Shown here: positions 1-28,063 of the stretch, piece by piece
Layout of the letters: the number at the start of each line of letters is the position of its first letter
Position numbering within the stretch: position 1 is the first letter of the stretch
NCBI GenBank assembly: GCA_965372735.1
Contig: CBDVDL010000001.1
Coordinates: 1 to 28,063 of the forward strand
DNA: 28,063 nucleotides
DNA from: an uncultured Alphaproteobacteria bacterium
Lineage (GTDB): Bacteria > Electryoneota > RPQS01 > DYHQ01
Direction of reading: 5' to 3'
Notes under the pieces: model-generated
Databases searched by the model: none
Told to the model about the DNA's origin: nothing
Seen by the model: only the letters and a program-made list of their open reading frames with translations
Position numbers and translations under genes: made by a program

Positions 1-68
1 CATCACCCCCGAAAGCCCCGAAGAAACCCAGAGTGGTGGATTAAAAGAATGAAAATGCAACCTTTAAA

Positions 69-169
69 GCGGTGCCATAGCGAGTAACCCCGCTTGTCCG
101 CAGCCGGGCGGGACTCCTTCCTTTGGTCAGGTTCGTGGTGGGACACCTAGGAAACCGCATGGCACCCGC
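69..169 (+). ncRNA. Candidate structured non-coding RNA, family unassigned
   Basis: Closing stem GGTGCCAT (71-78)/ATGGCACC (159-166); inner pairings TGTCC/GGACA and CGGGC/GTTCG need G-U pairs that favour the + strand; followed by a + strand terminator. Lacks the SRP helix-8 motif and a tRNA cloverleaf. Confidence 0.35.
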
Positions 170-177
170 TCCTATAA

Positions 178-209
178 AACGGCCTCCAGTTTTGGAGGCT
201 GTTCTTTGT
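178..209 (+). terminator. Intrinsic terminator
   Basis: 11-bp stem AACGGCCTCCA/TGGAGGCTGTT (one G-U), loop GTTT, followed by CTTTGTTT. Confidence 0.65.
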
Positions 210-215
210 TTGGCG

Positions 216-248
216 AAAAAGCAAAGCCCTGTGGAAATCCACAGGGCT
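216..248 (-). terminator. Intrinsic terminator of the RRM gene
   Basis: Perfect 10-bp stem AGCCCTGTGG/CCACAGGGCT, followed on the - strand by TTGCTTTTT, about 85 nt past the RRM stop. Confidence 0.75.
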
Positions 249-331
249 CTCGCAAATCTGACGTTTTATCAAAGTCAGTAGGTAATTCTCATCGCTCAAT
301 CCCTTTTACAGGTGAGCCTGAGGAGACAGGA

Positions 332-616
332 CTACCAGCGATCTTGCTTGTTGTAGGACCTGTCACGCCGTTCGGTCTTGGGTCGTGCCTCATTGACTGA
401 GAGCGTTTTCCCATCAAGGTCTGCGTTGCCTACCGCATTGATTGCGGCTTGCGCCTCTTCCTTGTTCGGCATTTCGACGAAGCCAAAACCCCGCGAGCGT
501 CCGGTGTCCCGGAATTTGATGATGTTTACAGACGCGATTTCGCCATGCGGCTCAAACAGCGTGCGGAGGGAATCCTCTGTTGAAGAGAAATCTAGATTAC
601 CCACGTAGATGTTCAT
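332..616 (-). CDS. RNA-binding protein, single RRM domain
   Basis: RNP2 (NIYVGNL) and RNP1 (RGFGFVEM) motifs, SVNEARP end of domain, AGGA upstream of ATG. Confidence 0.95.
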   Translation of the reverse strand: MNIYVGNLDFSSTEDSLRTLFEPHGEIASVNIIKFRDTGRSRGFGFVEMPNKEEAQAAINAVGNADLDGKTLSVNEARPKTERRDRSYNKQDRW

Positions 617-775
617 TCTTTTTCCTTTTCGTTCTTTTCCCGGCCCTGTGCCGGACTTTTTGCGCTGACCACATCTATTGGTGGCATGCGCTATCGTTGT
701 TCTCCGCTGGTGTTAAGTTATTAATTCCAATGGAGATATGTACACTTAAGAATCTCTGGCGTGAATCCCGGATAT

Positions 776-804
776 AAAAAAGGGTGGCTATTGGGCCACC
801 TTTA
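776..804. terminator. Possibly bidirectional terminator hairpin
   Basis: GGTGGC/GCCACC stem flanked by an A6 tract (776-781) and a T4 tract (801-804). Confidence 0.55.
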
Positions 805-898
805 TTCTTCTCGCCTATTGTAAAGCTTAAAAATTGCGGTCTGTAACCGCAGGGTATTCCGTCGCTGAATTCACAATGCCCCCGATGGGCAACTGCAC

Positions 899-927
899 AA
901 TATACGAAAATAATTCCCGAATGTCAA
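899..927 (-). promoter_or_regulatory. Sigma70-type promoter facing the RRM gene
   Basis: On the - strand TTGACA (927-922), 17-nt spacer, TATATT (904-899). Confidence 0.7.
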
Positions 928-1121
928 GAGCTTTTCTCAATATTTCCAATCTAATCAATTCAGCACCGGCGCAGTAACGGGTCCATTACCCGCCGTTGTG
1001 CCTCTCGAAGAGCCGCAATGGAAGGCGCAATTCCCCGCCATTCGAAGATATTTCGACTATCCCGCTCAGTGGCAGGGCGGAGGGTGATATGATTTCTTTT
1101 AATGATTTTATTTCCCACTAG

Positions 1122-1143
1122 CCCCCACCGTCCTCGGTGGGGG
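1122..1143. repeat. GC-rich palindrome (REP-like or terminator)
   Basis: Perfect 9-bp stem CCCCCACCG/CGGTGGGGG, loop TCCT, downstream of the minus-strand operon. Confidence 0.5.
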
Positions 1144-1266
1144 GATGTGGAATGTTATAGTATTATGCTTAGTGATGAATACAGTTCAACTGTGCAAACC
1201 TTTTCGGAAACAGAACTGGACAGGATGCTCACGGATTCCATTGTACCGCACGCAGGAGCGCGTGGT

Positions 1267-2055
1267 CTAGTGAGGAAAAAACGAGGCGAATTCAAATGAG
1301 TGAGAGTTGTCCAGTACAAGCTTTGGGTCCATATGTTTTAGAAGCTCGTATTTCTTCACCAAAGGCTTGAATTTATCTCTGCCGAGACCACTTAGACAAT
1401 TATAAAATAATAAAAGCAATTCATAAGTTGAAAGTTGAGCGCGAACAAGGTTTACATAGAACTTCTTGTTATCAATGTCACTTCGGTCGACAAACTTTAC
1501 AATATTGTACAGAGTTCTGAAATAATGTCCGAGTACAGAATGATACACATTGTAAAATGCAAAGTATAATTCGTTCATAGGTATCGAGTCCTTTTGAGTT
1601 AAATCCTGAACCTTCATTTGATATTCTTCTTTAAATTCGTCGTACATTAACCTAAAGCAAATTCTTCCCGAGATACCACTTTCACCTATGTCAATGGATG
1701 TAGCATTCTCGTTGTGGAATCTCAGCATTTGAAAAAAAGTCGCTTCAAATTGCTGAAGTTTGAATGTTTCATTCTGCATTCGTAGCTGTTCTTTCTGCCC
1801 TCTAAGTTCTTCTCTGGTTTGCTCGAGCTCTCTCTGCTGAACATCAAGGTCTTTTCTTTGAAGAAGAATGGCGATTATAATACCCGCAAAGGCAAGTCCT
1901 GAAAAGAGTGCATTTAACGCTTCAGACACATGGCCAGAATGTTCGCCCTTCACCCACTGCAACAGACAGAAATCACCAGTCTGGAGATAAATACTCGCAG
2001 TCCATAGAACAATCACGGCAATGAATATCAATGGAATAAGCCATTTGCCCTTCAT
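1267..2055 (-). CDS. Putative phage abortive infection protein (putAbiC-like) with N-terminal membrane segments
   Basis: GGAGG SD then ATG at 2055; two hydrophobic segments, coiled coil (QQRELEQTREEL), then QQFEATFFQML, LGHYFRTLYNIVKFVD and RAQLSTYELLLLFYNCL motifs typical of this family. Confidence 0.75.
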   Translation of the reverse strand: MKGKWLIPLIFIAVIVLWTASIYLQTGDFCLLQWVKGEHSGHVSEALNALFSGLAFAGIIIAILLQRKDLDVQQRELEQTREELRGQKEQLRMQNETFKLQQFEATFFQMLRFHNENATSIDIGESGISGRICFRLMYDEFKEEYQMKVQDLTQKDSIPMNELYFAFYNVYHSVLGHYFRTLYNIVKFVDRSDIDNKKFYVNLVRAQLSTYELLLLFYNCLSGLGRDKFKPLVKKYELLKHMDPKLVLDNSHSFEFASFFPH

Positions 2056-3542
2056 TGTTTCCTCCCTAATGATGACAGGTTGTTTTGCCAGATAGCTGAA
2101 AGAACACATCCAAACTCCCTTAACCGCGCGTCCATTATCTTATCAAGCTCGCGTTGGATGGTGGGGTCGAGGGGTTGGGATTCGTGTTTCTTTAATGTTT
2201 TTTCGACGAAATCGTGGGCGCGTTCGAGGGCGGTTTTAGCGCCGTGACGTTCGGAAGCTTCGTCAGTCATACGGTCAACGATTTTGCTGGGGTAATAGCC
2301 TTCCTTTTTGTACCACTTCAGCGTATGCGGATGGTCAAGAAGATTGCCTTTCTGAATAAGCACTTCCATCAGTTCGGGAATGCTCGCTCCTTCACGAGGT
2401 TCGATACCGCGAGTCAATCGCAGCGCGGAGCCGCAGATATCGTGATCAATCGCGAGCTTTTCGAGCGACTGCGCGTTTTCGAAATTCATCATCCCCGCGC
2501 CGGAAATCATGTTCACTCCCGCGAGCGCCGCCATCACTGCTCCCATGCCGCTCTCGAAACCCGCCTGCGCGTCCACGACCTTCGCATCGGAAAGGCTCAT
2601 GTACGCATGTGTCGGCACGTTGAAATGTTTGCCGACTTGCGCGTACGCCGCGTCAATCATCATCGTCTCAATCGCGCCCATCGGCGTCGTGGCGGTGCGC
2701 ATATCGAAAAACGCCGGCGAACCGCCATAGATAATCGGCGCGCCGGGCGCGGCGAGCTGATGAATCACGATGCCGCTTAAATCCTCGGCGCAATGCTGCA
2801 CGACCGCTCCATGCAGCGACACCGGCGAGGTCGCGCCTGTCAACGGCATCGAAACCAACTCCGCCGGAATGCCCGCACGAGCGCAGTCGATTAAATCCTG
2901 ACACGTCAAATCGCTCCACATCAGCGGCGGTGACGGGCAACAATCGAATTGCGCCAGTGGTTTTTCACGCAGCGCTTTCTCGCTCCCACGCACGACAACC
3001 AGCATCCGGCGCATCACATCGAACGAACCGCGTATGAACGTACCGGTCACCACAGGTTTCGTGCCATTCGTCAGCGCGATATACAAGCGGATGCTGTCCG
3101 AAACTTCCGGAGGCACATCGCCCGGCACGACGCCCGTGGATTGCGCGGCGAAATTCGGCAGCGCATCAATCAGGCGCGCGAAACGAACGGCGTCTTCAAT
3201 GCGCGCACTTCGAAGTTTGCCGCTGTCGTAATCGTAAAATTTCAACGCCGCCGAACCGGGGTCGAAATGGCAACGATCCTCTCCTAAATCCGCTTGTAAT
3301 TTTCCTTCGCGGTCATAGAGCTGAATCGAAGAAGGAACGGTTTTCAAACATCTTTCGATGAGGGCTGAATTTATTTTAACTCTGCCCGCTTCCAGCTTCG
3401 CTCCGGCATCAAGGAGAAGCTGCTTTGCTTCAGCATTCTCGACCTTCACGCCCGAGCGTTCCAAAATTGTATAAGCGTCTTCGATAATCGCCTGTACCAA
3501 TTCCGGCGAAAGAAGTTTTATTTTAGGTCGAATAACGGACAT
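2052..3542 (-). CDS. Trimethylamine methyltransferase (MttB) superfamily protein, non-pyrrolysine
   Basis: GGAGG SD before ATG 3542; CCPSPPL, GATSPVSLHG, DMRTATTPMGAIE, SDAKVVDAQAGFESGM, GVNMISGAG motifs. No in-frame TAG; Ser codon at 2550-2552 aligns by eye with the Pyl position. Confidence 0.9.
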   Translation of the reverse strand: MSVIRPKIKLLSPELVQAIIEDAYTILERSGVKVENAEAKQLLLDAGAKLEAGRVKINSALIERCLKTVPSSIQLYDREGKLQADLGEDRCHFDPGSAALKFYDYDSGKLRSARIEDAVRFARLIDALPNFAAQSTGVVPGDVPPEVSDSIRLYIALTNGTKPVVTGTFIRGSFDVMRRMLVVVRGSEKALREKPLAQFDCCPSPPLMWSDLTCQDLIDCARAGIPAELVSMPLTGATSPVSLHGAVVQHCAEDLSGIVIHQLAAPGAPIIYGGSPAFFDMRTATTPMGAIETMMIDAAYAQVGKHFNVPTHAYMSLSDAKVVDAQAGFESGMGAVMAALAGVNMISGAGMMNFENAQSLEKLAIDHDICGSALRLTRGIEPREGASIPELMEVLIQKGNLLDHPHTLKWYKKEGYYPSKIVDRMTDEASERHGAKTALERAHDFVEKTLKKHESQPLDPTIQRELDKIMDARLREFGCVLSAIWQNNLSSLGRKQ

Positions 3543-3546
3543 GCGA

Positions 3547-4185
3547 TTACCTCCGAAAAGAGCAGTCTTGTTTTTCACAAAGATTACACCTTGAAGCTTG
3601 CGGTTCCCCCGGAGGAGATGCCGTCAGCTTCACGGCGAACGAAATAGATTTTAAGGGATTCATCAGAAAAGTCGGACTCAATTTAACACCGACCCTTTCG
3701 GCGAACAGATGAGAAAAAATGATTTTCTGACCTGATTTCAATGCCCAGTTTCCGTAGCCCGGACTGAAACGCGGCCATGCAGCGAGTCCCTCTTCCGCCG
3801 CTTTCTCGCAGATACGCGCATCGACGGCATTCGCGAGACTTTCTACGGTTTCCGAACCGACCGCATCGAGCGCGGTCGCGAGCGCGAACTGTCCTTTGTC
3901 TGAAAGCTCGCGCACCTTCTCTTCTAAGCTCGAGCCGATGGTGCAAATACTGAGAACGATTGGACCGAGGTCGTTTTTTAACGCTGCCTCTTCAAAATCA
4001 CTATCGAAAATTCCATAGACGGCACGCGGCTTTGAAAGATTGTGCCCCATAAGCAGCGCTTCGTCCACCATGTCACGCAATCTTTCCGGAGCGTCTTCTT
4101 CCCGCCCTCCAAGCAGGCGGTAGATTTCTCCGATGCGAGGCACCACCGAAAGATCATCCATATAAAAAATTGATGCTGCTGTCAT
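3547..4185 (-). CDS. B12-dependent methionine synthase reactivation-domain-like protein
   Basis: LDAVGSETVE, RFSPGYGNW, LMNPLKSISF motifs; C-terminal CNLCEKQDC; start overlaps the upstream stop (ATGA, 4185-4182). Confidence 0.8.
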   Translation of the reverse strand: MTAASIFYMDDLSVVPRIGEIYRLLGGREEDAPERLRDMVDEALLMGHNLSKPRAVYGIFDSDFEEAALKNDLGPIVLSICTIGSSLEEKVRELSDKGQFALATALDAVGSETVESLANAVDARICEKAAEEGLAAWPRFSPGYGNWALKSGQKIIFSHLFAERVGVKLSPTFLMNPLKSISFAVKLTASPPGEPQASRCNLCEKQDCSFRR

Positions 4186-5051
4186 TTCCATCGCTTCCGA
4201 ATTAATGCAATCGTCTCTGGATTCGTTCCACAGCAACCGCCAATGATTTCCACACCGAGTTCTCGGATTTTTATGATGTTCGCTACATATATCTCGTTAT
4301 CTTCAGGGTAAACTGTGCCCTGTGGTGTGACCTGAGGCATACCGGCATTCGCCTGAATGATGACAGGAATAGAAACAGCTTCGCGGGCTTCTTTTGCGAC
4401 GTCTATCATGTCCGCGCTGCCCAGCGAACAGTTCGCACCAACCGCTGCCGCACCAGCATTCGCCATCGCCTTTATCGCATTCTCGACCTTGTCACCGAAA
4501 AGCGAGAAATATCCTTTCTTGCGTTTCTCGAATGTCATGCTGAGCATAAATGGCTTTTCGGATACGGAGCGAAACGCGCTGGCTACTAATAGAATTTCCT
4601 GAAGGTCGAAGAAGGTTTCCGCGATGAAGAAATCAACACCTTCCTCGTCCAAGATGCGCGCCTGAGATGCGAAAGCGTGTTCGATGTCATCAGGTTTGCC
4701 CGGCCCCACCGGTTCGAGCAGAAGCCCTGAAGGGCCGATTTCCCCTGCGACAAGCGCTCGCTTCGAAGCAGCTTCTTTCGCGAGTCGAACACCTTTTCTC
4801 GTCAACTCTTCCCAAGATTGTTTGATTTTATGCTCGCCAAAGCGCACCGGATTCGAGTTAAAGGTGTTCGTAGTGATGACATCCGAACCGGCTTCGACAT
4901 AAGCGGCATGCAATTCCCTGACGGCATCAGGATTCTCCGTATTCCAAATATCGGGAGGCTGCCCCGGCGCAAGTCCTTTGCGCTGCAACTCAGAACCGAT
5001 AGCGCCATCGAAAAGAAGGCCTCGGGATTTGATGCGCTCAATCAAATTCAT
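4182..5051 (-). CDS. Homocysteine S-methyltransferase domain protein
   Basis: LLFDGAIGS, AGSDVITTNTF, ETFFDL, GANCS and GGCCG Zn-binding motifs; ATG 5051 overlaps the upstream stop (ATGA). Confidence 0.9.
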   Translation of the reverse strand: MNLIERIKSRGLLFDGAIGSELQRKGLAPGQPPDIWNTENPDAVRELHAAYVEAGSDVITTNTFNSNPVRFGEHKIKQSWEELTRKGVRLAKEAASKRALVAGEIGPSGLLLEPVGPGKPDDIEHAFASQARILDEEGVDFFIAETFFDLQEILLVASAFRSVSEKPFMLSMTFEKRKKGYFSLFGDKVENAIKAMANAGAAAVGANCSLGSADMIDVAKEAREAVSIPVIIQANAGMPQVTPQGTVYPEDNEIYVANIIKIRELGVEIIGGCCGTNPETIALIRKRWK

Positions 5052-5701
5052 TGACGTGTTTCCACAAGTTCGCGCGCCATACGGACCGCTTCGATAGCAT
5101 TCTCGCCGTAGCCGTCCGCGCCGATGTCTTCCGCCCATTTGCGACTGACCGGCGCGCCGCCAACCATCACTTTCACACGGGCCCGAAGTCCTCTCTGCGC
5201 GAGCATTTCGATGACGGTTTTTTGACCCATCATCGTCGTCGTCAGCAGAGCCGAAAGGCAAATCAGGTTCGCGTTAAAATCTGCGGCTTCGCTGCAGAAT
5301 TTTTCCAGCGGAACATCCGCGCCTAAATCGCGCACTTCAAAACCGGACGCTTCCAACATCGCGGCGACGAGAGATTTGCCGATGTCATGGATGTCTCCCT
5401 GAATCGTCCCGATAACCACGCGCCCGAATGAAGAACTCCCGGATTGCCCCGCCGCCATTTCCGGTGTCAAAATCGCCATGATCGCTTTCATGGTTTCGGC
5501 GGACAGCATCAGCTCCGGCAGAAAAATATCGCCTTCCTCCCAGAGGTCTCCCAGACGCCGCATCGCGGGAATGCACGCTTGGTTGACAAGGTCGATGGCG
5601 GAAATACCATCAGAAAGTCCCTGCCGGACGCATTCCAAAGCGCGCTCCTTTTCGGCAGCCTGAACGGCTTCATTTAATTGTGTAAAAATGTCGTTTTTCA
5701 C
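5048..5701 (-). CDS. Corrinoid (B12-binding) protein, MttC/MtbC-like
   Basis: Cap domain (FLPELMLSAE), DIHDIG (DxHxxG), SALLTTT and VMVGGAP motifs; GTG start with GGAG SD. Confidence 0.92.
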   Translation of the reverse strand: MKNDIFTQLNEAVQAAEKERALECVRQGLSDGISAIDLVNQACIPAMRRLGDLWEEGDIFLPELMLSAETMKAIMAILTPEMAAGQSGSSSFGRVVIGTIQGDIHDIGKSLVAAMLEASGFEVRDLGADVPLEKFCSEAADFNANLICLSALLTTTMMGQKTVIEMLAQRGLRARVKVMVGGAPVSRKWAEDIGADGYGENAIEAVRMARELVETRQ

Positions 5702-5820
5702 AGGTTTCTCCGTATGAAATTTTCGCTCTAAGTCTGTTTAAAATAAGAAAAAGGGCGAAGAGAGTCAAGGGATTCAACCGCGTCCGCCTGCGGAATTACA
5801 GCCTGTCCGACAGAGTGGAC

Positions 5821-5848
5821 TTGACTTTGACAATTCAGATGTTATAAT
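5821..5848 (+). promoter_or_regulatory. Sigma70-type promoter for the peroxiredoxin operon
   Basis: TTGACT (5821-5826), 16-nt spacer, extended -10 TG-T-TATAAT (5840-5848). Confidence 0.6.
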
Positions 5849-6022
5849 TAAAGATTAGCAAAAATGCAAGTTTGTTAAATCTATCTTCATAAAAGACATC
5901 TTGTTAAACAGATTCGCGGGGCAGCAAGTTCAGGCTGAACGGACAGCGCACTTGGAAATTATAGCTAAAGAAACCGCCTGTTTCTAACTCGCAGAGTTCA
6001 ATATATTCAAGTGGGGCAACTT

Positions 6023-6739
6023 ATGGCGAAGCCAAAAGACGGGTGCGTCCAGTCAGCGGCGGGGCCCATCAACGCGCCCATTCCAGATTCAGCCGAAACA
6101 GCCGAAGTGTCCAGTATGACGGGAGGAAACATAATGACTGCTCAAGTTGGTAAACCTGCGCCTGATTTTGAAGCGAGCGCGTATTTCGAAGGCGGCTTTA
6201 AAAATGTAAAGTTGTCGGATTATCATGGTCAATGGGTGGTGCTTTGCTTCTACCCGGGCGACTTCACATTCGTTTGACCGACAGAGTTGGCGGCAGTTGC
6301 TGCCAAGCACGATGAATTGAAAGCACTGGGTGTTCAAGTACTGGCTGCAAGCACTGACAGCCGCTTTACCCATAAAATCTGGCAAGAGGAAGAGCTGTCG
6401 AAGATGGTTCCCGGCGGCGTTCCTTTCCCCATGTTGTCGGACGCCGGAGGTAAAATCGGCACGGTTTACGGCATTTATGACAGCGAGGCGGGTGTGGATA
6501 TTCGCGGCCGATTTATCATTGATCCCGAAGGTGTTATTCGGGCAATGGAAGTACTCACTCCCGAAGTAGGCCGCAATGTGAGCGAACTGATTCGTCAGGT
6601 GAAAGCTTTCCAGCATGTCGTCGCTACAGGCGAAGTGACACCATCCGGATGGTTGCCCGGTAAACCCACGCTGACACCCGGACCCGAGTTAGCCGGCAAA
6701 GTATGGAAAGAATGGAAAACGGGGATGGCATTTAATTAG
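6023..6739 (+). CDS. prxU: Selenocysteine-containing peroxiredoxin (AhpC/TSA family)
   Basis: Two in-frame ORF pieces join across TGA 6275-6277 to give [13 protein letters not shown], with TGA at the peroxidatic Cys. N-terminal GC-containing extension; alternative start ATG 6134 with GGAGG SD. Confidence 0.9.
6287..6306 (+). promoter_or_regulatory. Bacterial SECIS-like hairpin
   Basis: TTGGCGGC/GCTGCCAA stem with G-containing loop AGTT; the loop begins 17 nt after the TGA. Confidence 0.7.
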
Positions 6740-6758
6740 TGTCTTACAAATAGAGGTT

Positions 6759-7358
6759 TTGATGTTTAAGGAAAACTTTCCCCAGACCTACACGCTGAAA
6801 AACGACAAGAAGGTCACTATCCGGTTGCTGGAATCTGGGGATGAAAAAGAAATGAACCGCTTCTTCGAGTCGCTGCCGGACGCGGAAGTGAACTATTTCC
6901 GAAGCGACGTTCGAAATCCCGAAATGATTCACGGGTGGATTAAGGACATCGATAACAAATGGCGCGTTCGATTAGTGGTTTTTCACGAGAAAAAGATGAT
7001 TGCCGAGTGGGCGGTTCTTCACCGCGACCATGGTTGGACTCGCCATGTCTGTGAAATTCGCGGGATGATTCACCCGGATTGGCGCGGCCTTGGACTGGGC
7101 AATATGCTGTTCTACGATCTTCTCACCATCGCTCACGAACTCGAAAAAGAGAAAGTTATCGTGGAAGTTCTCGCGCAGCAGAAGCTGGTCATCCAACGCT
7201 TCGAGAAAATCGGTTTCCAACGGGAAGCGCTCTTCAAAAATCATGTGAAAGATGCTCGCGGACGAGTATCGGATCTGCTCGTCCTGTCCATGCAACTGGA
7301 ACCGGCGTGGAAAAAGATGGAAGAGCTCGTTCACGACATGGGCGACCGCGGAGGTTAG
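6759..7358 (+). CDS. GNAT family N-acetyltransferase
   Basis: Motif A (IHPDWRGLGLG) and FEKIGFQRE; GAGG upstream. Confidence 0.85.
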   Translation: MMFKENFPQTYTLKNDKKVTIRLLESGDEKEMNRFFESLPDAEVNYFRSDVRNPEMIHGWIKDIDNKWRVRLVVFHEKKMIAEWAVLHRDHGWTRHVCEIRGMIHPDWRGLGLGNMLFYDLLTIAHELEKEKVIVEVLAQQKLVIQRFEKIGFQREALFKNHVKDARGRVSDLLVLSMQLEPAWKKMEELVHDMGDRGG

Positions 7359-7384
7359 TCGTTCCATTGCAACGGATATTTTTT

Positions 7385-7421
7385 GGGCATCTTTCAAAAA
7401 CCACTTGGAAGATGCCCTTTT
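7385..7421 (+). terminator. Possible terminator/attenuator between GNAT and the YkoF-like gene
   Basis: GGGCATCTTT/GAAGATGCCC stem with a large loop, followed by TTTT. Confidence 0.4.
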
Positions 7422-7444
7422 CGTACGCAAACTAAATTGGAGAG

Positions 7445-7708
7445 ATGATGAACGTGCAGATGGAAGTGAGTTTATATCCTTTGGAGACGAAGGAGCTTTT
7501 ACCGCACATAAAGGCTTTCAACGACGCGCTTCGCAAGGAAGGATTCGATGTGGAGGTCGGGCCTCTAAGCAGTTATGTCACCGGCGAAAGCGAAGCGCTT
7601 TTCCCAGCCCTCGGTCGCGCATTCGAACACATCGCACAGCAACACCGTTGCGTCCTTATAACCAAAATCGCCCGCCTGAATCCGTGTGAAAATGACTCGC
7701 CGCGGTGA
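7445..7708 (+). CDS. YkoF/MTH1187 thiamine-binding-like protein
   Basis: MEVSLYPL start, VEVGPLSSYVTGE motif, about 87 aa ferredoxin-like size. Confidence 0.75.
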   Translation: MMNVQMEVSLYPLETKELLPHIKAFNDALRKEGFDVEVGPLSSYVTGESEALFPALGRAFEHIAQQHRCVLITKIARLNPCENDSPR

Positions 7709-7788
7709 ATCCCCAGATTCGCCCGGAAAGTGGGTCGCCTGAGCCGACCGGAATGCAGACGGAGTACGAACGCCATAAGGCAGAAAAA

Positions 7789-7814
7789 AGGCAAGGGGCT
7801 TTAGCCCCTTGCCT
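7789..7814. repeat. Palindrome between convergent genes (terminator/REP-like)
   Basis: AGGCAAGGGGCT-TT-AGCCCCTTGCCT; the same palindrome recurs inside the RM gene at 18455 and 18500. Confidence 0.75.
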
Positions 7815-7844
7815 AATTTTGCGTAGTTGAGATAAACAAGAAAA

Positions 7845-8513
7845 TTATTCCCTGATAATCGCTTCTAACAGCCTCACCTGCCACTCCGGCCATTCGTGCA
7901 CGGAAACGTAGTCTGCGCTGCGGGGGATATACACCCATTCCGGTTTTGAATTTTTCGAAAAAACACGTAGTAGTTCTTTTGCGAAGATTTCAGCTTCAGC
8001 GGTTCTGCCCATCTCTTTCAACGCTCTCAGTTTTAAAATCTTCGCCAAGTCGTTGTACGGCGCGATTTCGAAGGCTTTTTCAAATTTATCCAGTGCTTTC
8101 GGCCATTTTCCTTCCGTCAGTTCCAACCAGCCTACAAACGTCAGCACATCATCGCCGTCAGGATCGAGAAGTTGCACTTCGTTAATTTCATGGCTTGCGG
8201 TTGCAGTATCTCCAGTTTGCAGAAGAAAGCGGGCATAATCCAAACGCAGTTCGACTATACCGGTGCGTCGTTTGAGCGCCGCTTCGAAATACGTCTTCGC
8301 GCCTTTGTTTTCGTCTGCATCTCCCAAAGCCAACGCCATTCCCCATAGCGCATCGGCTCTATCGCTTTGATACTCCAACACCTTCGCAAAATTTTGTTTC
8401 GCTTTTTTGTAATCTCCCGCGCGCAAATAAGCTCTGCCGAGAGCCTGATTCAGCTTAGAGGGTTCCTGAGACGCGAGCTTCGGAAACCCCTTTTCAAGCT
8501 CGTTGCAAGCCAT
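7845..8513 (-). CDS. TPR protein; probably the C-terminal part of the upstream TPR/peptidase gene
   Basis: Several TPR-like helical pairs; same frame as 8571..10544, separated only by TGA 8573-8571 and 19 sense codons. Confidence 0.7.
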   Translation of the reverse strand: MACNELEKGFPKLASQEPSKLNQALGRAYLRAGDYKKAKQNFAKVLEYQSDRADALWGMALALGDADENKGAKTYFEAALKRRTGIVELRLDYARFLLQTGDTATASHEINEVQLLDPDGDDVLTFVGWLELTEGKWPKALDKFEKAFEIAPYNDLAKILKLRALKEMGRTAEAEIFAKELLRVFSKNSKPEWVYIPRSADYVSVHEWPEWQVRLLEAIIRE

Positions 8514-8570
8514 CTCTTTATCCCCCGTTCGATGATAAGTCGCTTCCGCGTATTGAATGTACGCCTTCGC

Positions 8571-10532
8571 TCACGTCGGATGAAGTGTCTTCAGTGTCTC
8601 GGCATATTGAACAGCGATGTCATGGTGCCCAAGAATTGAATTGACGTGTGACAGAAGTTCTAAGACCGACAAATCCGTTGCACCATGCTTATAGGCTTTC
8701 TGCGCCATCGTTAGCGCATCTTCCGCCCGACCTTTTTCAAGGTAGCTCCCGCCCGCATTCACCAACCCAATCACATAGTAGAGTTCGTCGTTCTCAATCG
8801 ACAGAAAATGCTCGATTAAATCAACAAGCGCCGTGTCCAATTCGAAAAGACGCTCCCGGACAATTTCGCGAGTGTCGTAAGCGTTGCGCTGCGGAGATTC
8901 GTGCGCATTGGCAGCTTCAGCAAAGTACTCCCACACACTGGCGCCTTGATAGCGACTCATAAATGTCTTCGTTCCGGCGTTCTCGCACTCTTTCGCTTTT
9001 CGATACACCTCTTCAATCCGGTTTTTTTCGTCGGGCGTCAGGATGTAATGAACCTGATGGGTCAGCTCGTGCAGGACGGTGTTGTAGCGACCATAGATGG
9101 TGCGTTCGACATCCTCGATACCGGTCACGGTATTAAAACCGCCGCAGCCGCGCACATCATCCCACAAGCGCGAGTCGTACGAAATTCGCAAATCCTTCAG
9201 CGTTTCCAACTCGGGGCACTCGGAGAGTCGTTCGTAGAGAGGTTTGATGTAGTAAGTGCAGCCGCTTTCAACCAGCACCGGCACGAAAGCTTTCCACGGA
9301 GCAACAGACAACGCGACCTGTTTTTGATGACGCGGCGAAAGAGCTTTCCAGTTCATTACGAATTCGTCAATGCGGGGAACATCCGGCATCAAGCGAGCAT
9401 CAAACGTTTGCCAATCGGAATGCCTGTAGATACTCTCTCGCATCCGTTTGCCTTCCATCGCCTTTGCGTAACCATTGTGCGCGCGGCCGTACGCTGGACA
9501 GATTTTTAGAGCCGCTTTGAAGTATTGCCTCGCCTTTTCAAATTCCTCCTGCGCCCAGGCGATTGCTCCTAATATCGTCAGCGGTTCCACCCAATCAGGA
9601 GGCGCGTCTGCTATCTGCTGAAGCTTAGCTTTCGCCGCTGTGACATCTCCGGCACTTAGAAGATTTTTTGCTTCGTCAAGTTTCTTTTGTCCTTCACTGT
9701 CAGAGAAAATGTTAGGATATTCTTCTACGAGCTGCGTATAGTTAAAACGCGCAAAACCGTTGCCGAGGTAGTAATGTGCCATTTCATGATACGGATTGAC
9801 TTCGAGCGCCTTTTCCAAAACACGCGTCGCTTCCTGAACGCGTCCGAGTCGCAGGAGCGGCTGAACCATTGCGGAAAGCAAATTATCGCTGAACGTTCGC
9901 TCGTCTAAAATCGCAACAAGCGTATCCAGCGCAATTTGATTTTCATTCTGCTTGTACTTGACTTGAGACACCCCAATAACCGCCAGCGCTTTCCAAGACT
10001 CGCTCTGCGCTTCATGAAGAGCGCGCGTGTAGTACTCGTTGGAGCGATCAAAATCGAGCAGACGGTAGTACAAATTCGCGCGCGCCAATAGAGCCGGAAT
10101 ATTGTCTGAATCCTCAGCCAAAAGCTTTTCACTCAAACTATCGATTCCGGGTAAATCTTCCTTCGCCTGCAAAAGCTGAAACTCGAGCCAGCGCAAATTC
10201 TCTGATTTTGAATGCCGCCCAAGACCCTGCCAGATAATCTTTTCAGCAGCTTTAAAATTATACTTCTTCAAATAGATTTCCGCGTCTATGACATCGGCTT
10301 TGTCGGGATTTCCATCGCGCAATGCCTGCCCTAATAAAGCAACCTCATCGAAATATCCCAGTCGCAGAGCGATACTGGCACGCTCCACAAGAGACTTAGA
10401 CGCATCGTCCCACACGCCTTCAAGAGCTTCGTGAGTCGTCTGGATTTTTTGCTCCAGCGTCGGAGATGCGGCAACAATACCGGATACAATAAAAGTAAGA
10501 GATATAAGGATTGTCAAACATTGCTGTTTCAT
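8571..10532 (-). CDS. Exported TPR protein with HExxH zinc-metallopeptidase-like domain
   Basis: GAGG SD before ATG 10532; signal-peptide-like N-terminus; TPR repeats; TVLHELTH (HELTH 9071-9057) and downstream EYFAEA. Confidence 0.8.
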   Translation of the reverse strand: MKQQCLTILISLTFIVSGIVAASPTLEQKIQTTHEALEGVWDDASKSLVERASIALRLGYFDEVALLGQALRDGNPDKADVIDAEIYLKKYNFKAAEKIIWQGLGRHSKSENLRWLEFQLLQAKEDLPGIDSLSEKLLAEDSDNIPALLARANLYYRLLDFDRSNEYYTRALHEAQSESWKALAVIGVSQVKYKQNENQIALDTLVAILDERTFSDNLLSAMVQPLLRLGRVQEATRVLEKALEVNPYHEMAHYYLGNGFARFNYTQLVEEYPNIFSDSEGQKKLDEAKNLLSAGDVTAAKAKLQQIADAPPDWVEPLTILGAIAWAQEEFEKARQYFKAALKICPAYGRAHNGYAKAMEGKRMRESIYRHSDWQTFDARLMPDVPRIDEFVMNWKALSPRHQKQVALSVAPWKAFVPVLVESGCTYYIKPLYERLSECPELETLKDLRISYDSRLWDDVRGCGGFNTVTGIEDVERTIYGRYNTVLHELTHQVHYILTPDEKNRIEEVYRKAKECENAGTKTFMSRYQGASVWEYFAEAANAHESPQRNAYDTREIVRERLFELDTALVDLIEHFLSIENDELYYVIGLVNAGGSYLEKGRAEDALTMAQKAYKHGATDLSVLELLSHVNSILGHHDIAVQYAETLKTLHPT

Positions 10533-10570
10533 GGAATACCTCACCGGGGAAATTTTTTATCATAGCATCA

Positions 10571-11776
10571 TCAGGTGCGCGTACTCTTTTTCAAATCCTC
10601 CCAGCACATCACCTGAAAAGGAGATTCGCGGCGTAACTCTTCCGCTTCTTCTTTCGCGAATACGAAAACGACGGCGTCATCCGGCTCAAACAGATTCAAA
10701 TCAATATCGCCGAGATGCCGCCATTCTTTTTCTTCGCGCCAGTTGTTTTCGCCGTGGCCGCAACTTTGGAAAAAGGGTGCGTCCTGCTCCTGCAGGAAAC
10801 GGAATTGATAATCTTCGCCATAGATAACGCATCTTGCGCCGAGCGATTCGAGTTTGCTTCGATTGAGTGCGATGCCATACGGTTCGAAGGTCCATCGAAA
10901 AAGACCGGGCCGCCATTTCACGAGCTTCGCTAATTCCCACGGCAGACATTCTGTCAGCGACACCACACATTTATCTCCGCGAATGAGCTTGTTCGATGCC
11001 ATCAAACGCCGCTGTTTCAGGATTCGTTTCAGCGTGCGAAAACCGCTTCGAGGATAGCCACTTTCTTCTCTATCAAAAGCGGCATAGAAATCAGCCTTTG
11101 TTTCGCCCGGCCAAGGAGCAGTCGTTTTTCTCGTCCAATGCGTTAAAGCTTCCCACGGCAGTACATTGCCTCGCGGATTAGCAATTTCCAAGTTCGAGAA
11201 GGGTGAACGTCCCGTTTCTTTCTTGTAGGGAATTCTGTTCTCTTCATTCACTTTGCTGGAAACTTCGATAGCGGTTTCGAGGTTTCCGCCGGGACGAATG
11301 GAGACAGGATACAGTGCCTCGGCCAGCGCAACGATCCACGCATCGCGTTTTGGAAATTTTGAGAGCGACTTAAAAGAGTTTGGATAATCGTTTGTGAAAA
11401 CAAAGAGTGTTTTGTCCGCGTCGAGATGGAAATCTCGCGCGATTTCGGAAGCAAATTCAGCGGCATCATTCTGCGACACATCCGGGACGACGATGATGAG
11501 TTCGCTGTCGCATGCGGCAGCTTTCCATGTCACCAACTCCCACGTAAACATCCCGACGCTGGAAATAATAACGGCATTGCTTTCCACAAGTTCCTGCACG
11601 AGATGAAGCGTCTTTTGTATCCAATCAGCGCCGGCGTCGGGAAATTTCCCATGACGGGAATTCAGCACCGCTGCCGTGCGCTTATCGAGCAGACTAAGAT
11701 TTCCTATAATCGAAACAGTACCTTCATTTTGAATGGTAAAGGGAGCACAAATCCGGGATAATCCTGCCGATTCCAT
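10571..11776 (-). CDS. Uncharacterised fusion: degenerate DprA/SLOG-like N-terminus plus AbiGi/ART-like C-terminus
   Basis: N-terminal GNLSLLDKRTAAVLNSR and RDAWIVALAEALYPVS echo DprA; C-terminal LTHWTR, VVSLTE, EPYGIAL, VIYG, EEKEWR. ORF clearly coding, function inferred. Confidence 0.6.
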   Translation of the reverse strand: MESAGLSRICAPFTIQNEGTVSIIGNLSLLDKRTAAVLNSRHGKFPDAGADWIQKTLHLVQELVESNAVIISSVGMFTWELVTWKAAACDSELIIVVPDVSQNDAAEFASEIARDFHLDADKTLFVFTNDYPNSFKSLSKFPKRDAWIVALAEALYPVSIRPGGNLETAIEVSSKVNEENRIPYKKETGRSPFSNLEIANPRGNVLPWEALTHWTRKTTAPWPGETKADFYAAFDREESGYPRSGFRTLKRILKQRRLMASNKLIRGDKCVVSLTECLPWELAKLVKWRPGLFRWTFEPYGIALNRSKLESLGARCVIYGEDYQFRFLQEQDAPFFQSCGHGENNWREEKEWRHLGDIDLNLFEPDDAVVFVFAKEEAEELRRESPFQVMCWEDLKKSTRT

Positions 11777-11975
11777 AGATTAAAGATACAACTCTTCGCT
11801 GGTAAAGAGCAAGTCTCTCGCTGGATGCAAATTTCCCATTGCGGCAGGGTCGGGGGACCCTGCTCGGCGCGTCTTCTACTACCCGCCACCTCCGGTCGCG
11901 GATTATTTCGCCTTCCGGCCGCGTAATCTTGTGGGTGGGCCCGCAAGATATTAACGCCAATTTTACAAATAAGAC

Positions 11976-12003
11976 AAAAAAAAAGCGACCACGCGGTCGC
12001 TTT
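11976..12003 (-). terminator. Intrinsic terminator after cheW-HDOD
   Basis: AAAGCGACC/GGTCGCTTT stem with a 9-T tract on the - strand, just past the HDOD stop. Confidence 0.85.
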
Positions 12004-12030
12004 CTCAAATAACGTAAATCAATATTTTTG

Positions 12031-12999
12031 TCAAGTCGCGATGGCAACAAATTCCCGCGCACGCGCAATGTGATCCTCTAATTCGAGCATGAACGCTTCG
12101 ACATCCCAGTTTGCAATCTCAGGCTGGATTTCACTCAGCATTTTCCATGCGGTATTATTAATGGTCACTTCTTCTGCGTCATTCCCGGAAAAACCGATAC
12201 CGGCATGTTGGCAGAAGGTATCCGACAGATTGACAAGCGCGACAAGCTGCCGACTTTCGCTGTCGGCTACCTCGGGATGATGATGATAGCCGATAGCGTC
12301 ACAGATATTCTTGGGCAGCGACCAAATTTCAGCCAGCCAGCTACCCAGTTCCGCATGGTTGACTCCCAACACGCTGTCCTCAGCTTCAATCATCGGGATT
12401 TTTTGTTCGTGGGAGCGTTTCAAAGCCTCCATGAAATCATCATGGAAATATTGATCCAGAATAATCTTGCCGATATCATGCACCAAACCTGCCGTAAATC
12501 CTTCTGAGTTCAAGCGAAGCTTCAGCCGTATGGATATCGCCCGCGCAATTTCTCCACACCCTGCCGAATGCAGCCAGAACGCTTTTCGATCAAACGTCAT
12601 TTGCCCGGCTTTTTGCGGAAAGGCTCGAAAGATAGCGATGCAAGAAACGATATTCGCGAGTTCCCGCATCCCAAGAATCACCAGCGCTGTGTTCAAAGAT
12701 TCCACATGCCTTGACATCCCATAAAAGGAAGAGTTTGCCACACGAAGCAGCCTGGCAGTCAAAGACGGATCATCGCGGATAATCCGAACAATATCAGACA
12801 TCCCGGATACGGGATCGCGAGCCAGTCTCGATACTTCCATCGCAATATGCGGAAGTGTCGGAAGGTCGCCCGCCCGCGCAATAGCTTCCTTCATACGCTC
12901 CAGATTTACATTGAGACTTCCTGTGTGCGTTCCGTTTGCTGTAGAAATTTCAGATTTCTCTGAGACGTGAGAATCCATCATTCGATTTATCCTTTTCAC
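12031..12999 (-). CDS. HDOD domain protein
   Basis: DLPTLP, DPSLTARLLRVANSSFYG, AGLVHDIGKIIL, HAELGSWLAEIWSLP, YHHHP motifs; GTG overlaps the CheW stop. Confidence 0.9.
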   Translation of the reverse strand: MKRINRMMDSHVSEKSEISTANGTHTGSLNVNLERMKEAIARAGDLPTLPHIAMEVSRLARDPVSGMSDIVRIIRDDPSLTARLLRVANSSFYGMSRHVESLNTALVILGMRELANIVSCIAIFRAFPQKAGQMTFDRKAFWLHSAGCGEIARAISIRLKLRLNSEGFTAGLVHDIGKIILDQYFHDDFMEALKRSHEQKIPMIEAEDSVLGVNHAELGSWLAEIWSLPKNICDAIGYHHHPEVADSESRQLVALVNLSDTFCQHAGIGFSGNDAEEVTINNTAWKMLSEIQPEIANWDVEAFMLELEDHIARAREFVAIAT

Positions 13000-13469
13000 C
13001 TTTCAAAATATTCACCCGAATAGCTCTCATCCAACCCGTCTATCAGCCTTTCGAAATCAGGCAAAAGCAGGTTGCATCCGGGGACGACCGCCGAAATATA
13101 CTCAGGGTGTTCCTTGGATGGAGGTATCACAGCGCCGGGAGGCAATTTAATAACCTCATGGAGTTTATCGACGAGCATACCAACCGGACCCTTGCTTGTT
13201 TGCATGACAAGAATACGCATATCTTCATCGAGACGCCGGGGAGCGATTCCCAGAAGACAACGCAAATTTATCACAGGCACCCGCGAATCGCGAAGATGCA
13301 ATTCTCCTTCGATATATTCCGGTAAATCCGGCGTAGGTATAATCGGAGATGCCCAACAAATCGCTTGAATTTCCTCGACATCGGCAGCGAAGTTCATTTC
13401 CTCAAGCTGAAAATGAACCACTCGCATCTCCCCACTATGCAAAATCGCTGTCGGAGCTAACAAGTTCAT
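12996..13469 (-). CDS. CheW-like protein
   Basis: PDLPEYIEGELHLRDSRVPVINLRCLLG and GMLVDKLHEV match the CheW pattern; AAGGAG SD. Confidence 0.85.
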   Translation of the reverse strand: MNLLAPTAILHSGEMRVVHFQLEEMNFAADVEEIQAICWASPIIPTPDLPEYIEGELHLRDSRVPVINLRCLLGIAPRRLDEDMRILVMQTSKGPVGMLVDKLHEVIKLPPGAVIPPSKEHPEYISAVVPGCNLLLPDFERLIDGLDESYSGEYFER

Positions 13470-13552
13470 AAAGTCTCCTTAGGATTATCTATACGATATG
13501 ATATAACCCGCACCAAGCCTCTACCGCATGACAGAAGCCCGAAACCTGAGCA

Positions 13553-13771
13553 TTAAGAGACTCTTGCTTTCTTTTCCAAACCCGCCAGAAGCCGCAGAGC
13601 AATCCGATTCGGCTGTGATTTCCCGTTTTCCCAACGATTTACCGTTGAGAAGGTCACCCCGATCATATGGGCAAAATCTTCCTGAGTCAGGCGCAGCCGT
13701 TGCCTCAAATCACGGATGCGAGACGGTTCCATGTCTAAACGTTCCAAGGCCTTATCCTCCATTTCTTCCAT
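13553..13771 (-). CDS. XRE-family helix-turn-helix protein
   Basis: IRDLRQRLRLTQEDFAHMIGVTFSTVNRWENGKSQP; start uncertain (could be the later MEPSR ATG). Confidence 0.85.
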   Translation of the reverse strand: MEEMEDKALERLDMEPSRIRDLRQRLRLTQEDFAHMIGVTFSTVNRWENGKSQPNRIALRLLAGLEKKARVS

Positions 13772-13921
13772 AAGTGTGCGATAGAATACTCGATAGGTTT
13801 TTGCAAAAGCCGTGCCTTGCGTAAGTGGATGCTTTTCAAGGCGATATTATCTGATTTCGGTTCACATTCTTCCCATCCGACTGTAGGATGCAGCCATAAT
13901 CTTCATAGGGCACTTTTGAAC

Positions 13922-13966
13922 TTGCAACAATGCTGTAAGAAATGGTATATTTAAAGGATATATACC
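13922..13966 (+). promoter_or_regulatory. Promoter for dapF with overlapping inverted repeat
   Basis: TTGCAA (13922-13927), 18 nt, TATATT (13946-13951); GGTATAT-N9-ATATACC spans 13944-13966. Confidence 0.45.
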
Positions 13967-13978
13967 GGAAGCGTCCCC

Positions 13979-14794
13979 ATGAAACTTAGCTTTAAAAAAT
14001 ACCACGGACTTGGAAACGATTTTATCGTCCTGGACGGCCGCGCTGAAACGCCAGCGCTCAGGCCGGAACACGTGCGCGCGCTTTGCGACCGGCATCGCGG
14101 TATCGGCGCGGATGGCGTTCTAAGTCTTCAAACAGGCCAACAAGCGCTCTATCGGATGGTTCTGCACAATGCTGACGGCAGCCCGGCGGAAGTTTCCGGC
14201 AATGGTTTGCGCTGTTTCGCGCTTTTCCTGCGAGACATCGGCGAGGACATTTCGGGTTCAATCCGTATCGAAACAGGGCCGGAAATTTCCGAAGTCGAAA
14301 TCGTGCAGGACAATCACGTGCGAGTGCAAATGCCTCGCCCGAATTTTCACGTCGAACCTCCAATGAAACCCAAAACGCAGCGATTGGATGTGGCGGGACA
14401 ATCTTTCGAAGTGCTGTTGCTTTCCGTGGGGAATCCGCATTGTGTGATTTTCGGGCCGTTGCGCGATGAAATCTTCGTCCGAACTTATGGCCCCTTAATC
14501 GAAAAAGATAATATTTTTCCCGCGGGCACGAATGTGGAATTCGCTCATATCATCAGCCGGAATTCCTGCCAGCTTACGGTTTGGGAGCGGGGAGCAGGTT
14601 TGACGCTCGCCTGCGGTTCCGGCGCGGCGGCAACAGTCTGCGCGGGCGCAATCTTGGGCAAGCTGCAAACAGGCGCTCCGGTCACTGTCATTCAAAACGG
14701 TGGGGATTTAGACGTCACCGTGAGTCCTGACTTTTCACAAGTCACTCTCGAAGGCCCGGCGCAGTTTGTTTTCAGTGGAGAAATCATCATTTAA
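13979..14794 (+). CDS. dapF: Diaminopimelate epimerase (first catalytic Cys replaced by Ser)
   Basis: KYHGLGNDF, GIGADG, SVGNPHCV, FPAGTNVEF, WERGAGLTLACGSG motifs; residue 73 is Ser (EVSGNG). Confidence 0.88.
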   Translation: MKLSFKKYHGLGNDFIVLDGRAETPALRPEHVRALCDRHRGIGADGVLSLQTGQQALYRMVLHNADGSPAEVSGNGLRCFALFLRDIGEDISGSIRIETGPEISEVEIVQDNHVRVQMPRPNFHVEPPMKPKTQRLDVAGQSFEVLLLSVGNPHCVIFGPLRDEIFVRTYGPLIEKDNIFPAGTNVEFAHIISRNSCQLTVWERGAGLTLACGSGAAATVCAGAILGKLQTGAPVTVIQNGGDLDVTVSPDFSQVTLEGPAQFVFSGEIII

Positions 14795-14802
14795 TCTATG
14801 AT

Positions 14803-17172
14803 ATGCATACAATGAATAAGCTAATCTATTTCGCTAAAATTATCCTCGCCCTTGCGATTCCCATCGCGCTTTTCGGGCAAACGAAACCGTCCACTGTTCC
14901 TCGCAGTTACCTGATGCCGGGAGATTCCCTTTACTATGACCTGTCTTTGAAAAAAGGCGACGTGCTCGAATGGAATCTCTGGCTCGCTCCCACGCTCGAA
15001 GCATCCGAAAAAACCGTGCTCAGTTTTGTCTCGGATGTGGATGGGCAACTTTGGGAGCGGTCGTTTGGGAGCAAAGCTCTGGATTTGCGGGATAAAATCC
15101 GCATCAAAAGCTACGCGCGATACCGCATGACGCTCAAAACGACCGGTCAGCGGGGACGGATGGCAGAACTCAGTGTATGGACGAAGCTGAAAGCATCCCA
15201 TCAGGCTCCCTTTCCCTCGCCGGGCGTACAGCGTTTCGCCGAGATTTTTTCCTCCGGTGATCAGTTTTCCGTCGAATACGAATTTCTCCTGCCGAAGTCG
15301 ATTGGTTTTCAGGAACTCCTTGGATTAGAGCTGTCGCAAGATTTAGTTCATCTGTGGGCGATTACGCCTTTGGGCGATTCACTTCCGGCCACCGCATCTG
15401 TCAAACGCTGGTTCGGCGAAGCAGGCATTCTTTCACTGCGGGAACGAACTCCTTACGGAGGACGGATTACGCTGCGACTGGAGCTCGATGTGGCGGACAA
15501 CGGCGAGTCCATTCTTTTCCTTGCACCCGGTACGCCGCCTCCCGATTGGCTTCCTTCTAAAGCCCGCATGCTCATCACCCGCAAGCACGACCCTTGGAAA
15601 GGCATCATTGTTCCCCCGGTGACCGCTATGGCGGAAACATTGGCCGCGCATCCGGTCGAGTTGCCTCGCGCACCTTATGCCGAGCAAAGCCTTCGAGCGC
15701 GCGGTCTGGATTCTGTCATCGTCGCTGAACTGACAGAGGTTTACACCGAACGGGACAGTCTGTCCGCTGTTCGCCATGCGCGTCGCTCCATGAGTGAAGG
15801 CTACGACACGGAATTCCTTACCGGCAAAAAGGCATTTCTCCCGCCGGATTTGCACGTTGTTCTGACCATACCGCTCACAGGACACCACCCCGAAAAACGC
15901 ATCTCCGGCCGCACTCGTTTGGAATGGTTTGTCGAAGGCGATAAGGAACATACTCGCCATGCTAAACTCTACGAGTGGCGCTACGATGAAGCCCATATTG
16001 CTCGCGCGGACGTGCCGGATGAATTCTTTTGGGATAACCGAATTCTGCCGCTGTACGCGAATCTCAATAGACATTCTGCCGCGAGCCCCAAATCGCCTGC
16101 CACGATTACGTCGCAACCGCTTCCCGACCCTCGTCCATCGACATTTGAGCAATATGGAAAAGAATACATCGATGACAGCCGAAGCGTGCTTGCGCTTTAT
16201 CTGGAAAACAGTTCGAAGGACACGCTCTACCTTGTTTACCATCAGGCGCGCCTGCCGAAACGCACGGTCTTCTCGGCACTGTCACGCTGGCCGATAGGTG
16301 CGCGCTTGGCGGCGGTTATTTTGGGGATTTTCGGTCTTGCTGGTATCGCGGCGATTGTGGAATTGCGCCGCCGCGAACGAAAAAGAAGAAAGCGCTCGGA
16401 AGAATTCGAAGTGGAATTGGAAAAAGCGCGTCAGGTGCAGTTGAAACTGCTGCCGGATGGCCCGATGGAAGCGCAGGGCTTGCAAGTGTACGGCCTGCAC
16501 CAAAGCATGCAGTCGGTCGGCGGCGATTATTACGATTTCTTTGCTCTCGAAGATGGGCGCGTGCTGCTCTGTGTGGCGGATGTCGCGGGGCACGGTTTAG
16601 CAGCGGCGTTGCTGATGTCGAATGTGCAGGCGACGCTTCGCTTAATCGCTCAACCCGGACGGCAACTGACCGAGATTGTTTCTCTTCTGAATCACGAAAT
16701 ATGTCAGCGCACCTCGCCGGAGCGCTTTGTGACATTTCTTATTGCCGAAATATCCGCCGACCGTTCGCTCATTACCATCTGCAACGCCGGGCATAATCCG
16801 GGCTATATCGTCCGCAAATCAGGCAATATCGTGGAGCTGGACGCGGGAGGAGTGATGCTGGGATTCATGGATGTCTTCCCGTTCATTCAGATGGAACATG
16901 GTCTGGACTCCGGCGACCTGATTGTGCTCTACACCGATGGAATTCCCGAAGCCGAAGTCGGTCATGAGGATATGTTCGGCTATGAACGCTTGAAATACTA
17001 CCTGCAGAACCATCGCGCCGAAAACCTGATGAACATCGCACAGGGATTGCTGCGCCGCGTCACGTCTGAGGATGCTCATACGATTGAAGACGACATGGCG
17101 ATTGTCCTCGCGCGCATCGGAACCGCAACCCGACGCGAACCTACCTCGAAAAAGAAAATCAAAACAGCATGA
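14803..17172 (+). CDS. Membrane PP2C/SpoIIE-family phosphatase with large extracytoplasmic N-terminal region
   Basis: Signal-like N-terminus, one TM (IGARLAAVILGIFGLAGIAAIV), VGGDYYD, ADVAGHG, YTDG and DDMAIV motifs. Confidence 0.88.
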   Translation: MHTMNKLIYFAKIILALAIPIALFGQTKPSTVPRSYLMPGDSLYYDLSLKKGDVLEWNLWLAPTLEASEKTVLSFVSDVDGQLWERSFGSKALDLRDKIRIKSYARYRMTLKTTGQRGRMAELSVWTKLKASHQAPFPSPGVQRFAEIFSSGDQFSVEYEFLLPKSIGFQELLGLELSQDLVHLWAITPLGDSLPATASVKRWFGEAGILSLRERTPYGGRITLRLELDVADNGESILFLAPGTPPPDWLPSKARMLITRKHDPWKGIIVPPVTAMAETLAAHPVELPRAPYAEQSLRARGLDSVIVAELTEVYTERDSLSAVRHARRSMSEGYDTEFLTGKKAFLPPDLHVVLTIPLTGHHPEKRISGRTRLEWFVEGDKEHTRHAKLYEWRYDEAHIARADVPDEFFWDNRILPLYANLNRHSAASPKSPATITSQPLPDPRPSTFEQYGKEYIDDSRSVLALYLENSSKDTLYLVYHQARLPKRTVFSALSRWPIGARLAAVILGIFGLAGIAAIVELRRRERKRRKRSEEFEVELEKARQVQLKLLPDGPMEAQGLQVYGLHQSMQSVGGDYYDFFALEDGRVLLCVADVAGHGLAAALLMSNVQATLRLIAQPGRQLTEIVSLLNHEICQRTSPERFVTFLIAEISADRSLITICNAGHNPGYIVRKSGNIVELDAGGVMLGFMDVFPFIQMEHGLDSGDLIVLYTDGIPEAEVGHEDMFGYERLKYYLQNHRAENLMNIAQGLLRRVTSEDAHTIEDDMAIVLARIGTATRREPTSKKKIKTA

Positions 17173-20060
17173 CACCACCACCGAAAATAATGAGCCTAAT
17201 TGAACGCTTCGAAAACAATCGCGAAGCGTATCATTCATCCGGATATAATGAAACGCAACTGCGGCAGGAATTCCTCGATCCATTCTTCAAGGCGCTCGGC
17301 TGGGACGTGGACAATGAACAGGGTTACTCGGAAGCCTACAAAGACGTCATCCACGAGGATCAGATTAAAGTCGGCGGAGGAACGAAAGCTCCCGACTACT
17401 GTTTCCGCATCGGCGGCACGCGCAAATTTTTCGTGGAAGCGAAAAAACCCGCGGTGAATTTAAAAGAAGACGCCAGCCCGGCGTTTCAGTTGCGCCGCTA
17501 TGCGTGGTCGGCTAAATTGCCGCTGTCGATTCTCACCGATTTCGAGGAATTCGCCGTCTATGACTGCCGCGTCCGGCCCGATAAAACCGACAAAGCCTCC
17601 GCTCACCGCGTCATGTATTTCCGGTATGATGATTATCTTGAGAAATGGGATGACATCGTCGGTATTTTCTCCCGCGAGGAAGTGCTCAAAGGCTCCTTCG
17701 ACAAATACGCCGAATCCATGCGCCGCAAAAAAGGCACGGCGGAAGTGGATGCGGCGTTTCTCAGTGAAATCGAAACGTGGCGCAATGAACTCGCGCGCAA
17801 TTTGGCATTGCGCAATAAAGACCTTAGCCAGCGCGAACTTAACTTCGCCGTCTCGCGCACGATTGATAGAATCATTTTCCTGCGCGTGTGCGAAGACCGC
17901 GGCATTGAGCCATACGGTCAGCTTCAAGAGCTCTTAGATAAACAGAAAATATACAAGCAGCTCTTCCAAATTTTTCATCGTGCCGACGAACGTTACAACT
18001 CCGGCCTGTTTTATTTTAAGAAGGAAAAGGAGCGCCCGGGGCCGCCGGATGAACTGACGCCATCGCTCAAGCTCGACGACAAGAAGCTCAAAGACATCAT
18101 CAGGAGCCTCTATTATCCCGACAGCCCCTACGAGTTTTCAGTTCTGCCTGCGGACATTTTGGGACAGGTTTACGAGCAGTTCCTCGGCAAAGTCATTCGC
18201 CTGACAAAAGGCCATCAAGCCAAAGTCGAGGACAAGCCCGAAGTCAAGAAAGCGGGCGGGGTGTATTACACGCCGACCTATATCGTGGACTATATCGTCA
18301 AGCACACTGTCGGGAAGCTGCTCGAAGATAAAACACCCAAGCAAGCGGCGAAACTTCGGATACTCGACCCGGCGTGCGGTTCAGGTTCGTTCCTCATCGG
18401 CGCTTACCAATATCTGCTCGACTGGCACCGCGACTGGTATGTGTCCCATCTCAACAAGGGGCTTCAGCCCCTTGAAACATCAGCAACTGACAAGGGAGTA
18501 GGCAAGGGGCTGAAGCCCCTTGTTTATCAGGTTTCTGGCGGTGAGTGGCGGCTGACGACGGCGGAACGCAAGCGCATTTTGTTGAACAACATCTACGGCG
18601 TGGACATTGACCCGCAGGCCGTAGAAGTGACGAAGTTGTCGCTCCTGCTGAAAGTTCTCGAAGGCGAATCGCGCGACACAATTGAATCGCAGCTTCGCAT
18701 GTTCCGCGAGCGCGCGTTGCCCGATTTGAGTTCGAACATCAAATGCGGCAATACCCTCATCGGCCCGGATTTCTACGAGCACGAGCAGATGACGCTGTTG
18801 GACGACGAGGAACGCTACCGCATCAACGCCTTCGACTGGCAAACCGAGTTCGCCCCCATCATGAAAGCTGGCGGCTTTGATGCGGTGATAGGGAACCCGC
18901 CTTATTTGTATTCGGCTGGGCAGGACTACTTGGACTATTTCAATGAACACTATAGCTTACGACAATATCAAACGGACTACTATGTCTATTTCATTGAATG
19001 TGCGCTAAAGCTTTGTAGGAAAGAAGGCAAAGTTTCATTCATCGTGTCCGACTCATGGACAAATTCAGAGTACTTCTCTGTTATGAGAAATCATCTATTA
19101 ACAAGCCACAAAATAGATGTACTGGCAGTTTTCGGATATCCCGTATTTAAAGCAGCGGCACTTGAGAATAGTATTTTCGTAATCAGCAATCAAGCTTCAC
19201 CTACTCCGATCCCAGTCGAAAAATTTTCGAATCCAAACGAGTACAAAATAGTAAACAGAGTCAATCCGTCTGATGCCGTTGAGCGCGGCTTAATTGATTA
19301 TCGCACGTCATCAAGCATTAGGGCAGTTATTAGCAAGATTGAAAATGGTTCAATTCCGCTCGATCGTATTGTGAATTTGAATCGGGGGATTCATGCTTAT
19401 CGGACAGACGGATACGGCATATCAAAATTCGGCGGTGGGCCGCAGACGAAAAGAGACAAGGATGAAATGTCTTATCATGCGGATTCGCAATTAGATAAGA
19501 CATATTTGCCCGAACTTAAAGGCCGAGATATTCAGAGATACTCGCACAAGAAAAGCGTACGCTTTCTATCGTATGGTCCATGGTTGGCAGAGCCGCGCAA
19601 GCCGGATTTCTTTTTCCAGCCGAAAATCGTTCTTAGAAAGATTCTCGGCAGAAAGTTGCATGGAACATTCTTAGACAAACAGTATGCTTTAGATCAATCG
19701 CTTTACATAGCTATTTCACGCTTAGGTGATAATAGTCTGCTACTTCACATACTCGGAATTTTGCTCTCAACTCTCGGCGCTTGGTATTTGAGAAATAAGT
19801 TTGCAATCTATGACACCCTTTATCCGTGGTATACCAAAAAGCAATTAAGTGCATTCCCAATGAAGGAAAAAGATAATCGCTTGATTAGCATTGTAGAGCG
19901 GATGTTGGAATTGAATCGCGAGCTTCCGAAGGCTAAGACGCCGGATGAAAAGACGCGGCTCGAACGGCAAATCACCGCCACCGACCGGCAGATTGATAAG
20001 CTCGTGTATGAATTGTATGGTCTGACCGAGGATGAGATTAAGATTATGGAAGGAGTGTGA
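17169..20060 (+). CDS. Type IIG restriction-modification enzyme (nuclease, N6-adenine MTase, TRD)
   Basis: PDY...FFVEAKKP nuclease motif, GVYYTP, ILDPACGSGSFL (motif I), GNPPY (NPPY 18894-18905), C-terminal IDKLVYELYGLT helix; ATGA overlap with the phosphatase stop. Confidence 0.92.
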   Translation: MTPPPKIMSLIERFENNREAYHSSGYNETQLRQEFLDPFFKALGWDVDNEQGYSEAYKDVIHEDQIKVGGGTKAPDYCFRIGGTRKFFVEAKKPAVNLKEDASPAFQLRRYAWSAKLPLSILTDFEEFAVYDCRVRPDKTDKASAHRVMYFRYDDYLEKWDDIVGIFSREEVLKGSFDKYAESMRRKKGTAEVDAAFLSEIETWRNELARNLALRNKDLSQRELNFAVSRTIDRIIFLRVCEDRGIEPYGQLQELLDKQKIYKQLFQIFHRADERYNSGLFYFKKEKERPGPPDELTPSLKLDDKKLKDIIRSLYYPDSPYEFSVLPADILGQVYEQFLGKVIRLTKGHQAKVEDKPEVKKAGGVYYTPTYIVDYIVKHTVGKLLEDKTPKQAAKLRILDPACGSGSFLIGAYQYLLDWHRDWYVSHLNKGLQPLETSATDKGVGKGLKPLVYQVSGGEWRLTTAERKRILLNNIYGVDIDPQAVEVTKLSLLLKVLEGESRDTIESQLRMFRERALPDLSSNIKCGNTLIGPDFYEHEQMTLLDDEERYRINAFDWQTEFAPIMKAGGFDAVIGNPPYLYSAGQDYLDYFNEHYSLRQYQTDYYVYFIECALKLCRKEGKVSFIVSDSWTNSEYFSVMRNHLLTSHKIDVLAVFGYPVFKAAALENSIFVISNQASPTPIPVEKFSNPNEYKIVNRVNPSDAVERGLIDYRTSSSIRAVISKIENGSIPLDRIVNLNRGIHAYRTDGYGISKFGGGPQTKRDKDEMSYHADSQLDKTYLPELKGRDIQRYSHKKSVRFLSYGPWLAEPRKPDFFFQPKIVLRKILGRKLHGTFLDKQYALDQSLYIAISRLGDNSLLLHILGILLSTLGAWYLRNKFAIYDTLYPWYTKKQLSAFPMKEKDNRLISIVERMLELNRELPKAKTPDEKTRLERQITATDRQIDKLVYELYGLTEDEIKIMEGV
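18455..18522. repeat. Two in-frame palindromic repeats inside the RM gene
   Basis: CAAGGGGCT-TC-AGCCCCTTG (18455-18474) and AGGCAAGGGGCT-GA-AGCCCCTTG (18500-18522), read as KGLQPL and KGLKPL. Confidence 0.8.
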
Positions 20061-20091
20061 TTAGTATGCAGCAAAAAACATATCTGGGGAG

Positions 20092-21645
20092 ATGCTAATG
20101 ACTGAGCAACCAATGTCGTTTCAAGCGCTCGCAAAAAAAATCTCATCTTCTCTAAGCAAAGGGACCTACCAAGAAGCTCTCGTTGCACTGCGAAATTACG
20201 AGGCGACACACCCAAATGATCGGAACCTATGCTACAACAAACACGCCGTTCTCATTGATATTGGTTTCGGATTACGGGATTTCAGAGTCGTGCAAGAAGG
20301 AGTAGAATCTGGAGAGCAACTCTTGCAAGACCAATCTTATCAGAATCGCGCAGCGAATATCAAGTATAATTTGGCAAACGGATACTCCTGTCTTCACAAA
20401 TTAGCAAAACCGGACGAGTTGGCAGCGATTCCTCAGAGTGAGAATCTGCAGGTTGCAAAGTCCTACTATCGACATTCACTTGTCGTTGTTTCTGAAACAG
20501 CTCTCGAATTGAAGAAGCAAATCCTTGTGAATCTCGCGAACTGCTACAACATGTTGGGTCGCGGTGTTGAAGCAATTGATCTTTACGAAGAGGCATTGGA
20601 AATCGATCCAGCTTTTTCGATGGCCACTGCAAACAGAGCGGTGGCGCTTAAATACTTCGCAGATATCTCTGGCGAGTATAGGGCATCGATATACATTGAG
20701 GCGTATCAAGCTATTAAAGCAATCTTGGAAAATAGTGATTTATTAGAAATAGGGGGTTATGAGGCAAGAACAGCTTTACAGGCAGAATTGAAGAATATCG
20801 AATCCAAATTTGAAGATCCTGGAGTGTTAAGTCAGAATATCGCATATCCTAAGTACGGCGATAGCCGATTCTCGAAGTTTGAAAAATTCTATGTAGAATA
20901 CTGCATACAGGAAAGGCTCTTCCTCAATTTCCATATTCATCAACGGCATTCCAGAGCGGCAATAATAGATCCAATCTTCATAAGTATGATTACTCCGGTT
21001 GATGATAATGTCCGGTTCTATGACCTTGCGAAACGCATAAACCAAATCAAAGAGAACTTTGTCGTTGCACGGTTGATATTGGTTGAATCACAATACGGGA
21101 AGAAGGCGTACGACAACATAAGCAAGAGAACTACATATGTGGACAGCCTCGACTACTCAAGGTTTGACATTTATGGAGGCTTGCTTAAGTCAGCCTATGA
21201 GCTGAGCTATAATGTTCTGGACAAAATAGGCTGCTTTATCAATGACTATTGTGAATTAGGAGTCAAAGAGGAAAAGGTGCATTTCACTTCGATTTGGCAG
21301 GAAGGAAACCAAATGCGAAACAAGCTTCTCAATACCAAAAATGTCAGTCTTTATGCTCTATACGATATTTACAGAGATTTCAAGTCAGGGTATAACGAAC
21401 AGATACGCCAAATTAGACATGCCCTTACCCACCGAAGGCTTATTGTTTATGATCTCTTACGGCCTGGTCAACAGCTAGATCCCAGTTATGAGATTCTCTA
21501 CGACTCACTGGTGGAGCAAACGACGAAATTGATGAGATTAACCAGAGCGGCGATTATCTACCTTATTAACTTCGTGAATGAAAACGAAAAGAAGAAAGTC
21601 AAAGATAAGGAAGTGGTCGTTCCATTCCAAGTTTTCACAATGTAA
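20092..21645 (+). CDS. TPR plus LA2681-like HEPN domain protein (putative RNase effector)
   Basis: N-terminal TPRs (ILVNLANCYNMLGR); AYELSYNVLDKIGCFINDY; RHALTH = Rx4H HEPN motif (21415-21432). Start may be ATG 20098 (GGGGAG SD). Confidence 0.8.
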   Translation: MLMTEQPMSFQALAKKISSSLSKGTYQEALVALRNYEATHPNDRNLCYNKHAVLIDIGFGLRDFRVVQEGVESGEQLLQDQSYQNRAANIKYNLANGYSCLHKLAKPDELAAIPQSENLQVAKSYYRHSLVVVSETALELKKQILVNLANCYNMLGRGVEAIDLYEEALEIDPAFSMATANRAVALKYFADISGEYRASIYIEAYQAIKAILENSDLLEIGGYEARTALQAELKNIESKFEDPGVLSQNIAYPKYGDSRFSKFEKFYVEYCIQERLFLNFHIHQRHSRAAIIDPIFISMITPVDDNVRFYDLAKRINQIKENFVVARLILVESQYGKKAYDNISKRTTYVDSLDYSRFDIYGGLLKSAYELSYNVLDKIGCFINDYCELGVKEEKVHFTSIWQEGNQMRNKLLNTKNVSLYALYDIYRDFKSGYNEQIRQIRHALTHRRLIVYDLLRPGQQLDPSYEILYDSLVEQTTKLMRLTRAAIIYLINFVNENEKKKVKDKEVVVPFQVFTM

Positions 21646-21649
21646 TAAC

Positions 21650-21703
21650 GAATTGTACGGCTTGACCGAGGATGAGATCAAGATTGTGGAAGAGGGAGGA
21701 TAA
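21650..21703 (+). pseudogene. Remnant 3' end of a homologous type IIG RM gene
   Basis: Encodes ELYGLTEDEIKIVEEGG*; 37/42 nt identical to 20010-20051. Confidence 0.8.
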
Positions 21704-21725
21704 TTCTTGGAATCCCTTCTAACTT

Positions 21726-21975
21726 CCCCTACTTCAGTAGGGGGATAACAGGGGGTTTAACGGTCTCTTCACACGGCGAGAAATCATTCCGGGCACGCAT
21801 AGCGCTGCGGGCGATTCATCAGGGTCGGCTGTAAGCAGCCAACACCGCGGCTCCCTACCGGCGGGCTCCGTCCCGTCGGCGCGACACCATGAATTGCATT
21901 GTAGGGGCGGACCCACGTGTCCGCCCGCGACGGATATACAAAAATAAACGGGCGCACACGCGGGAGCGCCCCTAC
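21726..21975. repeat. Cluster of REP-like palindromes, including an inverted GTAG-type REP doublet
   Basis: CCCCTAC/GTAGGGG hairpin (about 21726-21743); GGTCGGCTG/CAGCCAAC unit ending CTCCCTAC (21823-21858); GTAGGGGCGGACCCACGTGTCCGCCC (21901-21926) with an inverted near-copy at 21950-21975. Confidence 0.75.
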
Positions 21976-22014
21976 GCGGATTTTTATCAACACAAATAAA
22001 ATAGTTTTCCTTCT

Positions 22015-23175
22015 ATGTCCCATCCATTAAAACCCCGCCATGCGCACCGGCTGAATGCGCTGCCGCCGTATCCGTTCGCGGAGCTTGAACGCAAGATATC
22101 CGAAAAGCAAGCGCGCGGAGACGATGTGATTAATCTCGGCATCGGCGACCCGGATTTGCCGCCGCCGGATTTTTTCACCGAATCACTCCAGCGACACGCC
22201 GCCGATTCTGATGCGCATCTCTATTCGACATCGCAAGGAAATCCTGACGTGCGAAAGGAAATCGCACGTTTTTTTCAAGGCCGCTTCGGTGTCGAATTGA
22301 ATCCGGACACTCAAATCTGCGTTGTCATCGGCGCAAAAGAAGGCTTGGCGAATATAGGCCGCGCGTATGTGAATCCTGTAGAAGAAGTCGCCGTGCCGTC
22401 GCCGTCGTATCCGGTTTACGGCGCGGGCGTGGCGACACTTTGCGATGCGCATGTGCGGACGCTTCCGCTGCGCGAAGAAGACGGTTTCTTGCCGAATCTC
22501 AAGGAAGCCGAAGGCGTGCGGATGGCGTTTTTCAATTATCCCAATAATCCGACCGGAGCGATTGCGCCGGAATCTTTTTGGAAACAGCTCGGCGATTTCT
22601 GCGACACGCACCCGGAAACGATTGTCGTGCACGATAACGCCTACAGCGAGATGACGTTCGACGGTTATGTCGCGCCGTCACTTTTGCAATTCACTCCGAA
22701 CGCGCTAGAGATGCATTCGATATCGAAAGTCTTCAACGCGACGGGCTTCCGCATCGGTTTTGCTGTGGGGCGCGAAGATTACATCGCCGCGTTGGTCAAA
22801 GCGAAATCGCAGGTAGATTCCGGAGCGCCGCTGATGATTCAACGAGCGATGGCGGATGGACTCGCGCGCTACCGGGGAGCAACGGCGCCGCCTGAAGTGG
22901 ACGCCATGCGCAAAACGTACGGCGAACGGCGCGCTTTAGCCGAAGAAGCTCTCGAAAAAATGGGTTTGAAAGTCACGCGTTCACCCGCGACGTTTTATGT
23001 GTGGGTGCATATCGGAGCAGACGAGATGCCTTTCGCCAACGCCGCTCTAAATAAAAATGTTATCGTCACGCCCGGTCGCGCTTTTGGTTTGTTAGGCACG
23101 GGCTTCATCCGCCTCGCGCTCACACAACCTCTAAGGCGCATTCAAGAAGCGATGGAGCGATTGGCGACGATATAA
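22015..23175 (+). CDS. dapL: PLP-dependent class I/II aminotransferase, LL-diaminopimelate aminotransferase-like
   Basis: LPPYPFAEL, INLGIGDPDLPPP, NYPNNPTG, HDNAYSE and SISKVFNATGFRIG (PLP lysine). Substrate inferred from the N-terminal signature and nearby dapF. Confidence 0.75.
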   Translation: MSHPLKPRHAHRLNALPPYPFAELERKISEKQARGDDVINLGIGDPDLPPPDFFTESLQRHAADSDAHLYSTSQGNPDVRKEIARFFQGRFGVELNPDTQICVVIGAKEGLANIGRAYVNPVEEVAVPSPSYPVYGAGVATLCDAHVRTLPLREEDGFLPNLKEAEGVRMAFFNYPNNPTGAIAPESFWKQLGDFCDTHPETIVVHDNAYSEMTFDGYVAPSLLQFTPNALEMHSISKVFNATGFRIGFAVGREDYIAALVKAKSQVDSGAPLMIQRAMADGLARYRGATAPPEVDAMRKTYGERRALAEEALEKMGLKVTRSPATFYVWVHIGADEMPFANAALNKNVIVTPGRAFGLLGTGFIRLALTQPLRRIQEAMERLATI

Positions 23176-23178
23176 AAA

Positions 23179-23204
23179 GGTCGGCTGCAAACAGCCGACA
23201 CCGC
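23179..23204. repeat. Second copy of the GTCGGCTG palindrome
   Basis: GGTCGGCTG-CAAA-CAGCCGACACCGC, closely matching 21823-21847. Confidence 0.7.
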
Positions 23205-23224
23205 AAAAAATGGAGGTGTTCATT

Positions 23225-23407
23225 ATGATAATCGTAGAAAAAAAAGAAGACGTTTCGCCAATTTGCCCGCACTGCAAGAAAGAACTCAGAATCGTTTGGT
23301 TTCAGGAACTCAAACGAGATATCGGGAAACGCTGTCTTTACTTCTGCCCTGAATGCAAAGCTTGCTTGGGAGTCTTCCACAGAAAAGGTTTCATGATGGG
23401 TTTGTGA
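23225..23407 (+). CDS. Small zinc-ribbon-like protein
   Basis: GGAGGT SD before ATG 23225; CPHC and CPEC pairs in 60 aa. Confidence 0.7.
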   Translation: MIIVEKKEDVSPICPHCKKELRIVWFQELKRDIGKRCLYFCPECKACLGVFHRKGFMMGL

Positions 23408-23471
23408 GCTATATAACAAGAAATAGCTTGTTAACAATTAGTTTTTGAGAAATTTAAACGATGGGGAGATT

Positions 23472-24662
23472 ATGATAGGTGACTTCGAGCGCACTGAACA
23501 CAAAATGGATAACGCGGTCTTCTACTCCTGGCCAGCAGAATATGCAAATGCGTGTGTAGTTTTCGTGCATGGCCTCGGTGGTCATCCCAAGAAAACATGG
23601 AAGAACCTCCCAACATTCCTGATGGGAAGTGCTTTCGCGCGCAATAAGGATATTGTATCTTATTCCTATGAAACGAGTATCCTTTCTGCACGAGGTGCAA
23701 ACACAGAAGCCTGCATCGATAATTTTGTAACTTTCGCCGAAACCTTTCTATCGAGGTACGAACGTGTCTATTTTGTCACACACAGTCTGGGTTCGGTGAT
23801 TGCAATTGGATCTATTCCGATTTTGGCACAACGTAATCCCGTCTGGTCTCGAAAGATACGCGGTATTATACTTCTCGCACCGGCTCTTTGGGGTTCTAAT
23901 TGGGCTGCTTTGGTGACATTGATCAAATTGCCTCCAAGCAGGTTGGTCTACGAACTAAGACCCAATTCAGAGAAGCTAAAATCAATAAGAAAAACTTGGA
24001 GTAGCTTTAATTCAACAGCAAAAATCAACAGCGCCTTTGTTTATGGAACCCGCGATAGTGTTGTCAATCGAAACAAAGATGAAATGCATATCATGGGAGT
24101 GCAACCGTTGAGTGCCGAAACCAACCATATAAAGATATCCAAAGTCACGACGCTTAGTGATTCTCTATATGTGACGATTCTTAATGCTCTATACCGTTTC
24201 GATGGAGGCAACTACAGAGATCGGCGACAGTACATTCTTCAAACAGTCTACGATTCCAAGAAGGAAGATTGGGAATACGATGACGAGTTAGCAGAGTTTG
24301 TCTACTTGCCTGACTTCGATATACGTATTAATAAGATCGCCGATGATTCTTTTTTTGAAAAATGGCTTACAATATTCCCGGCGCACTCTCATGCAACGAT
24401 ATCCAATCCAGCAAAAAGCGAAGATTTCAACATAACTTACAAAAGACTTAGGATTCATACTTTCACAATGATAGCTGTTGACGGTCATAGATATCTCTTT
24501 CCTATGCCCAAAGGTCCAAACGACCTACGCATTACACGTCGTCAATATTGTGTCGCTAAAATAATGGAATCTCGTGGTATGTACAGGAATTTAGATCAAG
24601 GTTTGGAAATAGCTGGCTTTACTGTCGATGACAACTTAGGGGAGGGCGCTGGTGGCTTCTAA
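23472..24662 (+). CDS. Alpha/beta hydrolase (DUF676/PGAP1-like) fused to an unknown C-terminal domain
   Basis: VFVHGLGG, THSLG nucleophile elbow, APALWGS, candidate acid (GTRDSVV) and His (ETNHI). Start uncertain (23445, 23472 or 23505). Confidence 0.75.
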   Translation: MIGDFERTEHKMDNAVFYSWPAEYANACVVFVHGLGGHPKKTWKNLPTFLMGSAFARNKDIVSYSYETSILSARGANTEACIDNFVTFAETFLSRYERVYFVTHSLGSVIAIGSIPILAQRNPVWSRKIRGIILLAPALWGSNWAALVTLIKLPPSRLVYELRPNSEKLKSIRKTWSSFNSTAKINSAFVYGTRDSVVNRNKDEMHIMGVQPLSAETNHIKISKVTTLSDSLYVTILNALYRFDGGNYRDRRQYILQTVYDSKKEDWEYDDELAEFVYLPDFDIRINKIADDSFFEKWLTIFPAHSHATISNPAKSEDFNITYKRLRIHTFTMIAVDGHRYLFPMPKGPNDLRITRRQYCVAKIMESRGMYRNLDQGLEIAGFTVDDNLGEGAGGF

Positions 24663-24752
24663 TACACTGTCTTTATTCTTACAATTTACTATTATTCTGT
24701 GTAGTGAAATCCTCTTTCGGTGAAATTCAGCGTGACGTAGTTCTATAATAAT

Positions 24753-26855
24753 ATGTCTGTCCTATCACCAACAACATCCCTGAAACAACAAGCTCTGGAA
24801 TTACTGCGGCGTTCTTTGGACGACCCGCAGGCGACGTTTCGCGACGGTCAATGGGAAGCGATTGACGGTTTGGTGAGCGACAAAGCGCGGCTGCTTGTCG
24901 TGCAGCGAACCGGTTGGGGCAAGAGCGTCGTTTATTTTTTAGCGACGCGGCTTCTGCGCGATAAAGGCTCCGGCCCGACGCTGCTCATCTCGCCATTGCT
25001 TGCTCTGATGCGAAATCAAATTCTCGCGGCGGAACGTATCGGCGTGATTGCGGAAAGCATCGATTCGAGCAACACGGATGATTGGGCGCGCGTGCGAACA
25101 GAGCTTCATACAGGAAAGATTGATTTGCTGCTCGTGTCGCCGGAAAGACTCGCCAACGAGGCGTTCCGCGAGGATGTGCTGATGCCGGTGGCCGAGCGCG
25201 TTGGGCTTTTGGTCGTGGACGAAGCGCATTGCATTTCCGACTGGGGACACGATTTTCGCCCGGACTATCGCCGCATCGTTCGCATTTTGCAAGCGCTGCC
25301 GCGAAACATTCCGGTGCTGACCACGACTGCAACCGCGAATGACCGCGTGGTGGAAGATGTCGTAAATCAACTCGGCGAACTCCGGGTTGTGCGAGGGCCA
25401 CTCGCGCGAGCGAGCCTGCGCTTGCAGAATATTTCGCTGCCGAGTCAAGCCGAACGTTTGGCGTGGCTGGCCGAGCAGGTTCCAAATCTGCTCGGAAGCG
25501 GGATTATTTATACCCTGACGGTGCGGGATGCTCAGCGTGTTGCCGAGTGGCTTCAGCGGCGCGGGATTAATGCGCACGCTTACTTTGGAGATTTGGAAAC
25601 TTCTTCCCGCAAAGCTCTCGAAACGAAGCTGCTGAAAAATAAAATCAAAGCCCTCGTCGCAACGCCAGCGTTGGGGATGGGATTCGACAAACCTGATTTA
25701 GGATTTGTTATTCATTTTCAACGACCGTGCTCGGTGATTCACTATTACCAGCAAGTAGGACGAGCCGGTCGCGCGCTCGAAACAGCTCACGCGGTTTTGT
25801 TGGGCGGACGGGAAGACGATGAAATCGCTGACTATTTCTTGCGAACATCTTTCCCTCCGGAAGCGCACGTGAAATACGTGCTAAAAGCTCTCAAGAAAGA
25901 AAACAAAGGCCTTTCCATTACGGGTCTTCAGAAGAAACTCAATCTCTCTTTCACACAAATCAAAAAGGTACTGAGAGCGCTTGCCGTCGAACATCCGTCG
26001 CCCATCGCCAAGTTCGAATCGAAGTGGTATCGCACACCTGTTCGTTACACGCCAGACAAACGAAAGATCGAGCGGCTGATTCAGGTGCGGCGGCGGGAAC
26101 AGGAGCGCATGCGAGAGTTTTTGCACTCGTCGGAATGCTTGATGGCCTTTCTTCAGAAAGAATTGGATGATCCCAATCCTGAACCGTGCGGTCGCTGTGC
26201 GGTGTGCTGCGGCGCTCCGTTGCTGCCGGAAAATTATTCATCCGCCACGGTAAACGACGCGATTAAATTCCTGCAGCGATGTTACCAGAAATTCGAGCCG
26301 CGCAAATTTTGGATTGCGGATTCGCTAAGCGCACACAAATGGAAAGGACGCATTCCGGAAGAATTGCGGGCGCAGGAAGGATGGGTGCTTTGTTTGTGGG
26401 GAGACGCCAGCTGGGGAACGCTCGTTCGGCGCGGAAAACAGGATGGCCGTTTTGATGATGAACTCGTGACAGCCGCTGCGGAAATGGTGCAGCAACAATG
26501 GAAACCGAATCCACCGCCCACATGGGTGACATGTGTTCCATCTCTGCGTCACACCAAACTCGTCCCGGATTTCGCGCAGCGACTTGCGGCAGAATTACAT
26601 CTGCCGTTTATCGCGTGCCTTCATCAAAAACGTCGCGTCCCTCCACAAAAAGAAATGGCGAACAGTTACAAGCAAGCACAGAATTTGGCAGGCGTTTTCA
26701 AAGTAGCCTCCAAACAAATCCGACCGGAGCCGGTTCTGCTCGTGGATGATATGGTGGATTCACGCTGGACATTTACCGTCGTTTCCGCGCTGCTTCTCGA
26801 AGTAGGCAGTGGACAGGTTTACCCGCTCGCGCTGGGGATGACAACCGCCGGATAA
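24753..26855 (+). CDS. RecQ-family helicase with C-terminal PRTase (ComF-like) domain
   Basis: QRTGWGKS, DEAHCISDWGHDFRPDY, ALGMGFDKPD, YYQQVGRAGR, Zn-site CGRCAVC, then VLLVDDMVDSRWT PRPP-loop-like motif. Confidence 0.92.
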   Translation: MSVLSPTTSLKQQALELLRRSLDDPQATFRDGQWEAIDGLVSDKARLLVVQRTGWGKSVVYFLATRLLRDKGSGPTLLISPLLALMRNQILAAERIGVIAESIDSSNTDDWARVRTELHTGKIDLLLVSPERLANEAFREDVLMPVAERVGLLVVDEAHCISDWGHDFRPDYRRIVRILQALPRNIPVLTTTATANDRVVEDVVNQLGELRVVRGPLARASLRLQNISLPSQAERLAWLAEQVPNLLGSGIIYTLTVRDAQRVAEWLQRRGINAHAYFGDLETSSRKALETKLLKNKIKALVATPALGMGFDKPDLGFVIHFQRPCSVIHYYQQVGRAGRALETAHAVLLGGREDDEIADYFLRTSFPPEAHVKYVLKALKKENKGLSITGLQKKLNLSFTQIKKVLRALAVEHPSPIAKFESKWYRTPVRYTPDKRKIERLIQVRRREQERMREFLHSSECLMAFLQKELDDPNPEPCGRCAVCCGAPLLPENYSSATVNDAIKFLQRCYQKFEPRKFWIADSLSAHKWKGRIPEELRAQEGWVLCLWGDASWGTLVRRGKQDGRFDDELVTAAAEMVQQQWKPNPPPTWVTCVPSLRHTKLVPDFAQRLAAELHLPFIACLHQKRRVPPQKEMANSYKQAQNLAGVFKVASKQIRPEPVLLVDDMVDSRWTFTVVSALLLEVGSGQVYPLALGMTTAG

Positions 26856-26864
26856 AATATTAAT

Positions 26865-27920
26865 ATGAACACTCACATTCTAAGCACAGACACGCAGGCA
26901 ACGCTTTTGCTCTGCGGCCAATTCGGAAACGACACGACGACCATCCGCGCGTTGACGCTTTCCGAATTCAACAAATTCGAACAATGGCTCGCTGATGAAG
27001 ACTTAAGTCTATCCGATTTAATCGAGACAGATTCAGCGCAAATAATCGAAAAACTCCGGAACAGCGGCTTTGACCCGGAACGATTCGGCAGCTTGCTCAG
27101 TCGCGGAAGTGCGCTGGCGATTGCCGTCGAACAGTGGACGCAGACAGGTTTGTGGATACTCGGCCGCAACGACGAAATTTATCCGCCGTGTTTGAAAGAA
27201 CGGCTACAGAAAAAAGCGCCTGTCGTTCTTTACGGCGCGGGAAATCAATCGTTTTTATCACGCGGAGGACTCGCCGTCGTCGGTTCGAGAGACGCTGATG
27301 AAGAAGCGCTCTCTTTCGCGCGTACAGTCGGGGAAGTCTGCGCGCAGCAAGACATCCAGATTATTTCCGGTGGAGCGCGCGGAGTGGACATCGCCGCTAT
27401 GTCAGGCGCACTCGAACAAGGCGGCTCGGCCATCGGAATACTGAGCGGGAATCTTGCTCAGGAAATCGTTTCGGAGAAGAGTCGAATGTGGATTTCTGAT
27501 GACCGGCTCGTACTGCTCTCTCCCCATCCTCCACGCGCCGCCTTCAATGTTTGGAACGCGATGGAACGGAACAAACTTATTTACGCGATGGCAGATTATG
27601 CGCTTGTGGTCAGCGCGGAATTGGATAAGGGAGGCACATGGCAAGGCGCTTTGGAGAATGTGAAACACGGCTGGACGCCGCTGTTTGTCCGCGACGATGA
27701 ATACGCGCCGAAAGGAAACCGGGGACTCATCAAGCGCGGCGGCATCGCTATCGAACCGAGCGCGATTCATCCTGACGTAGCACTTCTGGACAAACTCAAA
27801 GAGCTCGCAGTGGCATGGAATACGACTCGAACCTCGAAACTCGAAAACAAGCAGCAATCGATTCTGTGGGACAAACCAGAGCCAAATAAGAAACCTAAAC
27901 GAAAAAAGAAATCCACCTAA
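26865..27920 (+). CDS. dprA: DprA/Smf (SLOG) family protein
   Basis: LAVVGSR, ISGGARGVD, AMERNKLIYA, KGGTWQGA motifs; starts 9 nt after the helicase stop. Confidence 0.9.
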   Translation: MNTHILSTDTQATLLLCGQFGNDTTTIRALTLSEFNKFEQWLADEDLSLSDLIETDSAQIIEKLRNSGFDPERFGSLLSRGSALAIAVEQWTQTGLWILGRNDEIYPPCLKERLQKKAPVVLYGAGNQSFLSRGGLAVVGSRDADEEALSFARTVGEVCAQQDIQIISGGARGVDIAAMSGALEQGGSAIGILSGNLAQEIVSEKSRMWISDDRLVLLSPHPPRAAFNVWNAMERNKLIYAMADYALVVSAELDKGGTWQGALENVKHGWTPLFVRDDEYAPKGNRGLIKRGGIAIEPSAIHPDVALLDKLKELAVAWNTTRTSKLENKQQSILWDKPEPNKKPKRKKKST

Positions 27921-27941
27921 AACCATTGCAGAGGATTGATT

Positions 27942-28063
27942 ATGGATCTTTCCAAAATCATTGACAATCTCTACAAGAACTTTTTCATGAGAGACCTGCT
28001 TTCATTTTTTACTCCCGGAGTCATCTTGGTATATACAATCCTACTAAGTCACTACGATTGGTG
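27942..28063 (+). CDS. 5' part of a probable membrane protein, truncated by the window edge
   Basis: GAGGA SD, ATG 27942, open to the end: MDLSKIIDNLYKNFFMRDLLSFFTPGVILVYTILLSHYDW. Confidence 0.55.
   Translation, partial: MDLSKIIDNLYKNFFMRDLLSFFTPGVILVYTILLSHYDW

Follow-up and report, generated by a model that had tools for sequence, protein, structure and literature searches.

A translationally coupled four-gene operon as a candidate cobalamin-dependent route from a non-folate methyl donor to methionine

The window analysed here, a stretch of DNA of 28,063 nucleotides, contains an operon that is rather likely to encode a three-component, cobalamin-dependent methyl-transfer chain together with its repair factor, by which methionine would be made from a non-folate donor. 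In the proposed mechanism, an enzyme of the MttB superfamily would move a methyl group from a methylated compound to the Co(I) of an MttC-like corrinoid protein, a zinc homocysteine S-methyltransferase would pass it from methyl-Co(III) to homocysteine to give methionine, and a TM0269-like protein would bring oxidised Co(II) back through a reductive methylation that uses S-adenosylmethionine. What we observe are the identities of the domains, intact motifs for cofactors and metal, genes coupled in translation and a cassette that is widely conserved; the chemistry of each step, the direction in which the methyl group moves and the donor are inferred. The four genes are intact, run in one direction on the minus strand within 3.65 kb, and are arranged with their leader as follows:

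5048..5701, minus strand: corrinoid (cobalamin) carrier protein, MttC/MtgC-like, 217 aa, with cap and Rossmann B12 domains
4182..5051, minus strand: stand-alone homocysteine S-methyltransferase (zinc thiol-activating) module, 289 aa, PF02574
3547..4185, minus strand: TM0269-type MetH activation (predicted AdoMet-binding, reactivation) protein, 212 aa, with a C-terminal CxxCxxxxC triad
2052..3542, minus strand: non-pyrrolysine MttB-superfamily methyltransferase, presumed substrate:corrinoid MT1, 496 aa, PF06253
2592..2594, minus strand: CTT codon (Leu329) at the pyrrolysine UAG position of MttB, placed by protein and PYLIS_3 alignments
5702..6022, minus strand: AT-rich, non-coding operon leader/promoter region, from reading of the sequence

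The initial annotation described four tightly coupled genes, and this is borne out both by the domain matches (PF02607 and PF02310, PF02574, the match to 1j6r, and PF06253) and by the gene junctions, which were read directly. The corrinoid gene starts with a GTG at 5701 that is preceded by GGAG; the ATG of the homocysteine gene at 5051 overlaps the corrinoid-gene stop (ATGA, 5051-5048), the ATG of the activation gene at 4185 overlaps the homocysteine-gene stop in the same manner (ATGA, 4185-4182), and the MttB-family gene follows after a 4-nt spacer with its ATG at 3542, 8 nt behind a GGAGG Shine-Dalgarno sequence. An alternative ATG for the activation gene is found at 4191. The leader (5702..6022) contains no Rfam family at gathering score and no riboswitch-like match at E values up to 5; that the Rfam search found no methionine- or B12-responsive leader for the operon counts against the main reading.

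The first three proteins can be assigned to two known types of methyltransferase system. The corrinoid protein matches PF02607 (76.8 bits) and PF02310 (104.7 bits) and passes TIGR02370, the model for cognate corrinoid proteins of the methylamine type, with 224.1 bits at a cut-off of 215.3. Its best solved relative is MttC (7xcn_M, E 1.2e-50), the MetH B12 domain 1bmt matches at E 1.4e-27, and 32 cassette homologues all retain the DxHxxG, SxL and GG motifs. The homocysteine module passes PF02574 at full length (222.2 bits, positions 1-282 of 283), has the Hcy domain of Thermotoga maritima MetH as its best solved relative (1q7m, E 2.3e-47), and also matches NF006396 and the BHMT and MetH models; its zinc ligands Cys208 and Cys273-Cys274 (NC...GGCCG), which align with the cysteines of T. 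maritima MetH, are invariant in 32 cassette homologues. The activation protein fails the Pfam PF02965 sequence cut-off (17.5 bits against 25, with 45 residues matched) and matches PDB entry 1j6r by phmmer (E 1.4e-10). In a Foldseek search, its AlphaFold2 model (pLDDT 91.4) matches 1j6r with E 3.6e-13, TM scores of 0.76/0.81 and an rmsd of 2.5 Å, and the reactivation domains of Thermus, Escherichia coli and human MetH with E values from 5e-9 to 2e-5. According to the model, the protein has the MetH activation-domain fold, and with its RxxxGY AdoMet motif it is predicted to bind AdoMet. Across 35 homologues, the extended R-x-SPGYG-x-W motif retains P, G, Y and W invariantly and R in at least 90%, and a C-terminal Cys triad, putatively a metal or Fe-S site of its own, is conserved in at least 90%. 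The operon is a chimera of two known systems, its corrinoid carrier belonging to the methylamine type (MttC) and its acceptor and repair components to that of T. maritima MetH. When the homocysteine module and the corrinoid protein are modelled as a complex, the result supports their binding, with a score of 0.61 against 0.02 for the best control; 58 of 80 solved complexes attain that mark, as do 2 of 110 mismatched pairs, although this pass could simply mirror likeness, since solved MetH structures resemble the pair; the runs have at least 72% of contacts in common, with a partner pLDDT of at least 78.

Another thiol, or a selenol, might also serve as the acceptor, with the PF02574 protein acting as a general methylcorrinoid:thiol methyltransferase in catabolic or detoxifying demethylation. 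Some members of the PF02574 family are known to methylate selenocysteine or selenohomocysteine, and the methylamine systems of methanogens finish on a thiol, coenzyme M. Nevertheless, this is very unlikely here: the closest solved and curated relatives of the module, named above, all use homocysteine, its Zn triad and the surrounding motifs are invariant, a MetH-type AdoMet reactivation protein is encoded in the same operon, and an acceptor consumed in bulk would have no route for its regeneration.

The MttB-family protein, whose residues are numbered here in a 508-residue frame starting at GTG 3578, passes PF06253 with 283.9 bits (cut-off 25; profile positions 29-499 of 500), and in the PDB it matches MttB (7xcl, 199.6 bits), MtgB (2qne, 194.8 bits) and a Sinorhizobium meliloti protein (4yyc, 119.5 bits). 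Its C-terminal stretch of about 17 residues diverges from the closest relatives, which counts against the main reading. The Ser initially reported at the apparent pyrrolysine position was a misreading: in the 7xcl and 2qne alignments it is Leu329 (CTT, 2594-2592) that aligns with pyrrolysine, flanked by Ser328 and Ser330, and in the Rfam PYLIS_3 alignment CUU sits under the UAG of the model. A pyrrolysine-type MttB is ruled out by this Leu codon, by the lack of an internal stop and by a score of 362.8 bits against the TIGR02369 (Pyl-type MttB) cut-off of 525. Across 121 members of the clade the position is occupied by Leu in 112 and by Met in 9, and MtgB has Leu there, too.

The substrate-binding residues of MtgB are Y97, R312, H348 and F356 (PMC13080624), and in the 2qne alignment they correspond to S109, H324, S359 and E367, with F366 adjacent to the last. 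Among the 121 clade members, S109 and S359 are Ser in all, H324 is His in 111 and Gln in 10, and E367 is Glu in 119. An MtgB-type glycine betaine:corrinoid methyltransferase was rejected as a candidate, with none of the four betaine-binding residues kept. Since all four are replaced, including the Arg common to all characterised acidic-quaternary-amine enzymes, the sequence does not point to a quaternary amine such as glycine betaine, as the initial annotation had suggested, and glycine betaine is probably not the donor; an N-methyl ammonium compound other than glycine betaine is the most likely one. No conserved transporter or other neighbouring gene that would name the donor was found. The residues lost give way to a different, strictly conserved pocket (S109, H324, Y326, L329, S359, F366 and E367), and on this ground it may be suggested, tentatively and with some doubt, that the clade uses a donor class new to the superfamily, namely a non-acidic methylammonium compound, or trimethylamine without the aid of pyrrolysine.

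The same exchange of the betaine motif for conserved acidic and aromatic pocket residues might instead reflect recruitment of the MttB-like TIM barrel for methyl-THF or methyl-pterin, in which case the cassette would amount to a MetH that depends on folate but whose folate module is not homologous. The two kinds of module are both TIM barrels, the family has an MTHFR, fused to a homocysteine methyltransferase domain, that would make methyl-THF, and family f1 is devoid of MetH, so that the cassette there could stand beside MetE as its B12-dependent counterpart. This reading is improbable, however, as the characterised members of the MttB superfamily all demethylate methylamines or quaternary amines (PMC13080624, PMC12155760), and such an enzyme would be redundant with the complete pterin-containing MetH found in many lineages and with the pterin module present in the cluster itself at two loci (L053 and L072).

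Absences in the source genome, which is 87.6% complete and consists of 390 contigs, are weak when taken alone, and are strengthened by five relatives of the same family, of which the most complete cited here reaches 96% in 20 contigs. The operon lacks a pterin-binding domain, as was noted at the outset, and a genome search for a separate pterin-binding methyltransferase, a check proposed at the same time, returned FolP as the sole PF00809 match in the six genomes. The methyl-THF module of a MetH (TIGR02082), fused or split, was accordingly recognised in none of the six genomes, and the operon's corrinoid protein is the only one of the methyltransferase type in them; MtrH and RamA (PF14574) have no match in the source genome. 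These results bear on the possibility of an ordinary split MetH, with its methyl-THF module elsewhere or unrecognised and MttB as an auxiliary second donor, on the model of Ruegeria pomeroyi MtgBCDE. In the MtgBCDE system a single corrinoid protein does serve the pterin and homocysteine modules as well as an MttB-family donor enzyme (PMC12478193), and the loci L053 and L072 do hold a pterin module in the cluster. Such an arrangement is unlikely here, given that FolP is the sole pterin-binding protein in the source genome and its relatives, that no MtrH-type module was found in the source genome, that two cassette-bearing genomes labelled Zixibacteria likewise yield a FolP-like match only, and that a pterin gene is never part of the common cassette (43 of 65 loci). 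The organism's family does encode a split MetE beside a homocysteine-methyltransferase/MTHFR fusion, which is another plausible methionine synthase, and methionine prototrophy is thus explicable without the cassette.

The MttB clade is encoded by at least 581 stretches in a scan of species genomes, with one genome per species. The full cassette is present at 43 of the 65 best loci with sufficient upstream DNA, in the order corrinoid protein, homocysteine methyltransferase, activation protein and MttB, in many phyla and with unrelated flanks; this order is also found in metagenome-assembled genomes (MAGs) labelled Deltaproteobacteria, Acidobacteriota and Bacteroidales and in an unlabelled one, again with different flanks. 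In the window's own phylum, the corrinoid and homocysteine genes adjoin MttB in 12 of 16 loci fetched, the gene order varying between families. Orphan MttB genes, found at 12 of the 65 loci, count against the main reading, and the exceptions L053, on a Gemmatimonadota chromosome, and L072 have the order corrinoid protein, MttB, pterin module and homocysteine module. A complete or short pterin-containing MetH accompanies the cassette in family f5 (shown for G018), G009 and G032, and its presence in the same genomes suggests that the cassette has a function distinct from that of the methyl-THF-dependent MetH. The methyl-corrinoid protein or MttB might mainly serve yet another acceptor, for instance HgcA in the methylation of mercury, since some Hg-methylating MAGs, deep-sea Zixibacteria among them, have MttB as their only corrinoid methyltransferase, and an interaction between HgcA and MttB has been proposed (PMC12484752); that proposal comes from docking only, however, and the cassette linkage is conserved across phyla, which makes this explanation highly improbable. 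Of the MttB-fed split methionine synthase first put forward, the module set, the conservation of the cassette across phyla and the lack of a pterin-binding methyltransferase in the six genomes stand, but the split MetE provides a route as well, and the idea is not new.

If the preferred reading of a non-folate donor feeding methionine synthesis is true, many uncultured bacteria of sediments and groundwater would obtain the methyl group of methionine and S-adenosylmethionine via B12, bypassing folate. The cassette would then constitute an extra sink for methylated amines, in competition with methylotrophic methanogens, would widen the known demand for cobalamin, and would give a large uncharacterised part of the MttB superfamily its first non-catabolic function. 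Should the clade indeed use a new donor class, it would provide, in lineages such as this one, the only B12-dependent methyltransferase and a folate-independent source of the methionine methyl group in anoxic sediments. As a small and self-contained set of soluble proteins, the cassette lends itself to direct in vitro tests of the donor.

When compared with known systems, the operon is a further clean example of a published hypothesis. Williams et al. (2022, Environ Microbiol 24:2576; PMC9324843) described the same cluster in Electryoneota and “diverse bacteria”, and proposed that methionine is synthesised there in a corrinoid-dependent manner, with an unknown compound as methyl donor. All four components of their cluster are present here, translationally coupled within 3.65 kb. 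Their placement of the clade apart from both MtgB and MttB, and nearer to MttB (PMC9324843), fits the present scores (TIGR02369; 7xcl versus 2qne) and the PYLIS_3 likeness of the coding sequence. Whereas the Electryoneota MAGs of that study also encode a full MetH (PMC9324843), the present family has none and possesses the split MetE and the fusion protein instead. The MtgBCDE system of R. pomeroyi, Phaeobacter inhibens and S. meliloti likewise links demethylation to methionine synthesis, through the MttB-family donor enzyme MtgB, the corrinoid protein MtgC, which is shared, and MtgE, a homocysteine module that stands alone (Mausz et al. 2025, PMC12478193). It is characterised by an essential pterin module (MtgD), RamA/DUF1638 reactivation, a CmuA-like MtgC, aerobic hosts, glycine betaine as donor and genes that are often dispersed (PMC12478193). 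In contrast, the present system has an MttC-like corrinoid protein, TM0269-type reactivation and no betaine motif, and in this genome, at 87.6% completeness, neither MtgD nor a RamA-type activase was found, PF00809 matching FolP only and PF14574 nothing.

The MtgB/MtgC/MtgA system of Desulfitobacterium hafniense (2QNE, 9YCE; PMC13080624) resembles the operon in its non-Pyl TIM barrel of the MttB superfamily, in which Leu occupies the Pyl position, and in its small corrinoid partner, but its acceptor is THF, reached via the pterin-binding MtgA, and its substrate residues are replaced here. Methanosarcina barkeri MttB/MttC (7XCL, 7XCN) are the best solved relatives of the MttB-like and corrinoid proteins, and MttB has in common with the present enzyme the S-x-SDAKV-D-QAG-E motif around the Pyl site; the differences lie in Leu329, without an in-frame UAG here, and in the acceptor, which is coenzyme M via MtbA in M. 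barkeri. The split MetH of T. maritima (TM0268 and the ~210-residue TM0269; 1Q7M, 1J6R) provides the closest counterparts of the homocysteine module and the separate activation protein. TM0268, however, carries pterin and B12 domains in one chain, which are separate or absent here, and the cassette activation protein has its conserved C-terminal Cys triad in addition to what is seen in TM0269, the 1j6r chain being too short to include it, judging from where the phmmer alignment ends. The system in effect resembles a disassembled MetH in which the folate module has been swapped for a methylamine-type donor module. BHMT (1LT7) belongs to the same net reaction type, from a non-folate donor to homocysteine, and has the same PF02574 Zn domain, but it is a single cobalamin-independent enzyme that itself binds betaine, whereas here a separate MttB-type enzyme would bind the donor and the methyl group would travel via cobalamin, which would make the operon in effect a B12-dependent functional analogue of betaine-homocysteine methyltransferase.

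The four genes of the cassette, described in the initial annotation as tightly coupled, are all intact and co-directional on the minus strand between 2052 and 5701:

5048-5701, minus strand: corrinoid protein of 217 aa, with PF02607 and PF02310, scoring above the curated cut-off of TIGR02370, the model for methyltransferase cognate corrinoid proteins
4182-5051, minus strand: homocysteine S-methyltransferase of 289 aa, with a full-length PF02574 domain (222 bits)
3547-4185, minus strand: activation protein of 212 aa, matching 1j6r (TM0269 of Thermotoga maritima) at E 1.4e-10 and the Pfam MetH activation-domain model at 17.5 bits, below its cut-off
2052-3542, minus strand: MttB-superfamily protein of 496 aa, with PF06253 (284 bits)

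Read directly from the sequence, the first three genes are joined by ATGA overlaps (5051-5048 and 4185-4182), and a 4-nt spacer lies between the activation gene and mttB, with a GGAGG preceding the ATG at 3542. Upstream of the operon, an Rfam search of the window and eight related loci returned no family at gathering score and no riboswitch-like element at E up to 5. No RNA run with the operon sequence was listed, and the sole strong match was to DNA sequenced from marine sediment, in a run that may derive from the source sample itself. Directly upstream, at 6023-6739 (plus strand), the ordinary ORF list holds only the fragments 6011-6277 and 6287-6739.

The nearest homologues, with 94% and 79% identity, lie in a four-gene operon of the same make-up, and the order corrinoid protein, homocysteine module, activation protein and MttB recurs with unrelated flanks in metagenome-assembled genomes labelled Deltaproteobacteria, Acidobacteriota and Bacteroidales, as well as in one unlabelled genome. 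When one genome per species was scanned, the MttB-superfamily clade of the cassette enzyme was found to be encoded on at least 581 stretches. Among the best 80 of these, 65 had at least 2.3 kb upstream and could be assessed: the complete cassette in standard order is present in 43, a further three are short of only a detectable corrinoid gene, 12 carry orphan MttB genes, and two show the order corrinoid protein, MttB, pterin-binding module and homocysteine module. These last two (L053, at 5232-9188 on the Gemmatimonadota chromosome CP070758.1, and L072), in which the pterin-binding gene matches PF00809 with 63 bits, thus unite all four MtgBCDE-type functions in a single operon with the same MttB clade. 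Within the window's phylum, a single MttB gene is found in each of 18 of the 79 species genomes, and corrinoid and homocysteine genes adjoin it in 12 of the 16 loci fetched, in an order that varies by family. Since the linkage of corrinoid, homocysteine and MttB genes outlasts both rearrangement and change of neighbourhood, there is good evidence that the cassette genes form a functional unit.

From the standpoint of its components, the cassette is a chimera, which joins a donor half of the methylamine methyltransferase type to an acceptor and repair half of the Thermotoga split-MetH type. The top solved relative of the corrinoid protein is MttC, the trimethylamine corrinoid protein (7xcn_M, E 1.2e-50), the B12 domain of MetH (1bmt) being far weaker at E 1.4e-27; its DxHxxG, SxL and GG motifs are invariant across 32 cassette homologues. 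Among solved structures, the homocysteine module has T. maritima MetH as its nearest relative, by way of the Hcy domain (1q7m, E 2.3e-47), and all three of its zinc cysteines are invariant among cassette homologues. When these two proteins were co-folded, each entered as an alignment, the pair passed with a score of 0.61 versus 0.02 for the best control; of 80 solved complexes, 58 reached this mark, as did two of 110 mismatched pairs. The runs had at least 72% of contacts in common and a partner pLDDT of at least 78, and the confident contacts involve the cap's conserved W-EEG-x-FLPE loop, in which FLPE is invariant. The pair is similar to MetH structures already solved, so likeness to them may be all that the pass reflects.

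The activation protein, modelled by AlphaFold2 from 35 homologues with confidence (pLDDT 91.4), superposes on 1j6r with TM scores of 0.76/0.81 and an rmsd of 2.5 A, and also on MetH reactivation domains from Thermus, E. coli and human (E 5e-9 to 2e-5). Its R-x-SPGYG-x-W motif, which has R in at least 90% of homologues and an invariant P, G, Y and W, is the counterpart of the RxxxGY AdoMet motif known from MetH. A C-terminal CxxCxxxxC-xx-R triad (window 3547-3610, minus strand) is kept in at least 90% of cassette activation homologues and is absent from two variants without an adjacent homocysteine module (L101, L106). The model has low confidence in the tail where the triad sits, and no solved relative accounts for it; the triad may bind a metal or an Fe-S cluster through which electrons enter.

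For the MttB-clade enzyme, whose residues are numbered here on a 508-residue frame from the GTG at 3578, the initial annotation had placed a serine at the pyrrolysine position. Alignments with 7xcl (MttB) and 2qne (MtgB) correct this: Leu329 (CTT, 2594-2592, minus strand) aligns with pyrrolysine and has serine on both sides, and MtgB likewise has Leu there in the 2qne alignment. The Rfam family PYLIS_3, the mttB pyrrolysine insertion sequence, matches window 2495-2594 (minus strand) with 38.8 bits, just over its gathering score of 38, and has matches in three related loci as well. A pyrrolysine or recoding signal was rejected, as the match starts exactly on the Leu CTT codon that replaces UAG, and the match is read instead as a reflection of coding sequence conserved with Pyl-type mttB. 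In pairwise scores to solved structures, which together with a published residue map served for comparison with characterised members of the superfamily, the window enzyme is nearly equidistant from MttB and MtgB; it scores highest with the Pyl-type model, though below cut-off. Its final ~17 residues (2052-2105) are unlike those of the 94-79% identical relatives. A putAbiC-like gene (1267-2055, minus strand; PF16872, 96 bits), AT-rich at 32-47% G+C, follows, its ATG overlapping the mttB stop (ATGA, 2055-2052) and being preceded by an AGGGAGG inside mttB. A putAbiC gene also lies downstream of mttB in the 79% relative, and a T9SS-tail protein instead in the 94% relative.

Picking et al. 2026 (PMC13080624) combined mutagenesis with a ligand-bound structure to show that MtgB binds glycine betaine through Y97, R312, H348 and F356. 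In the same work R312 proved to be shared by every characterised member, each of which uses acidic quaternary amines (also PMC12155760). Mapped through the 2qne alignment (offset 16, verified on R312, H348 and F356), the four residues correspond to S109, H324, S359 and E367 in the window MttB, with F366 adjacent. Across 121 clade members, position 109 is S in all, 324 is H in 111 and Q in the remaining 10, 359 is S in all, 367 is E in 119 and 366 is F in all. By these alignments the clade has a different and strictly kept pocket, and glycine betaine, like the rest of the known acidic donors, is an unlikely substrate. Genomic context gave no donor clue in the form of a conserved transporter or kinase adjoining the cassette, only Fpg and one uncharacterised gene being syntenic in family f5 of the phylum. 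Nor was a substrate indicated by a downstream trio recurring in Krumholzibacteriota-like loci. This co-directional extension of the cassette, found in 16 of the 80 loci, mostly labelled Krumholzibacteriota (e.g. L027 7482-10000; L065 7453-10047), encodes an isochorismatase-family cysteine hydrolase, a thioredoxin-reductase-like flavoprotein and an RlmN/Cfr-like radical SAM protein. L030, from the window's own family, has the flavoprotein and radical SAM genes upstream of the cassette and divergent from it. Electrons for reactivation might be supplied by the flavoprotein.

As regards folate-dependent modules, PF00809 has one match in this genome (87.6% complete, 390 contigs), a dihydropteroate synthase amid folE and other housekeeping genes, and neither an MtrH-type module nor RamA was found there. 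Each of the family's five further genomes (one 96% complete, in 20 contigs) has a FolP-like match only, so that no separate pterin-binding methyltransferase besides FolP was found in any of the six; in these five the operon's corrinoid protein is the sole one of the methyltransferase type. Two more cassette-bearing genomes, labelled Zixibacteria, likewise have the FolP-like match only. Elsewhere in the phylum, the cassette occurs in a genome that also has a short MetH equipped with a separate TM0269-like gene (G018, family f5) and in genomes with a full-length MetH (G009, G032), the remaining f5 genomes having MetH-sized frames of ~800 residues; cassette and MetH coexist in Electryoneota as well (Williams et al. 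2022, PMC9324843). This coexistence with a pterin-containing MetH points to a distinct role for the cassette, most simply the use of another donor.

All six family genomes also encode a split MetE, with an N-domain-like and a catalytic-domain gene followed directly by a homocysteine-methyltransferase/MTHFR fusion:

L007 2119-3700, contig C226 of this genome: split MetE and fusion locus
G049, contig C4, 102834-105707: split MetE and fusion locus

That the two PF01717 genes encode core MetE was rejected in favour of split MetE, since one of them matches the profiles of both the N- and the C-domain and the second has a strong match to the catalytic domain. Price et al. 2021 (PMC7857596) describe split MetE chiefly in archaea, with a single bacterial case. 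Given these genes, a B12-independent, methyl-THF-dependent route to methionine is probably present in the family, and the cassette would be an alternative rather than the sole route. What this weakens in the earlier description of a split methionine synthase is its necessity, not the statement about its chemistry.

B12-dependent methionine synthesis from a non-folate donor is the best available reading of the cassette's sequences, unproven and already published: exactly this cluster was described in Ca. Electryoneota and "diverse bacteria", and the same function proposed with the donor left unnamed (Williams et al. 2022, PMC9324843). In Ruegeria, genetics has shown that an MttB-family donor enzyme and a split MetH use one corrinoid protein (Mausz et al. 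2025, PMC12478193). However, that system requires a pterin module and RamA, neither of which was found in this genome. What is added here to these known systems is residue evidence against the known betaine donors, and a lineage with no pterin module and with the cassette as its sole B12-dependent methyltransferase.

Follow-up and report, generated by a model that had tools for sequence, protein, structure and literature searches.

The window, that is, the whole stretch of 28,063 nucleotides analysed here, carries at 10571..11776 a complete coding sequence on the minus strand, as do all features given below. The sequence encodes 401 aa followed by a TGA stop, as seen in the list of open reading frames and by translation, and its product was designated P0001. 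A preliminary description had reported this frame together with a series of motifs. The translation confirmed its coordinates, all of the motifs were present, and their conservation across 220 family members indicates that they did not arise by chance. P0001 is a genuine, uncharacterised protein in which a DprA-type domain and an AbiGi/DarT-related ADP-ribosyltransferase (ART) domain are joined in one chain. Its large family, which has no name, comprises 1575 clusters when grouped at 50% identity; full-length conservation was seen across these and across 196 clusters formed at 90% identity. The full-length model was confident (pLDDT 89.6, pTM 0.88). When P0001 and the family profiles were compared with Pfam, NCBIfam, PADLOC and the PDB sequences, no significant match was obtained except a weak one to DprA. 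Residue conservation was counted in the alignment of the 220 members, which includes divergent ones; D145, H213, E351 and R353 were invariant (220/220). The two domains are connected by a variable linker (residues 173-207, 11156..11260) with a pLDDT of ~64-65; its length varies between 18 and 70 residues among family members. The N-terminal extensions of 'long' deltaproteobacterial versions gave zero Pfam matches, and at least the 979-aa ORF of Desulfacinum was rejected as a true long version, its length being an artefact of GC-rich DNA, in which the frame stays open over a long distance. A terminator-like hairpin with a T-run, recognised by reading the sequence and by a pattern scan as a consensus match only, is located at 11979..12006, 3' of the upstream HDOD gene, so the P0001 gene probably starts its own transcript. 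Among public read runs, the P0001 sequence was found in DNA runs from marine sediment only.

As indicated by Foldseek, VIA-align, hhalign and a weak match to Pfam PF02481, residues ~20-172 (11261..11719) form a Rossmann domain. Its best structural match in VIA-align was ShosA (PDB 8zva, Z 13.7), and DprA from three species scored Z 10.4-12.6. Lower values were obtained for other SLOG proteins (Z 5-10), for LOG and molybdenum-cofactor carrier proteins (Z 7-10) and for the SLOG domain of ThsA (5.5). Foldseek returned H. pylori DprA with an E value of 6e-5, and hhalign against DprA gave a probability of 78% (E 1.8e-5). P0001 matched the Pfam DprA family below threshold (14.3 bits, E 0.023, residues 23-169), and the family member P0158 exceeded the gathering threshold (42.6 vs 29.6 bits). 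Model and profile together place the N-terminal half in the DprA clade of SLOG, as a divergent Rossmann domain of the DprA/ShosA type. The preliminary description had seen a degenerate DprA-type Rossmann pattern here and called the half SLOG; both observations hold, the latter now narrowed to the DprA clade by all three comparison methods.

DprA binds ssDNA, and its binding motifs have been defined as G-S/T/A-R and F/L/Y-x-x-R-N/D (PMC3950713). The counterpart of motif 1 in P0001 is N39-S40-R41 (11654..11662), which aligned to DprA G-x-R with N in place of the G; of the 220 members, 218 have S40 and 188 have R41. Motif 2 corresponds to F141-P-K-R144-D145 (11342..11356), aligned to the R-N-R stretch of DprA. 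Here R144 is present in 209 of the 220 members and D145 in all of them, with W at the first position in many. The I-R161-P-G-G164 loop of the Rossmann pocket (11285..11299) aligned to the S-G loop of DprA (R161 200/220, G164 212/220). The N-domain thus appears to retain the base-binding pocket residues by which DprA grips ssDNA and is predicted to bind ssDNA. The isoelectric point of this domain is 4.8 in P0001; values vary widely across the family around a median of 7.8. The acidic N-domain of P0001 is odd for DNA binding, and a small-nucleotide ligand fits equally well.

DprA/Smf (PF02481), which loads RecA as a recombination mediator during natural transformation, shares with P0001 the Rossmann fold and the S-R and F-x-x-R-D pocket motifs, and some family members pass its Pfam cut-off. 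However, neither a SAM domain nor a C-terminal winged-helix was seen in P0001, the C-terminal position is taken by the ART domain, and motif 1 has N for G. ShosA, the best structural match, acts in the ShosTA defence system as a DprA-like antitoxin; besides binding ssDNA, it promotes both recombination and repair (PMC11961720). It is a separate protein with a SAM domain and is paired with a PRTase toxin, whereas P0001 is a covalent ART fusion outside a toxin-antitoxin operon.

The C-terminal half contains an AbiGi-like ART-fold domain at residues ~208-392 (10601..11155), identified from a domain model with Foldseek, VIA-align, the ESM Atlas and hhalign. Modelled separately, the domain had a pLDDT of 89.5. 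Foldseek gave DarT 7omx as the best match (probability 0.98, TM ~0.44). In VIA-align against 48,161 chains the best four matches were DarT1/DarT2 structures (Z 7.3-8.2, 134-141 residues aligned) and the fifth was Tpt1 (Z 7.0, rmsd 3.0 over 100 residues). The top 5 and most of the next 45 were ARTs, including Scabin, pertussis toxin, LT and PARPs. In the ESM Atlas the domain matched an AbiGi cluster (TM 0.72/0.69), a DUF4427 cluster (0.77) and a DUF2971 cluster (0.58). Comparison with genuine AbiGi proteins by hhalign gave probabilities of 95.0-97.9% (E 4e-8 to 4e-13) over 156-173 columns with all motifs aligned. No Pfam match of P0001 to AbiGi (PF10899, gathering threshold 22.4 bits) was found at E up to 10; weak matches occurred in 6/40 family members (best E 0.0093), and neither the window's own genome nor Desulfacinum contained a PF10899 match. 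For DarT, hhalign against a 19-sequence alignment in global and local modes gave a probability of ~0.1%, and P0001 had zero Pfam matches to PF14487. Taken from models and profiles together, the C-terminal half is an ART fold homologous to AbiGi, and its nearness to DarT is structural only. The preliminary description had proposed an AbiGi/ART-like domain for this half, and it does model as an ART fold.

The motifs of ARTs lie on successive core strands as I (RxD or HxT), II (STS or Yxx) and III (Ex[EQD]), and AbiGi has been listed among the ART families near DUF2971 and DarT (PMC12522546). Motif I of P0001 is H213-W-T215 (HxT; 11132..11140) on strand 210-215, the first of the domain, and aligned to L-x-H-F-T of AbiGi; H213 is present in 220/220 members and T215 in 217/220. 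The candidates for motif II are S273/T275, Y300 or Y319. S273-L-T275 (10952..10960) lies on strand 271-275 and aligned to the C-F-x-D-I-P strand of AbiGi, with S142/A50/G17/C6 at its first position and T168/S49 at its third among the 220 members. Motif III, E349-K-E351 followed by W-R353 (10718..10732), is at the start of strand 351-355 and aligned to E-R-E-W-R of AbiGi (E349 214/220, E351 and R353 220/220 each); W346 is kept in at least 97% of the members. Between motifs II and III the family alignment revealed a family-specific conserved core at 10820..10885, running from E298-P-Y-G-I302 (10871-10885) through V317-I-Y319 (10820-10828), in which Y-G-I and P-V-x-Y are common to AbiGi. E298, P299 and Y319 are each kept in 219/220 members, G301 in 214 and Y300 in 202. 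With the HxT, [S/A/G]x[T/S] and ExE motifs intact, the ART domain of P0001 is predicted to be catalytic; we infer both its catalysis and its substrate.

DarT (PF14487) provides the best solved matches, and its His motif, Ser/Tyr position and catalytic Glu follow one another in the same order as in P0001; it modifies ssDNA (PMC11543638), a substrate that fits the DprA-like partner domain of P0001. It differs in being a stand-alone toxin of ~215 aa followed by a DarG or NADAR gene, in its patchy occurrence and in showing no detectable sequence or profile similarity, whereas P0001 has no linked antitoxin and belongs to a family near-universal in the lineages that have it. AbiGi (PF10899; the lactococcal AbiG abortive-infection system), DUF2971 and DUF4427 are related to the C-domain by hhalign homology and structural TM. 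AbiGi, however, is a single-domain protein of ~250 aa that is patchily distributed and works with AbiGii, while the P0001 domain is fused to a DprA-like domain, is distinguished by an invariant E-P-Y-G and Q337, and lacks a partner gene. The AbiGi/AbiGii two-gene arrangement was not found at the 78 family loci examined.

Within the window's own phylum, 50/79 genomes had one copy of the gene, and three families were complete (16/16, 9/9 and 16/16). Two families had no gene (0/24 and 0/4), and since whole families do without it the gene is non-essential. Among the Zixibacteria sampled, 126/151 genomes (83%) carried it, nearly always as a single copy. Other carriers were LCP-89, Calditrichota-like, Latescibacterota-, Planctomycetota- and Syntrophobacteraceae-labelled genomes and a cultured organism, Desulfacinum infernum DSM 9756. 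The taxonomic families were monophyletic in the gene tree, and the phage and plasmid collections searched contained zero matches to the family. In a sample of Desulfobacterota, DarT was found in 31/401 genomes (8%) and AbiGi proper in 17/401 (4%), a patchy pattern. On our best reading, the P0001 gene is a core gene, stably and vertically inherited in Zixibacteria and relatives, and not a mobile anti-phage gene.

In search of partner genes, we clustered the ORFs flanking the gene at 21 loci in the window's own phylum and at 78 loci taken from GTDB species. No conserved partner was detected, as no neighbour family occurred in more than 12 of the 78 loci. Synteny around the gene was kept within families only, and the neighbours at the 78 loci were unrelated metabolic or housekeeping genes. 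No PADLOC or Pfam family recurred among 149 non-redundant neighbours, and there was no defence enrichment. P0001 itself matched 0 PADLOC families at E up to 10. Restriction-modification genes lie a few kb from the P0001 gene in the window and in its close relative. A canonical DprA (~260 bits) is encoded elsewhere in 77/79 genomes of the phylum; that of the window's genome (259.7 bits) is on another contig, and a second paralogue is at 26865-27920 of the window. P0001 was therefore rejected as the DprA orthologue of the genome. No linked antitoxin, whether a DarG macrodomain or NADAR, adjoined the family loci. The sole macrodomain gene of the window's genome is unlinked, at 5001-5333 of another contig, and searches of this genome (88% complete) for NADAR and ARH found neither. 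Co-occurrence with macrodomains was dropped as a clue, as they are present in 63/79 genomes, including 17/24 of a family that has no P0001 gene.

The preliminary description had taken the protein for a single-gene sensor-effector and proposed to check its homologues for enrichment in defence islands. Both of its domain calls stand, but the neighbourhoods of homologues, with neither a conserved neighbour nor a recurring defence family, gave no such enrichment, and the housekeeping contexts, the vertical inheritance and the empty PADLOC, phage and plasmid searches speak against a role in defence. An anti-phage sensor-effector is no longer the best reading. In such an abortive infection system the DprA/SLOG domain would sense phage ssDNA or a nucleotide signal and free the ART domain, which would then poison DNA or NAD+ metabolism. 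The nearest named relatives of both halves (AbiGi, DarT and ShosA) do belong to defence or toxin-antitoxin systems, the restriction-modification genes are close by, and fusions of SLOG domains to effectors are known. One of them is ThsA of type I Thoeris (SIR2-SLOG), which likewise joins a SLOG-superfamily domain and an NAD+-using catalytic domain in one chain. However, the SLOG domain of ThsA belongs to another clade, binds cyclic ADPR, acts with a SIR2 effector and needs ThsB in a mobile defence system. A single copy near-universal in whole families and monophyletic in the gene tree also contrasts with the patchiness of true DarT and AbiGi (4-8% of genomes). We consider this explanation unlikely.

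The clades of SLOG range from ssDNA binders to nucleotide sensors and processors (PMC9503650), and the pocket of P0001 might instead bind or process a small nucleotide derived from NAD+ or ADPR. The ART domain would then be an NADase or modify a protein or small molecule and not DNA. The matches to LOG and molybdenum-cofactor carrier proteins and the acidic N-domain of P0001 agree with such an enzyme, as does the fact that many ART families among the VIA-align matches hydrolyse NAD+ or target proteins. Nevertheless, the N-domain is clearly nearest to DprA/ShosA (Z 10-13.7 vs 5-10 for other SLOG proteins) with the F-x-x-R-D and S-R motifs of DprA retained, and the C-domain is nearest to the nucleic-acid ARTs DarT and Tpt1 and not to protein-targeting toxins. 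A nucleotide-signal or ADPR-metabolite enzyme is likewise unlikely in our view.

Tpt1/KptA, the RNA 2'-phosphotransferase and fifth-best solved match of the C-domain, resembles P0001 in its ART lobe and in being a chromosomal, non-toxin and non-defence ART that acts on nucleic acid. An RNA-directed enzyme working in its manner would remove 2'-phosphates, or cap or ADP-ribosylate RNA ends in an NAD+-dependent way, with the Rossmann domain binding RNA. Tpt1/KptA has a winged-helix substrate-binding lobe and another catalytic tetrad, and we identified in P0001 no counterpart of the Arg-His-Arg-Arg residues that we take to form the tetrad of Tpt1. This role seems improbable, since four DarT structures scored higher with more residues aligned (134-141 vs 100) and DprA-type pockets are documented for DNA (PMC3950713). 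Although AbiGi is not known to act as an enzyme, is given no functional assignment in a recent review (PMC13064643) and bears the Pfam label 'antitoxin', it is very improbable that the ART-like domain is a non-catalytic binding or scaffold module of a protein working only as a DprA-like recombination mediator, because conservation of H213, E351 and E349 across divergent members is typical of active sites and a canonical DprA is already present in 77/79 genomes.

The explanation that we tentatively prefer, while regarding it as far from established, is that P0001 is an NAD+-dependent ADP-ribosyltransferase directed to ssDNA by its DprA-like domain and serving an endogenous chromosomal role. Docking on ssDNA would fall to the DprA-like domain; the ART domain would spend NAD+ to ADP-ribosylate a base or other group on the ssDNA, or a protein bound to it. 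P0001 may act in this way on the cell's own ssDNA transactions in replication, repair, recombination or DNA uptake. On this view P0001, although related to the ARTs of toxins and defence systems, would have been domesticated and would not be a mobile abortive-infection module. The link to ssDNA is suggested by the closest solved relatives of both halves, which act on ssDNA, and by the retained DprA motifs. The endogenous role is suggested by the fact that the gene is inherited vertically as a single copy, sits among chromosomal housekeeping genes and has no linked antitoxin.

Several observations weigh against this explanation. The similarity to DarT is structural only, with a TM of ~0.44 and an empty profile comparison. 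The N-domain of P0001 is acidic (pI 4.8), and its motif 1 has N for the G of DprA. A DNA-modifying ART with no linked reversing enzyme is expected to be toxic; there is only an unlinked macrodomain, and macrodomains occur in families that have no P0001 gene as well. Moreover, whole families manage with no copy of the gene.

A broader proposal, which we regard as rather unlikely as it stands, is that Zixibacteria and allied lineages constitutively ADP-ribosylate their own ssDNA by a vertically inherited pathway. In it a DarT-like enzyme tethered to a DprA-type clamp would serve replication, repair or DNA uptake as a physiological mark or brake, with reversal by an unlinked macrodomain. To our knowledge, DNA ADP-ribosylation in bacteria has so far been found only in modules for defence or of the toxin-antitoxin kind, among them DarTG and DarT-NADAR, and AbiGi, known since the 1990s, has no assigned activity that we are aware of. 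If true, this would be the first housekeeping pathway of DNA ADP-ribosylation in bacteria and would provide a biochemical function for the AbiGi superfamily. By structure and by profile the family clearly connects AbiGi with the DarT-type ART fold, its predicted catalytic motifs are intact, the fusion partner of the ART domain points to an ssDNA target, and the core, single-copy and vertical pattern argues for a domesticated endogenous role. The prediction can be tested in D. infernum DSM 9756, as it is a cultured carrier. If confirmed, it would show a toxin-type enzyme becoming a stable cellular function and would annotate more than 1000 clusters of 'hypothetical' proteins.

The minus-strand ORF at 10571-11776, which encodes the 401-aa fusion protein, was the sole long ORF in its region; overlapping ORFs on either strand did not exceed 111 aa. 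A word-indexed search returned 196 clusters at 90% identity, almost all of 360-440 aa with query coverage of 85-99%, and an exhaustive HMMER scan returned 1575 clusters at 50% identity (E up to 1e-3), 479 of them below 1e-30. The ORF is a real gene, because it belongs to this large family of full-length homologues. None of the clusters found by either search carried a precomputed Pfam domain or a name beyond 'hypothetical protein'. Across 220 family members, D145, H213, E351 and R353 were invariant, E298, P299 and Y319 were kept in 219, and S40, W52, S73, R144, G164, T215, G301, G313, V317, Q337, W346 and E349 were conserved in at least 95%. A flexible linker of 18-70 residues joins the two domains. 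The full-length AlphaFold model built from the family alignment was confident (pLDDT 89.6, pTM 0.88).

The C-terminal domain (residues 201-401) was also modelled alone (pLDDT 89.5), and its sole significant Foldseek match among solved structures was Thermus DarT (probability 0.98). In a VIA-align search of 48,161 chains, made independently of Foldseek, four DarT1/DarT2 structures led (Z 7.3-8.2, 134-141 residues aligned), followed by Tpt1 (Z 7.0) and then by many ADP-ribosyltransferase (ART) toxins and PARPs. The nearest named clusters in the ESM Atlas were AbiGi (TM 0.72/0.69), DUF4427 (0.77) and DUF2971 (0.58), and a language-model search also indicated AbiGi. For profile comparison, genuine AbiGi and DarT sets were drawn from 401 Desulfobacterota genomes. 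AbiGi aligned at 95-98% probability, pairing L-T-H-W-T with L-x-H-F-T, the V-S-L-T strand with C-F-x-D-I-P and E-x-E-W-R with E-R-E-W-R; Y-G-I and P-V-x-Y were identical. The DarT set gave no alignment, and by these profiles and models the predicted link to DarT is one of fold only. A survey of ART families (PMC12522546) places AbiGi among the ARTs, near DUF2971 and DarT; the canonical motifs that it reports are RxD/HxT, STS/Yxx and Ex[EQD]. In the fusion family the domain's first strand carries HxT and its second [S/A/G]x[T/S], a candidate motif II, and ExE lies where strand 351-355 begins. A comparable set is described for DarT1, in which a His and the catalytic Glu are accompanied by a Ser in the place of motif II (PMC11543638). 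The domain is thus predicted to have an ART fold, with putative active-site residues that look intact. The ART assignment of the preliminary description is borne out by the domain's own model and by both structural searches, and all the motifs that it listed were found on translation and are the best-conserved positions of the family.

The Pfam DprA match of the N-terminal domain was below threshold in the window's protein (14.3 bits); relatives scored higher and one passed the cut-off. The top Foldseek matches of its model were H. pylori DprA, S. pneumoniae DprA and ShosA (E 6e-5 to 3e-4). VIA-align gave Z 13.7 for ShosA and 10.4-12.6 for DprA from three species, with lower values for other proteins of the SLOG superfamily (molybdenum-cofactor carriers 8.7-9.9, LOG 7-8, ThsA SLOG domain 5.5). 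Profile comparison with three DprA proteins of the same phylum gave 78% probability (E 1.8e-5). The DprA domain is identified by two motifs, G-S/T/A-R and F/L/Y-x-x-R-N/D, which form the base-binding pocket for ssDNA (Wang et al., PMC3950713). Their counterparts are N39-S40-R41, with N in place of the G and S40 almost invariant, and F141-P-K-R144-D145, with R144 and D145 almost invariant. From these near-invariant residues in both motifs, the N-domain is assigned to the DprA clade, as a divergent representative whose predicted pocket largely keeps its motifs.

The fusion protein was rejected as the cell's own DprA, since canonical DprA (about 260 bits) occurs in 77 of the 79 phylum genomes, including the window's. 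The window's genome has three DprA-type domains: canonical DprA (contig C172, 617-1243; 259.7 bits), the fusion protein, and a paralogue at 26865-27920 on the plus strand (127.8 bits), which adjoins the RecQ-PRTase gene pointed out earlier. In a genome of the same class but another family (G046), the paralogue and the fusion gene share a contig, 6-7 kb apart.

The protein does not reach Pfam's formal cut-offs for any of DprA, AbiGi and DarT, and it has none of the defining partner genes of AbiG and DarTG; for these reasons it was filed under none of the three. Sequences and models place it in a distinct family of the AbiGi-like ART branch, joined to a predicted DprA-clade domain. A literature search found no description of the DprA-ART architecture; an earlier mention in the 2015 paper defining the SLOG superfamily is possible.

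Within the window's phylum, 50 of 79 GTDB species carry the fusion gene, always as one match per genome. By taxonomic family (f1-f9), it was present in f1 (4/5), f3 (1/1), f4 (16/16), f5 (9/9), f6 (16/16), f8 (1/1) and f9 (2/2), and two whole families lack it (f2, 0/24; f7, 0/4). Match scores in this set drop with taxonomic distance. In a Zixibacteria sample the gene occurred in 126 of 151 genomes, where the rare second matches are either the two parts of one split gene or pieces at contig ends. A search with a single peptide pattern, which under-samples the family, also detected the gene in species genomes labelled LCP-89, Tariuqbacter/Hatepunaea, Calditrichota, Latescibacterota, Planctomycetota and Syntrophobacteraceae. 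In the maximum-likelihood gene tree, f1, f5 and f6 formed clades with full support; f4, too, formed a clade, except for one nested MAG labelled Calditrichaeota. Phyla are intermixed on the deeper branches, so that ancient transfer and deep ancestry are not distinguishable there. The pattern search also picked out a cultured carrier, Desulfacinum infernum DSM 9756, whose homologue (L093, NZ_FQVB01000010.1, 8001-9134) has about 30% identity and a longer inter-domain linker. Several MAGs with close homologues (loci L039, L040, L042 and several 'Ignavibacteria' loci) bear the record labels Alphaproteobacteria, Puniceispirillum or Ignavibacteria, and one labelled Ignavibacteria (L069, genome G081) turned up in the Zixibacteria sample; these labels look unreliable.

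Synteny around the gene is confined to within families, the biggest neighbour cluster occurring in 12 of 78 loci. Neighbours include glycosyltransferases, an LPG-synthase-like membrane protein, a sodium symporter, YchF, SpoIID, ABC exporters, glycine dehydrogenase, urocanase and histidine ammonia-lyase. Among 149 non-redundant genes at most two positions away, no PADLOC or Pfam family recurred beyond three or four occurrences, and tblastn found no match in 50,697 phage and 72,556 plasmid records. For comparison, in one 401-genome Desulfobacterota sample DarT occurred in 8% of genomes, with DarG adjoining, and AbiGi in 4%. The distribution of the fusion gene is vertical, unlinked and non-mobile. 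The preliminary description was right in its observation and in its DprA/SLOG and ART domain calls, but its single-gene defence sensor-effector is disfavoured by the housekeeping context and vertical inheritance.

In the window, a terminator-like hairpin (11979-12006) and a spacer of about 200 nt precede the fusion gene, and a TPR gene (7845-10544, minus strand) follows it by 26-40 nt, a pairing kept only in the closest relatives. An in-frame TGA at 8571-8573 splits the TPR gene into ORFs of 657 and 222 aa; an 86%-identical relative has Arg at this position in an uninterrupted 894-aa TPR protein, and the TGA is explained by a nonsense mutation from CGA, by faulty sequencing or by recoding. Pfam recognised no peptidase in the 657-aa part despite its HExxH-like string, H-E-L-T-H. 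A close relative (L001/L038, contig JAUXGA010000014.1) was compared with window positions 13979-20060: the block of CheW, fusion gene, TPR and GNAT genes is syntenic, but the number and location of restriction-modification genes vary. L001 has type IIG-like genes at 2716-5574 and 13024-15096 and lacks the HDOD gene. Restriction-modification cassettes seem to be gained and lost around a stable core.

Alignments and models establish the architecture, both predicted folds, the AbiGi homology and the retained DprA pocket and ART motifs. The simplest reading is that the protein would be an NAD+-dependent ADP-ribosyltransferase whose DprA-like domain, joined by the flexible linker, would aim the ART domain at ssDNA, because for each half the nearest characterised relatives handle ssDNA: DarT ADP-ribosylates it (PMC11543638), and DprA (PMC3950713) and ShosA (PMC11961720) bind it. 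The phyletic pattern argues for a role in the cell's own DNA transactions rather than in abortive infection. We put this reading forward tentatively, as somewhat short of probable. A defence module, which the toxin-type relatives of the ART domain would suit, is unlikely, as the same pattern argues against it. Caveats to the ssDNA reading are the acidic N-domain of the window's protein (pI 4.8), the fold-only link to DarT, the absence of a linked reversing enzyme and the two families that lack the gene. An enzyme directed at small nucleotides or at proteins is rather improbable, the non-DprA SLOG proteins having matched less well. Still less credible are a Tpt1-like RNA enzyme, Tpt1 ranking behind DarT in structure, and a non-catalytic protein, which the seemingly intact ART motifs do not favour.

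No reversing enzyme linked to the fusion gene was seen at its loci. The single macrodomain gene of the window's genome lies on contig C67 at 5001-5333 (locus L160; ORF of about 200 aa). Macrodomain orthologues of similar score (about 105-135 bits) occur in families carrying the fusion gene; the f2 macrodomains belong to clearly different score classes, and none occur in f7. Very few independent events underlie this hint at a candidate eraser for the fusion ART.

With its homologue, D. infernum DSM 9756 offers a source organism open to experiment. The surprise is that a toxin-type ART behaves like a core gene of its lineage.

Follow-up and report, generated by a model that had tools for sequence, protein, structure and literature searches.

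An intact two-gene locus, very probably psyrT-psyrA (rqlH-rqlI), in an uncultured bacterial lineage

The two genes and their products

The locus described here lies in a 28,063-nucleotide stretch of DNA (the window) from an uncultured lineage that is known only from metagenome bins. It consists of two genes on the same strand, psyrT (rqlH) and psyrA (rqlI), with psyrA starting 9 nt downstream of psyrT (Table 1). Both open reading frames lie exactly at the coordinates that an earlier note on this DNA had given. Both genes are free of stops and frameshifts, and K57, D156, and the acidic loop residues of PsyrT discussed below are intact. The promoter-like site before psyrT matches the consensus at 10 of 12 positions, in a region where such sites are no more numerous than in shuffled sequences; counts from promoter and terminator scans of the region likewise do not rise above those of the shuffles. 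The TATAAT before the start codon is at best a weak hint and does not count as evidence of a promoter, and no Shine-Dalgarno sequence is visible upstream of the psyrT start.

Table 1. Features of the psyrT-psyrA locus, in window coordinates
Feature	Coordinates	Strand	Description
Promoter-like site	24720..24749	+	GTGAAA, 18 nt, TATAAT; ends 3 nt before the psyrT start codon
psyrT (rqlH)	24753..26855	+	700-aa toxin, RecQ-like helicase fused to PRTase
PsyrT residues 1-350	24753..25802	+	RecQ-like SF2 ATPase core, two RecA-like lobes
PsyrT residues 351-440	25803..26072	+	RqlH-specific linker
PsyrT residues 441-494	26073..26234	+	Four-cysteine zinc-binding module (C462, C479, C482, C485)
PsyrT residues 495-700	26235..26852	+	ComF-like type I PRTase domain, the toxic module in homologues
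psyrA (rqlI)	26865..27920	+	351-aa DprA-like antitoxin, short form, lysine-rich tail
PsyrA residues 92-271	27138..27677	+	DprA/SLOG Rossmann-like domain, GSR (R142) and RN (R235) motifs

The N-terminal part of PsyrT matches DEAD and Helicase_C in Pfam, and the protein passes the cut-off of the NCBIfam subfamily recQ_fam. Its ATPase core aligns to residues 16 to 338 of E. coli RecQ (1OYW; E = 9e-56) and contains a Walker A motif (GWGKS, residues 54 to 58, including K57), a DEAH box (156 to 159), and motif VI (QQVGRAGR, 333 to 340). A second alignment to 1OYW, of PsyrT residues 440 to 514 with residues 358 to 430 of the chain, corresponds to the zinc module, all four cysteines of which pair with the zinc cysteines of E. 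coli RecQ. Plain RecQ is the best PDB sequence match to PsyrT, no solved structure of a family member being known. The complete RecQ motor and zinc site that the earlier note had described are therefore present, and Pfam finds neither an RQC nor an HRDC domain, in agreement with its remark that an HRDC-like tail is missing.

Between the ATPase core and the zinc module, PsyrT has a segment that is missing from E. coli RecQ in the 1OYW alignment and that places about 70 extra residues before the zinc cysteines. In the AlphaFold model of the full-length protein (pLDDT 89.5, pTM 0.84), this linker contains helices at residues 370 to 382, 389 to 395, and 400 to 411 and strands at 418 to 421 and 424 to 427, which we read as three helices and a beta hairpin in a possibly winged-helix-like arrangement. 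A long helix (436 to 457) begins in the linker and runs into the zinc module.

Pfam alone gives a PRTase match to PsyrT that is below the cut-off (E = 0.007). The fold of residues 495 to 700 is backed by an AlphaFold model with a pLDDT of 95.8, for which Foldseek lists 50 PDB matches, all of them type I PRTases or PRTase-fold proteins, and the C-terminal PRTase domain claimed from the sequence is thus confirmed. The families represented among the listed matches are APRT, PurF, PRPP synthetase, and ComF, with ComF (7p0h) showing the best TM score among them (TMq 0.59) and ShosT (8zvb) appearing as a weak match at rank 50. The PRPP loop of PsyrT, VLLVDDMVDSRWT, spans residues 661 to 673 and contains D665, D666, and D669. 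D665, D666, and W672 are invariant in 40 homologues, and D669, S670, and T673 are at least 90% conserved in the same set. Although the loop had been called atypical in the earlier note, the pattern DD.xDS.WT is a signature of the PsyrTA/RqlHI family and no oddity. PsyrT D666 falls at the position of D663 in RqlH from E. coli F11, as placed by the aligned DMVD and DIVD motifs in a related E. coli protein, and mutation of D663 in the F11 protein abolishes toxicity (PMC4670107).

The downstream gene belongs to the DprA family, as had been proposed: PsyrA matches Pfam DprA (PF02481) over residues 92 to 271 with an E value of 1.2e-36, and this domain was aligned to the DprA structures 3UQZ and 4LJR. 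Among 41 homologues, R235 is invariant and conservation of R142 reaches at least 90%. The C-terminal HTH, which occupies residues 320 to 400 of F11 RqlI, is absent from PsyrA, which ends in a basic tail instead. Short forms of fewer than 375 residues account for 17 of 68 complete PsyrA homologues, and in E. coli the antitoxin functions without the HTH, indicating that this domain is not family-defining. Against the dprA equivalog TIGR00732 (cut-off 191.15), PsyrA scores 92.6 bits. A second DprA gene in the genome, on contig C172, passes with 249.5 bits and is 25% identical to PsyrA; it provides the separate housekeeping dprA that the earlier note had suggested looking for. By these scores, PsyrA is not the housekeeping DprA. 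A complex prediction for the PRTase domain with PsyrA, made without controls, scored 0.00 and is evidence neither for nor against an interaction.

Family assignment and comparison with named systems

PsyrT matches the PADLOC profile PsyrT (PDLC03928) over its full length, with an E value of 3.8e-290 and 962 bits (residues 11 to 698 on profile positions 5 to 685 of 689). Similarly, PsyrA matches the PADLOC profile PsyrA (PDLC03927) with an E value of 9.7e-114 and 379 bits (residues 1 to 334 on positions 1 to 324 of 398). PsyrT is 52% identical over its full length to an E. coli RqlH-type protein, and PsyrA is 43% identical over residues 6 to 293 to the partner of that protein. The gene order and tight spacing are the same as in P. 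syringae PsyrT-PsyrA and E. coli F11 RqlH-RqlI, and the toxin shares their plan of a RecQ-like ATPase, a linker, a four-cysteine zinc module, and a ComF-like PRTase with the acidic DD.xDS.WT loop. The DprA-like antitoxin encoded downstream shares their N-terminal region and Rossmann-like domain. Because of the full-length profile matches, the shared domain plan, the gene order, and the identity to the E. coli pair, we conclude that the two genes very probably form a complete operon, psyrT-psyrA (rqlH-rqlI), and belong to the known PsyrTA/RqlHI family of toxin-antitoxin, anti-phage pairs. The copy differs from the described pairs in its short, HTH-less antitoxin with a lysine-rich tail, a form seen in about one quarter of the homologues examined, and in being chromosomal, syntenic in the family of its host, and carried by an uncultured lineage. 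It is otherwise intact and ordinary, and the system is already known.

The earlier note had not recognized this architecture as a characterized named system, a view that does not survive the profile matches. PsyrTA/RqlHI has an entry in both PADLOC and DefenseFinder, and the RecQ-PRTase domain plan was published for M. smegmatis RqlH in 2012 (PMC3378886). The pair was shown to be a toxin-antitoxin system by Sberro 2013, as cited in later papers, and toxin-antitoxin behavior of RqlH and RqlI was described for E. coli F11 by Russell and Mulvey in 2015 (PMC4670107). Anti-phage activity of a PsyrTA homologue, together with a psyrA deletion that is not transformable, was reported in a preprint (Millman 2022). 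Standard annotators such as PADLOC and DefenseFinder would label the pair PsyrTA automatically, so that it carries little weight as a discovery; reading the RecQ-PRTase fusion and its DprA-like gene as PsyrTA/RqlHI is a useful correction. An intact and well-modeled copy is a possible object of study, with no special handle in the present one.

In the earlier reading, the locus was a new system, related to ShosTA but armed with a helicase and separate from all named ones. ShosTA, an abortive-infection type defense with DNA-damage and filamentation phenotypes, does combine a PRTase-fold toxin with a DprA-like antitoxin. Further, the ShosA profile matches PsyrA, but only with an E value of 2.9e-22 and 77 bits compared with the 379 bits of the PsyrA profile, and the structural match of the PRTase domain to ShosT is the weak one noted above. 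The N terminus of ShosT has a pyrophosphatase-like fold where PsyrT has a 350-residue RecQ-like motor, and there is no direct binding of ShosA to ShosT (type IV), whereas RqlI co-precipitates with RqlH. Far stronger, full-length matches are obtained with the PsyrT and PsyrA profiles, the architecture appeared in publications of 2012 and 2015 before it was named and tested as defense in 2022, and the ShosTA papers themselves name PsyrTA/RqlHI as a sister system. Together with the literature, the profile matches refute a new system, to which we give next to no credence. What fits the literature is the underlying idea of a ShosTA-related two-gene defense in which the DprA-like protein restrains a PRTase effector; the part that falls is the novelty.

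Compared with canonical E. coli RecQ, to which its helicase core and zinc cysteines align, PsyrT lacks RQC and HRDC domains, has the extra linker before the zinc module, and carries a PRTase as its C terminus. Its score is 275 bits for the recQ equivalog TIGR01389 (cut-off 640) and 217 bits for PRK11057 (cut-off 1015). M. smegmatis RqlH is much closer in plan, with 691 residues to the 700 of PsyrT and the same domain boundaries: an ATPase at 1 to 346, a linker, a zinc domain at 435 to 499, and a ComF/PRTase-like C-terminal domain without HRDC (Ordonez, Unciuleac and Shuman 2012, PMC3378886). RqlH of mycobacteria and most Gram-positives stands alone without RqlI, whereas the antitoxin is present here. 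We also rejected DpdF, the helicase of Dpd deazaguanine DNA modification: NF041063 gives 146 bits (cut-off 550), the many DpdF matches in PADLOC are confined to shared helicase or PRTase regions and fall far short of the PsyrT match, and family scans of the window ORFs name no genes of the DpdA-E or G-K type.

Genomic setting, distribution, and alternative roles

The direct neighbors of psyrTA are metabolic genes without defense function. The window genes around the pair include a type IIG RM enzyme, a TPR and LA2681-like HEPN protein, an aminotransferase, and an alpha/beta hydrolase, and an AbiC/AbiP-like gene also lies inside the window. The RM, HEPN, and hydrolase genes cited in the earlier note are thus real neighbors, and family scans of the window ORFs place no competence genes near the pair, as it had said. 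The RM and HEPN genes near psyrTA occupy a variable slot. A mobile-element border search around psyrTA found no tRNA genes, no direct or inverted repeats bracket positions 24753 to 27920, and no Rfam elements occur at the locus, leaving no sign of recent insertion within the window.

The pair is conserved, a point that the earlier note had marked for checking. Of 76 related loci, drawn from many phyla, whose sequence extends at least 1 kb downstream, 73 have a PsyrA homologue as the next gene in the same orientation, mostly after a gap of 6 to 45 nt. In the host's family, the pair is syntenic at a fixed position beside the aminotransferase. It is 91 to 94% identical in both of the two other genomes of the genus and 80% identical in another genus, similar to the neighboring aminotransferase (75 to 93% in the same comparison), and looks vertically inherited within the family. 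Outside the family, 5 of 24 genomes of the same order have the pair, and the window's neighbor genes are near it in none of the three with a readable downstream flank, a distribution that appears accessory-like at the order level. Across many phyla, the PsyrT family is found at 50 to 63% identity, which suggests horizontal spread, and homologues are carried on plasmids and within an RM operon of type I in E. coli.

Searching for a separate recQ gave a different outcome from that for dprA. No canonical recQ was found in the host genome (87.6% complete), where the only match was a 24.5-bit helicase-C fragment on contig C53, and none in another genome of the genus that is 96% complete. This result favors a housekeeping role in DNA repair, in which RqlH would substitute for RecQ, a function suggested in mycobacteria, and its DprA-like partner would act as a recombination mediator. 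Consistent with such a role, the pair is syntenic and diverges within the family about as much as neighboring housekeeping genes, M. smegmatis has no RecQ but does have a genuine 3'-5' helicase in RqlH (PMC3378886), and ShosA-type DprA proteins promote recombination and bind RecA. However, at 275 bits against a cut-off of 640, the absence of recQ does not make psyrT a RecQ orthologue. Conservation of the toxic PRTase module, acidic loop included, is complete, and the same architecture is toxic without its partner in E. coli. The patchy occurrence across the order in differing contexts, the likely horizontal spread among phyla, and the real dprA already in the genome also argue against a repair helicase, which we regard as quite improbable. 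Still less likely is a competence-type DNA-uptake module, analogous to ComFA-ComFC-DprA in natural transformation. The closeness of the PRTase domain to ComF among the structural matches listed and the DprA-like partner would suit such a module, but the genome has its own dprA, competence genes are missing from the vicinity, and the homologues are found on plasmids and in an RM operon in E. coli and behave experimentally as a toxin-antitoxin pair.

Since no canonical RecQ was found and the pair is kept at one chromosomal position across genera, psyrTA may conceivably have been domesticated, although we consider this unlikely. The helicase would then double as a RecQ-type repair helicase, and the short, HTH-less antitoxin, with its lysine-rich tail binding DNA, would permanently tame the PRTase. 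If true, this would be a defense module caught in transition to a housekeeping role.

Proposed mode of action

None of the papers searched is devoted to the mechanism or structure of PsyrTA, and the following scheme for the locus as a PsyrTA/RqlHI toxin-antitoxin system draws on homologues and on ShosTA. With its RecQ-like motor, linker, and zinc module, PsyrT would be a 3'-5' DNA helicase, as shown for homologues. Its ComF-like PRTase domain, when unrestrained, is expected to be genotoxic, causing SOS induction, filamentation, and loss of viability in a manner that needs the acidic PRPP-loop residues; in E. coli F11, the genotoxicity of RqlH depends on the PRTase, and RqlI co-immunoprecipitates with RqlH (PMC4670107). 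PsyrA, presumably made from the same transcript, would neutralize PsyrT, probably by an association that requires the PRTase domain, as in E. coli. By comparison with homologues, the PRTase is likely held in check both by PsyrA and by the toxin's own helicase activity.

By analogy with ShosTA, phage infection may lift this restraint. Phage single-stranded DNA or replication intermediates might occupy the DprA-like protein and the helicase, or host shut-off might deplete a labile antitoxin. Once released, the PRTase would upset nucleotide or DNA metabolism and abort the infection. In a native-host E. coli study in K-12, protection was detected only for RM, PD-T4-3, and PD-T7-1; PsyrTA gave no detectable protection, and a growth defect was all that was noted for it (10.1101/2024.12.20.629700).

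Identity of the psyrT-psyrA pair

PADLOC recognizes the two-gene unit as PsyrTA, also published as RqlHI. The PsyrT profile (positions 5 to 685 of 689) aligns to residues 11 to 698 of the toxin P0001 (E = 3.8e-290) and the PsyrA profile to residues 1 to 334 of the antitoxin P0002 (E = 9.7e-114), which the ShosA profile of the related ShosTA system matches more weakly (E = 2.9e-22). By direct comparison, the toxin is 52% identical over its whole length to an E. coli RecQ-family protein, and antitoxin residues 6 to 293 are 43% identical to the E. coli DprA partner. PsyrT also shares the published plan of M. smegmatis RqlH: an ATPase (residues 1 to 346), an RqlH-specific linker, a four-cysteine domain (435 to 499), and a ComF/PRTase-like C-terminal domain, with no HRDC (PMC3378886). 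The earlier note had described a two-gene PRTase/DprA-type defence pair, and this functional class stands; its view that the architecture matches no characterised named system gives way to the full-length profile matches and the published RqlH plan. With psyrT-psyrA, a system already known and named has turned up in a new host.

M. smegmatis RqlH acts as a 3'-5' translocase and helicase (PMC3378886). When RqlI is absent, RqlH of E. coli F11 causes an SOS response, filamentation, and viability loss; toxicity requires the PRTase domain and D663 of the PRPP loop, and helicase-dead mutants are still harmful (PMC4670107). RqlI co-precipitates with RqlH only if the PRTase domain is present, and it can do without its HTH tail (PMC4670107). 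PsyrTA is one of the phage-defending toxin-antitoxin pairs listed by Millman et al., in whose hands a psyrA deletion proved unobtainable; Rousset et al. also cite these pairs. Work on homologues has shown helicase activity, PRTase-dependent genotoxicity, a DprA-like partner that neutralizes and associates with the toxin, and phage defence (PMC3378886, PMC4670107, Millman et al.), and we infer that the host pair acts like them. The trigger and PRTase substrate of the family are matters of speculation; on the model of ShosTA, phage ssDNA might act as a competitor for the DprA-like protein, or a labile antitoxin might be drained through host shut-off.

Anatomy of toxin, antitoxin, and start signals

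Pfam detects DEAD and Helicase_C domains in PsyrT and neither RQC nor HRDC, and NCBIfam places the protein in the RecQ subfamily (253 bits versus a cut-off of 220). The helicase motifs are intact (Walker A GWGKS, 54 to 58; DEAH, 156 to 159; motif VI, 333 to 340). Among solved structures, E. coli RecQ (1OYW) is the top match (E = 9e-56), and a second aligned stretch pairs C462, C479, C482, and C485 with the RecQ zinc cysteines. The complete RecQ motor and zinc site lacking HRDC, read initially from the sequence, are thereby confirmed. About 70 residues between motor and zinc module have no RecQ counterpart; the full-length AlphaFold model (pLDDT 89.5, pTM 0.84) folds this linker as three helices and a beta hairpin, a predicted arrangement that looks like a winged helix.

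The last 206 residues are weakly PRTase-like by Pfam (E = 0.007). Their AlphaFold model (pLDDT 95.8) finds PRTase-fold matches in the PDB with Foldseek (APRT, PurF, PRPP synthetase, and ComF), upholding the proposed C-terminal PRTase domain. The best TM score is 0.59, to H. pylori ComF, with ShosT at rank 50; a sequence search of our PDB copy returned no PsyrT structure. The PRPP loop had been called atypical, a description that the family does not bear out: in alignments of 40 to 80 homologues, no variation occurs at D665, D666, or W672, and D669, S670, and T673 are at least 90% conserved. The host loop is no peculiarity; it is the family signature. DMVD, from D666, aligns with DIVD of the E. 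coli RecQ-family protein; the motif mutated in F11 RqlH is likewise DIVD, beginning at D663 (PMC4670107).

PsyrA conserves the DprA-type motifs GSR (R142) and RN (R235). By residue counting on an H. pylori DprA alignment, they match two of the three arginines to which ssDNA binding has been mapped in DprA and ShosA (PMC12961424); the third position is alanine, inside the family-conserved motif GGTW.GA.E. PsyrA lacks the HTH, a short form shared by 17 of 68 complete homologues, and ends in a lysine-rich tail.

The co-directional ORFs and their 9-nt gap lie exactly where first placed. No Shine-Dalgarno-like sequence precedes psyrT (24700 to 24752) or psyrA (26853 to 26864), and TATAAT, a -10-like hexamer, ends 3 nt ahead of the psyrT ATG, although the promoter scan performed no better than on shuffles. 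The mRNA may therefore be leaderless, or the host may initiate independently of Shine-Dalgarno sequences.

Distribution and the housekeeping question

Scanning a single genome for each species found a PsyrT relative in at least 593 genomes. The best 80 (48 to 63% identity) come from Cyanobacteria, Desulfobacterota, Verrucomicrobiota, Chloroflexota, Acidobacteriota, Actinomycetota, Pseudomonadota, and others. Co-occurrence, proposed earlier as a check, is strong: where at least 1 kb of sequence follows, a PsyrA homologue lies directly downstream on the same strand at 73 of 76 loci, usually after 6 to 45 nt. A Nostoc plasmid also carries a homologous pair, and an E. coli IncF plasmid has one within a type I RM operon, an E. 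coli allele present in 53 of 5,426 complete genomes. On the E. coli plasmid NZ_OX030731.1 (37352 to 40869), rqlH-rqlI is part of a type I restriction operon with the order hsdM, hsdS, rqlH, rqlI, hsdR. The E. coli chromosome NZ_CP124405.1 has an IS3-family element inside the rqlH-rqlI pair, with a remnant annotated separately as "ComF family protein."

The other two genomes of the host genus encode full-length PsyrT (91% and 94% identity), as does one other genus in the family (80%). In a further genus the gene is divided between contigs (81%), and a search of the fifth family genome did not find it. Outside the family, just 5 of 24 same-order genomes carry it (60 to 68%). Within the genus the order dapF, type IIG RM, aminotransferase, alpha/beta hydrolase, psyrT, psyrA is syntenic, and the other genus retains the aminotransferase close to the pair. 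In three genomes of the other family the pair has no such neighbours, and a fourth, whose contig stops at the toxin gene, is unreadable on the downstream side. The picture is of an accessory element that is stable within one family.

The host genome (a 2.19-Mb bin of 390 contigs, 87.6% complete) encodes the separate housekeeping DprA that had been sought: a gene on contig C172 scores 249.5 bits against the equivalog cut-off of 191, versus 92.6 for PsyrA, to which it is 25% identical. The corresponding search turned up no canonical recQ, either in the bin or in a relative that is 96% complete, so there is a small chance that the PsyrT helicase serves a housekeeping function along the lines suggested for mycobacteria. 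That result does not make psyrT a RecQ orthologue; the recQ equivalog score of PsyrT is 275 bits, far under the cut-off of 640.

Neighbourhood of the pair

A type IIG RM enzyme (PADLOC E = 4.9e-186) and a TPR plus LA2681-HEPN gene lie 3 to 7 kb upstream. The earlier wording "amid RM, HEPN and hydrolase genes" is accurate. The immediate flanking genes are metabolic, and the defence island is loose. In a same-genus genome (locus L171), the dapF-aminotransferase interval (window 14803 to 21645) lacks two genes (see table), and the type IIG enzyme is 67% identical, versus 86 to 96% for flanking genes. The HEPN segment has lower GC (0.42 to 0.46). The interval resembles a small defence slot of variable content.

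The first 40 residues of the ORF following psyrA are hydrophobic, and it looks like a membrane protein. At this position the same-genus genome instead encodes a 3-methyladenine glycosylase (Tag), so the junction just 3' of psyrA varies.

Features of the window
Feature	Position	Strand	Remark
psyrT (P0001)	24753-26855	+	ORF, 700 aa
psyrA (P0002)	26865-27920	+	ORF, 351 aa
SpoIIE-like phosphatase gene	14803-17172		missing in L171 (G002:C10)
TPR-HEPN gene	20092-21645		missing in L171 (G002:C10)
New ORF	27942-28063		starts 22 nt after psyrA stop, runs off contig end
AbiC/AbiP-like gene	1267-2109
401-aa ORF	10571-11776	-	no Pfam or PADLOC match at thresholds used
Palindromic element, 37 nt, two copies	21812-21848 and 23168-23204		78% identical, core GGTCGGCTG..CAGCCGAC
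Rfam PYLIS_3 (pyrrolysine insertion sequence of mttB)	2495-2594	-	38.8 bits, gathering score 38

The aminotransferase gene is bracketed by the two palindromic copies, possibly a REP-like repeat of the host genome; the second doubles as a terminator-like hairpin on the minus strand. The PYLIS_3 match, just at the gathering score, falls within an MttB-family gene.
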